61,967 nt of DNA from Folioceros fuciformis (Eukaryota): NCBI GenBank assembly GCA_049999805.1, contig JBNGIO010005907.1, positions 1 to 61,967 on the forward strand, written 5' to 3'. Made by a program: the position numbers and the translations under genes. The notes beneath the pieces are model-generated. The model was not told where the DNA came from. It was given only the letters and a program-made list of their open reading frames with translations, and did no database searches. This document shows, piece after piece, positions 1 through 61,967 of the stretch. Positions within the stretch are counted from its first letter, which is position 1, and each line of letters begins with the position of its first letter.

Positions 1-530
1 ATCTTCCACTTGAGCATGAACTAAAATAGGCCTTTCTCGATAATATTCTTCAAAAGAATTTTCAACATCGACAACTTCATTTTTGGGTGGAGGTTGAACG
101 GAAGCCTATATATCATCTGCATCCGGGGTAGAAAAGATAGCACATGCATTTGTCACCTCATAATCAACAAATTCTTGTGCAGACATAGTAGGGGTCAATC
201 CTGTTGTTTCAAGTCCCAAATCCCTCAACTCACAAAGACGCATTTCTATTTCTGCGTAATCTCTGTTGAACAAATCTTCATGTGTTTCTTAGTTGTCTTA
301 TTGTTGCTCATCATCATTGTTAGCATTTCATGTCTCAAAACTAAGTTGATTCAAGTCTATATCCGACACGCTAGCACTTGCTCTCTCTTGCCATAACCGA
401 GAGTGTTTTCAACAATTTCTAATGATTTTCTCTTTAACATCGATACGCCAAGCTTTTTCCAACATAGTCATAGCATGATATACATCAATAAGAGGAGAAT
501 CACCATATTGAATCTCTTGGATTTGATACT
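1..530 (-). mobile_element. Degenerate pogo/Tigger-like (DDE_1) transposase C-terminal fragment
   Basis: Manual minus-strand translation gives IDVYHAMTMLEKAWRIDVKEKIIRNC*KHSRL, matching the pogo/CENP-B-like 'AW..V...I.NCW.H' motif. An acidic tail with stops follows. Confidence 0.55.
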
Positions 531-537
531 GAACAAG

Positions 538-558
538 CCCTAAACCCTAAACCCTAAA
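538..558 (+). repeat. Interstitial plant telomeric repeat (CCCTAAA)3
   Basis: ccctaaa ccctaaa ccctaaa read directly. Confidence 0.9.
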
Positions 559-959
559 TATATATCCAAATATGTGATTTTAGAAGCCTTTATTGTGCGA
601 CGATGTTCTAGAGCATTTAACATTAACTAGCAGAACGTACAACTGGATGGAGAACACCACTTGTTAGATCAAAAGCCTTCAACAATAAATACAAGAGTTA
701 CTAAAATCTATTACAATTTGAATGTGATAACATGTTTTTTCCCAAGCCACATAAAAGCGTAAAAAAAACTGCCAAAGATAGACAGTTATAGGATTTCCGG
801 GCTTAAGACCATCATAAAATAAGAAAAAAAAAATGAAAAATAACACATAAAATTATAAATACTAAACCAAGTTTTAAAAAAATTAAAAAATAATTTTTTA
901 CTTATATACTCCTATATACATAAATATGTATGTACTTACAGCACTATACAGCGCTCTCT

Positions 960-1790
960 CCGTTCGCTCCACTCGCTCTCACGCGCTCCCTCCCTCCTGC
1001 TCTCTAGGTCCTCTTTCTCTTGCCTTCTCCCTCCTTCTCCTTCTTGCTCCTTGCTCCCNNNNNNNNNNTCTTTCTCTTGCCTTCTCCCTCCTTCTCCTTC
1101 TTGCTCCTTGCTCCCCCCTGCTCTCTTGGTCGTCTTTCTCTTGCCTTCTCCCTCCTTCTCCCTCTTGCTCCTTGCTCCCTTGCTCTCTTGGACGTCTTTC
1201 TCTTGCCTTCTCCCTCTTGCTCCTTACTCCTTGCTCCTTCTTGCTCCCTCTTGTTCCCTCTTGCTCCTTGCTCCTTGCTCTCTCCTTCCTCCCTTGTTTC
1301 TTCTTACTTCTTGCTCTCTCCTTCCTCCCTTGNNNNNNNNNNNNNNNNNNNNNNNNNNNNNNNNNNNNNNNNNNNNNNNNNNNNNNNNNNNNNNNNNNNN
1401 NNNNNNNNNNNNNNNNNNNNNNNNNNNNNNNNTGCTTCCTCTTGCTCCTTGCTCTCTCCTTCCTCCCTTGTTTCTTCTTGCTTCTTGCTTTCTCCTTCCT
1501 CCCTTGCTTCCTCTTGCTCCTTGCTCTCTCCTTCCTCCCTTGTTTCTTCTTGCTTCTTGCTTTCTCCTTCCTCCCTTGCTTCCTCTTGCTCCTTGCTCTC
1601 TCCTTCCTCCCTTGTTTCTTCTTACTTCTTGCTCTCTCCTTCCTCCCTTGCTTCCTCTTGCTTCTTGCTCTCTCCTTCCTCCCTTGTTTCTTCTTGCTTC
1701 TTGCTCTCTTCTTCCTCCCTTGCTTCCTCTTGCTCCTTACTCTCTCCTTCCATCCTTGCTTTGAGCCCCCTTGCTCCCTCCTCCTTTTCT
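960..1790. repeat. Polypyrimidine (CT-rich) tandem repeat; ~36-bp unit with alternating variants; contains N gaps
   Basis: Unit tgctctctccttcctcccttgtttcttcttgcttct alternates with ...cttgcttcctcttgctcct. All three + frames are open only because the repeat has almost no A. Confidence 0.9.
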
Positions 1791-2249
1791 TGCTTTGGGC
1801 CCAGCCAAGTCCCGCATTGTGATTGGATAAGTTAGATATCTATATTATCCATGCTATTTTAAACATAATATATATATAATTAAAAATAATAGTATAAAAT
1901 TGGACTATAGTGGTTGGGAGTGCTTATTTTCATAAAACAAGTAACATATAACATTTATAGAAAAATAGCCTTACTTCCCAACTAGGGAGTACCCAAACTT
2001 CTAACATTTATAGACGTATAACATTTAGGGAGGTCACATTTACAGAGTGTCGATTGTACTCAAGGCGCGTGAAGCTATGGAACTGACCGATAGGTTGGGG
2101 TGGCAAAGTTCGCAGTCGTTAGACATGAAAGCTAGCACCTGCACACAGTCCGAAACCTAACCTTGCTATAACGCGGCGAAAAAAGTAAGATATTGTAGAC
2201 CACATCCACCGGCAGCTGGCTCCACACCGCACTGTCCATCGCTATAAAA

Positions 2250-3350
2250 GGCTTGGAGCGTGGTATAGTAGAATCCATGTCCAACATATATACGCGCTCA
2301 GGTAGTCAGCTTCTTCCCAGATTGTATGCCTTGATGCACTTAAGTCCTCTGCCCTCGATGTTCTCCTAGGCTCTGCCATAACGTAGCAAACTCCCGAATG
2401 TCCAGCAACTAGATGAAGCGGAATTGACGCTCCATACGTATACTGTAGCAATATAGCCTTCTCAAGACAACAAGCATAATTCTTTTTACGAAGAAAAGAA
2501 TTCAGATTATATAAGCATAAGCTAGCTAAGAAATTATAAGTATTGTCTCCAAGGACCCTTAAGGTTACCAAGACTCAATGAAAGCATTCGCCTGTAAAGA
2601 AGGACGATGTCTAGCTTGATTCCATGATTACCTTCTCCAAGGGCATTTGTGGTTCCATGTACCCTCACATCTCAAACGCAGAAAGCCAACAAGCTTCCAA
2701 TCCTTCCACTTAAACCTACCTCGAGAGGCCACTTGAAAGTTTCTCGCAGTAGTCAATACTTGCTCCTAGACGAGCCATACTAAGGCCTTAGTCGTCATCG
2801 GGTCCTCAGACAAAGAGGCAGAAGCTCCAAACCAATCCCCACTATTGATTCTTAAAGAGTGGGTTATTAGCAACTTGATCTAGGCCGAAGAGGGCAAATT
2901 GCTCGGTAAGCATAGGATTGACCAAACGAGAGAGCCTTTGAAGCCACCTGTCCACCTCGCTCCAAACCTCTTAGGCAATTTGAAGTGGAAGAACATATGT
3001 TGGCCTTTGTGGGGGCCCCATTGTGGCATAGCTTGCACGTTTTCTCCTCGGCAATTACTAACAAGCCATCCCCAACGATCTTCATTAGAATCTAATGAAG
3101 AAAGGCACCAAGTCGTAAATCTAACCTTAGGGGGAATTCTTGCAACCAACCAAAGAAGGTGGATAGGTGCTTTGCGACGCCGTAAGGATATTCTCAACCT
3201 AGGAGCCATTGGCCAATGCTGTTTGGCTTTTTGCAAGCCAACCTAACAATGGTAAATATCTGCCATTTGACAATGAAAGAAGGACCGAGACCTCCCCTAT
3301 TGGCCACCTGATCGTTTAGACCATCTAAGGAGATCAGGTTGCAAAGTCAA
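2250..3350 (-). mobile_element. Degenerate L1-type LINE ORF2 3' fragment (zf-RVT region, possibly RNase H-like)
   Basis: LLWLVARIPPKVRFTTW...HMFFH resembles the zf-RVT consensus 'LW...PPKV..F.W...HLFF.C'. The reading is broken by frameshifts and stops. Confidence 0.5.
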
Positions 3351-3986
3351 GTGCCAATTCTCCATCAAGTGAAACCAGCAATGTGTTAGATATGTGAATG
3401 TGTTAAAGGTGTTGAATGTAAAGAGGCTCCAGTCTCCAATAGTGAAGTTGACCTATATCCGAACTATGCTAGCTTTGGTTTGAACTTTGAATAGTTTTGA
3501 ACTTGAAAATTCAACAAATGGATGACAACATAGAGATTTTAATGAAGAGATATAAAATTCAACAAATGATGTGACTATAATATTTTATATGGATATTTTA
3601 ATGAAAAATATATATTTCACATAAAGTGAGAAAGAATTATGTATTAAGCAATCCATCATATTTGAAGGTCACTTGGTTATTATTCGCTGCCTTCATTAGG
3701 AGTATTTGATGAACAAGTTTCTTTGCATCCCTTGGTTCAAATTTCTCAAACCCCGTTTGGGTTTAATGTTAAATAATCGGGGGCTGGCTTGAGATTGGAG
3801 CTTCCGAATTCAAAGAAACTGTTGAAATGGAAGGATCACGCAGCCTTATGTGAGCTCTGCGCTCTCTCCTTGAGCGTATGGTGTACACACCACCTTCTCC
3901 AGGGTGAGGAATCTCACCTCTATTCAGGCATACCTTCACAGTCCCGATTGTTGCATCTCTACTCCGAGCAGCTATTGCAGTGCACC

Positions 3987-6353
3987 ATGGCCGCACAAAG
4001 TGCGCCCCTACCTATAGACGATGTATTGGCTTTCTTACTAAAGTTAGATGGCATCATTTTCACCACGCATTCACAAAAATTGGATAGAGCAGGTCTGATT
4101 GCGTGCCACTATGCAGCCGCGGAGGAGGCCCGCAAACTTATGACGCGACGTGATAGAGAATCGCAGTTCACCTATCGTTTGCTATACCCTGAGAAGCGAA
4201 GCGCTCCACTCTCTACTTTAACGCCGATGTTTCTGTGGGAGTCGTCGGAGGACATTTTACGAGTGGGTTCCACAAACTTAGATCAGGTGTTGTACAGCGG
4301 GCGGGTCCTGTATGGCAGGTTGTGTGTCAGGCCATTTATGACAGCAGGAGTTCACACAGTTTTGGAAGACATAAGTGGAAGTGGAGTCTTGCTAGTTATT
4401 GACAACGCTGTGTGCACAACTGAAAGCCAGAAATATGTCTGGAGCAAGTACCCGGACGGCTTGGCGGTGGCAATTAAAGAACCGTTGCTCACGAAGCTGT
4501 GGAGTGATGGGACAATTGGCCTGAAGGTCGCCAATCCAGCAGATATTGTGCCCCTGAAGGACAGGTTCTTATTTCTTCGAGCTATGCAAGCCATACGTTG
4601 TGGATTGGAAGGAATTTTGAACGACACCCATGATGCTCTCATTGTTCGGGGACGCATTCATTGGGATCTGCGAGAGTGGAGTAGGGCAGCTGTTTGCTTC
4701 ACGATTGGTGCCAAGCTCCTGGAGCGTTGTCAAGAGAAATTGCAGGAGGATTTGAACGGCACCACCGGGCTCCGCACGACTGATGTGCAACGCGCGCTGG
4801 CAATCAACGAAGTTAAGCTTGTCCAAATCTACGGTAAGATCAGTGACGCCTGTGTTCGGTTGGGACGTTATAAGAAAGTTTTGGACAATGCTGACAAGGC
4901 GTTGCAGCTCAGCCCTAACCATGTGGACAGCTTGCTGCGAAGGGCTAGAGCTTTGACGGGGATGCAGCGATACGACGAGGCGATTCGCTGTCTCAAGGTG
5001 GTGCAGGCAAGTTCCGTTAGACCGCTCTTCGAACCGATAGCACAAGCAGCTGCTCAACAGGCCCGTGAGGGCATCTACCAGTTGCAATGGGAAGACCTTC
5101 ACCGTGGAATCTACAATGCTTCAGAGTTTGAAACGTACGTTGGACCGATCGAGATTCGCATGGCCAGCCAAAACGGTGGAAGGGGAATGTTTGCAACTAG
5201 AGATGTAAGGCCCGGGGAGCTGCTCCTTGTGAGCAAACCCCTTACGCGAGGGAGTCCACGGGCGAGAGGGCCTAGATTGGAGTTCCTCTGTAACCAACGA
5301 GACCAGAATCCTGGACCACAAGAAATCCTCTGCCAGCTGAGTGAAGAGAAGTACAATGCCACGGTGCAAATGATAGCGAAGGCACAAGAATCTCCACAAT
5401 ATGCTACGCAGATGAAAAGTCTGCAACATGGCTTCGTGACCAAACAAGATTTACCTCCAATGTCTTTGTTCACAGAGGACTGGGATGATGATAAGTATGG
5501 AGATGTAAGTTCGCCAGAGAACCAAGAACTTCTTGAGATAAGCGTAGAAACAGCTCATGTCCGTGGCGCTGTACAGACCAACGCGTTTGTTGAGGATAGA
5601 GACAACGCTCCAGTATATGTATATGGATTGTCCTCGTTCTTCAACCATTCATGTTCTCCAAATTGCTTCCAATACTCACTCGGCGACTTTCAATTCATGA
5701 GCTCGTCCTGTTCAGTATCAGCTGGAGAGATGCTTACTATCAGCTACTTTTCTACTGTTACCAACTTCAATTACCGCATGCAAGCGAGCATGAAACACTT
5801 CGGCCAAAAGTGTGACTGTGTGAGGTGTAAGTTTGAAGAGCAGGCAATCACGGAGATTCCGGCCTTGGAAGCTCTGCTGACAAGATATTGCAAAGACTTC
5901 GCAGTCGGTTCTTTTGACGTACAGGATGTTCGATCTCCAGTGTACAGAAACAAGTGTTTCCAAGTCAGAACCGAGCTGGAGACAATTTTCAATAGCGAAG
6001 AATGTAAAGCATTCTCCGAGGAGTCGAAGGACTGGATTCGGGCTTCCTTTGCCCAGGTTTATGTGCTGCCACTGCTTGGCTTTCCCAGGCTCTTCGATAA
6101 GGACTGGCTGGATGAAGTTGTGCGACTTCTTACCTCAGTTATTCCCGGGAGCTTGAGTTTAATTGGCACTTTGGCCATTTTGCACGAGTTCCTTGTCTCG
6201 GTCGATAGAGAAGGCTGCGTGAAGCAACATTTCCTGCAAGCTTGTGCTAACCTCTATTTGCCGGTGGAGAGAGACTTTAACAATTTACTCAACTGGGCTC
6301 ATCAACGTGCTCCCATTGCTTTCGTCCTCAAACAGATGGTTACGTCTATTTGA
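3987..6353 (+). CDS. Intronless TPR + SET-domain protein lysine methyltransferase-like protein
   Basis: Open 854-codon frame, first ATG at 3987. TPR helices (ADKALQLSPNHVDSLLRRARAL), SET motifs GRGMFAT, FFNHSCSPNC and EMLTISY, and post-SET CDCVRC are present. Confidence 0.85.
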   Translation: MAAQSAPLPIDDVLAFLLKLDGIIFTTHSQKLDRAGLIACHYAAAEEARKLMTRRDRESQFTYRLLYPEKRSAPLSTLTPMFLWESSEDILRVGSTNLDQVLYSGRVLYGRLCVRPFMTAGVHTVLEDISGSGVLLVIDNAVCTTESQKYVWSKYPDGLAVAIKEPLLTKLWSDGTIGLKVANPADIVPLKDRFLFLRAMQAIRCGLEGILNDTHDALIVRGRIHWDLREWSRAAVCFTIGAKLLERCQEKLQEDLNGTTGLRTTDVQRALAINEVKLVQIYGKISDACVRLGRYKKVLDNADKALQLSPNHVDSLLRRARALTGMQRYDEAIRCLKVVQASSVRPLFEPIAQAAAQQAREGIYQLQWEDLHRGIYNASEFETYVGPIEIRMASQNGGRGMFATRDVRPGELLLVSKPLTRGSPRARGPRLEFLCNQRDQNPGPQEILCQLSEEKYNATVQMIAKAQESPQYATQMKSLQHGFVTKQDLPPMSLFTEDWDDDKYGDVSSPENQELLEISVETAHVRGAVQTNAFVEDRDNAPVYVYGLSSFFNHSCSPNCFQYSLGDFQFMSSSCSVSAGEMLTISYFSTVTNFNYRMQASMKHFGQKCDCVRCKFEEQAITEIPALEALLTRYCKDFAVGSFDVQDVRSPVYRNKCFQVRTELETIFNSEECKAFSEESKDWIRASFAQVYVLPLLGFPRLFDKDWLDEVVRLLTSVIPGSLSLIGTLAILHEFLVSVDREGCVKQHFLQACANLYLPVERDFNNLLNWAHQRAPIAFVLKQMVTSI

Positions 6354-7076
6354 TTTACTTCTTCAGATTTTCGTTTTTTTTATAGACATAATATAGATTT
6401 ATATTTAATAATTGTTTTATGGATATAAAGAGATTATTACTTACATTATTTTATACTATGATTTTATTTACTGTATTAATATTCTGTAAAAAATTACTAG
6501 ATATAAAATGATACACCACAAACAAACAAAACAAGTACCGGTGTCTAATGAGGGACAATTTGGGTATGATCTTATTAGAGCTCCACTCATCAAACCCCTT
6601 AAGTTATTTCATACTGTGCTATGGCAGCTTATGGGCCATGGCTGAAAGTTATTGCCCAAAGGGTTATTCCAAACAAAAAGTTCTTAGTGCATGTTTGTAT
6701 TATTGGCACTTGTCCTTGCCGCATGCATAATACATCGCTGTAGCCAGGTTGGCGGTCGAGTGCAGAACTGAACAAGCCCGTGCTCTTGTTCCTTAGATTA
6801 TACCAGAATGTTGATGTCAGAAATCACTGGACTGGAAAATAAATGTAATGTCGCAACGGTCGTCGTGAGTTCTTGTCCTGAGGAATTACTAATTGTACAC
6901 AACAGGGGTATCCTGTGCACGAGAGATCAGCTCTTGAGGAAAGCAGAATCTTACACTGACGACTCTAGCACCACCTGCATTTGAGGATATCATGACCTCC
7001 ATGTGCTACCAAAAATGACCCTGATGTCAAAAATTTCTCAATTGAGAGAGATCCTTTAAGCAACAAAGAATCTGCA

Positions 7077-8630
7077 CTAAAACGCGAGCTTATGATACGT
7101 ATCGGTGAATGCTGTTGGATCTCTTAATGCCTTTTTCGCACGCCAGTACACTGCTCCAGCAGCTTCCATATTCTCGGCCTGCAAGGATCAAACAAGCATA
7201 GCATAGTGTTACATGCGGATCTTCACACTTGTTTCTACACAGGCTACAGCCATATGGAAAGTTTACCTGAAGTTCCTGGCCATAAGTGGGTATCCTTCTT
7301 TCCGTGCAGCTTGACAGCCTGGTCAAATAACTTGCGCATGCGTCCAAAAGCATCCACGTCTCCAACCACGGCTATGCGTGACTCAATGGTTATGCTATGC
7401 CGTATAAAGTCACCTTGGAGCAGGTAGAGCTAGCAGGCTGCACATGGTCAGGCTTCCTGGTCATCGAGAATGACGACTACAAAAATCGCTGGTGGGGAGG
7501 GCAGCATCCTTCAAATTTCTTAGCGAGGCCTGTGGGTGTTTCAGATAAGTTCAGAGCAATCGACCAAATGCAGGCCCAACATCTCACCTTGACTGCCCTC
7601 TGAAGTCATTCATCAAAACCTAGCTTGGCTGATGTCCGACGCTGCCGTTTGGCTTTCCAATCCCAGGTAGCCTCATCAGTAGGAAACTCCTTTTCCAAGC
7701 TATCACAAAAGTCAATCTCGATCCTCTCCGCGTCAGGTAGATCGAATCCCTGAAGTAGCTCCACAAACCGGCGTCGAAAAGTGATACTACAAGGAATTTT
7801 CACGACAGCATTCCGGAAGATGGTGAGAGGAATTTCATAAGTGGGATGCTCAGCCCTTACTACAACCGCAGAGTCACCTGTCAAAGGTAGTGCTTGGTCA
7901 GTCTTAACACCTGAATCTGAATCCAGACCAAGAACAAGCCTTCTAGCCTAGAGCTTCTGAGCGCATGTAAGCTCCATCCTGAAGTACTCAAGCCACAAGG
8001 ATTGAGCTTGAGGGCATGCTCGGATGCCGTCCAGCATTAGTGCTCTCGCAGCCTCGACGTTTAAATTGTGCTCGAATTCCCAGGCGGCTGCGTACATCCA
8101 CAGGTCAGGAACAGCAGAATGCAGCTGCAACGCCTTGGCCATGACCTAAGGAGGAAACGTTGAACACCACAGACAGCTGTGCCAATATAAAGGAGCACAA
8201 CAATTTTGGGATGCAAGCAAAACAATACCTTTCGCAGGCGACGAGGGCAGTGGTTCCTGCAAAATTCCATGTACCGCAACCAGGGCTTGAGGTTGCCCTT
8301 GAACCTAGAGACGGAACTCTGGTAGATGAGCATAATGTGCACTACCAAGGAGTGATCGGATAGAGAGGAACGCCATCTCTTTCCAGAAGCCTTGAGGCCC
8401 CTCACAAGAGCCTTTTCCCGCAGCTTGCGCAGAGCCTACAGCTGCTGCTCGTACTGGATGTAGCTCACGAAGTCTTGCTCAAGCACTGCGTGCCTCTTGA
8501 GCAGATATTCAAAGTTGCTACGCCTCCTCACGATTTCCTTGATCTCGGCTGGCGAAAATAGATCGCGCTTCTCCAAATCTTCGAGCTCGGGGAGCATGTG
8601 CTCTAAAGGGTAACGCACGGAGTCCGCCAT
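7077..8630 (-). pseudogene. UTP6: U3 snoRNA-associated protein 6 (HAT-repeat) pseudogene
   Basis: UTP6 N-terminus MADSVRYPLEHMLPELEDLE..., HAT repeat LWMYAAAWEFEHNLNVEAARAL and C-terminus AGAVYWRAKKAL are recognisable. In-frame stops lie at 8436, 7948 and 7606, frameshifts near 7410 and 7280, and the central region appears deleted. Introns are retained. Confidence 0.85.
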
Positions 8631-8700
8631 GGTTGCGCATGCCTCACTTGGGAAGGGCCCTCAATTGGGTCTACATGGGCGAAGACATACCAAGTGAGCA

Positions 8701-11700
8701 ATGGTTACTCTGGGTATGATGGGTGTCAGCCGACTGCACGGACATGTAGCGTTGCCTCACCCGGCAGCCCAGCAGTCAGTATTAGTTGATGATGGACTCC
8801 TGTGCATCAACTGGAAAATTCCACAGCAGAAGCTCAAGCCTGGTGGGTTCGATGCTGAGTCTAGGATTACATCTTCTGGACTTTCGGCTCCAGGGGTCGG
8901 AGCTCGAGCTTACATGCTTGCTAGCAGCCGAAGAGATTCAGAGGTGGAAACCTGGAGAAGAATTTGTGTGGATGGTCAGAAGCTACATGTGGCTGTGGAA
9001 GCGTTGGTCCATCTGGTGCAGGCAGGGTCATTTGTTGATAACACATTGCTCTATCTTGTGCTCAAGAGATGCATTGAAGAGGAGGATTTGGTTCTTGGGA
9101 GGCGTGTACATGCTCTAACTGTGAGAAGTGGGAATGGGTCCGACTCGTTTCTCGTCAACCATTTGGTTCGTATGTATGCTGCCCATGCCAGGTTGGGGGA
9201 AGCCATGCAGGTTTTTGCCAACATGGCTGCGCCCAACAGCTTTGTGTGGGCTTCCATAATCAAGGCACATAGCGACCATGGGCAGCCTGCACAGGCTATT
9301 GAGCTATTTCGGGGGATGCGGCGGTCGGGGGTAAAGCCCAACGACAGTGTCTATGTGGCTGTGCTCAAGGCGTGTGCCTGTGCAGAAGATCTCGTTTCTG
9401 GGAAGGAGTTTCATGCTGACATTATCCGCAGTGGGGGGCAGACTAGTATGTTTGTTAGCACCTGCCTTGTGAAGATGTATGCACAGTGTGGAAGGTTAGA
9501 GGATGCACGTACAGTGTTCGACAAGATGCCCACAAAAGATGTTGTGGCGTGGACTACCATGATTGCTGGATATGCTCACGGACGGCTCGGTCAAGAAGCT
9601 CTAAATCTCTATGCGTCTATGCAAGCAGACGTCCTGAGTCCAGCCAATCAATTGACATTCATAGCCCTTCTAAAGGCATGTGCTATAATTGGAGACATTC
9701 ATCAGGGGAAACAGCTTCATTCAGTAATCCAGAAGAGGGGATTGGAAACTGAGATCGTGGTTGGCAACTGCTTGGTGGACATGTATTCCAAGTGTGGCAG
9801 CTTAGAGGATGCTCGCAAATTGTTCGACAGCATGTTGAGAAGAGATGTGGTGACATGGAATACCATGATCACAGGATATGCTCAGCACGGGCTTGGTCAG
9901 CACGCCCTTGATCTCTATGCAGATAGGAAACAGGAATGCGTCGATGTTGCCAATCATTTCACATACTCTGGCCTCCTAAATGCCTGTGCCAGTGTGAGGG
10001 CATTACCTCAAGGGGAAGAGATTCATTCCCTCATTGAAGAAAGGGGCCTGGAATCTGATTTGGTTGTTGGAAATTGCCTGGTTGACATGTACGCCAAGTG
10101 TGGGAGCCTAGACGATGCTCAGATGGCGTTTGACATGTTGCCGATGAAAGATGTTGTTACTTGGAATACCATGATTGGAGGATATAGTCAGCATGGGCTC
10201 GGTCAAGAAGCTCTTGATCTGTATGCTAGAATGCAGGATGAGGGCTTGACTGAAGCCAATGATGTCACTTTTTCATTCCTCTTTAACGCATGTGCCAGTG
10301 TTGGTGCTTTGCATAAAGGGAAGCAGATCCACATGCTGGTTCAACAAAGGGAATTGGAAGTTGACTTGGTTATGGGCAACTGCCTCATAGACATGTATTC
10401 AAAGTGCGGTAGTCTAGAGGATGCGAGGTTAGTCTTCCACAGTCTGCTTGCAAAAGATGTGGTAACGTGGACTTCCATGATTACAGGATATGCTCAGCAC
10501 GGATTGAGTGATGAGGCCCTCAGTCTATATCAAGATATGCAACGAGCGGGCATTACACTAGCCAATCAGGTGACGTTTGTGTCCCTCCTGAAAGCTTGTG
10601 CCAGTGTGGGAGCTCTGCATCAGGGAAAGCACCTTCATACTCTAATTCGGGAAAGGGGACTTGAAGCTGATCTTGATGTTGGCAACTGCTTGGTGGACAT
10701 GTATTCAAAATGTGGGGCCATCCAGGATGCTCGCCTCATCTTTGAAGAGATGTCCACAAGGGATGTGGTAACATGGACTTCGATGATCGGGGGATATGCC
10801 ATGCATGGACTTGGACAGGAAGCCCTTGATCTTTATGCAATCATGCAACAGCAACGCCTCATTGAGCCCAATCGTGTTACATTTTTGTGCCTTCTCAAAG
10901 CTTGCACCATGGTAGGAGCCGCACATCAAGGGAAGCAGATTCACGGGGTGATTAGGGAAAGGGGGCTGGAAGCTGACGCAACCATTAACAGTTGCTTGGT
11001 GGACATGTATGCCAAATGCGGGAGCTTAGAGAGTGCTCGCAGCTTGTTTGACAGGTTGCCCGCAAGAGATGTGGTGACATGGAATGCTTTACTTAATGGC
11101 TATGCTGCACACGGTGATGACCGAAAGGCAATTCATTGTTTCGAAGAAATGGAGCAGGACGGAGTGAAACCGAATGCTGCCACTTTCATTTCGCTTCTGG
11201 TGGCATGCAGTCACAAAGGCCTTGTGAGTGAGGGTCAGGCTTATTTCAAGCAGATGGTTGAAGATCATGGCCTAGTTCCCACCGACTGTCATCACAACTG
11301 CATGGTAGATCTTTTTGGTCGATCAGGCAATCTGGACCTGGCTGAAGTCCTCTTGCAAACCACCAGATTCGAGAACGAGGTGGTGGGTTGGACATCGTTG
11401 CTGAGTTCCTGCAAATGCCACGGGGACGTGGACCGAGCCCAGCGATGTTTCAATCGCCTTGTCACTTTGGAACCCGAGAACGCGTCCCCTTACATGCTCT
11501 TGGGTAATTTATATGCCAAATCTGGCAGGTGGGAGGATGTAAAGCATCTTGAAGGGCTGAGGAAGGCTGCTGGCGCTTGGAAGAAGCCCGCAAGGGCCTC
11601 TATTGAATTGAAGAACAAAGTACATGAGTTCGTTGTAGGAGAAGAAAGGGCTGACATCTCATCAAAGTTGGAGAGCCTAAATATAAGATTAAAAAAAGAG

Positions 11701-11985
11701 GGAGGACATATCCCGCAGAACGACCTTGTTCTCAAAGCTGTGTCAGACAGAGAAAAGGAGGATGCATTATGTGGACATGCAGAGAAACTGGCCCTGGCTT
11801 ATGGTCTTTTGAACACCTCGGATGGCACCAGTTTACTAATCACGAAGAATCTTCGAATGTGCAATGACTGCCACAGTAGCACCAAGATTTTGTCACACCT
11901 TGAGAATCGAGAAATTGTAGTAAGGGATGCTCACCGTGTGCACCATTTTCTGAAGGGCTCGTGTTCATGTGGGGACCGGCCATGA
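8701..11985 (+). CDS. PLS-class PPR protein with DYW:KP deaminase domain (C-terminus DRP); candidate U-to-C organellar editing factor
   Basis: P-L-S triplet array, E1/E2, then WKKPARASIE, HAEKLA, MCNDCH and CSCGDRP*. Intronless, with a ~90-aa N-terminal extension. Confidence 0.93.
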   Translation: MVTLGMMGVSRLHGHVALPHPAAQQSVLVDDGLLCINWKIPQQKLKPGGFDAESRITSSGLSAPGVGARAYMLASSRRDSEVETWRRICVDGQKLHVAVEALVHLVQAGSFVDNTLLYLVLKRCIEEEDLVLGRRVHALTVRSGNGSDSFLVNHLVRMYAAHARLGEAMQVFANMAAPNSFVWASIIKAHSDHGQPAQAIELFRGMRRSGVKPNDSVYVAVLKACACAEDLVSGKEFHADIIRSGGQTSMFVSTCLVKMYAQCGRLEDARTVFDKMPTKDVVAWTTMIAGYAHGRLGQEALNLYASMQADVLSPANQLTFIALLKACAIIGDIHQGKQLHSVIQKRGLETEIVVGNCLVDMYSKCGSLEDARKLFDSMLRRDVVTWNTMITGYAQHGLGQHALDLYADRKQECVDVANHFTYSGLLNACASVRALPQGEEIHSLIEERGLESDLVVGNCLVDMYAKCGSLDDAQMAFDMLPMKDVVTWNTMIGGYSQHGLGQEALDLYARMQDEGLTEANDVTFSFLFNACASVGALHKGKQIHMLVQQRELEVDLVMGNCLIDMYSKCGSLEDARLVFHSLLAKDVVTWTSMITGYAQHGLSDEALSLYQDMQRAGITLANQVTFVSLLKACASVGALHQGKHLHTLIRERGLEADLDVGNCLVDMYSKCGAIQDARLIFEEMSTRDVVTWTSMIGGYAMHGLGQEALDLYAIMQQQRLIEPNRVTFLCLLKACTMVGAAHQGKQIHGVIRERGLEADATINSCLVDMYAKCGSLESARSLFDRLPARDVVTWNALLNGYAAHGDDRKAIHCFEEMEQDGVKPNAATFISLLVACSHKGLVSEGQAYFKQMVEDHGLVPTDCHHNCMVDLFGRSGNLDLAEVLLQTTRFENEVVGWTSLLSSCKCHGDVDRAQRCFNRLVTLEPENASPYMLLGNLYAKSGRWEDVKHLEGLRKAAGAWKKPARASIELKNKVHEFVVGEERADISSKLESLNIRLKKEGGHIPQNDLVLKAVSDREKEDALCGHAEKLALAYGLLNTSDGTSLLITKNLRMCNDCHSSTKILSHLENREIVVRDAHRVHHFLKGSCSCGDRP

Positions 11986-12023
11986 CCAACAGGCGGGGAA
12001 GAGAAATGGGATTGGAACTCCAG

Positions 12024-13907
12024 TCAGATTCTCTGCAGCTGTTTATTCAAGCTTCTGAGCAAGCTGTACAGAGGTGCTTCTTCTTGTGGTCTGTGGTGCC
12101 TGTTGTCTCCGACAAAAAAAGTGCGCACCTCCTGTCGGAGCTCTATCCAACTCTGCGCAGGCTGCTTCCATGCCCCTGCTCTTCGTCTTAGCTCATCTAC
12201 GTCCTTGGCGTGTTCCCACATGCCAGCTTCAGAGTAGATGTTGCACATCATCAAATAGGCTGACGCTCGCTCTGGCTCTAACGTAACAGAACTCTCAAAG
12301 GCACGCTTGCCTAGCTCAACATTGCTATGCTTCCGGCAGGCTCCTAGCAGAGACAACCATACACGTAGGTCAGGCTGCATTGGCATCTCTGAAATGATGC
12401 TTTCTGCCTTACTGAAGAGTCCAGCGCGGGCAACAAGATCAATCACACAGGCATAGTGCTCAAGCTCGGGAGAAATGCCATGATCTATGGCCATTGTTTC
12501 AAAATACTGCAGACCTCTGGCCACCAAGCCAGCATTGCAGCACGCAGAGAGAATTGCCAAAAATGTGACCCTGTTTGGTTTCACCCCGGTCTCAGTCATG
12601 TTCGCAAAGCACTGCACACTAGAGTGCACATCTCCTTGCCTGGCATAACCGGCAATTAAAGCAGTGCATGAAACCACATCCGGCTGCGTCAACGAGTCAA
12701 ACACCTTGTGAGCATCCACCATGCTTCCACATTTGCCAAAAGTGTGAATCAGACTATTGGCCACAACCAGATTGGAAGCTAATCCACTTTCCAGAATTTC
12801 TTTCTGAACGTGCTTACAGACGTCCAAGGCTCCTGTGCAGCTGCATGCTTGTAGTGCATACAAGACCGTAGCCTCATCTATCCCCATGCCCTCTTCCCGC
12901 ATTTTCTTGTAGATGTGCAAGGCCTTTTCCCAGTGCCCCAGCCCCACATATGCTACCATCATGACTCGCCATAACACCACGTCTCGTTTGGACAATCCGT
13001 CAAACACTTTCTGTGCATCCTCTATGCTTCCGCACTTCGCGTACACGCTGACCAACGTGCTTCCCACAAACACATCCGATCCATAACCCAGCTCAACAGC
13101 TTGTGCATGCAATTCCTTCCCCTTGTGCAGCGATTCCACTTTGACGTCCTGCCTGTGTACACGTGCACCCACCTCCCTCTCTGCCTGGCTCCCACATGCT
13201 TGGAGAACACTCACAAAGGTTCGATCATCTGGGCGCACACCACTTCTTCGCATATGCCCGTACAGCTGCAAGGCCAAATCTGATCTCTCCTGCTGAGCAT
13301 ATGCTCCAAGTATGGCGTTCCACGACACAACATCTCTCGTCGACAATGTGTCGAACACCTTTTGCGCGTCGCTGATGCTCCCACACTTGGCATACATACT
13401 CACCAGAGTGTTACCCACAAACACATCCGACTCAAGCCCTCGCCTTCGAGCGTCATCATGAACACGCCTCCCCTCCTCCAGATCTCCTAGCCTGCTGCAT
13501 GCCTTCAGCACGCTGACAAACGTGTACTTGTTGGCGAGCTCACCCTCCAGTTGCATCTGCTGATAGCACACGAGAGCCTGCCGGCATAGCCCCGCATTGC
13601 TGTACCCTGAGATGATGGCCGTCCAAGCAAACACTGACCGGTGGGACAGTCTGTAAAACACACACAGCCCATCTCCTAGGCCGCCGCAGGTGACCAGCGT
13701 GGTCACGGCAAGGTTGCCCAGAAGCTTGTTGGATTCCAGCCCATGTTTTGCTAGATGGGAGTGTACTTGTCTGGCCTCCGCCAGATCCTTCTTCTTCATG
13801 CATTCCTGCAGCAGACTTCTGTATAGGTGGACCGCAGGCACACTGCCCTCCAGATCTGCCTGCGCCAGGGCAGACAGCGCATGGTTGAGCCCCAAAAGCT
13901 CAACCAT
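12024..13907 (-). CDS. PLS-class PPR protein, E/E+ type (truncated DYW, no deaminase site), with one long-L motif
   Basis: PLS array ending WKQPAQSWIE...TFFVGD...LQRI*, with no HxE or CxxC. L-motif insertion QAEREVGARVHRQDVKVESL. Confidence 0.9.
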   Translation of the reverse strand: MVELLGLNHALSALAQADLEGSVPAVHLYRSLLQECMKKKDLAEARQVHSHLAKHGLESNKLLGNLAVTTLVTCGGLGDGLCVFYRLSHRSVFAWTAIISGYSNAGLCRQALVCYQQMQLEGELANKYTFVSVLKACSRLGDLEEGRRVHDDARRRGLESDVFVGNTLVSMYAKCGSISDAQKVFDTLSTRDVVSWNAILGAYAQQERSDLALQLYGHMRRSGVRPDDRTFVSVLQACGSQAEREVGARVHRQDVKVESLHKGKELHAQAVELGYGSDVFVGSTLVSVYAKCGSIEDAQKVFDGLSKRDVVLWRVMMVAYVGLGHWEKALHIYKKMREEGMGIDEATVLYALQACSCTGALDVCKHVQKEILESGLASNLVVANSLIHTFGKCGSMVDAHKVFDSLTQPDVVSCTALIAGYARQGDVHSSVQCFANMTETGVKPNRVTFLAILSACCNAGLVARGLQYFETMAIDHGISPELEHYACVIDLVARAGLFSKAESIISEMPMQPDLRVWLSLLGACRKHSNVELGKRAFESSVTLEPERASAYLMMCNIYSEAGMWEHAKDVDELRRRAGAWKQPAQSWIELRQEVRTFFVGDNRHHRPQEEAPLYSLLRSLNKQLQRI

Positions 13908-14115
13908 TTGACCATCAGCTCATCCCCCAACAATCTGCGGAGTAAATCCGGACTTGCCGTTCTTTCCTGCTTGCTTGCTTTACGCTTGCACCATCAACTG
14001 CATGCTTTGAACTCATGTTGAGTTCCAGGATTCTCCATCAAAATCCAAAGCTGACTCTAGGTTGAGCATCAGTATCCCTACCTCCATGTGGGCATGAAAG
14101 GTAACCTTGTATCCC

Positions 14116-16761
14116 ATGGTGGTACTAATGTCCATGGAGGTGTATGCCACCTGCACATCTCAGGTTGATTCTGTCAGGGCCAGTGAAGTTGAATATCTGT
14201 GCAAGGAAGGGCAGTTGGACAAGGCCTTGGGTATCCTGTTTGGTTTAAAACAGCAGGGCACAGTGCACATGTACAAGAGCCTCTTACAGGCGTGCATGAA
14301 GAAGAAGTCCCTTGCCAAGGCTAGGCGGGTACATGACCATTTGGCCAAGCATGGGTTGGAGTCGGACAGATTATTGGGGAACCTTGTCGTCACCACGCTT
14401 GTGAACTGTGGAAACCTTACAGACGGACTCAGTCTGTTCCGGAGGCTGTCGCATCGCACAGTTTTCTCGTGGACTGCCATCATCACAGGGTACAGTAATG
14501 CTGGACACGAACGGAAGGCCCTGTCATGCTACCACCTAATGCAGCAAGAAGGTGTGCATCCCGACAAGTATACTATTGTCAGCTTGCTCAAGGCATGTAG
14601 TCGGTTAGGAGACCTGATAGAGGGCAGGCGTGTCCATGGCGATGCTGTCAGATACGGGATGGAGTCGGACGTTTTCGTGGGTAACACTTTGGTTATTATG
14701 TATGCGAAGTGCGGGGGCATCGTGGATGCACAAAAGGTCTTTGATGGCTTGTCTGAGCGTGATGTGGTGTCATGGAATGTGATGCTTGCAGCATACGCTC
14801 AGCAGGGCCAAGGAGAGAAGGCACTGAGAATTTATGAGCAAATGCAGAAGAATGGGATTAGACCAGATGATCGGACATTTGTCGGTGCCTTGCAAGCCTG
14901 TGGCACCCTTGCAGAGAGGGAGAAAAGTGCAATGGTGCATGGGTACAACGTCAAGGTGGAGTCACTGCGGAAAGGAAAGGAACTACATACTGAAGTTGCT
15001 CGGTTGGGCTTCGTCTCCGATATGTTTGTTGCTACTACGTTGGTTAGTATGTATGCGAAGTGTGGGAGCATCGTGGATGCACAACAGGTGTTTGACACGT
15101 TGTCCCAGCGTAGTGTTGTGACATGGAATGCAATGCTTGCAGCATATGCCCACCAGGCTGAAGGGGAAAAGACCCTGAAAATCTATCAGCAAATGCGAAT
15201 GGAAGGCGTGCGGCCAGATGCTTGGACCTTTGTCAGCGTCCTCCAAGCATGTGGCAGCCTTGCAGAAAAACAGAACAGCGTTGCTGTGCAAGGTGCCGAA
15301 GTGGCCTTGCTGCATGTGGTGGAAGAGATACATGCAGAGGTTGTTCGGCTGGGTTACGAAAAGGATTTGTTTGTTGCCAATGCCCTGATATCAACGTTTG
15401 CAAAGTGCGGGAGCATCAAGCATTCACGAGGAGTGTTTGACGATATGCCTGTTCGTGACTTAGTGTCATGGAATTCTATCGTCGGGGCATATGCTCAGAA
15501 CGAGGAAGCAGAGAATGCCCTGCAGGTTTATGCGCAGATGCAAGCGCAAGGTTTCAAGCCGAATGCTCGTACCTTAGCCAGTGCTATCCAAGCATGTGGG
15601 ACCCTCGCAGAGAATGAGGAAGGTGCCCTGGTACATGGTCAAACTCTTAAAGTGGTATCCCTGCAAAAAGGGGAGGAACTACATCGTGAAGCTGCTAAGC
15701 TGGGCTGTGGGTCAGATGTGTTTGTGGGTAGCAGTTTGGTGAGCATGTATGCCAAATGTGGCAGCTTTAAGGATGCAGAAAATGTGTTTCACAGTTTGTC
15801 CCAGCGTGATGTTGTTGCTTGGAATGCATTTCTTGCGGCATGTGCTCGTGAAGAGCAGGGAGAGATGGCTTTGCACATCTATTTCAAAATGCAGCAGGAT
15901 GGCATGATAGTGGATCACGCTACGTTTGTTTCCGTTCTAGGAGCTTGTAGCAGCATAGGAGACCTAGATGCCTGCAGGCATACTCACCAGAGTATTCTGA
16001 GACGTGGGATGGAGTGCAACCTTTTTGTGGCAACTAGCTTAATTCATGCTTACAGCAGATGTGGAAGTATGAGGAATGCTCAAAACGTGTTCGACTCGTT
16101 ACCGCATTCTGACGTTGTGTCTTGCAATGCACTACTGGCTGGGTATGCTCGACAAGGAGACTCTGATGCGTGTATACGATGCTACAACGACATGAGTATA
16201 AAAGGCCAAAAACCAAATAGGGTGACATTTCTGGCTCTTCTTTCTGCATGCAGTCATGCTGGCAGGGTGGACAGAGGTCTAGAGTACTTCGAGAGCATGA
16301 CCAGGGACCATGGCATTGCTGCGGAACTGGCGCACTTTGTGTGTGTAATTGACCTTGTTGGGCGTGCAGGACTCTTCCGCCAAGCAGAAGACCTTGTCTT
16401 GAATATGCCTATGCAGCCTAATTTTTCTATTTGGCTGTGTTTATTAGGTGCCTGTCAAAAGCATGGCAATGTGACACTGGGAAGACGTGCCTTCGATCAT
16501 GCCGTGGCTCTAGATCCAGAACAAGGTGCAGCATATGTCCTCATGTTTAATATCTATGCTGATACTGGGATGTGGGACCATGCCAAGGAAATAGACGAAA
16601 GGAGGAGGGAAGCAGGTGCTCGGAAGCAGCCTGGCAAAAGCTGGATAAAGCATGGGCAGGACGTGCACACATTTCTAGCCCAGGATTGCAGGTATCTCCA
16701 AGACGATCTGCACAGCTTCCTCGTCAGGTTGAACTCACAGCTGACCGGAGCAGGTTATTGA
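14116..16761 (+). CDS. PLS-class PPR protein, E/E+ type (PG-box, truncated DYW), with three long-L motifs
   Basis: PLS array ending KQPGKSWIK...HTFLAQD...TGAGY*. First in-frame ATG is at 14116. Confidence 0.9.
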   Translation: MVVLMSMEVYATCTSQVDSVRASEVEYLCKEGQLDKALGILFGLKQQGTVHMYKSLLQACMKKKSLAKARRVHDHLAKHGLESDRLLGNLVVTTLVNCGNLTDGLSLFRRLSHRTVFSWTAIITGYSNAGHERKALSCYHLMQQEGVHPDKYTIVSLLKACSRLGDLIEGRRVHGDAVRYGMESDVFVGNTLVIMYAKCGGIVDAQKVFDGLSERDVVSWNVMLAAYAQQGQGEKALRIYEQMQKNGIRPDDRTFVGALQACGTLAEREKSAMVHGYNVKVESLRKGKELHTEVARLGFVSDMFVATTLVSMYAKCGSIVDAQQVFDTLSQRSVVTWNAMLAAYAHQAEGEKTLKIYQQMRMEGVRPDAWTFVSVLQACGSLAEKQNSVAVQGAEVALLHVVEEIHAEVVRLGYEKDLFVANALISTFAKCGSIKHSRGVFDDMPVRDLVSWNSIVGAYAQNEEAENALQVYAQMQAQGFKPNARTLASAIQACGTLAENEEGALVHGQTLKVVSLQKGEELHREAAKLGCGSDVFVGSSLVSMYAKCGSFKDAENVFHSLSQRDVVAWNAFLAACAREEQGEMALHIYFKMQQDGMIVDHATFVSVLGACSSIGDLDACRHTHQSILRRGMECNLFVATSLIHAYSRCGSMRNAQNVFDSLPHSDVVSCNALLAGYARQGDSDACIRCYNDMSIKGQKPNRVTFLALLSACSHAGRVDRGLEYFESMTRDHGIAAELAHFVCVIDLVGRAGLFRQAEDLVLNMPMQPNFSIWLCLLGACQKHGNVTLGRRAFDHAVALDPEQGAAYVLMFNIYADTGMWDHAKEIDERRREAGARKQPGKSWIKHGQDVHTFLAQDCRYLQDDLHSFLVRLNSQLTGAGY

Positions 16762-16872
16762 TCGACCTGTCCTGGGAACACATAAACTGTGCCACAAACC
16801 ATGGACCACGGAATTTCTGCTAGCAGTGACAGAATCATGTGGGTTTGCTCAAACGTACTTGAATTGCGCTTG

Positions 16873-19800
16873 TCAACTATGATCACCACATGAACAAAAT
16901 CCATCAACAAAATGGTGAACACGGTGTGCATCTCTAACTATGATCTCTCGCTTCTCAATCTTGGACATCATCTTCGTACCAGTATGGCAGTCATTGCACA
17001 TACGTAGATTTTTTGTCACGAGCAAAGTGGTGCCATCTGCAGTGTTCAGCAGACCATAGGCCAAAGCTAATTTCTCTGCATGACCACACAATGCATCTTC
17101 CTTGCCTTGGTCTGGTACAGGCTTCAGCACCCGCTCTGTATGTGGAAACTGCCTGCCTCCCTCTCCCAACTGCAAATTGGCACTCCGTAATTGCGAGGAA
17201 ATATCATCCCTCTCTTCTCCCACTGTAAACATGTGGACTTGACTGCCTACCTCGATCCATGCCCTTGCAGGCTTCTTGCAAGCGCCTGCAGACCTTCTCA
17301 AGCTTTCTATTCTCTCAACATCTGTCCACCTGCCAGCATTTGCATAAATGGATCCAAGAAGTACATACGCAGATGCATTCTGCCGATCTAACTCAATAAT
17401 CTGGTCAAAGCAGCGGTTCCCACGCTCAATGTCCCCATGGCTCTTACACGCACTCAATAGAGATGTCCAACCCACAATGTCCTTGTCACATTCCATGGTT
17501 GCCAGCAGATTTTCGGCTTCATCCAGGCGGCCTGATCTACCAAGAAGGTCAACCATACAATTGTAGTGATACCCAGTTGGTTGAATGCCGTGGTCTTCCT
17601 CCATCATCCTAAAAACCTGCTGACCGTCATTCACCAAACCCTGATGACTGCACGCCATCAAAAGACAACTAAAAGTGGTGGCATTGGGCTGAACTCCCTG
17701 ATGTTGCATCTGGTGGAAATAATGCATTGCCATTTGACTATCATTGTGCAGACCGTAGCCATTTACCAAAGCCGTCCACGTGACAACATCTTTCGTGGGC
17801 AAACTGTCGAACACTCTCTGAGCATCTGGCAGACTGCCGCATTTTGCATACATGTCCACCAAGCTGTTCCCAAGAACCAGATCAGTTTCTACATTTCTCT
17901 CCTGGATCTGGTTATGGATCTGCTTACCCTGATCCAGAGCTCCAACGCTGGCGCAGGCTTTCAGAAGGCATAGAAATGTGACATTATCGCCTGGAGATAT
18001 GCCCTCCTGCAGCATAGCCGCATACAGATTAAGGGCGTCGTGACCAAGCCCATACTCTGCATAAGCTGCGATCAGGGCAGTCCAGACACTCACATCCCTT
18101 GTCGGCAACCTGTCAAATACTCTGCGGGCATCCTCTACGCTGCCACATTTAGCATACATATCCACCAGGCAGTTCCCGAGCACCACATCTGCTGCCAGTC
18201 CTCTTTCCTGAATCTGGCAATGAAGCTGCTTCCCCTCATGTAAAGCTCCAATGCTGCCACAGGCATTCAAGAGGCACACAAATGTAACCCGATTGGCAGG
18301 AGTAACGCCCTCCTGTTGCATGGTCGCATACAGCGCCAGGGCTTCTTGTCCTAGTCCATGCCTGGCATATCCGGCAATCATGGCAGTCCAAGTCACCACA
18401 TCTTTTGTGGCCAGTCTGTCAAACTGTAGACGAGCATCAATTAGACTACCGCATTTTGCATACATGTCTACCAGGCTGTTGCTAACAACCACATCATGCT
18501 CTAGACCTCTCTCCTTGATCTGTGAATGAAGCTCCTTGCCTTGATGCAAAGCTCCAATGCTGGCACATGCCTTGAGAAGGCAGGCGAATGTGACACGGTC
18601 AGCTGCAATATTGCCCTCCAGCTGCATACTTTCATAAAGGCTTAGAGCTTGTTGACCGAGACCCTGATGAGCGTATCCGGTAAGCATGGCATTCCAGGTT
18701 ATTACATCTTTAATGGGCAGTCTGTCAAACACCGCACGAGCATCCTCTAAGCTGCCACACTTTGCATACATGTCAACCAGGCTGTTGGCAACTACCAAGT
18801 CACCTTCAAGTCCTTTTTTCTCTACCAGAGAATGGAGCTGCTTGCCCTGGTGTAAAGCTCCGAGGCTTGCACATGCTTTCAGGAGGCATGTCAGTGTAAC
18901 ATGATCAGGCTGAACGTCCTCATCTTCCATAATTGAGTACAGCGTGAGAGCTTCTTGGGCAAGGCCATGTTGAGCATAGCCTGCGAGCATGACATTCCAA
19001 GTAACCACATTTCTATCGCACAGATGGTCGAATACTCTGCGAGCATCTTCTAAACTCCCACATTTCACATACATATCCACCAAGCTGCTACCGAGAAATA
19101 GGTCAACATCCACAGCAGTACCCAGAACATCAGCGTGAACCTGCTTGCCAGAAGCTAAATCTGACGCGTTAGCGCATGCCTTAAGAGCCGCCACAAAGGC
19201 ATAGTTATTCGGAGTTGTGCGCAGCTGTCGCATCTGTTGGTAGTAGGCAACAGCTGTTGCAGGCTGTTGAAGCTCAGCATGTGCCAAAATAATAGAAGCC
19301 CACATGAAGGAGTCAGGTGCATCAAGCTTCGAAAACACTTGCGTTGCTTCTTTCAACTGTCCATGGGAGGAATACATGCGAATAAGGTGGTTAGCCAGGA
19401 ATGTGCTCGAGTTGTAGCCATTTTCAGAAGTCAAGGCATGAAGCTGCTTGCCCGCAGCCAAATCACTCTCCGCACTGCATCCTTTCAGGACCAGATAATG
19501 CAGACATACGGGAATATAGTACCCTCTCTGCACCAAGCCGTCAAGTGCTTGGACTGCCTCATTCACATGTCCCAGCTGACACAGTTTACCCCATATTCCA
19601 CCCTCAAGGACTTCTTCATACCTGCAACAAGGTTTCTGGATTGTAAGATCAGCAAGAGCATCCTCACTTAAATTTCACTGCGAAGGAAGGAGGAGTAAGA
19701 AGTAACTTAACCTAGCGCTGCCAGGCTGCTGAGATGCACCACCTCTCGGATCTGGCCGGGCTTTCTCCTGCAGCCATGCATCAACCCACAAGGCATCCCT

Positions 19801-19908
19801 GGCTCCGGTGTGCAGGAAAAGGTGTCTCTGCAATGTGGCAACAATTAACTGCCCCACCCAGGTCTGCTTCGGGGGCCACCGAATGTTGCCAACCAGATGG
19901 CAAGGCAT
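16873..19908 (-). CDS. PLS-class PPR protein with DYW:KP domain (C-terminus DHS); predicted exons 19908-19712 and 19621-16873
   Basis: KKPARAWIE, HAEKLA, MCNDCH, CSCGDHS*. The upstream in-frame ORF joins through a 90-nt phase-2 GT-AG intron (19622-19711) that contains the in-frame TGA. Confidence 0.9.
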
Positions 19909-20499
19909 GAGTCCTGACACGGAACACCGGCTTGCACCTGTTGACCCACAAGTATGCAATATCTGGGAGCAGATCCCCGACAGTCAGCCCTGCAAGCAAC
20001 TGTTGTATTGAGGACTGCAGAGCTTCTTCCCTTCTCGAGAGAATGCGACAAAGAAAAGCAGAATTGCTTCAAAGAATCAACCTCCTAGAAAGGAAACATG
20101 CAACCACTCCCCCACCTAGATCAATTATGGACTTGTCTTGCTCCGCTGCAGCTGGCAGCGATAATCGCTGCCTGTTCCATCCCTCCCAATGGCTTGGAAA
20201 ACTGGGTCTGATCCCGAACGGACTGGGCACAACGAAATCGTGGCCCCATATCTTCATGCGTGCAGACCCGCGATGGGGATCCCGCACAAACTAGGCATCG
20301 ACACACAGGCTTGCTACAGGCCTGCTCGACGTGTCCGAACAAGAGAATCGAAGACTAGCCAGTTCGTTTCTCCAGAGTGATCACAGAATTTGCTTCCTAC
20401 TTGGACTGTGAAAGACGGCGCCTGAAAGCAACATGGACTGCTCTGGTGTGGGGAGAGTCTCTTCATTTGGGAACGAGAGGGGAACCTGAAGCGCAGGTG

Positions 20500-23400
20500 A
20501 TGGCGGAGCCGGCACTACTGGGCACGCTCCCGCTGCCCTCTTCGGTAGTCCCGGATACCACGGAAGCCGTGATCAATCAAGACCGGATTCAATCAAGCTT
20601 CTCTCGTTCCGACCTCTGGCACAGAACTTCCAAGGAGACAGTGTGGCTGAACAACTCTGGCAAGCCTCTGTCCCAGCTGATCAGCTTTGATGCTCAATTC
20701 TCATGCACCACCAGAATCCTGAAACAGGAGAGTGGCCTTTGTAAGGATACATGGTATCAAGAACGTTCACTGGTTGAGTCCCTACAGAAGCGTTGTGAGG
20801 AGGGAGAGCTAGATGAGGCGGTGGAAGCATTGAATGTACTGGTGGATCGAGGATGCCGTGTCAGCGTCGCTCTCTTCTATCGGATTCTGAAGAGGTGTAC
20901 TACACACAAGGACTTGCTTCTCGGTACTCGGGTCCATGCTCTTGCTGTGAGAAATGGATACGAGTCAAACTCATTCTTGGCTAACCATCTCATTTGTATG
21001 TATACCTCCCTTGAGAGATTGGAGGAGGCCATGCGTGTCTTCTCCAAGGTTCCCGCACCAAATGTGTACATGTGGACGTCCATCATCCTGGCGCATGTCA
21101 GACATGGATTTCCCAAAGAGGCCACGAGCCTGTACCGACAGATGCGGGATTCAAGTGCCAGGTCTGACAATCATATATTTGTGGCAGTACTCAAAGCGTG
21201 TGCAGCCGCTGGAGATTTGGTTTTTGGCGAGGAAGTTCATGCTGATATTTTGAGGAGTGGTGTGAAGCCTGATGCCTTTGTCGGCAGCAGCCTAGTGGAC
21301 ATGTACGCAAAATGTGGGAGCTTGGATAATGCTGCCCGAGTGTTTGAGGGCCTGCCCACCAAGAGTGTGGGTACTTGGACTGCCCTGATTGCGGGCTATG
21401 TCCAGCTTGGGCTCGGTAAACAAGCTCTCGATCTTTATGCCAGGATGCAACTGGATGGGTTGGCTTTGGCCAATCGTGTTACATTCGTGTGTCTTCTGCA
21501 AGCATGTGGCAACATGGGAGCCCTTCACCAGGGCAAGCAACTGCACGCACAGATTCAAGAAGGAGCAGTGGCAGTTGACCTCATGATAGGCAATTGCTTG
21601 GTGGACATGTATTCAAAGTGCGGGAGCTTGGATGATGCTCGCAGGGTCTTTGACGGATTGCTCAGCAAAGACGTGGTTACTTGGAATTCCATGATTGCAG
21701 GATACACACACCAAGGGCTTGGCCATGAAGCCCTTGCTTTGTATAGAAGTATGCAGCAGGAGGGATTGAGTTCAGCTACACCTGTGACGTTTGTTTGCCT
21801 CCTTCAAGCATGTGCCTATGTGGGGGAGCTACGTCAGGGCCAGCATATTCATGCGCAGATTCGTGAAAAGAATCTGGATACTGACATTCTTATTGGCAGG
21901 GGCTTGGTGAACATGTACTCCAAGTGTGGAAGCTTGGACGATGCTCGTAAGGTGTTTGACAGCTTACCCAGAAGAGACGTGGTGGCATGGACTTGTATGA
22001 TCACAGGGTGTATACAACAGGGGCTGAGTCATGAAGCAATTGCCCTGTACGACAGTATGCTCCAGGAAGGGATCACACAAGAGGACACATCTATTTTGTA
22101 TCGTGTGCTCAAGATGTGCTCTGAACAGAAGGATCTCTCTCTTGGCAGGAAGGTACATGCTCTAGTTATAAAAAGTGGGCAAGAGTCGAACACATTCTTG
22201 GCCAACCACATAATTGCCATGTATGCTTCTCATGGCAAATTGGAGGATGCGATGCAGGTTTTCACCAAAGCAAGTGTCGCGGATGCTCACATGTGGACGA
22301 CAATCATTTGGGCACACGCAAGGAATGGACAGCCCACTCAGGCAATCAGCCTTTATGAACAGATGCGAGATTGGCATGTGGAGCCAGACAATCATACATT
22401 CGTAGCAGTCCTCTGGGCATGTGCTGCCGCAGAGGATCTGGCTTCAGGACAGGAAGTGCATTCTGATGTTTTAAAGAGTGTTGCTGACGTTGATACGTTC
22501 GTTGGCAACAGCCTGGTGAGCATGTACGCAAAATGTGGCAGCTTGGAGGATGCTCGCAGAGTGTTCGACAGTCTATGCATAAAGGATGTGGTTACATGGA
22601 ATGCCATGTTTGCAGGATACACGAAGCACGGGCTGGGTCATGAGGCCCTGGCTCTGAATGAAAGTATGCAGCAACAGGGGGATACCGTGCCCACGCATGC
22701 AACCTTTGTTTGCCTCCTTAAAGCTTGTGCCGCCGTTGGAGCCTTGAGTCAGGGTAAGGAGCTTCATAGACAGATTCAGGGAAGAGGCCTGGAGGCTGAT
22801 GTGCCCATCGGCAGCAGCCTAGTGGACATGTACGCGAAATGTGGGAGCTTGGAAGATGCACAGACAGTTTTCCAACACATGCCCAGCCGTAATGTGGTGA
22901 CGTGGGGTGCGCTGCTCAATGGCTACGCCGAACACGGCTACGGTGATGAGGCAATCCATTGTTTCAAGGAGATGCTTCAGCAAGGTGTGGAGCCTGATGA
23001 GACCATCTTCATCAGCCTCCTCGTAGCCTGCAGCCATGCAGGATTGGTGCATGAGGGACTGCACTACTTCAGGGTTATGGTGGACGAGCACGGCATTGCG
23101 CCGAGCCAATATCACTACAACTGCATTGTCGATCTTCTGGGGCGCTCAGGATTCCTAGACGAGGCAGAAGAAATCCTTCTCCAAACTGCCCCTTCTGATA
23201 GTCTGGTGGTCGGGTGGACATCCTTATTGAGCGCCTGCAAAAGCCAGGGCCACGCAGAGCTTGGACAGCGATGCTTCGAGCGACTGGTAGCAATGGAGCC
23301 TGCAAATGCCAGTGCATACGTTCTCCTGGGCAACATGTATGCGCATGCTGGCAGGTGGAAGGATGTCGAAGAAACAGAACGCTTGCGAAATCAAGCAGGT

Positions 23401-23811
23401 GCGTGGAAGAAGCCTGCCAGGGCATGCATTGAAGTGAACAGGAGGGTGCACGAATTCACAGTAGGAGAGGACAGGGCTGACATCTCCTCGAAGGTGAGGG
23501 GAATGAACAAAAGGCTGAAAGAGGAAGGCGGCCATGTGCCACAAACTGAGTTGGTCCTGAAGGCAGTGTCCTTGCTGGAGAAGGAAGAGGCCCTGTGTGG
23601 ACACGCCGAAAAACTGGCTCTGGCATACGGTCTCCTGTATTCTCCCGATGGCTCATCCTTGCTTGTGACTAAAAATCTTCGCATGTGCAACGACTGCCAT
23701 AGCAGCACCAAGGTGATGTCTCGGCTGGAGAAGCGAGAGATCATCGTCAGGGACGCGCAGAGAGTGCACCGATTCCGGGATGGCTCTTGCTCGTGTGGCG
23801 ACAGGCATTGA
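20500..23811 (+). CDS. PLS-class PPR protein with DYW:KP domain (C-terminus DRH) and an internally duplicated array
   Basis: WKKPARACIE, HAEKLA, MCNDCH, CSCGDRH*. First ATG is at 20500; an upstream exon is possible. Confidence 0.93.
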   Translation: MAEPALLGTLPLPSSVVPDTTEAVINQDRIQSSFSRSDLWHRTSKETVWLNNSGKPLSQLISFDAQFSCTTRILKQESGLCKDTWYQERSLVESLQKRCEEGELDEAVEALNVLVDRGCRVSVALFYRILKRCTTHKDLLLGTRVHALAVRNGYESNSFLANHLICMYTSLERLEEAMRVFSKVPAPNVYMWTSIILAHVRHGFPKEATSLYRQMRDSSARSDNHIFVAVLKACAAAGDLVFGEEVHADILRSGVKPDAFVGSSLVDMYAKCGSLDNAARVFEGLPTKSVGTWTALIAGYVQLGLGKQALDLYARMQLDGLALANRVTFVCLLQACGNMGALHQGKQLHAQIQEGAVAVDLMIGNCLVDMYSKCGSLDDARRVFDGLLSKDVVTWNSMIAGYTHQGLGHEALALYRSMQQEGLSSATPVTFVCLLQACAYVGELRQGQHIHAQIREKNLDTDILIGRGLVNMYSKCGSLDDARKVFDSLPRRDVVAWTCMITGCIQQGLSHEAIALYDSMLQEGITQEDTSILYRVLKMCSEQKDLSLGRKVHALVIKSGQESNTFLANHIIAMYASHGKLEDAMQVFTKASVADAHMWTTIIWAHARNGQPTQAISLYEQMRDWHVEPDNHTFVAVLWACAAAEDLASGQEVHSDVLKSVADVDTFVGNSLVSMYAKCGSLEDARRVFDSLCIKDVVTWNAMFAGYTKHGLGHEALALNESMQQQGDTVPTHATFVCLLKACAAVGALSQGKELHRQIQGRGLEADVPIGSSLVDMYAKCGSLEDAQTVFQHMPSRNVVTWGALLNGYAEHGYGDEAIHCFKEMLQQGVEPDETIFISLLVACSHAGLVHEGLHYFRVMVDEHGIAPSQYHYNCIVDLLGRSGFLDEAEEILLQTAPSDSLVVGWTSLLSACKSQGHAELGQRCFERLVAMEPANASAYVLLGNMYAHAGRWKDVEETERLRNQAGAWKKPARACIEVNRRVHEFTVGEDRADISSKVRGMNKRLKEEGGHVPQTELVLKAVSLLEKEEALCGHAEKLALAYGLLYSPDGSSLLVTKNLRMCNDCHSSTKVMSRLEKREIIVRDAQRVHRFRDGSCSCGDRH

Positions 23812-24858
23812 TCAAGCTCCGGGGAATCGTGAAGCGAAGAAACCGATTTTGCCATGGTCTGAATAACGAAAAGCGTGGTACGATGAAACGTTGGAAACGA
23901 AATGCAGGTGGGAGCAGACCGCGTAACTGAAGGCGGGAAAGTGTCCGGTGAAGGATGCGATGCCGCGCGGACTAGGCAGGTCGTGAGCGACGGGGGCACG
24001 CCCCAAAAAGCCAACCTTTGGCTTGCTGCGCCTCCTCGCTAGGCGTTGCTTCAGACTCCTCCTGGCCCTTGTGCGCAGCGTGAATCCCTCATTTCCTAGG
24101 CTGCCGTGCCGCGTCTGCCCTCGCGCGCGCGCCTCCCTCTGCTGCTCGCCTCGCCTCTCTTCTTGTAAGATCGCCTTGCGGTAGATCTAGGTCGTAAGTT
24201 TCTGCGTTGCCCCCGATCTCTAACTGACCGCCGTGCTCTCACAACAGGCTTGGCTCGCCTCTCTACCGGACTTTCTTGTGGACACATCCAGGAGACATTT
24301 GCGGTAAGGTTCAACTGTGTGGAATCGGTCATCATGCCCTGTGTCCGTGTGTCCACGTTCTTGCCCTGCAGGTGTGAAGATCTGTACTGTTCTGCGGAGT
24401 GCAGGAGTCAGGGGGTTTGCCATTCTTAGGATCCCCTATGCCACTAATCCGTGCCCCAATATTCCCATCCCTGGACCTCGCAGTGCATTACATGTGGTGT
24501 CACGGGTAACTGGGGGGTTTTGCATCCTTTCTCGCCATGATTCACCTCACCCGTGGTTCACCTTGCAAACAAGAAAAAGGAATTTTAGTGATCTCAGCCG
24601 TAGACTACGTGCCCTTGGATTTGGTATCCATGGTTGATACGTTTAGTTGTAAAGGAACTTGGCAAATGAAAGGGAGACCAGAGAAAACACTCCTGTGGGT
24701 GCCATTGGACTGTCGAAGGTTTCATTGTGTGGACATTTGTCCCAGGTTCATCTTACATTCAAACAGGGCATCCTGGCAACGAGAGAAAAAATGAGACTGA
24801 TTTTGCATCTGTCCGCCTTGTTATAACCAGAGACTTATGAGCACAACGAGAAAGTGAA

Positions 24859-25443
24859 ATGGCAACCGGAACCGATGTCGATGTGAAGGAACATCCTGAG
24901 TCCTTCGTCTTTGTGTCTGATATGCCCGGCTGCAAATCCCATGACGTGAAGGTACTACTACTGACTCAAAGTTGACTGTAATGCATGACTTCCTGCGCTG
25001 TGAAGTCCCGGAGTTGCACAGAGAACACACTCGTTCCCTTTTTTCATCTGCTGCGACCAAGAATCCTTTCTATAGTATTCTTTCCTGCTTTCCTAACGTC
25101 CCCTGCGCTCGTCCTCAGTCGCTCACCCACCACTGGCTTTGTTGGCTGTCATGTTGTTCGTTGTTATTCTTGTGCGCTACGCTTTCAGGTGAGAGTTGAG
25201 AACGACAACGTTCTGGTGGTGAGGGGAGAGCGAAAACCCGATGACGATATTGAAGGGGAGACCAAATTCCTGCAGAAGCAGCGAAGACCTGGCCATTTTG
25301 CTTTCAAATTTATGCTGCCCGAAAACGCAAATGTGGACCATTGTAAAGCCATCTGCAGGGACGGGGTGCTGGTGGTGACCGTGCCCAAGATACCCCCACC
25401 AGATCCCCATGCACCCCGATTCCTGGACGTCCCGGTGGCCTAG
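24859..25443 (+). CDS. Small heat-shock protein (alpha-crystallin domain, class II-like); exons 24859-24951 and 25189-25443
   Basis: Spliced product MATGTDVDVKEHPESFVFVSDMPG...VKVRVENDNVLVVRGER...FMLPENANVD...CRDGVLVVTVPK, with a phase-0 GT-AG intron. Confidence 0.88.
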
Positions 25444-25827
25444 TCTAGGGCCCAGGGCCAAGACGTAGCACAGCCCGCCCACTAGCTCCAACCTGGTGCA
25501 CTCTTCGAGATGAAGCACCACTAGTTTCCACATTGCCCCACATTTTGGTTTCATTCGACGAAGATAAGCTCAACTGCTGAGCTTGCCAAGCTTGCTGTCC
25601 GATGTTAGCGTTTGAAGATAAAATACCATCTACATAATATCCCAAGCTACTTACCTACCAACCAACATAAGGTGTGCTGTTTGTCTGGCTTGACCTTGCC
25701 CGCAGTATATAAAGACCAGCATCCCACAGCGAGAGCAAGCACACATTGCACTCAACAGGCCACGACGAGAGGCAACGAAGCGGAGTGCGATGTCCAGCGA
25801 ATCCTGTACAGAAGAATGTCGCATCGA

Positions 25828-27249
25828 TCAGCTTGTCCTAGGAGGAACACGCACGAAGCTGAGTAGGGAGGAGAGATTGCCGAGGCCATGGAGGCTGGCC
25901 AGGTCATCCTCTACATCCGGAAACCCTAACCCTTGCTCCGCCATAGCCGAGCAGCGGAGCACGCTCGCCTGGCCGTCCACGATCTCCAGCACCTGCGGCA
26001 GGGCGTGGAGGACGCCGCGAGACATCCCGACATCGATCCTCCACACGCGCCCGCCGCACTGGCTGTTCACCCCGGCAATTTGCGGGGTATGCCCGACGAC
26101 GAGGCCACGGCAGTCCAGAGCGTCGAGCGCGGCCGAGAGCACGGCGCAGGCAGTGATCTTGTCCTCGGGTCGCTCGTAGATCTCCCGGGAGTAGAGCCTA
26201 CTCCACACCACGCTATCGAAACCCCGCGTGGCTAGAAACGGCATCTGCGCCTGCAGCCCGGCGGAGGATCTCGCCGCGCGCATCCAGTCCGATACCTCCT
26301 TGTTGATCCTCTCCAGCCCGTACTGAACGTGGTGCGGCAAAACCCCGCCATGTGCAAACAGCCAGTCGTTCACCTTCAGCACGACCCCATGCCGGGACAG
26401 CTCCTGCGCCAGGAACCCCCCCGGCGCGAACAGCACCGCTCGCGCGGCCTGCCCCTTCTGCAGCTTGAGTGGGTTCCAGAGCGAAGCCGCCCAGTCCCCG
26501 GGCGCCGTCCGCCGGTCCTCCGCCTCCCGAGCCGCCTGCGAGTCGAGGTGCCACGCTGCGAAGGCGGCGGTCCAATCCCCGCCGTGCTCGTCCTGGCAAT
26601 AGTCGGCGAAGCGCTGGCATTCCTGGAAGCCGGCCGGAGCGGCGTCCCGGAACTCCCCGGCCACGTTCATGGTTTCGTGGTTCCCATTAATCTGCAACAC
26701 AACGCCCCCGGCTGCCCGCGCCTGCTGCCGCAACCGGGCCAGCAAAGACAGGATTGCAATCTCGTCCCCGCCCCTATCCAGCACATCGCCAACCTGCACC
26801 AGGACGGTGGATCCCCCCGTCCAGTCGCTCCGCCCATCCGCGCTCAGCACTCCCGCCAGCTGCAACGCCAGCCTCGCCCTCTCCAGGTCTCCATGCACGT
26901 CGCCAACGGCCACAATCCGCCTCCCCGGGGCTGACACCACGGTGCATGGCGTGGGAGCCGGGCCGGTGTCGTCTTGGTCCAGCACAATGGGCTCGGGCAT
27001 CGGCACCTCACCAAGAGCCAGCGTAAGACACCGCTGCTGCGCCCAGCACCCGGAAATCACCACTGTCCCGATGACCAGCGCCCTGCGGGTGCTGGGGCAC
27101 CAGCCCGAATGCGCCTGCGTCAGCCTCCTCCTGCCCCATCCCGCGCTGGGTGGATGCCCCCGGCCCAAGAGCATAGCCGATATGCAGGAGGACGCAAGAA
27201 CCGTCTCCACCGTGCAGGGCTGCCACCAAGCAGCAGCGCCCACAACCAT
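25828..27249 (-). CDS. SLP1: Shewanella-like protein phosphatase 1 (PPP-like metallophosphoesterase), intronless
   Basis: Motifs GDVHG, GDVLDRG, GNHE, VVGHT, RIDVGMS and MPFLATRGFDSVVWSRLYSRE. A transit-peptide-like N-terminus starts at ATG 27249. Confidence 0.9.
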   Translation of the reverse strand: MVVGAAAWWQPCTVETVLASSCISAMLLGRGHPPSAGWGRRRLTQAHSGWCPSTRRALVIGTVVISGCWAQQRCLTLALGEVPMPEPIVLDQDDTGPAPTPCTVVSAPGRRIVAVGDVHGDLERARLALQLAGVLSADGRSDWTGGSTVLVQVGDVLDRGGDEIAILSLLARLRQQARAAGGVVLQINGNHETMNVAGEFRDAAPAGFQECQRFADYCQDEHGGDWTAAFAAWHLDSQAAREAEDRRTAPGDWAASLWNPLKLQKGQAARAVLFAPGGFLAQELSRHGVVLKVNDWLFAHGGVLPHHVQYGLERINKEVSDWMRAARSSAGLQAQMPFLATRGFDSVVWSRLYSREIYERPEDKITACAVLSAALDALDCRGLVVGHTPQIAGVNSQCGGRVWRIDVGMSRGVLHALPQVLEIVDGQASVLRCSAMAEQGLGFPDVEDDLASLHGLGNLSSLLSFVRVPPRTS

Positions 27250-27495
27250 CCTGCTCACATGAGCAGCAGCGTCCCCATGGCAATCAATGTAATGGACCCA
27301 GGAATGGACGAGAAGGAAGAATTCGCACCAGCACCCAAAATTCCGAACGTCAGCGGACCAAACGCAAGAAGGACTGAAAAGAAAAAAAAAGAATGAAAGA
27401 AGAGCATCTGTCATGGTTCGTGTTGGGTCAGAGCCATACAACGCGGTTGTGGTAGGACCATGTGTTCATGCGGGGTAAAGAAAGTTTGGCGGTAG

Positions 27496-30400
27496 CTATG
27501 CCGATGCCACAGGCTTGTGCCACAGGGGGGCAATCTCCTCCGTGTGAGCCCACCTGGAGAGCTCTCTGGCGCGGAGGACGGCCAGGGAGTGGGAGGAGCT
27601 GCCCAATTGGAGGGTCTTGAGCTCCACGCCGAAGCTCTGGGACTTTGACTTGCTCACGTTGGCGGCGACGGTTTTCTTGGAGATCATGGAGTTGAAGTGG
27701 GCGATAGAGGTGAACTCGGTGCGGATATTGAGGTTGTCGGACAGGGAAGAGGACTGCTGGAGGCCCAGGTTGCGGAGAATCGTGGACTGGGCCGCGGCGT
27801 CGGCTTTGTGGCCTTCTTCCAGGAGGGCTTCGATGTTGAGCTGCTTGGCCAGGGTGTGGGATCCTGCTGCCATTTTCAGGTTGGCGGAGACGACAACCAG
27901 CAGGCTTTCGGTGACGATGAGGGCTGCGCGGTCCCCTACCAGCTCCTGATACCGGATCCATCTGTCCAGGCTGTTGGCGAGGGCGCTTGACACGGGCCAC
28001 TTGCCGTCGAAGGCGGCGTTGCTGGGGCCCCATTTCAGGTCTCTGAGGTTACTGTTGTCCATGAGCTTCACGCCTGAGGGGGCCAGGTCGGGCTCCAGTA
28101 AGGCGGGGGCGAGGATCAGGATGGTCCAGGCCATGGCTAGGTGGCGGTACTTGGGCCATTTGAGGATTGTGAGCTGCTGGGCCATCAATGCCTGTATGCA
28201 GGAAAGAATTTCTAACATGCGGTGGCAGTATTTTCACGGATTACTTTCGTTTGGGATAGATGAAGCTTTGTTACAATTACCTGGAGTTCTACTGGTTCCA
28301 GGACGTCGAACACAGCGCTGTTGAATATGATTGCTGGTGGAGAACCCTGAAGACACCATGTGTATGCCCGACAGTAGGGACTGTCTCGGACGAACATCAA
28401 TGGGCAGTCCATGTCCAGAATGTTGCAGGTCTAGAAACAAGCCAAGCAGCAACACACAATTGAAGGATAGTTGTAACTGCAAGGCTTTGGATCACACAAC
28501 CAAGTTACCCCACTGCACCTGTTCAAGTAGCACGTGCATCTGGGGTAGTTGCATGTCTCCGATTGGTACGCCTAAGTCGATGTTAGATGCAGCCTGGATG
28601 AATTGTGGAGATACCGTCACTGCAAGGAGAGCCTCAATGCCTGGCACATGTGAGACCAGCTCTGTCGCCTCTTCTGTCTGCACACAGAAAATGCAGTGGG
28701 TCGCTTTGAAGAACTTCATCAGGCAGATCTTGGAGTCGCATTCCGAGCAGGCACACTTACCAAAGGATGTGCAAGAAGCTCAAGATCCAGCATCGTTGGG
28801 CACGATAAAGGCTTCCATTCTACCAAGTGTTCCGCTAGTGGATGCTTCAGCTCTTCATCATGCATTCCAAGAAGCTTGGTCTCCTGCTCAAAAGTATGTG
28901 CACCCATGTGTTACTTTCCCATCATTCTGGTTCGAAAAAACTTGTCGTGCGTCACTCTTACATTGCATGGCTGTTGAGAACTTGCCTTAACAATGGGCAC
29001 ATTTTCAGTCTTGTCCACAGTCTTCGAACTCCACCTAGGATTACCCACAGATGTGCTTAATAGAGGCATGATCGGCATCCCAGAGCCTTTGGTTCTTGGA
29101 CTTGCAGCAATGGACGTTCTTGGGCTCGAGAGTCCGAACCCAGATCTTGGACTTCCCAGTCTAGAACTTGTCCGGGGAGTCGACAGTCGGGAAGAACTCG
29201 GCTCTGAGGATCGTGCACTCATTAGTCCACCGTATAGAGGGTCACGAGCACTGAGGATTGACCTTGGCGTGCACAAGGAATCCCCTTTCCAAATGCCCTC
29301 ATTGGTTGCAGCAGTTGTCTGGTGAAACTGAAGCTCTCCAAGTGGCAATCTGGCCATCTCAACATTGCTAGATATGGTCTTCACCACTTGCTGCGGAGGT
29401 ACTCTGTCTTCCCGCGGGGGAATCAGAGGAGTTACTGGGCGGGCCACAGCGCAATGCTCATCGTCATCAAGAACAGCAGCTGATATCGCAAACTTCGACA
29501 CCTATTATTTTCAACAGAGTCTGAGCATGATCGTCATCTGAGCTTACGGACATTGGTTGAGCTCCTCAACCATGACCTTCACGTGCAGGAAAATCTTCCG
29601 CAAACCAGTTGACAAAATAATTCTCATACCTCAGGAATGTCCTTGTACGCTATCAGTGAGGCCAGAAGCTCAAGCAAATGATCCTCTCGCATGTGGGTGA
29701 GTCCGTATCGTTTTCGGTAGTACAGATACATAAACTCGGGCATTTCATGAGGTGTTTTACCACTTCTCATACACGCAATGTCGTCTTTAATCTTCGCAGC
29801 ATATATGTCAGTGATTGTTTGTCGAACAAACCTTTCTGTGAGTGGCTCCGCATCCTACGGCAGGAAATGGAATTGCAGAATCGTCGTTACAACGGCGCCA
29901 CTAAACAACAGAACCATTGCAACATTGCTACCGCTATTCTAGAGTCCGCCTGTCGCTCTATTTCACTGTCAGACAGTCTAATCCTTGCAGTCCGTGGCAT
30001 AGATATACGATAGTCGATTCCGCAAAAAACATTTCAGAGATCATGGTTAACTTACAACGGCCTTTCGGGCAAGCTTTTGCCAGTAGGTACGGAACTCCAG
30101 CATATCTGTTTCCTCGGGAGATAAGGGATGAGGTATCAATAGCGACCAAAAACCTGAGGCAGCTGTTTGAGAAGATCTGGACACTTTTCCCTGCATTGCA
30201 CACACCTGAGACAATTAGGGGCAGAAAACGAACTGACGAGTCGCCCGACGTGCTGTGCAGGGCTCAAGAATGTGGGGCATGCAACATTGGATCAGTTCGC
30301 AAAATGTGTCAGAATATATATTCACTCATAATAGCAAGTTACCTTGCCCATGAGCTTTTCATACAATTCCCTAGTGTACTTGTCTCGCCACCTTCTAGCT

Positions 30401-33400
30401 GCTTGTTCAGCCAACAGTTTTGCTTGAAGCCTCTGGAGCTCTTTCTGCAGTGCCACCCTTTCTAAAGCAAGCCGCCTCTCAAGAGCCAATACTTCTTGCA
30501 AGTCCTTAGGAGTAAGATTAGCTAGAAGAGAAGCTTCTGGAAATTCAAGACTTAGAAGGTCCATCTTGTAAGGTGGCCCTGAAGCCCTCTCCAACCTCTC
30601 ATTGAAAAAGATACGATCAACATTCTTGTCCTCCTGTACTTTTGTAGAAGAGAACTCGAAGTTTGAGACACGCACAGTGTGCAATCTGTATTGCTGTGCA
30701 GCAAAGTCAATTCCTTGGGCAGGGAGTGGAGGCAAGTTGTGTAAGTGACCTTGCACTTCATTTGCTATGTTTTGCTCAGCATCCATCTCAAGATCACTCA
30801 TAGAAGCAATCTCTTGAAGAGTTTGCAACACATTTGTATACTGAAGGTGCTTGTCATCGTCGCCTGTTATCCCGCCTCCCAGGCTGTTCCAGAACCGAAC
30901 AAGTTGTCGGAGCAACCTTGAGACAAGCTCACGCTGGGTTCTCTGAGCTTCCGTAGCCATCTTCCAAACCTGTGGATATGCGAAGTATGACAACATAGGA
31001 AAACAAGCGAAACAAATGACTCTTTGCCTGTTTCGGCTTCCTGAAAAAGCAAACTTGCTTACTCTCCATAGAAGATTGACTAAGGCTGTCACATGTGGTC
31101 CATAGAGTGCAAGTTGCCTTTCCATAACTTGCAATGCAGCTTGTAGGACCCGTAACTGTTCATTCTTCTCTTCAAGGACACCTCTCAAATCAAGGTAAGC
31201 TTGAGACGCTCCAGATTTGAGCCCCAGAGTCCTTGGATCAGATAAACCACCCTGGAAAACCTCTATCATTCGTGGTGTGCTAGGAGAACCTGGACAAAGC
31301 ATCCAAGGCTCCTCTGACAGCACCGGCGATACAGCATCCCGTGTTTGAAGACCTTCCTCAACAGATCCGGTAATGGAACTTGCAATTGTTATGGATTTGA
31401 TCTGTTCACCTGCACTGGATGTAGAAGCAGGATACTGCAGTTGTCTATTTACAAATAGATCTTTGGTTTCCTGTAAGTAGCTCATCATATTGCGAAGTGA
31501 GTTCATGTCAATCATGAAAGCCTCTATGGTGTCCTGCAATTCTTGTTTCATAAAATCCAGCTGCTTTTTGCAATTTTCCAAGTCCGCCAGCAGCAGCTCT
31601 CTTTCCCCTGACAGATCAAATCAAAACAGAAATGAAAAATCTCTGTTCAACCAAAAAACCTGCAAAACCTTACTTGCTTGTTTGCAGATTGCGAGGGAAA
31701 TAGATATCGTCCTACAACACTGTTTCAGGAGCAGTCAGCCCAAGTGTCTCACCCTCGAGCAGCCTCATGACATCCGATTCATCCTGCAGTCTTTTCCTGA
31801 GCAGTGCCAACTCTCGCCGGAGAGCATCTATAAGAGCTTCCAGTTCCTCATTATTCGCTTTGCTACCTTTCAAAGTGTCTGACATTTTCTCATACTTCCG
31901 ATCCTTCTCTTCAAATAGCTTCTTTTGTTCCTCAATTTGTCTACGTGCCTTATCCAACTCCTGTCTCAAACTTTGCACAAGGTCCATCTGCTTACGCACA
32001 TCAGAAACTGAGCGTGAATGTAATCAATAGTACTAGATCTATGTGACCATCATTGGTAGAATTATGCCCATCTCACGATTGTGCTGAAAGGATTATGGTG
32101 TATCATCCATCACCTCAACCTACCTGATTCTTTAACGCTGGCAAAGCATCAGCTGTTTTTTGTCTCTCCGCTGCAAGTGCTTCCCTCAAAGCCTGCAATT
32201 CAGCTTTCAGTCCTTCTATCTCCGCATCCATGCGCAACTTCAGTGCGTCATACTTTGCCTGAAGCTCAGCTAGAAGCTTTCTCAGCCTCTCTAACTCATC
32301 AGTCATGGACCTTAATTGGCCTTGCATTTCCCGGCAAGATTCATCTTTGCTTTCACCTTGCTCCAAAGCGTTGTTGAGCCGCTTTTCTAAATCGTCAACT
32401 TGTGCCAAGGTCCTAGCAAGCTGTATGACAGCTCAGATTGTGTTGGTAGGAATTCAATGCTGCAGTCATAAATGACCTAATTAGCAGATGACATAAATGT
32501 AAAACGACGACTAATACAAGTTTAGGAGCCACGACTCTTAGACGAGCAAACGGATCTCCCGCAATATGTCACATTAAAATACGGAACCAACGCAAGAAGG
32601 AACTGACCTGATCTTGTAACTCTTTCAAAAGGAGATTTCTTTCATCCAGCTTTTCCTGCAATAGCTTTATCGCATCATTTGCCATGTTTAACATGCTGAG
32701 AACCTTCATTCCATTCCTCTGCAGAGATTCTGCTCTCTCCCCAAACCATGAAGCATCTGGTGAGGTGTCACCAGTGACTGCTTTCATGGCTTGATCAAGT
32801 GCCTTCAGAGAGTCGCTTATTTTCTCATACTCCTTTAACTTCTCCCTTAGAGCTCGGTTCTCCCGCTCTACACCTGTTCTGACAAATTACTTTGTTCAAG
32901 TATAATCGAATGACGATGCGTACTAACAGCGGTTGATTACTAACACGACTGCCTCTAGCTACATTAGGAGCTAAGAATCCAGTGGCCTAAAGGTTCCTTG
33001 GGTCCACTAGGAAGGGATCCACGGATGAACGTCAGCTGAGCAGCTTGACAGCTCAAACACGAAGTGAAATTGACAAAATGGGACATTTGTCTGACCCAAC
33101 TTGCTACGGCAAATTAGGGGATAATCACAGAAGTCAAGACCTACCCTGGAGTTTGGCAAGAAGTTCATTAGCCCTCTCAAGAGCAGATTTTAGAGCCAGA
33201 ATTTCAGCCTGTTGCTCTGCAATCATACGAGCATTCTCCAACAGCTTCTGCTGTGTTAGTTCAGCATCCTGGTTCATCTTGTCCCGATTCCTTAGCAGCT
33301 CGTCAATTTGGAGCCTGAGAACTGCATAAATGAGCAAGATACTGATGAACACTGACCTCTTGAACCCCTCAACCTGCAATCGCACACTGCCCTAAATATG

Positions 33401-34814
33401 CCCACAGATGAACCAGGCCAAGCGGTGCGAGCGTCTTCAAAGAAAATCTCTGATACTCACGTGCGTTCCGGGTGGACTCAAATTCATACAGCTCCTGTAA
33501 CGCATCCCTTTGCCTTCTCGCTTCGAGCTCACTCTCCCGAAGTCGAGCCAGCTCACTAAGAAGGTCAGCAATATCCTTCTCAAGCTTTGCAATCCGTTCC
33601 ATGTACACCTTAGCGAGGGCCTCTGCATCTTCCAAAGATTTGCTCGCAAATTTCTCTTGCGCTAGCCGCAGTGTTTCCCTAAGCTCAGCCAATTCAGCTT
33701 CCTGTTGACGCAACAGCTCTCTCAAAGCCGACATCTGTTCATACTGTTCCTGCAGAAGCTTTTTCAAGCGGTCTATCTCCTCTTGAGCTTTCGCACTCAT
33801 CACGTCCATTTCCGCCTTCATCTTGTTACACAGTTCCCGCAATGCAGCCAACTCGGCTTCCAAGTCCATGATCTGTTTCCTCAAAGTTTCAATAACCTCA
33901 TCCTGTTGCTTCCGGCGCTCCTTCTCCCGTTCCAGCTCCCTTGACATTACCATAAGCCTAACCTCCATCTTGCTCCGCAGCTCAAACCCTGCCGTCTCCT
34001 TCCTCGCCACACTCCCAACCCTATCTTTCCTCTCACCTAAAGACTTCCTTCTGTGCCCGATGGCTAAACCTTCTGCATCCCCCCACCGCTGCAAATGGCT
34101 AGTCAACAACTTGAAGGCCACCATGATCTTCTCCGTGTTCTCATCATCAACTTCAAAACCCTTGCCCCCTTTGAGGAAGTCATAAAACCCTGCCGTGTGA
34201 GCATACAGACTCCGATACACCATATCCACCTCCTCAGACTCCAGTCCAGAAAACATCAACCTGGCTCTATCCAAACCACTGGACATCAGGCCCCCGGACG
34301 CACTCTCCTGCAGGGACGTAGAACTGGCTGTCGCAAGCACCCTGCCCAGCATTCGATCAAGCCAAGCTTCGATCAGAATCTTTTCCTGCGTATCGATGTC
34401 CTGACTTCTAAGCCAGCTGTTGACTAAGGTGTTCTGCGAGCCTGTCACCTCGAAGCCAGTGGTGGGCAGGGACGACCTGCGCCTCCTCCTCATGGCCTCT
34501 GTGGTGGGTGGTGGTTCCATCCCCTCATCTGCTGAAGAGGGTCGTGGGGCCGATGTTCCCAAAAACGAGCCACCGTGAATGGTTGAAGGTCGAGGATCAG
34601 CATCAGTTCTAGGCACCTTTGCACGGGGAATAACGCGCTTCCTAGTCAAGCTCTCCGCAAGCTGGGTATCAAAAGAGACCTCCTTCCGCACACGCGTATT
34701 CTCAGCTACATCCTTCCCCTCTCCTCCTGACGCACTGCCCGGCTCCCCTCCTGCCATGGTGGGGGCAGGATCGATATGCATCTGTCCGGTACGCAAACCA
34801 AAGGCAGCACCCAA
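27496..34814 (-). CDS. Large multi-exon protein: long coiled coil, a helical domain, an S/P/R-rich linker and a C-terminal inactive peptidase M48-like domain
   Basis: Consecutive minus-strand exons: E/K/L/Q-rich heptads (30.4-34.0 kb) and IYAAKIKDD...PEFMYLYYRKRYGL (29.6-29.85 kb). M48-like segments QLPQMHVLL, AYTWCLQGSPPAII, ELVGDRAALIV and SHSLAVLRAREL lie at 27.5-28.9 kb. The start and the single-gene continuity are inferred. Confidence 0.65.
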
Positions 34815-35279
34815 CTCCTTCCTTGTCTTCAGTACGACAAAACAAAAAATAGCCTACAGGCTGCAAGCAGCCATGGGTTCCTGCTGTGATTCAAGGGAGC
34901 CTCCACGGTCCCGCTGACGCGACAGAACCTGTTCGTTGGGAATGTAATAACGCCCTCCCCACCAGCACCAGTGGGCCAAACTCAATTTAGCTTTTCACTA
35001 CCCATCTGTGTGCACAGGTTAACGGTCCCTTGTCCGCCCAGTCAGACATTCACGCGCCAAGGGAGGGAGAGGAAGTTGCCGCGTTTGGTTCCAGTTACTG
35101 TGGAACTTTAGGTGTAGCATTTAGAGGGTTTGGCCTGAGACCTCGGATTTAGCCACGGTCCGATTTAAGTCTGTGTACAGCATAGTATTTGGATCCAACG
35201 AAGCGGGCAGGAGATGGTCAATTACGTGAGGGCTTAGATTTGTTTTCCCTAGGCCGCCTGGGTCGAGAGGAAACAACTG

Positions 35280-35379
35280 NNNNNNNNNNNNNNNNNNNNN
35301 NNNNNNNNNNNNNNNNNNNNNNNNNNNNNNNNNNNNNNNNNNNNNNNNNNNNNNNNNNNNNNNNNNNNNNNNNNNNNNN
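35280..35379. other. Assembly gap (N run)
   Basis: Run of N. Other gaps lie at ~1059-1068, 1333-1432 and 61372-61381. Confidence 0.99.
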
Positions 35380-35470
35380 CGACAGCACGTTGTGTTTTCG
35401 AAATTCTTAAGAAAAAAATGTAATGGAACGCGTAAACAAGTGACCAGTTTTCTTTCGAGAAATATCTCGC

Positions 35471-37220
35471 TTACTTTCCGAGAAGACGAATCTCTGCCAT
35501 GCCCTCCCTTCTAGTCGGTGAATACCACATCACAAACTTTGCAGCGCCTGTGGGTTCCAGTGAGCAGTCTATTCCATAACTTAGATCCTGCATCTCGGGC
35601 CATGAGCACGGAACGCACTGATCCATGACATACCTTGCATCTACCCGAGCTCGGAGGGGCCCGACGACCTGCCATGTAAAACGTGAAAAATTGCGAACCC
35701 TCGTGAAAGGACGAAGCAAAAGGACATGAAGGGCTTTCCTTCAGGAAAGGCGAGGAAGTGACTACCTGCTGCTGCAAAGTAAGAGCGATGGTTGGACCAT
35801 TCCTGTCCTCCTTAGCAAGCGCGGTGGTCGCTCCACCTTCAGCGGAGGATGGCAATGCAGCTGCCAGGGCTGATGCAGAGCCAACATCTATCCGGGCTCC
35901 AAACTTGGTGTGATCAAACAGAGCTCTCTGGAATAAGCCGAACTGCGCATCCAGACCAAGGGAAGCAAACGCATCCGCCGATACCAGAGAATTGTAGGGC
36001 CGCGCTTCTACACCATCATGCACCTCCTCACCTCCTCCAGGAACTGTTAGGCGTGTTGCAGCTGCCAGCCCCCCTGCGCAGAAAGGAAGCGCACACGCAT
36101 CACAGACCCGCACCTGCCAATCCAATCCAAATTGTTCGAGCTAGAGAAGTTCCTCACCAACGATGGCAGAGAGAATGACATGAGGCTGTGCAGCAATCAA
36201 GTTATAGGGTTTCCTCCTCCGTCGTCCCCCCGGCGTGTGTACACCTTTCCACAATTGCACCGCATTCTCGAACGAGACAGCAGCCTGGGCACGTGTGCCG
36301 GGCAGTGCAGCCGAGGGCACACTCTTCACAACTTGCGGCGGGCATGTCTGCTGTGGAGTCCCCGCACTGTGCTGCACCCCCACTCGGTAGCGCAGCCCCG
36401 TCTTGGCCCCCACAGAACTCAAATCCAGAGACACAACCTGCGGCACATCCCAGTAGCAGGCGTCCTTGTCCACAAGCTGCTCATGCCAAGCCCCCTCACA
36501 TACCACATCATGTCTTTGGAGCTGCACTGAGCACCGCAATCAGGCCCCGTTGTCAGAAACAGGGGAATACTCACTCGTTATCCTTCATCACCACAAACTG
36601 CAAACCAGCAAAACAGGCAAGGGAAACAAGACAAGGACCGAAACCCTAACCTTTTTACGCAGACTCACACGAGATCGCCACCCCTGCGAGGTGTCGCCTA
36701 TCGACTCCAGCTCCGAAACAGCAGACAAGGTGAAGTTCGGCGCCAGCTTCACATGCGCACGGGCACCGAGCGCGAACAAGCTCCCGTCCAGGCACTGGCC
36801 GAGCAGGTCGCGGAATCCGTTGCTTTCACTCCACAGCCGCTGCGCCCTCAGGCGTCCGGTCACAGTTCCCCACCTGAGCAGGGAGTAACATCAACGTCCC
36901 CAGCAATCCTTCCAAAAGACATCAAATGGCAATGTAATCCGAGCACTGCGTCTACCCAGTAACCCTCCTCACCAGCCAGGTCCGCCAGCGCTGGCCAGCA
37001 CCCGGTCCAGCACCAGCCCGGAATCAGGCACCAAGGACGGCGTGCACGGAAGCCGTATCAACTGCTGCAGCAGCAGCAGTTGCTGCGAGCGGGAGAGCTT
37101 GGAGGACCTCAGCAGCCCCAGGGGAGGCGGCTCCAGGGCCACGCTACGGGCCACGGCCTCCACCGACCTGGCAGACTCAACCTCCTCATTCCAGAACTTG
37201 GCAGCCAGAACAGACTGCAT
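35471..37220 (-). CDS. TGD4: Trigalactosyldiacylglycerol 4-like chloroplast outer-envelope lipid transfer protein (multi-exon)
   Basis: N-terminus FW...ARSVALEPPPLGLLRSSKLSRSQQL, YWDVP..SLDLSSVG...GLRYRVG, QVVGPLRARVD and C-terminal WYSPTRREGMAEIRL match the TGD4 family. Confidence 0.88.
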
Positions 37221-38209
37221 CGCAGGCTCTTTCTTCCTTCGCGCTCTTCCCTTCAGCATGCAGTCCTCCTTAGCCCTAAGCTGGTGCACGGCGCCGACGC
37301 CATGGCCAAGGCAGGGAACGAGCCGGAAGCTTCCTCACGTTCGCACTGGCGCCACCATCGCCTCCTCCGATGGGGTGCGCCGCACGCAGCGCGCCCTGCG
37401 CTCTCAGAGCAGCCGGCCGAGGAAGTGGCTGGGGCAGCACTACATGGTGGACGACAAGGTGAACGAGCGGATCGTGGAGGCGGCCCTCGTCGGGCCGGGG
37501 GACGTGGTGCTCGAGATCGGGCCGGGGACGGGGGCTTTGACGGAGGTTCTGGCGAGGGCTGGGGCGAAGGTCGTGGCCGTGGAGAAGGACCGCGAGATGT
37601 TTGCTCTCGTGTCGGAACGATTCCGGGACAGGGGTGAGCAGGTGGAGGTCGTGTTGCGGGACGTTTTGGATTGGCCCGTGCGGGCTTACATGAGCGACAA
37701 GCTCGCTTCCATTTCACCCTGCTGCAAGCCCTGCAAGCTGGTGTCCAATCTGCCCTTCAACATCACGTCGGACGTGGTGAAGATGATCCTACCCATGGGC
37801 GACCTCTTCTCAGACCTGGTGTTGCTGCTGCAGGACGAGGCGGCGGCGCGGCTCGTGAGCGCGGCGCCGGGGTCATCGAACTATCGGGCCATGAGTGTTT
37901 TCGTGAATTTCTTCTCCCGCCCGGAGTACCGATTCCCCGTTCCGAGGAGGAGCTTCTTCCCGGAGCCGAATGTGGATGCCGCGCTGGTCGCGTTCCGGGT
38001 GAAGCAGGCGAGGGAGTATCCGGCTGTGGCGTCGCAGAAGGCGTTTTTCTCCCTCGTCAGCTCCGCGTTTAACAGTAAGAGGAAGATGCTGAGGACGTCG
38101 CTCACGCACCTGTACAGCTCCGGGGACTTGCAGGAGGCGCTGCGGGCTGTTGGCAAGCCCGTCACGTCCAGGCCGGAGGAGCTCGGGTTAGAGGAGTTTG
38201 TTGCCTTCT

Positions 38210-40565
<2,356 letters not shown>

Positions 40566-40789
40566 GGTAGAAGAATGACAACCTCAGCAGCCGCTTGATG
40601 TCCAAATCTGCATGAGCTGAAGCCGGGCATAGGCAGACCCGGCCACGAAGATTCCAGGCCACAGTTGTGTGCTACGTCAAGACTGGAGGGAAGTGTCCCA
40701 GAGGCGGGAACATGGTTGTTGGAAGCAGTTACCCCGTTTCCCGAAACCCTAGAAGCTTTCACTCGCAAAACGTTTCACGTCTGGAAGCC

Positions 40790-42166
40790 ATGGAACCAAG
40801 GAATCATGTGTTCAGACCAGGGCTGAAGATCGGTCACGTTCCCAGACAAGACAGGCCTGTCGTCCCAGTCTGGTCTAGATCCTGCTCCCAAACAGATAAC
40901 GGTTGCTCAGACCGACCCTGGAGCTTGCTTGATTGATGTAGACCGCCTTGAGCTTACGGTGGACGCCACGCAGCAATTTTTGAGAGCGGGCTTAGGGGAG
41001 AACGCACTGAGCACTTGCATGAGTGGCGGGGCTTATGGCCATGGATCCGGACGTGGACTCCATGGAGAAAGTGAAGACAGGATTGTGCGAGCCCACCAAA
41101 GTTCTGCTGGAGAGCCATAGGCTACTCCCCCTGCTCACTCAGTTCAAGGTGCTTTCAAGAAAGCAGAGCAACCGCAAGAGCGTGGGAGAGACATGCGTGT
41201 CGGCGCTCATCCGGCATCTCAACAACGCGGCGTGCACACCGAGGATAAAAGCAGAGGGAGCAAACGTGGTGCTCAACATCTGCTATGAGAAGGAGAACGT
41301 GGACGTCGTGTTGCGGTGCGGAGGAGCTGCAACATTAGTAGGATTCTTGGGATCAGCAGAGGAGGAGCTCCAAGCCAACGCGGCCGGGGCGCTGCAGAGC
41401 ATCTGCTTCCAGCCGGAGGGCCGCCGAATGGTGCGAGAGCTGGGAGCGATTCCGCCTCTCGTAGACTTGCTCACGTCCCCGTCCACGAACGTGAGTGACG
41501 CACGCGTGCAGATCTGGAGTCCTGTCTTGCACAGTGAGGTGTAAGGCATTGCAGATTGTTGAACTCCGGGTCGGAGCTCACGGGAGTCGGGGGAATGGGA
41601 TTCTTCTCTTTCAGGTGAAGGCCCGGGCAGTCGGGGCGTTGCATAACATGAGCTCGGATGTGGACTCCATCCGCATCATCCGCAAGAAAGGAGGAATCAA
41701 GTCGCTCATCAAGCTGCTCCAGAGCAACCAGCCTTGCATCTGCGGTTCCGTGGCGGGAGCGCTGCAGAATGTCTCCCGGGAGGTGGCCAGCCGCCTCATC
41801 ATCCGGGACAGCGATGCCATCCCCTCTCTCGTCAATCTGCTCAACAGCCCTGACATCCAGACGCAAGTAAGTCCCCTGGCCCGCACAGAGACACCGAAGG
41901 CTGCTCATCCCGGCTCCTTGCGCACTCGAGGTTCCTGTCGAGTAACTCTGCGACGCGGCCTATGGCAGGTGTGTGCGGCGGGAGCTCTGCTGAATGTCCT
42001 GGGGCCTGAGATGGCCGAGGATTCACCGCCCAACAAGCAGGCCGCGGGGGGACTGACCAAGCGTCAAGCCTTCGTGCGCACCATCACCTCCATGCTCACA
42101 ACTAGTATTGTCTTCCACACTTGCTTCGCTCCAGATTCCACCACAGGTTCCTCCCTTGGCCACTGA
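40790..42166 (+). CDS. Armadillo-repeat protein (introns ~41491-41614 and ~41867-41968); 5' part uncertain or frameshifted
   Basis: ARM repeats QANAAGALQSIC, GAIPPLVDLL, RAVGALHNMS and GSVAGALQNVS. Confidence 0.8.
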
Positions 42167-42743
42167 TTCTAACCACTCCTCACGTGTTACTTTAGGAGTT
42201 GAACAGCTCCCTTTGAGCACCTTATCCAATTGTTGTCCACAAAGAGTGGTGTATACAAATATTTCTTCTCAAATCAAAACAAACATCCTTGTGGCAGGAG
42301 CAATTGCTGAGGTCAAAGCTTGAGCTCAAGAGCGAGAGAACTGCAGGATACTACACCCTTCACCATGAAAACGATCTGGTTCAGAGGGTGATACCACTTT
42401 AGACATACTCCTTTTCTACAAGTGAGGATACAAAGCGTCTGCAAGCAGAAATCCTCCTGTGGACTGGGCCAAAGAAAGCGCGAACTTCAATTGCCGTTCA
42501 TTCACATGTGGTGGACGGGGACAAAACATTTCCTAAGGAGCAGGAGCAAAAAAAGATAATACTACCAAATACATCGAAGGCCCAGTACTATTCCCTCGAT
42601 CTGTTCAATTTTATCCACAAGGACAAGAAGAATTTCCATTCCAACCTGTAAGCTCTGCGTGAGGAACTACTTCAACAGCTACATCCACATTCCTCCAAGT
42701 CGATCGCTCTATTATACAATCAGGAGGCTCCACCCAAAGCCCA

Positions 42744-44805
42744 TCATTTCGGCGAGAAATCGTACTCACAGCTACCGTTGTCGCTCTTGGCTGTGGGGTC
42801 ATAATTTTTGGCGGAGGGATCTGTGCATCCTTCAGGGGCCTTTGGCAAGTTGACGTTCTGAGCCGCTTTGCCTGCGGGAATGGAAAAGACCCAAGAAGGG
42901 GTTACACAACCACGAATGGATGGTTGGCGGAAACAGCCAAGAAGAATTGAGGAAGAAAATTCCTACAGATCAAACTGGAGGAGGCCTAAAGAAACATGGA
43001 AACGGCAGACCAGGCCGGCTTGTAAAGCGGTCCCTGGGTATCTACTAATTACCATAGTAAGTAGCCCCCTTGGCGGTGTTTTCATCGTTATTCTCATCTC
43101 CAAGTGCAGCAGTAAACATGTATTTGTCGGCAAGTTGTACTCTCTTCACGTTCTCCTGCTCCTCCACAAGCAGGTCCCCATACGCCATCAGGATAGCCAG
43201 AGACATTGGGGGCTTTTGGAATTTAGGGGGTCCGCCCTTGGCGTTAACCAGCTTCTTTCCGATGTTCTCCACTCCGTTGATGGAGATCCACTTCCTCACC
43301 TCATCATCGTACACACGGGCCCTGAGCGCACCGAAGAAATCTACAGATCACACATCACAGACCACGGATTAGTCAGCCCAAACAAGGAGTAAACAACCAG
43401 CACGCGCGGGGACGCTAATAGTCTGCGTACCAATGGACTGGCCAGGGAATCTATCCACCAGCTTGATGACCTCAGAGTGTGTCACACCGTCGTTCCTGAA
43501 AATACCCTTACAGACACCAATCCGATCGTCCCGGGTGGGGGCCCAGTAAAACTTCTCCATACGTCCGTCACGGATAAGGGGTGCGTAAAGTGTGGAGAAG
43601 TCGTTTCCCGTGACGACAATAGGCACCCTGGGGATAGTTTCCTTATTGTACACACCCGGCAGCTGCACATTGGTGGGGTTGTCGGCGATGTTCATGAGGG
43701 TGGCGTTCACCATCTGATTGTTCACTGTGTACTGGGTGTTCAATCCCATCCTTCCGGCACCGGCATCGAGATCGTTGATGAACAGGACACACATTTTTCC
43801 TTTCTTAATGATGTCGGACGCCTCACGATACCTCTGCCTGATGAGCCTAGCAGGCTCTCCGGCGTTACCACTCTCCAACTCTCCGGCGCTCATGGCGATT
43901 GGGCTGCACAAGAGAGTCCAGCCCCGACGTTAGCCACCGCCCACCGCCTAGATTAGCTCAACCTTATACACCAACCAGCTCCTCTTACTTGATCCCGAGC
44001 TTAGACAGCACAAGCTCGCACTGGAACGACTTCCCCTGTCCCTTTCCTCCCCAGATGCCGAGAATGAGGGGAACCTGGCACACCGAGGTTCGTGAGAAAA
44101 AGCAGCACAAAATACACAAACGGCAGAACAGGATACAGTCACCGCACAACCGAACCTTGATGCTGGGCAAAGTCAAGAAATTCTTGGCAATGTGGATGAC
44201 GAGCTTATCCATGAAGGCGGGAGCAATGTAGAACCCATCCTTCGTGTTGTCAAAGCTCCAGCTGAAAGCGCCAACACCAGCAGGAGGTAAGCAACAGGCT
44301 GCGGAACCGCACGCAATCTCCCAGAAGCATGAGTAGGGAAGGAAGAGAGAAAGCAACACTCACACCCTCTGCGACGTGCTGAGGTACTCGTAGGAGCTCA
44401 TGATGGCGGTTTGGGTACCCACACCCAGTGCGCCCTGGAACAGCTGGTCCACCATACCCTTACCCCGCGTGATATCCTGCTGGTCGTCAGAGGTGTCCGT
44501 CCCGAGACCCGCCCACCGGTCGGCGCACACCACCCGCGCCTTGCCGGCTGACACACCCAGAGCGGCATTGGCAGACTTCTTCTTCAGCCCGGCGCCCAGG
44601 AAAGCGGAGGAGGGCGTGCACTTAACGCCTGCAGCTGCGCTCCTGGCCCCTGACTGAGAGTTCAAGGCCACGGCCTGGACACGAACCGAAAGCACATCAG
44701 GTCACAGAGGCAGCAGACGGCGGTGACACAGGGCAGCGGACGAACACAGGTGCGGAAAGGAACCTGAGAGGCAGCCACAGCTTGGATGGCGGAGGAGGCA
44801 GCCAT
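42744..44805 (-). CDS. RCA: Rubisco activase (multi-exon) with a redox C-terminal-extension exon at 42744-42871
   Basis: Motifs [42 protein letters not shown] and [15 protein letters not shown]. The last exon reads GKAAQ...[25 protein letters not shown]. Confidence 0.96.
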
Positions 44806-45150
44806 GGTTCCTTCCTTCCTTCCTCGTCCTCCGTGCGTCTCTGAAGGCTTCTCAGGATCGAAATGTAGACGGCCGGGGAGCTTTATCAACAGCACCCCAA
44901 CCGGATGGCGCTCCCGTGAAGATGAGCCTCACATTCTCTGCGCGGTGGATTGCGCTTCATCACCTGCCACCTGGCGAGGCAGTGGCCACCTGTTAATCCC
45001 CGGTTTTAATTTCGGGGCCCCAGCGCTGAGGAGAGACTCCCCTCGGACTCTCGCGTTCACACATCCCACCAGGGATTTCGTCAATTTCTATGACTATTTC
45101 TTTATTTCGCTTCGAAAAAACAGACCAGGGCAACACTTTGGTCCACACAC

Positions 45151-47771
45151 TCAGTGGGCCTGGGCCGCAACGGCTTCTGGGACCAGGTTCCGTCTCTGCC
45201 TTTGTCTAAGATAAAGAACGGTAAACAAACAGACGAATAGGGCAGCCAGTGTGGCGTTGCCGTCGCCCACGCTTAAGGACCCTATCCACTCGGTCGCAGC
45301 GGGTATAGCTTTTGGAAGAGAATCCACCATTTTCACCTGCAGACGAACAGGGTTGAGTGCTCAGCGCCGAGTGAGACATAGTGGATAGGGCGGACTTAGG
45401 GGGATGCCTGACGTCAAGTTGACCGACAAATTAAATCATCCAGCAACCCAAATTGAATCCATGGAAACGGGATGGTTTCGCAGCCGTGCTCACCAACGTG
45501 CTTCCGCCGTAGTGTTGCCGTAACCACAGTCCCATCAGGGCAATGTTGACAGGAAGTGCGGCCTTCGGATCTTGTTCCAGGGCTAAGTCGTAGTAGCGTT
45601 TCGCCAGGTGCAAGTCCGTGGGTAGTCCCAGCCCATGCTCGTACATGTACCCCAGGTTGAACATGGCCTGCGCGTTTTTTTGCTCTTGGGCTCGCCTGTA
45701 CGCCTCTGCTGCTCGCTCTAGGTCTTGTTTCGTTCCCTGCCAGTAAGGAGGGTGGGTCACGACCCTCCTGCCCGATGAATGCGAAGCCGGCTGCAAAGAG
45801 AAGAGGAAGAAGGCACCGGCACCATGAGCTTACCTTGCCGTAGTAGTAGGCATCCCCGATGAGCAAGGCTGCGTGCTCGTTGCCCTGCTCGGAAGCATGC
45901 TGCCACAATGTGTGGGAGCGCAGGTAGCGTTCAGCCTCGGTGCAGAAACCGGAGCGTCCGAAGCATGCGTCCTCGTCGTTGGGTTTTTGCAGAATCCAAG
46001 CTGCATTGCTTTGAGCCACCTCATATCCCAGTTCTGCAGCCCGTGAGTAGAACAAGTACGCTTTGGCTGTCTGGCCCTTGAGGTAGGAATCCATCCCCAA
46101 GCGCATCAAAGACGACCAGGGACCCCTTTCCGCCACCATTTTGTACAACGCAGTTGCCTGCAACATTGACCGAGTGAGTACCACCTCAGGAACACGTCCA
46201 AGAGCTGGGCAACTGGGTAATGCATGCATGGTGTGGTTGCTCACAAATGGAAGATTTTTGGCGAAGGCGACCCCTCTCTCATCCAACCCTTTCTGATACA
46301 GTTTGGCAAGTTGGTAGAAAGCCTTCGGATAGTTGTGCTTCCACGCATGCGTGAGAAGGTGGACACCTTCTTTCGGATTCCTCTCAACTCCAATGCCCTT
46401 CAGGTACATGATGCCCAAATTGTAATATGCATGTATGTCTTTGAACTCCGCTGCCTTCTGAAAAAATTCTATGGCCTGCAACCGCAGATACATTTCAATA
46501 CACGGATAAAGACTCAGACTCTCCAAAGCACACAACAAAGGTAATAATAAGTCTCATGTCAAATCAATACTGTGAGTTCACGATGGTCCCTCATGTCTGT
46601 AAGATAAATCCTCCAGTACCTTGATTGGATCCTTCTTTTCCACGCCCAGTCCCTTGACATACAAATATCCTAGGCCATTGTAAGCAGACCAGTGTTTCCT
46701 GCGGACAGCTTGTTCAAACATCTCCCGAGACTTGTTGTAGTCCCTTGGCACACCGTACCCACGGGCATAGATCTCACCAGCCAACTCCATTGCCTTGGCA
46801 TTGTCCTTATCCGCAGCTTTCAAGAACCATGTCAAAGCCTTGGCATGATCACGAGTCAAACCCCTCACCCCAAAGTAGTAAAATAAACCCAGAGTATACA
46901 TGGCGGTGCCATCGTTCGCCTTTGACGCCTGAAACTCTGTGAACTGGAAGTCGTCATCTTCTTCCCCACGGTGCTTCCTCAGGGTGCTCCCGCTCTCCTC
47001 GGAACCAGAATTCAGTCGTTGTGGCTCCAGCCAGGAGTACTCTTTCCAACTAAAAAAACTTGCCATCGCCGTGGCAGCGAGCTCGGCATACAGTTGCACT
47101 GCTTTCTCGAACATCTAACAAGCGAGAAAATCAATCATTTCAGACTGCCACAGATACATACGACACTACCTCACTACCGGCCCCATTGCAAAGGTGACTA
47201 GAGCAGGACTCACCTGTTGCCGTGTGTAAATATACGCCAGAGCCATTTTGGACTGAAAATTCCCGCCCTCAGCTGCGAAGTGATGGTACAAAAACGCCTT
47301 AGATTCACTGCGCTCCAAACCTGTTCCGCTCCCATACAGATAAGCAAGAGTTGACTGCGCATGAGCGTGCCCCTGGTCCGCAGCAGTCTGCAGAACCCTA
47401 ATTGCTTCCGGCAATTCGCTAGGGTCTCCTTTAGCAAACGCGTCCACCATCTTCCTCACACCATCAACATACACAGCCTGTTCCCCCTCAATAATCTCTT
47501 GCACCAGCACAGGATCGAGAAAATGCACCCAGGATCCAGGGTCCAGATCGATGTCGGTGAGATCATCATTGTCCCCGAATTCCTCATAAGATGGAGGCCC
47601 TTCCCCCTGTGCAGGTGCATCGGGCCCTACCAATTCCTCACGCTCCTTAGATTTGGACTCAACATGCTCGTAAATACTGATCTCCTTGTCGAGTCCTAAC
47701 ACTTCAGGGAGTCGTAACGCAAGAAGCAGCAACAAAATACCGTGATAGAGAGGCCGGCGCATCGTTCCCAT
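45151..47771 (-). CDS. HRD3: ERAD component HRD3/SEL1L (Sel1-like repeats, signal peptide, C-terminal TM; multi-exon)
   Basis: Signal peptide, Sel1 repeats ([44 protein letters not shown]) and [24 protein letters not shown]. Confidence 0.92.
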
Positions 47772-48440
47772 GTCGCGAATACCTGAATTCAGCTCCTACT
47801 TCTTGCTAAAGAGTCCTACCAGGAGTGGGAAGCATTCCCTTCACATCTGCAGCTCCCGCAAGTAGCTTCACGTTCTGTCCAACTTCATGATCTTCGAGTC
47901 GAGCCCCTTCACCAATTCAAAACTGTCCTGAGGGTATGTACACGGGATCAATCAACCCCTGAGCAGCGGGCTGCTTTATCGAACTACATATGTATGTAGC
48001 ACCTCTTTCTCCCACCGAAGTCCCGAGACCCCATGTATGTATGGGGCCCCATCCCCTAGAATTTTAACCCCAACGTGGAACACTCTCAAACTCGACTTTC
48101 ACCTCTTGGTTCGGAGGTCTCACTAATTTTAAATTATATTTTGATAACTTTTTGCCGCAGCATGAGCAACCAACATTGAGGTTGGCCTACGTCCGTAAAA
48201 GTTTCGCGTATAACGGGTATCGGATAGACTGTAGCGGAACGTGCGGGGCACAATTAATGGTGTCTGGTAATATGCCCCTCGAAGAAATGAGTATGCAGTC
48301 CTCGCAAAGGGCATGAGCTAGCCCGCGCATGAGCTAGCCCGCATCTCAATCTCCGATCCAATAAATGCTTTTCCAGTGTGTAATTCACCATGCATCTCTC
48401 TTCACCCATCTCTCTATCTCCGCACAGGAAACAGGCTGTA

Positions 48441-48476
48441 GTTTTGCCACCTCCTAGTCTAAGCAAGGAAAACATA
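48441..48476 (+). repeat. Left terminal inverted repeat
   Basis: Reverse complement of 60510-60545, with few mismatches. Confidence 0.8.
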
Positions 48477-48689
48477 GAGACTTCATAGAAAAAAAAGAGA
48501 TGGAAGTTCCATCTAACCGGTGACAAGGGGAACAACCCGCAATAGGCAAAAGCTAAGAATGGGGGCCTAAACCCCTCGTCCATCTAGCCTCTAACTGCAT
48601 ATTGCCCCTAAGATGTCACATTCGGGTATAAGGTATGGCCTACTTACCACCGGGGCCACTGAAACTGCATCCTCCACGATTGATGTTGT

Positions 48690-49720
48690 TCAAAAAATCG
48701 CCTTTGCCAAGGCCTTTTGTAACAAAATCAAAACTCGTTGCCGGAAAAATGCCACCACGCCAGATAGGGGAAACCCAACCGTACTTTTGCTGATGTGATG
48801 GGCCTTCGCGCATGTCTTCAAAAACCTGTAAAAATCCTTACCCAGGGCCCTATGCATTTCAATAGCAAGCGTGATGAACAAGTGACCTTGCTGCATGGGT
48901 CTGTACTTACAAGTCTTCCTTGTCGCGCTTCCTTCTACTGCCCAACCTGGAGGGTTAATAACGACATGCTCGCTAATGGTTGTCCGAGTGGGGCTTATGA
49001 CCACCACATCTGCTATAGAAACCTAGTCCCCCCTTGGTTAGGAAAAGTTCTGCAATGAGGGAAACACCGTTTGGCAAGGTATATAGGCACTCCTTGTAGG
49101 GAAGAAGCCACCCTCCTTGCCCAAAGAAAACATAACGCCCCTCACTGCATTATTGGTGGCAATGTGCTGCCCGCCGATAGGGCAATGCTCTAGGTGGCTC
49201 TTGGGGTCGTCGAGGGGGACCCCACAACAACAAGAAGAGAGAGACCAGGCCAACGGTCGAACTAAACCAAGGCAGAACCTCATCGCGGTAGAGAAAGAAG
49301 CTGGTGTGATTCAAAAAGCTTGGATGCATGGACGAGCCAACTACCAAGAGCCAGCGCCCTTCCCCAAACAAGATCAAAGGCGTGCCCAGGGCTGCTTGTC
49401 AATGGAGGAATCTAGCATGAGGGTCTGCAGCTCTTGCCCATAATCCTTTTCCATAAGGGTGGCCTGAAGCCCCCTCATACCCCCACAAAGGAAGGAGGAA
49501 AAGGAAGGCATGACCAATCGGGCTTGTAAGGATAACAAATCTCGGGCCCTCCTGAGGGACTTTTGGAGGGGGATTAGCCCCTCCTCAACTCCTTTGACAA
49601 AACCCTTCAAAACACCTAAGTTTCTGATGGAAAAGCAAGTCAATAAAGCTGGGACAAAGAGCACCCAACTACCAAGAAGTCTAAGCCGTGAAACCGGGTT
49701 TAAGCTTCAACAACCATTTT
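48690..49720 (-). mobile_element. Degenerate RLE-type (CRE/R2-like) non-LTR retrotransposon 3' fragment
   Basis: Zinc knuckle CCCGVPLDD...HLEHCPIGG..IATNNAVR, then FITLAIEMHRALG and RQRVLILLQKALAKAI, typical of the restriction-like endonuclease end. Frameshifted. Confidence 0.65.
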
Positions 49721-50013
49721 GCTTAAACCCTTAAGCAAGCACCCTTTGCACCATGCTTACGTTCCGATGGAGTGCCCACTCAACATCGAAATCCCACCAC
49801 TCAAACATTTCAATACAAACACGTTAGATTAGCAAATCCACAAGCAACTGCAAGATCCATACATTCAATGGAGTCGTATGGAGGATTTTGTGGCTGGAGA
49901 AAGTCACAAGTGTGCAGCCAACTTTTATGGCAAAGATTTGAAGAGTCAAAATGCCTTGCGGCCAATTGTTGTGCCATCATTGGAAATACCGGCGTCGTAC
50001 GTGAGGTGCATGA

Positions 50014-50248
50014 TGACGAACGAGGCTGCCCTAGTATAGCCCGCTTCTCAGCGTTAAGTGTTAGTTTAGGTTAAGTATATACACGCAAATATGTAAAGGC
50101 ACGAAACGTGCCCTAGTGAAACATCACCCGTCAACCATCGTACAGGTTCACGGGACACGGCCATAAAGGGCCTCACTCACACACATTCAATATTATTCAT
50201 TCATTCATGCTTCTTTTCTACGCTAGTCTGTCGATCCTATTTACGCTA
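50014..50248 (+). repeat. 5' LTR
   Basis: Direct repeat of 56177-56411; 10 substitutions counted by eye. Confidence 0.95.
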
Positions 50249-50260
50249 TGGTATCAGAGC
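50249..50260 (+). promoter_or_regulatory. Primer-binding site (tRNA-iMet), TGGTATCAGAGC
   Basis: Canonical plant Copia PBS directly abutting the 5' LTR. Confidence 0.92.
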
Positions 50261-51847
50261 TTGTCTATGGATTCCGCCATGTCACCCTCCAGCATGTGTG
50301 AGATCTGCAAATCCGAGTGCTGCATTAAGAGCCTGTCACACGAGAATTTTCGGGCTGCAATCCAAGCACTCAGACTCTCTCTCACCCGATTTGGCATCAT
50401 GGCGGAAGCTTTCTTGGCGGAGGTTGTCAACCACTACTACGCATAGTGTCCGCGCACCTGGCGCCAAGGAGCAACGAGCCACCCTAATGGACCCGCGCTC
50501 GCAGATCGCCAGTTTGCAATTTCTTGCAAATCTCATGCGTCCTGATTTGGTCTTTGCCCGACATAGTGCAACCCATTAAAATCAGTCACGCACACCTCTA
50601 GCACGATCTGTGATCAGTTCACTGGTGTCTAAGACTCAATCCACTGTAGAAAGGAAGCCTGTGTAGGAGCACCAGGTCATCTATACCTTTTTTTTTCCAG
50701 TGTCTCCCCTCACATCTGGATATAGGTGTAGATAACCTGAACCCCCTGCACACAATAGTCTACAATCTTGCACAAGGAATGTTAACAACTAGACTACTAT
50801 CCTAAACAATGCCTCGCAATGGCTGCACAAAGCGCACCTTCAATCCACAAAGGCAAGTAGCATCTCCCTTTAGGAGTAGTGTAGATCAGCAGTTCTTCTT
50901 TTCCAGCTTACCACAACAGAACATTCCTCCCTGCACTCGCCAAGTTGCGAGCTCTTGCGACACTTGTGGAAGAAGTGGGCACCTGCGTCCATTTGTGAGC
51001 ACACCTGAAATCACGACTAGCTAGGCAGAGCTGGTTCTGAAAATTGTCCGTGATCTGTTTGCCGAGGAACGCCGTCACACGCACGCAACCCTGTGCAATT
51101 TTTGGCGGATGCGTCAAGTTCAAGAAGAGCACCTCCGCAGCAAGATCGACGACATTAACTGCAGGTGCAAACACTTGTCTAAGGACCTAAACTCTCTGTC
51201 CACAAAGGTTGCGCACCTGGACAGTGTGGCGAAGCAGCAACACACACAATCAGTGATTGCTGAACCAGAAAGGACCACATTCATCAATCTCCATCACGTC
51301 GTGCCAAACTTCTCTTCACAATTGCCATGCATATTACCTGAAGGAAGAACCAAGGACGTCATCTCAGAAGTTGCTGCTCTTTTAACACACATGTCACTCG
51401 AGGCGAAATCCAGGAAGATGGTGTTTGAGTATGTCAGAACCTTGGGATCCAACCCCAGCAGGGAGGCCACCTCGCCGAATTCCTGCTAGACCTGGAACGA
51501 CACCTGCAAGTTCGAGGTCTGAAACATCACATGAGAGACTCAGATCTGAAGGAATACCTGAAGAGTCACTAGCTTCCGGATCTGAAGAGGCGTCACCACT
51601 TCCTGTCTTTCCAAAAAACCCCTTTGACTACTCAGAAGCTTATGACCTTCCAGATCTCCCACCAAGTTCTACAAGTACCATTGGCACGGTAGCCTCAGGT
51701 GTAGTTCCCATTCAGCCATCCTCTCCTAGCAGCATTGTTTCCACTCCAAGGTCCACACATAGCTCACATAGCTCCTCTTCCTTATTCCTTGATCGTCTGT
51801 TTGATTTAAGTGAAACCCAGTTTAGTCAGTATACATTTGTTTCTGCC

Positions 51848-54800
51848 ATGGCTAATCCTCCACCTGCAAATGTCACTGTCAACAACTTTAAGTATCACTT
51901 CAAGGATAGAGATAGGTTTAGTGGTCAACACTTCGACATCTGGATGATTCGAGTGCGGACCATCTTACAAGAACTGGAGATCTGGGACTACGTGACTGGC
52001 ATCATTCCAATGCCTCCAACTGCTGCAACTACAGCTGAAAAACAAGCTTGGAAACTGAAAGACTTGCGTGTCCAGAATGTGATCCAGTCTGCATTAGACT
52101 TGAGCATGATGTCTCATGCTCGAGAGGCAGACAGCTCCAAGGCAATTTGGGACTCTCTCTGCCAAGTGCACCAAAAGAAGAGCGTAACATCACTGGTTCA
52201 TGCTACACGTGCCTTCTACAATCTGAGAATGCGAGATGTGATACTGTTGAGAATCATGTCAGCCGCTTCAAGATGCGTCACACCAAACTAATTACTGCCG
52301 GCACAACTGTTGATGAACTCCAAGCTGCAGTGCCCCTTCTCATGTCACTTCCAGAGAAATACAACAGCTTTGTGAGCACTCAAAATCAGCACATCTCAGC
52401 TGCCCAAGCAGCAGTAGCCGCAGGCACACCTTCACCAATCACATTATCAGATATTATTGGTGCTCTGCTGAACGAGGAGGCTACTCACACTCGTGGCCGA
52501 GGCTCCTCCTCCAACAATGCTGCACGAGCCATGTTTGTCTCTCGAGGACGAGGACGGCGTGCTCCAGGTGGCAATCGTCCACCTTATAAGCCCGGCTCTC
52601 CTCGCCCATCATGGCCAGCCTCGAAGTCAAGCACTTCAAAGAGAGGTCCATGTACCTGGTGCAGGACTCCTGGCCACGTGGAGTCTGAATGCCGCAAGAA
52701 GCAGAATGGCGAAGCCAAGAGAGAGGCTCCTCCATCTCCCCATGTATCCTCCAAGAAAAGTACAAGGGCCATCCTCACAGTATGCATGGTCTTCTCTTCA
52801 CTAGATAGGCATGCCTGGTATCTAGATTCAGGTGCCACAACACATGTCTGCAACACACGCACAACCTTCACCACTTTCATACCTTCTCCTAAGGGACAGT
52901 TTGTACTCCTAGGCGATGATAGTGGGCTGTGTATAGAAGGCACTGGCACCGTTGTCCTCCAACTTGCACAAGGTAAGTCCATCACATTGTTAGATGTTAT
53001 ATACGTCCCTCAGATGGCTAAAAATCTTGTCTCTCTTAGACGATTGTCACCTCCGTTACTTACCCTTGAAATGACCTTGGAGGGTCTTGCCCTGAGAGAG
53101 GCTGCTGCTCCACATAAGTTACTGGCTACATGTACTCTCAAGAATGACCTGTACCAGTTTAACTTGAAGAGCAATCCCATCCAGCAGCTGAAGGCACCAA
53201 CGGCCCATTCTGCAGTAACAACTCCAACTAATGAGACACAGTTATGGCACTGCCGCGTGGGACATGTTCATTTACAACATCTTCAGACTCTGCCATCTTC
53301 TTCCTTGTATCGGACGCCATTTCACTTCAAATCAGAGAAGACTATCTTCTGTGAAGCCTGCATCCAAGGAAAGCACCATAAGGCTCCCCATCCAAGTCAA
53401 GATGCCACAAGAGCAACTACCCTGCTTCAGACTGTGCACATTGACCAGTGCGAACCCATGTCCACTAGATCTCTCGGGGGTGCTCTCTATTTCATGCACT
53501 TGATTGATGACTGGAGTCGGTTCACTGTTACTTATTTTCTCAAGCGTAAAGATGAAGCATTCTCTTGCTTCCTTCTGTACCTCGCCTATGCTCAACGCTT
53601 TATAGGTCAGAAACTGAAATGCTTGAGAAGTGACAATGGAGGTGAGTTTACCTCAGAGGAATTCACGGAGTTTTGCTCACGAGAGGGTATACTTCGCCAA
53701 CTTACAGTTCCCTACGAGCATGAGCAAAATCCTCTCCCTAAGAATCAAAATAAAGTCACTCAGGCTGCTGCCAAGTCGATGCTGCATTTGGCCCGGCTTC
53801 CTCAAAGCTTCTGGGCTGAAGCTGTTGCCACTACTATTTACATACAAAACCGGCTACCCACTCGTGCCTTTGCCAATACTACACCTTTTGAAAGATGGAC
53901 TGGCGTCAAGCCTCGAGTGGACCACTTGCGGATATGGGGCTGTCCAGCCTACGTACATACACCTGATGAGGTTAGACGCAAGATGGATTTTAAGGCAACC
54001 AAGCACTTGTTCATCGGCTACACAGAAGGCATTAAGGGCTATAAGCTCTATGACCCCCTACGTCGACGTTTCCTGCATGCCAGAAACGTTATATTCGACG
54101 AGCAGTTTCTGTTGCAAGCCTCAAGAAAGAGCAGAGATGTACCTAGTTTAGAGCGTCTTACGAATGCTGACCAGGATGCATCTACAACAGAATCTTTAAC
54201 ACATGATGAACATGTGGTCACTCCACAACCTGCACCAACTGTCCCTGTTCAATGTGCAGACGTCTTTCCTAAAGATGAACCTGACCTCACTGCAGATGAT
54301 TCGAGCTCGGAGGCAAGTGACCAGTCTGGTGAGACCCAACAGGAGGATTATGACAATGTGGTCAATGACAGTCCCCCATCTTCGCCCTCACCAGAAATTG
54401 AGGAGAATGTTGAGGAACCTGCATCCGAGGATGTGGAAGAGTCAACTCATGAGCGACCAGCACTTAGAAGGTCTGGTAGGAGGCACACCACAGACCCAAG
54501 TCAGTGGACACACAAACCTCTAAGCTATGAACTGGACGAAGAGTTTCGACACCAGCAAGTAAATCTTGCTGCCAGTCCAGACAGCTCCTTACCTCACGAG
54601 TCAAACACACCATACAGCTATGTTGCCCACGCCTTGTTTGCAGCACAGGACCTTGGAGAGCCAGCCACTTTAAAGGAGGCGTTGTCTTCCCCTGAAGGCA
54701 AACTTTGGAAAGCTGGTGTCGACTCTGAATACCAGTCCCTCATTGACAACAACATGTGGGAGCTGGTTGAACTGCCTCCAGGGGCTAAGCCACTTACAGG

Positions 54801-55985
54801 AAAGTGGGTTTTTCAGAAGAAGCTTAATCCAGATGGGTCAGTAGCCAGGTACAAGGCCAGGTATGTTGTCCATGGCTATAAACAAGTTGAAGGTCTGGAT
54901 TTCAACGAAACCTTCTCACCTGTGGTACGGGTGTCATCAGTTAGAATGCTATTTGCCTTGCCTGCTGAACACAAGCTGGACATCCATCACATGGATGTTA
55001 AAACCGCCTTCCTGCATGGCACAATCGACAAAGAGATGTATATTACGCAACCCGAGGGCTATGTCAGTAAAACCGAACCACATAAGGTTTGCAGACTTAA
55101 GAAAAGCCTGTACGGCTTGAAGCATGCACCGAGAGTATGGTACTAGAAGATCCATGCCTACCTACTCAAGTTTGATTGCAGTCAAAGTGATGCTGACACA
55201 AATGTCTAAATACTTAGAATTGGGCAACAGTTTGCAATCATAGCTTTGTATGTCGATTGATGCACTCATCTTTGCCAACTCCCCTAGCATCATGAAGAAA
55301 GTCAAGTCAATCCTCATGGCCGAGTTTTCCATGACAGATCTAGGGCAGTTGACCTTCTTCCTAGGCATACAGATCCTAATCAGTCCCGACAAAGGTAGTA
55401 TCTTCTATCACCAAGCTCACTACATTAGACAAATGCTAGAAAGATTTATTATGACTGACTGCAAACCTGCTATCACCCCAATGGCTGTGGGAGAAAAGTA
55501 CTCTATTGAGCAAAGTCCGAAGACTAAAGCAGCAAAATAGGAAATGGCAAAGAAGCCATACAGCATGCTCACGGGGTGCCTTATCTGGATCAGAGGGTGG
55601 ACAAGACCGAATGTATCTCTAGCAACCAGTAGCCCTGTCTAGCACTGAAGCGAAATACACAGCTGCAACCGCAGCTGCTCTGGAGATTGTTTACAACTGC
55701 CTATTCATGGCATCTGTGGGCTCTCCTCAACCTGGAGCTACTATTGTATATTGCGACAACCAGTCAGCCATAGCTCTATCCAGAAATCCAGCGCATCATT
55801 CACGGACCAGGCATATAGCTGTCAAGCAGCATTACATCAGGCAGACAGTAGCATTAGGAGAAATTGACCTAGTTTACATACCCATAGATCAGAATCTAGC
55901 AAACTTGCTCTCGAAGCCACTACCAAAGGACCGTCACATCGCGCACTGCAAGGGCTTGGGGCTTTGCACTCAAGCAAGCTCTTGA
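51848..55985 (+). pseudogene. Copia gag-pol (frameshift near 52240, stops in RT, deletion between RT and RNase H)
   Basis: Zn knuckle CTWCRTPGHVESEC, protease WYLDSGATTH, integrase SDNGGEF, RT MDVKTAFLHG and RNase H IVYCDNQSAI. Confidence 0.92.
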
Positions 55986-56167
55986 CACCTGCACAACTAC
56001 ACAGCGCAAGCAGGAGCAAAAGGACGAAGCTTCCATCCAAGTGAGAAAGGCCGCCAACACTCAGCATAGCTGCAATCTGTGCTGCAGACAGAGCGCATGC
56101 AAAAAAAAAAAAGAGGACGGCCGGAGATTACGGCGTAAGCGAGTTCACAACGGCGGGAATGTAGTCT

Positions 56168-56176
56168 AAGTGGGGG
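56168..56176 (+). promoter_or_regulatory. Polypurine tract of the Copia element
   Basis: aagtggggg immediately before the 3' LTR. Confidence 0.75.
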
Positions 56177-56411
56177 TGACGAAAGAGGCTGCCCTAGTAT
56201 AGCCCGCTTCTCCGCGTTAAGTGTTAGTTTAGGTTAAGTATATACACGCAAATATGTAAAGGCAGGAAACGTGCCCTAGTGAAACGTCACCCGTCAACCG
56301 TCGTACAGGTTTACGAGACACAGCCATAAAGGGCCTCACTCACACACATTCAATAGTATTCATTCATTCATGCTTCTTTTCTATGCTAGTCTGTCGATCC
56401 TATTTACGCTA
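56177..56411 (+). repeat. 3' LTR
   Basis: Direct repeat of 50014-50248. Confidence 0.95.
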
Positions 56412-59400
56412 CATGAGACCCTCGTGAAACTGAAACAGAATTGGCCCAAGATCCTTTTTACAGGTTGCTTATGTTTAGGCGATTTCGGGATGAGATCCTT
56501 TTTACAAGTTGCTTGTGTTCCTTCTATTTCGGGATGGCACTGTTTGTACAGCGTTTTTGACCAGAGCTGTCGCTGAGACATGCTATGCCTTCTATTTTTG
56601 GATTGGGACTGCTTGTGAAAGCACTGCCACATTATTTCAAGGCCTAAGTATGGTTGATATAATCTGCTCTGCTACATTTGGCAAATAGTCGAACAACTAA
56701 GGCTAATGTGTCTATGCACTTATGTACACCCTTTCACAGTCTTGTGGCATTCTAGTTGTAGGACATACGGTAGGTAATTAAAGCTATGCTGAAACACATG
56801 TTCTCCTCTTGTGTAGGTATTGGTGCTCCGATGGACTTGAAGATTTTTTAGCAGCTACCATGCCTAGAAATGTTTGAATGAAGACTTGTTGTATGGCCAA
56901 TTTCATTGTAAAGCAATTGTTCATGTTTCTTGAAGTAGCTCAGATCATTCTTCACCAAGGAAAACATACAGATCGGGCTGTTGATGTTTGTCATAGTCCC
57001 TGTTATTATGGTCACCCCAAATTGTCAAGAGCCCCTTGGCTCTCAAAAGGCAAGAAGGACTAGGTAAAACATTGACTTTATTGCAAGGTTTCCGTCTCTG
57101 AAATTATGCACAGACATATTGCAATTGTGTATAAGAAGATGAGTCACTACATACATGGAGAGCACACCGAGGATGCTCATGATGATTACATGTAGCGAAA
57201 GGATGTCTTGAACATCAAACGATAGGTAGAAGCACATGAATGGAAGTTGCATTTTGATGATGCTCAGTCCTCTAACATGTGGTTGAAACTCCATCCTCAT
57301 ATTGTCTTCCATAGATCAGAACTGGATGAGCCTTTTGTTTTAGGGTTTCAAACTCCTTTTATGCGGCACATGTTGATCAAACATGGTAATAATAGTGTTT
57401 TAGTGATAGACGCGACATTCGGGTTGAATAAGTATAGGTATCATCTGTTCACTATCATGGTTTTTAATGACCACTTGAATGGTATTCCAATGGCATGGGC
57501 AGTAACCCAAGAAGCTACCATAATGTCTCTGGTGTCTTGGTTGGGGCCTCTCAAAAGGATTGCACTGAACACATGTTCTTTGTGGACGCTTAGTTGTTTT
57601 CTAATGGATGATTGTCTGGTAGAGATAGTTGCCTACAAACAGGTATGAGGGGTAAACACACATGTTGTTTTGTGCCTGTGGCATGTTAAAAAGGCATGGC
57701 AATGAAACCTTTTGAAGAAGGTTAAGTGTCCTATAGCAAGGAAGACGATATGAGCAACTCTTGCAGACATCATGTATGTTAGGGGTCACAAGACACAAGA
57801 TGAGACTGTAGCATGGGGCAAGGTGCTGTTGGAGTTTTTCTATAAGGAGAGGAGTGTTACTGAGCCAGGATTTGTTGACTACTTCTGGAAGCAGCGGGGA
57901 GACTCTATACGTAATATGTTGCAATGTTTAGGGTTAGTGTGAACTAGTTATATTGTTGCCTTTCGTCATTTTTGTTGACAAGGCTTGTTTTTGTTTCATA
58001 GAAATGTGGATGAAGAACTGTAGGGCATATCCTCATGTTGGGCAAGATACAACGTCTGCCTTGGAGGCTTTTCACCATGTTCTGAAAGAAAGAGTGTCAT
58101 TCACCAAAGCAGCATTGCCAGATAGGCGCAAGGAGTAGTTATTACATCAACTAGTGAACAAGATAGCCCGATATTATTGGTATCTTGATTTCACTAAGGC
58201 TGGAGGTTACAAGCCTAATTCAAAGTTGGAAAAGGTGTACAAAGATGTCGTTGGTGCAGCAAGCAGTATTGTAGACAAGGCTGTCATCTTTTCCACAACT
58301 GTTGGATCCACTGTTGCATATTGCATGTCATCTGATGACAATGATCACTTATATTGTATTAAAGCTGCACACTCTTCTTGGGCTTTTTGCTCATGTCGAA
58401 TGGGGCAGCGAGGTTTTCTATGCAAGCATGTCGTAAAGGTGCAACAGGTTTGTGGTATATTTGAAGAAACTTCTCAACTAGTACAGCTTTCTTGGTGTAC
58501 AATGGAGGATATGTTGTAGGGCAAGAGGGGGGATGTACTTTGCCCGACCTGAACTGCAATGCAATGAGTGATGAAGGCCAAGTATGCGACGGGCTAATGG
58601 ATAACGATCACGTGCTATGTAGTAATGAAGATGTGGCCACCCTTCATAGCAACCTGTCTAACTTGGCAAATTTGAGCATGAAACGACATCGGGGCTTGGA
58701 TGCCCTCTACATGAACATGCAGAGCATGGTTCAAGCCAATCCTGCTATCCTAGATGAGGCATATGCAATAATGAAGCATGCGCAAGGTCTCCTTATGCAG
58801 GTTTCAGCAAGGGTGGATGAAGCGTCAACCAACAAACCAGCCTTGGAAGAGATAGTTTCAAACAAAGGAATGAATAGGCTTATACGATTTAAAGGTATGG
58901 AAGAACGAGCACTACCCAAGAAGAAGAAAGAGACATGGAAACTATAGGTGTAGTTGTATGTTAGCCTGTTTTCGTTTCGTTTTGTTGGCCATGACCATGA
59001 AACTTGTGAGCAGTTCGCACCAGATGCCAAATCGTTGTCAGACTGGACAGCCCAAAACTTTTGATAGAAGATTTTGAACAGCCTAGATCACCTATTTCTT
59101 GCAAACATGCAGACAATCACACACATGTGTAAACAATCGAACCAACCATGTTGCCAACACAAGAATGAATCCCTCCTACCTACATCATAGCTATGATCAC
59201 ATGTAATATAGCAATCGCGTAAAATATTGCTGGAAGAGAGATGTGTCCAAGATGATTGCACCTCCAGCCATTCAACAAAGGCTATGAAGGAATAGGCAAA
59301 TCCAACGGAGCACTCAGCAAGAGTGAACAACACCACCCACCATTGAACTACAGGCTCTTGTAGGTGGAAGCATGCTCATGCAACCAGGTTGGTACATGGC

Positions 59401-60509
59401 CTTGCCTTGCCTTTCGTGGTTCACCTCCAACACCTCCAAAGATTTGCGATACCCCCCTCCTCCTCGGTTACGGTTAAAACCAACGGTAAGCTGCAACCCA
59501 GCCGATTACATTAGCTTCCACGACGTGAGAGCATGCGCATAAGGTGAGGTTGCGGTTGGAGTAACATAGCCCTGCAACTCCGTAGTCCTTCAGGCATGTC
59601 CAAGAACCCGATGACCACCATTCGTGCTCCTCCCCTTCTACACCGTGACGCCATTCGCGTGCAATAGAGCAAATATGGACATTGTCAACCTTTTGCTGAT
59701 ACATTGGGCTTCCTCAGGCCTTTGCAACTTCCACCTCCACACCCAAGACAAGTTCCCCACAGGCTACCAATTCGAGGCACTAGAATCAGGAACTGCAGCA
59801 ACAGCAACAACCCTTCCGCTCATGCTGGTCACGTTTCCACTCTAGCTTATGATTTCCTCCCCGTATGTCAATTTCCGGCCGAATCTCCTCACTGTAGAGT
59901 CATTTGACCTCTTCCTCCTCTCCTAGTAGCAGCAATAGCCCTCCCACTCTTGCTACTCATGTTCCCACTCCATCTTGTGATTTCCTTCCTGTACAGTGAT
60001 TTCCGGCTGACTCTCCTCAATGGAGAGTCACTTGACCTCCTCCTCCTCTCCCCGAGGTGCCAGCTATGCAGGAAGCACTCCCATTGGCATTCCACCTCGT
60101 CACTCCTCAAACTCCTCTGCTTTCAAACGCTCCACCCTCCACAGGTGCACCCTTGTTGTAACCTCCAGACCTCTCGGATTTGGACTTGCTGAAATGTGCC
60201 CTCACTGAGCTCTTGAGATCAGAGTGCGGAAGGGAAAGGAGGGGAGGGGAGCCTAGAGGGACGTAGTGGCCTCCCTAGTTTGCAACGCCTACAACAACTA
60301 GCCCTAGCGAGAAACATCAAACCCCGGGCTTTCTTTCTCCGTAACTTGCCCAGGGTGTCTGCCACGGCATTGCCCATACCTCAAAAGACAAGCGAGAAGC
60401 TCTGGCACCTCCTTGACTGCAATGTTGCGCACCTTCTAGCTCCGGCTCCTTGCTCCGAGGTCTCCTTGCCTTCCTCCTCAAATAACCGTGCACGGTTTCA
60501 CGAGTTGAA

Positions 60510-60545
60510 CATGGTTTCATGGCTTAGACTGGGAGGTGGCAAAAC
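60510..60545 (-). repeat. Right terminal inverted repeat
   Basis: Inverted copy of 48441-48476. Confidence 0.8.
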
Positions 60546-61029
60546 TAGGTGATACAAGTATAGGCAATCGCTGTATGTGAAATTCACAAGTTCTGCGGCT
60601 AACGGTTGTATTCTATGAAGCCCGTTTGGTGCATATTTGAATTTACACCATCCTAGTCACATATCCACATTTAAGCTCTTTTTAAAAAAAATCACTTGTT
60701 TTGACGTGTGGTGGACACCATCCATCTCCACAAATTTGCTTGTAGCCCACAACCAACTGGTACATAAGTTATTGAAACTATAAAAATTTCTAAAAAAAAC
60801 GAATCGTACTTCGAGTGCGCCGGTCTACCGGTGCACTCAACAGCATGTTTGGGTGACAAGAAGTTGGCTATCTGCATGCCACAAATTTAAAGAGTTTAAC
60901 AGTCGAATTTAAATATACGCATAATATACCATGGACTTCAGCTACTCTCCAAATCACCTCTACACCAAAATATGAACGTCTTGGTTGGCCTCGGAATCGA
61001 CAACTATATCCACATCTTTCAAGCATTGG

Positions 61030-61967
61030 CCCTATGTGTTCCCGAAGTCGTCTCCCTCCATGTCCAGGATAGGAAAATGTGGGTCGTCCACAGTCTGAGG
61101 CGAAAGTGTGCCATTCTCATCCCATATCGTCATCGCGCAAAGATCTTCCACTAGTCTGTAATCCGATTGAGAAAATATCTCTCCTTTTTCCCCTAGCAAA
61201 CTGAATACCTGCATATTACGATCCACGCTACCGTCCGCGCAGACTTCTTTGGCCCAAAACTTCGTGGGCCCGTGCAAGAAGTGCTATGTGCTGATCTCCT
61301 CATCAGCGTCTGTCAAAGACCCTATACTGTTCACTCGTTGCATAATATAAGTCGTGCATCGTATATAAATGNNNNNNNNNNGTTGCATAATATAAGTCGT
61401 GCATCGTATATAAATGTCCATTGCGACATTATGCCTTCCTCTTTGAAAGTCAAAGACCCTATACTGTTCACTCGTTGCATAATATAAGTCGTGCATCATA
61501 TATCAATGTCCATTGCGACAACATGCCTTCCTCTTTGAATCGCAACCCTGAAGGAATGACCCAGATCCTACACGTGCATCCACTACCCAGTCTTCTTCAG
61601 CCGAAAACACATTGACCAACATACCCATTAACCCAAGGGCCTTTTGATACGGCGAGACGACCATAGAGTCTCGTGAGTGGAACAGATGTTTCTTTACCAC
61701 AACTCCATGCCTTATAACTCTCGGCAAAAGAAATCCCTGATTTGCGAATAATGCCGCTTTTGTGGCCTGAGCTTTAGAGTGAATTGCACTTCCAACAGTT
61801 AAATATTCCACAGTCTCAACTACCTCTACATTGGGAAGAATGTTGGTCTTCTTCCCATTAGTTTCTATGAAAGTGGCTGGAGCGCGTCGGTAGACAAGCA
61901 CAAACAAAGACCCATTCCAAAGATAATGGCTACGGTGCACCGGTCTAACAACGCACCCCTTCCACAA
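61030..61967 (-). pseudogene. Bacterial-type amino (N4C/N6A) DNA methyltransferase-like C-terminal fragment; runs off the window edge
   Basis: SPYQKALGLMGMLVNVFSAEEDWVVDARVGSGSFL, then after a frameshift RVAIQRGRHVVAMDID. This follows the beta-class N6_N4_Mtase pattern 'P.QKP..L...L....S..GD.VLDPF.GSG....A...GR..IG.E'. Confidence 0.6.
61312..61539. repeat. ~92-bp tandem duplication spanning an N gap
   Basis: gtcaaagaccctatactgttcactcgttgcataatataagtcgtgcatc occurs at 61312 and 61449, with a partial copy at 61382. Confidence 0.8.

Follow-up and report, generated by a model that had tools for sequence, protein, structure and literature searches.

Within the window analysed here, a stretch of 61,967 nucleotides of Folioceros fuciformis DNA, positions 8701-23811 hold a cluster of PPR genes in which genes with a DYW:KP domain lie tail-to-tail with E+ genes. 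This arrangement raises the question of whether such neighbours work together, the E+ protein recognising a site and the KP protein lending its deaminase, or whether they are independent factors brought side by side by local duplication. Genes G1-G5 were called as ATG-to-stop ORFs within the window, and the stretch is laid out as follows:

8701..11985, + strand: G1, PPR gene of the PLS class; 1094 aa, with E1/E2, a complete DYW:KP domain and the ending DRP
11986..12023, no strand: G1/G2 spacer, 38 bp between convergent stop codons
12024..13907, - strand: G2, PLS-E1-E2 PPR gene of E+ type; 627 aa, ending 47 residues into the DYW domain
13908..14115, no strand: G2/G3 spacer, 208 bp, head-to-head
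14116..16761, + strand: G3, PLS-E1-E2 PPR gene of E+ type; 881 aa, ending 45 residues into the DYW domain
16762..16872, no strand: G3/G4 spacer, 111 bp between convergent stop codons
16873..19621, - strand: main exon of G4, PLS-DYW:KP, ending in DHS; the ATG-bounded ORF part is 16873-19377, 834 aa
19622..19711, - strand: putative G4 intron, 90 nt, GT..AG, holding an in-frame stop (model only)
19712..19908, - strand: putative exon 1 of G4, coding for 66 residues with the shared codon counted in (model only)
20500..23811, + strand: G5, PLS-DYW:KP, 1103 aa, ending in DRH; its N-terminal PPR module is repeated internally

A preliminary description of this DNA had reported five PPR genes on alternating strands, and all were found as ORFs at exactly the positions it gave. 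Recomputing the stop-to-stop gaps returned the same 38 bp (G1/G2) and 111 bp (G3/G4), and the two E+ genes do lie head-to-head, 208 bp apart; the spacer between them is probably a shared promoter region. The gene classes were also right: Pfam, motif reading and alignment identify G1, G4 and G5 as DYW:KP genes and G2 and G3 as E+-type truncations. For the fourth gene, the ORF coordinates 16873-19377 are exact, but the ATG falls inside the first S motif, and upstream of this ATG the reading frame continues open. A spliced model, in which 19908-19712 is joined across the intron 19711-19622, encodes an uninterrupted protein of 981 aa, the two exons together making 2946 nt with a single, terminal stop. 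The first exon of this model may encode a targeting peptide.

PPR repeats and an E motif were detected with Pfam in all five genes, whereas DYW_deaminase (PF14432) was confined to G1, G4 and G5 (E 8.9e-35, 3e-34 and 6.3e-34). In these three, PPR and PPR_2 matches reached E 1e-91 to 1e-114, with 6-9 PPR stretches each, and E_motif matched at E about 1e-12 to 1e-17 (1.7e-13, 1.6e-16 and 1.7e-12). Each has about 7-8 S-motif anchors with a period of 101-102 aa (in G1 about 8, at 102 aa). DYW:KP domains are recognised by KP in place of PG at the domain start and by Ala or Cys in place of Ser after His (PMC11845758, PMC9478123). In G1, G4 and G5 the boxes read KKPARASIE, KKPARAWIE and KKPARACIE, with KP replacing PG; HAE replaces HSE, within GHAEK in all three; and CNDCH follows, giving the HxE...CxxC zinc site. 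The C-terminal triplets are DRP, DHS and DRH instead of DYW, and the tail measures 134 residues from the first K and 133 from the KP pair, a full 133-residue domain. Members of the hornwort DRH and GRP subgroups likewise do not end in DYW, and their domains measure 132-133 residues without xHP. The C-terminus of G1 aligns to residues 456-610 of the solved PPR-DYW protein 9kfx (E 8.5e-43), and a 4-residue gap relative to 9kfx falls at the xHP position, where the xHP residues are missing; the DYW domains of the KP genes also align to 7o4e. With numbering started at the KP pair, residue 88 of G1 is the K of TKNLRMC, a motif that recurs in G4 and G5; on this numbering the K would correspond to Lys88, the conserved active-site lysine of PMC11845758.

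These features liken G1, G4 and G5 to the DRH subgroup of hornwort DYW:KP proteins (Gerke et al. 2020 and Gutmann et al. 2020, as summarised in PMC9478123), with which they share the PLS array and E1/E2, KP for PG, HAE for HSE, CxDCH, the lack of xHP, the 133-residue domain, the lysine at 88 and the endings DRP, DHS and DRH. G5 differs from that subgroup in the internal repeat of its N-terminal module, residues 100-480 being 46% identical to residues 506-887 over 383 aa. In the relevant sections of PMC9478123 and PMC11845758, U-to-C activity is demonstrated solely with consensus-designed KP proteins; compared with the synthetic editors KP1-KP6 (PMC9478123), G1, G4 and G5 are natural genes whose activity is predicted. 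The DYW1-like trans donors known from angiosperms are short. PMC7076377 describes them as lacking a PG box, with very few PPRs and an E2 that is degenerate. G1, G4 and G5 do not resemble such donors, on the number of PPRs (7-8 S anchors and 6-9 Pfam PPR stretches each) as well as on the box and E2 (a KP box and a significant E_motif).

G2 and G3 carry the boxes KQPAQSWIE and KQPGKSWIK and end 47 and 45 residues later. Their E_motif matches lie at E about 1e-12; no PF14432 match was obtained in either at E up to 10, and neither has a catalytic centre. Their E+ label rests on alignment and not on Pfam, because the Pfam E+ model PF20430 gave no match in G2 or G3 at E up to 10. The same model misses G1, and among the database relatives its listed matches are confined to canonical DYW proteins. 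G2 aligns to residues 425-517 of 9kfx only, and what the E+ stub retains of the DYW domain is its initial 45-47 residues. G2 has 3-4 S anchors, and the L motifs of G3 carry a loop insertion of roughly 16 residues. An E+ subgroup "exclusively enriched in hornworts" has been reported (PMC13386178), where the passages on it describe it without function, relation to KP or neighbourhood analysis. It has the same architecture as G2 and G3, which lie inside a large truncated clade drawn from public assemblies.

The truncated proteins comprised 57 rows, 55 from the database together with G2 and G3. In a FastTree of 199 rows and in a careful tree of 63 rows alike, the deepest split places the family with KP (99 and 100/99, respectively). 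Of the 57 truncated rows, 53 lie on the KP side, and 51 make up a single clade (support 99). The careful tree sampled 18 E+ rows, which group together at 100/100, and within it G2 and G3 are sisters (100/98), so chance does not account for the run of five PLS genes. A sister pair of G1 and G4 was not rejected (AU p 0.20), and therefore the two KP/E+ pairs may go back to one event. Most tails run for about 45-50 residues beyond the box and follow a conserved consensus; the family has the KP-type E2 ending AGAWKKP, and 51 of the 57 proteins share its own L-motif insertion. The truncated family groups with the KP lineage and not with canonical DYW proteins, which is a new point and a lead that the window offers. 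Since it is allied to the KP lineage, the family as a whole could have a trans role in U-to-C editing.

G2 and G3 resemble angiosperm E+ proteins (CRR4 with DYW1; SLO2 or CLB19 with DYW2 and NUWA) in the PLS array, in E1/E2 and in having only the start of the DYW domain, and their truncation lies close to where the solved DYW1 fragment starts aligning. In contrast to the angiosperm proteins, they are not matched by PF20430 and belong to a separate hornwort-type clade, kin to the KP lineage and not to canonical DYW:PG. We know of no donor for G2 or G3. If E+ proteins did use KP domains in trans, both the number of sites per deaminase and the way in which U-to-C editing tools are designed would have to be reconsidered. 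To our knowledge, no natural U-to-C factor has been linked to an editing site. The window offers three natural KP genes, all intact, together with two E+ genes. As both classes lie in one small syntenic block, they are convenient candidates for knock-outs or heterologous assays.

Close relatives inherit the cluster as a block: in three related organisms, at about 91-93% identity, contigs run across the convergent junction of G1 and G2 and across the head-to-head junctions of G2 with G3 and of G4 with G5. Such synteny is to be expected in close relatives anyway. The head-to-head spacer of G2 and G3 is bridged in three related organisms (X14 record 4, X5 record 21 and X6 record 26). Both convergent junctions are crossed by contigs 100% identical to the window, G1/G2 by X2 record 11 (11859-12824) and G3/G4 by X2 record 13 (15925-16947), and the former is also kept in related organism B (X5 record 20, 11859-13176, with 90 other letters and 20 gaps). 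As only 38 and 111 bp separate the stop codons, any ordinary 3' UTR would enter the neighbour's coding sequence; with genes packed so tightly, the convergent 3' ends very probably overlap, which is geometrically almost unavoidable. In such natural antisense pairs the overlap might regulate one gene or both, by small RNAs or by transcriptional interference, as the short gaps, the two X2 contigs and the conservation of the G1/G2 junction in organism B would allow. However, X2 is only guessed to be RNA and covers intergenic bins, so its bridging contigs may be DNA; the contigs show neither strand nor transcript ends, and overlap in a compact genome need not be regulatory. We regard antisense regulation as unlikely to account for the arrangement.

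Relatives of the E+ genes also have PPR neighbours elsewhere. A contig of length 12324 carries P0052 and P0087 (both E+) together with P0145 (KP), one of length 26447 carries P0106 (E+) with P0159 (KP), and one of length 21032 carries P0268 (E+) with P0292 (canonical DYW, DYW:PG); co-residence is here deduced from exactly equal contig sizes, which give neither gene order nor strand. In total, size coincidences involved E+/KP on two contigs, E+/PG on one and E+/E+ on one, and no KP/KP coincidence occurred among 56 KP rows. Because exact size equality among the few contigs longer than 12 kb is, by our own estimate, unlikely to arise by chance, the contigs of lengths 12324 and 26447 indicate that E+/KP linkage recurs. 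Since P0268 co-resides with the canonical P0292, E+ genes adjoin other PPR classes too, and with 1,583-2,308 PPR genes in hornworts (PMC13386178) PPR neighbours are common.

The structures and domain types observed for the genes, their placement in families and their synteny among close relatives are probably best explained by independent factors that owe their proximity to old local duplication and conserved synteny, with no functional pairing. The cluster would consist of five nuclear genes for PLS-class PPR editing factors, presumably targeted to organelles. The DRH-type KP endings and the presence of the E+ family make a hornwort the most likely bearer of such a genome. G1, G4 and G5 would each be self-contained, the long PPR array reading the RNA upstream of one target and the attached DYW:KP domain, with its HAE...CxDCH zinc site and TKNLRMC lysine, performing the pyrimidine exchange, presumably in the U-to-C direction. 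G2 and G3 are sister copies from the large hornwort family, whose members, ending about 45-50 residues into the DYW domain, cannot catalyse editing themselves; another protein of the proteome may supply them with a deaminase, or they may serve as plain RNA binders. For now, the cluster itself is an unremarkable outcome of the expansion of the PPR family.

The preliminary description had instead suggested linked specificity-plus-catalyst modules. In this reading G2 and G3 would recognise the site and borrow the DYW:KP domain of the convergent G1 and G4 for trans U-to-C editing, and linkage would let the partners be inherited or regulated together. Recruitment of DYW domains in trans is known for angiosperm E+ proteins (PMC7076377, PMC11121751), and the two convergent KP/E+ pairs with their short spacers, the kinship of the E+ family to the KP lineage, including the same E2 ending, and the E+ and KP relatives on two other contigs would all suit such a module. 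The proposal was nevertheless unsupported by any test run and fits the anatomy poorly, the KP genes being full-length site-specific factors and not DYW1-like. Unlike the known donors, G1, G4 and G5 combine long arrays with a KP box and a strong E motif, so each should have its own target. The E+ stub already keeps the first 45-47 DYW residues, so a full neighbouring domain would duplicate and not complement it; G5 lacks an E+ partner, and a DYW:PG gene likewise neighbours one E+ relative. As G2 and G3 are duplicates and a sister pair of G1 and G4 was not rejected, the two pairs may count as one event. Moreover, a trans-acting protein in a eukaryote needs no genetic linkage. We consider pairing between these neighbours highly improbable. 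That G2 and G3 are decaying, non-functional DYW or DYW:KP remnants, whose 3' ends were lost when a neighbour inserted, is scarcely credible. They do lack the catalytic centre, G2 is short (627 aa, with 3-4 S anchors), and a neighbour's stop lies only 38 or 111 bp away. However, the frames are open over 627 and 881 codons, the L-motif insertion is the family's own, and the truncation point and stub motif recur throughout a clade of 51 truncated proteins, in favour of a single ancient truncation that selection has maintained.

A broader version of the trans reading concerns the family and not the neighbours alone. The hornwort E+ family would be an offshoot of the KP lineage that provides site recognition for U-to-C editing and uses DYW:KP domains in trans, and convergent linkage, seen twice here and suggested at two further loci by shared contigs, would keep partners co-inherited or co-regulated via their overlapping 3' ends. 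We hold this to be very unlikely, although the KP-side placement and the KP-type E2 ending would fit a functional tie between the E+ and KP families. Some observations cut against the independence of the neighbours, namely the recurring E+/KP contigs, the KP-side placement together with AGAWKKP, the tight 38- and 111-bp gaps and the G1/G2 junction kept in organism B.

The cluster of five PLS-class PPR genes (G1–G5, window positions 8701-23811) has the following layout:

8701-11985, + strand: G1, ATG-to-stop frame, 1094 aa
12024-13907, − strand: G2, ATG-to-stop frame, 627 aa
14116-16761, + strand: G3, ATG-to-stop frame, 881 aa
16873-19377, − strand: G4, ATG-bounded part of the ATG-to-stop frame, 834 aa
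20500-23811, + strand: G5, ATG-to-stop frame, 1103 aa

The ORF listing gives exactly the frame positions of the preliminary description, and its tail-to-tail gaps of 38 bp (G1/G2) and 111 bp (G3/G4) were recovered as well; the head-to-head gap between G2 and G3 is 208 bp. Because the strands alternate (+ − + − +), each adjoining pair is either tail-to-tail or head-to-head, with zero tandem pairs. For G4, the coordinates of the described ORF hold, but its start probably does not, as the ATG at 19377 lies within the first S motif and the frame is open upstream without an ATG. This gene probably has a short first exon and a 90-nt intron, modelled as follows:

19908-19712, − strand: putative first exon of G4, short
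19711-19622, − strand: putative intron of G4, 90 nt, GT..AG, containing an in-frame stop

The spliced model (16873-19908, − strand) encodes 981 residues with zero internal stops. In G5, the N-terminal PPR module is repeated (residues 100-480 versus 506-887, 46% identity over 383 aa), as though the gene had come from a head-to-tail fusion of two PPR arrays.

PPR repeats and an E motif were retrieved with Pfam in all five genes, while the DYW deaminase model matched only G1, G4 and G5 (E ~1e-34). Pfam and the alignment of box and tail bear out the classes proposed earlier, DYW:KP for G1, G4 and G5 and E+-type for G2 and G3. The DYW:KP domains, 133 residues long, carry the class marks published in excerpts of PMC9478123 and PMC11845758, namely KP for PG, HAE for HSE, and CxDCH. 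Aligned to 9kfx, a solved synthetic PPR-DYW structure (E 8.5e-43 for G1), they show a 4-residue gap at the canonical xHP position. Their C-terminal endings are DRP (G1), DHS (G4) and DRH (G5), marking a subgroup placed in hornworts by the same excerpts. Counted by us from the KP pair, residue 88 is the TKNLRMC lysine, and in designed proteins a lysine at that position is described in the excerpted PMC11845758 as essential for U-to-C activity. In G2 and G3, the box is PG-like and is followed by only 47 and 45 residues, respectively, before the stop. Neither matched the DYW deaminase model in Pfam, even at E up to 10, and their alignment to 9kfx ends at residue 517, just ahead of the catalytic part. 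Pfam's own E+ model did not match G2 or G3 either, so their E+ label rests on alignment. G1–G5 are further members of already known gene kinds.

None of the G1–G5 proteins themselves was present in the protein collection searched, where the best full-length matches of G2 reached only 45-47% identity. The comparison set held 244 proteins (5 from the window and 239 matches): 86 canonical DYW (PG), 56 KP-type, 74 truncated within the DYW domain and 28 without an alignable anchor. After exclusion of the 28 anchorless rows, of rows with <280 residues before the box and of truncated tails of <30 or >115 residues, the first tree (FastTree) comprised 199 rows: 57 truncated, 56 KP and 86 PG. A single clade with a support of 99 takes in 51 of these 57 truncated proteins. 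Their tails are mostly 40-65 residues long and the consensus around the box is conserved; the truncated family as such is already known, PMC13386178 reporting an E+ subgroup enriched exclusively in hornworts. Most of its members share a loop insertion of ~16 residues in L motifs, where the spacer from AC to GKxxH has 24 residues instead of 8.

Loop insertion in L motifs by class, counted with a regex that overlooked G2's own long loops, which are evident by eye in the translation
Class; L-like motifs bearing the insertion; proteins having one or more
Truncated (E+); 123/209; 51/57
KP; 6/191; 5/56
Canonical DYW (PG); 13/169; 13/86

The trees provide a lead that the hornwort E+ family may belong with the KP lineage. 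In the 199-row tree, the deepest supported split (support 99) places 56 KP, 53 truncated and 4 PG-labelled proteins opposite 82 PG and 4 truncated ones. A more careful IQ-TREE analysis (63 rows x 314 columns) used the five window genes, 16 truncated, 17 KP and 20 PG rows, and 5 added PG rows. The truncated rows were drawn at random from those of 55 truncated database proteins that passed filtering by the residues immediately preceding the box; the KP and PG rows were random draws from 53 and 86 database rows, respectively. The same split between a KP side and a PG side was recovered at 100/99; support was 100/100 for the truncated clade and 100/98 for G2+G3. Three PG-labelled rows (P0175, P0176 and P0210) fell on the KP side, and their boxes are KP-style. 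KP and truncated proteins also have in common the E2 ending AGAWKKP, and the stub of the truncated family (PGQSWIE...VGD..H) is canonical-looking. The PG rows are mostly from plants of other groups, which raises the worry of a lineage effect; the control is a single protein, P0292, a canonical DYW protein tied to an E+-bearing genome only by a contig equal in length to that of the E+ protein P0268. P0292 has a canonical E2 ending and groups with the PG proteins. The kinship of E+ and KP was not met in the literature searched, a search that Gerke 2020 and Gutmann 2020 lie outside. Besides this lead, the cluster is of value chiefly for the compact group of natural candidate genes that it offers.

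The most likely reading, which we hold with good confidence, is that independent editing-factor genes form an old cluster of the ordinary sort here, in which tight spacing makes their 3' ends overlap. The preliminary description had proposed instead that the convergent neighbours might be natural antisense pairs or modules of specificity factor and catalyst. A regulatory antisense role for the overlapping 3' ends is an outside chance. Contigs of the same organism (run X2) match parts of each of the five genes at 100% identity and likewise span both tail-to-tail junctions; X2 is RNA by guess only, and intergenic bins are also covered. That each KP gene serves the adjoining E+ gene is decidedly improbable, even though the trees ally the E+ family with KP and two further long contigs appear to bear relatives of both kinds. 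These are P0052 and P0087 with P0145 (E+ with KP; longest contigs of equal length, 12324) and P0106 (E+) with P0159 (KP; 26447), co-location being read from equal lengths alone. By the same reading from equal lengths alone (21032), however, P0268 adjoins the canonical DYW gene P0292, and in the cluster itself G5 has no E+ partner.

The architecture of the genes also argues against such partnership. According to excerpts of PMC7076377, the known trans donors in angiosperms are DYW1-like proteins, in which PPRs are very few, the PG box is absent and E2 is degenerate. G1, G4 and G5, in contrast, have long arrays (7-8 S-motif anchors each by regex, of which the anchor counts alone were used, the parse putting 36-residue P motifs out of register), and each combines strong E motifs with a KP box. 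Moreover, the stub of G2 and G3 keeps the DYW domain's first part, which one would expect to be missing from a complementing partner. With 1,583-2,308 PPR genes in hornworts (PMC13386178, from its section 6), PPR neighbours of any class must be frequent, which also weakens the case for adjacency as partnership. Least probable of all is that G2 and G3, with their truncated ends, are decaying genes.

In both trees, G2 and G3 pair with each other as nearest relatives, indicating that they arose by local head-to-head duplication. G1, G4 and G5 fall within one KP subclade and are not clearly sisters. In a further careful tree with 30 KP rows, G1 belongs to a 16-row set (99/96) without G4, and G5 groups with three database proteins (96/95); an AU test did not reject G1 and G4 as sisters (p 0.20). 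The mirror quartet of G1–G4 may derive from one duplicated pair or from a more complex history. DNA mirror matches of 68%, considered as a sign of inverted duplication of a KP/E+ pair, reflect family-level similarity only. Contigs of three related organisms (B, C and E; runs X5, X6 and X14) match the region at ~91-93% identity. X5 record 20 bridges the G1/G2 tails, while X14 record 4, X5 record 21 and X6 record 26 bridge the G2/G3 heads and X5 record 22 the G4/G5 heads, showing that the block is syntenic among close relatives. Synteny at this distance is expected and says little of selection on the arrangement.

The assembly gaps, four N runs at 1059-1068 (10), 1333-1432 (100), 35280-35379 (100) and 61372-61381 (10), all lie outside the PPR cluster. 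By domain check, none of the remaining long frames of the window is a PPR gene; they include the following:

3987-6353, + strand: frame with TPR and SET domains, 788 aa, upstream of the PPR cluster
25828-27414, − strand: frame weakly matching metallophosphatase, 528 aa, downstream of the cluster in a stretch of 64% G+C
51431-55146, + strand: Copia-type retroelement frames (polyprotein)

The Copia ORF of 957 aa contains gag-pre-integrase, integrase core, SH3-like and RVT_2 domains and stops inside the RT domain.

Follow-up and report, generated by a model that had tools for sequence, protein, structure and literature searches.

A decayed beta-class amino-DNA methyltransferase in Folioceros fuciformis, probably the remnant of a transposon accessory gene with a ParB-like domain

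Why a DNA methyltransferase (MTase) of prokaryotic type should lie among plant genes and transposons, and what kind of gene it once belonged to, are the questions raised by one end of a contig from Folioceros fuciformis. The window, meaning the whole stretch of 61,967 nt analyzed here, carries on its minus strand at 61853-61284 the C-terminal half of a beta-class amino-DNA MTase. An original prediction, made from the sequence alone, had named this class and proposed a Pfam search of the translation as a check. When the translation is read through across a frameshift, N6_N4_Mtase (PF01555) is matched with E=1.2e-5 at 25.8 bits, a score for half a domain that lies just below the Pfam cut-off of 26.7 bits; the unbroken frame-1 ORF alone reaches E=0.17. 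The match falls on Pfam positions 163-212, with the SAM-binding motif I placed C-terminally, behind motif X, and the top PDB match is the beta-class enzyme M.RsrI (residues 221-271, E=0.13). An RNA or protein MTase as best match, the outcome said beforehand to speak against the assignment, was rejected, as FtsJ reached only E=0.064 compared with 1.2e-5 for N6_N4_Mtase.

A family profile of 252 positions places the sequence more closely. The native frame-1 piece scores about 63-65.7 bits against 9.9 for the best of 500 shuffles, a comparison made slightly circular by the fact that 4 of the 16 profile rows were first found with the window query, and no other segment of the window exceeds 5.7 bits. 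The read-through, which is not among the profile rows, reaches 97.7 bits while covering about 60% of the profile, above every one of 29 prokaryotic or viral MTases (at most 74.8 bits). Since the window copy spans profile positions 96-240 and the window stops short of motif IV, that motif is out of view, as had been anticipated; no motif IV-like word occurs in the last 167 window bases in any minus frame.

The peptides quoted in the prediction are present on the minus strand, ETVEYLTVG...SPYQKALGLMGMLVNVFSAEEDWVVDARVGSGSFL in frame 1 and RVAIQRGRHVVAMDID in frame 2. The frame-1 part (61551-61853, profile positions 96-195) runs from KKTN through SPYQK to motif I (DARVGSGS). SPYQK at 61641-61655 represents the motif X region, written [SN]PYQKP in relatives, and is distinct from a catalytic SPPY. 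The motif I region, DWVVDARVGSGS at 61557-61592, is identified by the family profile and by sister copies, and in other copies from the same genome it is nearer to the family consensus than in the window copy. Ahead of the frame-1 part, at 61854-61967, lies a segment without a profile match that is either an intron or diverged coding sequence; relatives have an intron here.

Beyond motif I the gene is broken. An extra base at 61545-61548 accounts for the frameshift that had been claimed near 61550; it is left out in at least 5+4 contigs of DNA run X1 and at least 3+3 of X2. The MTase then continues as VAIQRGRHVVAMDIDI (minus strand, 61499-61547) to a TGA stop at 61498-61496. A C-terminal part on the same strand (61032-61361) includes RVNSIGSLTDADEEI, which matches the family tail, followed by a tail without profile match, with TAG stops at 61286-61284 and 61034-61032; the second TAG is read through in sister copies, 7 contigs of X1 having A>C at 61034. 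Between these parts, at 61312-61539, a 92-bp unit is tandemly duplicated around a 10-N gap (61372-61381), its copies being 94-97% alike. Because the 35 bases on the two sides of the gap are identical, the gap-flanking part of the duplication is probably a scaffolding or assembly artefact, whereas the 92-bp copies, which differ by a few bases, may be real. One related contig in runs X1 and X2 skips the duplication altogether (joint 61360 to 61509). As many sister copies are without the extra base, 7 contigs of X1 without the 61034 stop, and one related contig without the duplication, these lesions belong to the window copy.

Those sister copies were seen by comparing the window with contigs of three DNA runs (X1, X2, and X3) of one sample. 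In X1, summed contig depth, which is no measure of copy number, is 240-510 over the body of a high-copy repeat containing the MTase (60492-61793), but no more than 19-154 in the bins between 56400 and 60491. A variant at 61594 is common to 26, 22, and 22 contigs of X1, X2, and X3, respectively, and there are therefore at least about 20 related copies of the window MTase in its genome. With its frameshift and stops, the window copy is thus one decayed member of a multicopy family, in line with the original view. The substitutions in run X3 (519 places with C>T plus G>A and 108 with A>G plus T>C, compared with 501 and 347 in X1) resemble those of a library prepared by bisulfite or enzymatic conversion, and one loose-end consensus at 61636 retains its CG and CCG cytosines, a hint of 5mC on sister copies. 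In run X4, presumed to be RNA, no contig matching the MTase was found.

To place the family, homologs were sought more widely. A phmmer search of 1.84 billion proteins returned four matches to the window protein, all four of them above the Pfam N6_N4_Mtase cut-off (44.5-56.4 bits), and a search with the alignment matched 18 proteins, 13 of which are family members. In a metagenome scan, 318 stretches were candidates and 197 of them were confirmed; the best 80 of the 197 were kept, comprising 71 plant-type and 9 prokaryotic loci. Fifteen similarly numbered assemblies, possibly from one host, contribute 67 of the 71 plant-type loci, and three other assemblies contribute the remaining four, which have the same motifs as the main set; in L020, L049, and L050, from these other assemblies, the same exon break precedes the KTN/KPN word. 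The plant-type relatives are taken to be plant DNA because of their GT-AG introns and the PPR and retrotransposon sequence beside them. They are collapsed repeat contigs, so that their intactness describes consensus copies and their flanks may be chimeric. Plant-type relatives that span the whole of the window copy are only 28-37% identical to it. No longer relative turned up in word-indexed searches of 356 and 8000 candidates, which is weak evidence.

In the plant-type relatives the MTase domain forms the end of a spliced fusion gene with a ParB-like domain. An in-frame splice model from ParB to MTase can be built in 29 of the 34 loci that hold both parts, with exact donor sites differing between models, and the GT-AG introns are conserved. 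The long exon carrying GGSH has a predicted ParB/Srx fold (model pLDDT 74.6): Foldseek gave Noc first (E=1.5e-4) and then ParB and sulfiredoxin, and comparison with VIA PadC gave Z=10.2 and an rmsd of 2.9 over 99 aligned residues. Fold searches alone succeeded here, Pfam, PHROGs, and PDB sequence searches giving no recognition of the exon. The AlphaFold model of P0003 (pLDDT 39.8) was unusable.

These fusion genes lie in DNA transposons. In five loci from three subfamilies (L021, L038, L042, L048, and L083), the ParB and MTase gene stands head-to-head with a transposase of the DUF7869 type, encoded by divergent, stop-free ORFs of 829-897 aa with conserved acidic motifs; the DUF7869 match reaches about E=1e-52 in the three ORFs scanned. 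All five full-length relatives have this partner. DUF7869 presumably covers the Sola transposases. The accessible parts of PMC5751038 and 10.1101/2021.09.26.461848 were of no help in placing the relatives' enzyme, for which phage matches and meaningful PDB sequence matches were likewise absent. L005 and L072, with transposase sequence downstream of the MTase, were read as nested or chimeric and left out of the five; in L027 the ParB gene is 5'-truncated and the transposase absent. In L059 (982-9610), from a different plant assembly, other sequence, about 7.7 kb long, interrupts a DIPH ParB and MTase gene, with Gypsy-like remains adjoining.

The elements measure about 7.6-8.6 kb. L038 has a 37-bp terminal inverted repeat, elements of two subfamilies end in AACAC...GTGTT, and in two subfamilies the right ends (12 of 12 and 12 of 16) stop at one sharp TGTT/GTGTT boundary with differing flanks. 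No target-site duplication was recovered among the elements, and it is unreadable there because the left and right flanks of the collapsed contigs mismatch. In two loci the space that separates the transposase from the ParB and MTase gene holds palindromic arrays (L083:4103-4300 and L042:3754-4075); the perfect or near-perfect palindromes in these arrays and at L038:3629-3669 are candidate parS-like sites. L021 is flanked by an ORF fragment without a Pfam match (3-539) and by a large inverted-repeat array (11738-14496). The idea of a family borne by mobile elements and retaining intact members is thus borne out in relatives from another plant, by terminal repeats and by 38 of 39 spliced MTase models being free of stops. 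On this evidence, the window sequence is probably the defunct 3' half of an accessory gene, carried by a transposon, in which a ParB/Srx-fold domain was fused to a beta-class amino-DNA MTase; its own family would have the architecture of the relatives, with a ParB and MTase gene, a DUF7869 transposase, and terminal inverted repeats.

The stop-free models fall into 21 groups at 90% DNA identity among the 38, and the dN/dS of the relatives' MTase has a median of 0.037 and a maximum of 0.105 in the 50 of 703 pairs with 0.1<dS<1.5. Judged from these ratios, the domain is under purifying selection in the relatives, which indicates that the element needs it and does not by itself imply catalysis. 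The catalytic motif differs from the [DS]PP[YF] that had been expected: plant-type loci have DIPY (49), DIPH (3), DIPS (1), or DVPY (1), and SPPY occurs in none of the 56 plant-type relatives whose sequence includes motif IV. Motif IV beginning with D usually goes with adenine methylation, with exceptions. DIPY is given as the catalytic motif IV of HindIII-like MTases in one figure legend of PMC12294265, and we would put catalysis by the DIPY relatives at slightly under an even chance. The two nearest proteins that reach motif IV both have DLPR, in which the aromatic residue is missing, and the window's own subfamily may therefore be catalytically altered; that it is catalytic appears unlikely.

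If the DIPY relatives are active, the ParB domain would presumably recognize palindromic repeats of its own element and the MTase would mark DNA near the element, most likely with N6-methyladenine because motif IV begins with D, in a way that would favor expression or transposition of the element against host 5mC silencing; such a mechanism has been put forward for algal elements too. A non-catalytic domain might instead act as a SAM- or DNA-binding module. That land-plant cut-and-paste transposons carry a live, ParB-guided amino-MTase writing 6mA (or 4mC) on or near their own element, where the mark would counter silencing or serve self-recognition, is a tentative proposal, and a doubtful one.

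How the MTase came to its present place can be read in other ways, of which a link to the neighboring transposase is the most immediate. A decayed MULE/SWIM transposase on the plus strand (56800-58947; Pfam MULE E=1.3e-9, SWIM E=1.2e-4) lies about 2 kb from the MTase, is the nearest transposase in the window, and could possibly form one element with it; a Mutator-like element (56.8-60.6 kb), rather than a DUF7869 element, would then carry the MTase as cargo in this genome. Homologs of such accessory genes are described on red-algal Mutator elements in the accessible portion of 10.1101/2025.02.11.637652, and the AACAC/GTGTT end is absent from its expected place: window positions 60000-61030 have no homology to the ends of the relatives' elements, and the window has no detectable ParB exon, DUF7869 transposase, or AACAC/GTGTT end. 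Against this, contig depth rises about tenfold at 60492, none of the contig pieces and joints listed connects the MULE sequence with the MTase, and CpG observed/expected values of 0.38 for MULE and 0.88 for the MTase region suggest separate histories; the DUF7869 partner of all five full-length relatives points the same way. No long inverted repeats were found around the MULE sequence. We regard Mutator cargo as improbable.

Dispersed, decayed pieces of a host gene domesticated to write 4mC or 6mA, of the MpDN4MT1 kind, would share the Pfam family and motif order seen here and would have a bryophyte precedent (10.1101/2021.02.12.428880, as far as its accessible text goes), yet at least 20 diverged copies, relatives that sit within elements with terminal repeats, and the lack of SPPY in any plant-type relative, set against TSPPY in MpDN4MT1, make such an origin very improbable. 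Bacterial or phage DNA, whether by contamination, recent transfer, or an endogenous virus, would explain a domain that is prokaryotic in type and whose homologs have bacterial and phage MTases as Atlas and PHROG neighbors. The locus, however, is contiguous with plant genes and plant transposable elements, its copies are multiple and diverged, the relatives have spliceosomal introns, and prokaryotic matches are mostly confined to the motif I region. In viral scans, none of 18 stretches was confirmed with the window protein and none of 45 with the ParB exon, the scan with the alignment recovering four ordinary phage-type MTases; the exon is without a viral relative and the transposase without a phage match. 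This origin is the least credible of those considered, and the remnant of a ParB and MTase accessory gene is the reading we retain.

The rest of the window has the character of plant DNA with many repeats. The minus strand at 59000-60640 may hold another ORF, decayed and convergent with that of the MULE transposase; the three frames of 59000-60700 on that strand gave no Pfam match, and a 2347-nt contig of the presumed RNA run X4 matches 60372-60546. A decayed Copia retrotransposon lies at 52039-55990 (Pfam matches to gag, integrase, and RT), and CpG observed/expected is 0.88 in 61030-61967 against 0.38-0.51 across the MULE, Copia, and gene regions. Further away, a single ORF at 3777-6353 encodes an 858-aa TPR and SET domain protein, and 8698-23811 holds a cluster of five long PPR genes, three with terminal DYW domains. 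Two of the DYW proteins have WKKPARAxIE and the endings DRP and DRH; they are of the DYW:KP type and are candidate U-to-C editing factors. According to the accessible part of PMC9478123, KP proteins are confined to hornworts, lycophytes, and ferns, and DRH is a hornwort variant; these genes thus make a hornwort the likely host.

In a tree of 24 rows chosen from 48, the window copy joins four Logan proteins with 92/90 support. The plant-type rows lie on one side of a branch with 72/63 support only, so that a common plant-type group is neither shown nor rejected, and the prokaryotic rows, except L001, fill less than half of the columns. In an earlier tree of 31 rows, three prokaryotic rows are nested among plant-type rows with weak support. 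MpDN4MT1 and N4CMT are in neither tree, and no prokaryotic donor can be named from the two.

Comparison with known systems gives the family its nearest parallel. The prediction had likened it to the rare eukaryotic acquisitions of Marchantia and bdelloid rotifers, whereas the closest described kind is the ParB and MTase accessory gene of algal transposons. In the accessible sections of PMC12477816, Sola1-1_Ec32 of Ectocarpus has a gene for a 1104-aa protein, ParB-like and N4C/N6A MTase in one, opposite the transposase; similar green- and red-algal proteins are cited there, and self-modification is proposed as a hypothesis. The likeness to the plant relatives, drawn from that description, lies in a ParB-like and amino-MTase fusion on the strand opposite the transposase of a cut-and-paste element; the algal element is 21.5 kb long compared with the land-plant elements of about 7.6-8.6 kb, and the window copy is a dead, truncated gene. 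The Plavaka (EnSpm) accessory genes PAG2 and PAG3 of Bostrychia and Chondrus, as covered in the accessible part of 10.1101/2025.02.11.637652, also combine a transposon-borne PF01555 methylase, a ParB-like domain, and inverted-repeat arrays by the ParB gene; they differ in being separate genes, with the MTase fused to SET and ParB to a 2OG oxygenase, on EnSpm or Mutator elements.

The Marchantia enzymes MpDN4MT1a/b and the Adineta enzyme N4CMT are likewise beta-class amino-MTases of prokaryotic type in eukaryotes, treated as independent acquisitions in the accessible parts of PMC8885841 and PMC12344493. Their writing of 4mC has been demonstrated and they are host genes by domestication, whereas the present family is transposon-borne, multicopy, and fused to ParB; DN4MT1 has TSPPY as motif IV (10.1101/2021.02.12.428880, accessible text) and no extra domain, and N4CMT has a chromodomain, in contrast to the DIPY or DLPR of the family described here. 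Bacterial beta-class N6-adenine MTases (M.RsrI, M.MboIIA, DpnA, and CcrM) share the motif order and the motif X/I region, and HindIII-type MTases share DIPY with the plant relatives; the plant family differs from bacterial beta-class enzymes in its introns, its transposon context, and the lack of a restriction partner. The accessible part of PMC4738411 lists no such land-plant MTase clade, and the literature searched, which leaves most subscription papers uncovered, holds no report of a land-plant ParB and MTase accessory gene. The arrangement is known from algae; its land-plant member appears to be new and differs from 4mC writers of the Marchantia or rotifer type.

In conclusion, the accessory-gene arrangement of ParB and MTase known from algae extends to land plants, and stop-free, conserved copies with a DIPY motif of catalytic type are numerous in at least one plant. 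The enzymatic origin of 6mA and 4mC in plant DNA is debated, and intact DIPY relatives within elements of defined anatomy are concrete candidates for assay. Should the family indeed include a live writer, non-5mC DNA methylation in plant nuclei would have a source encoded by transposons, and hosts would have at hand a supply of writers to domesticate.
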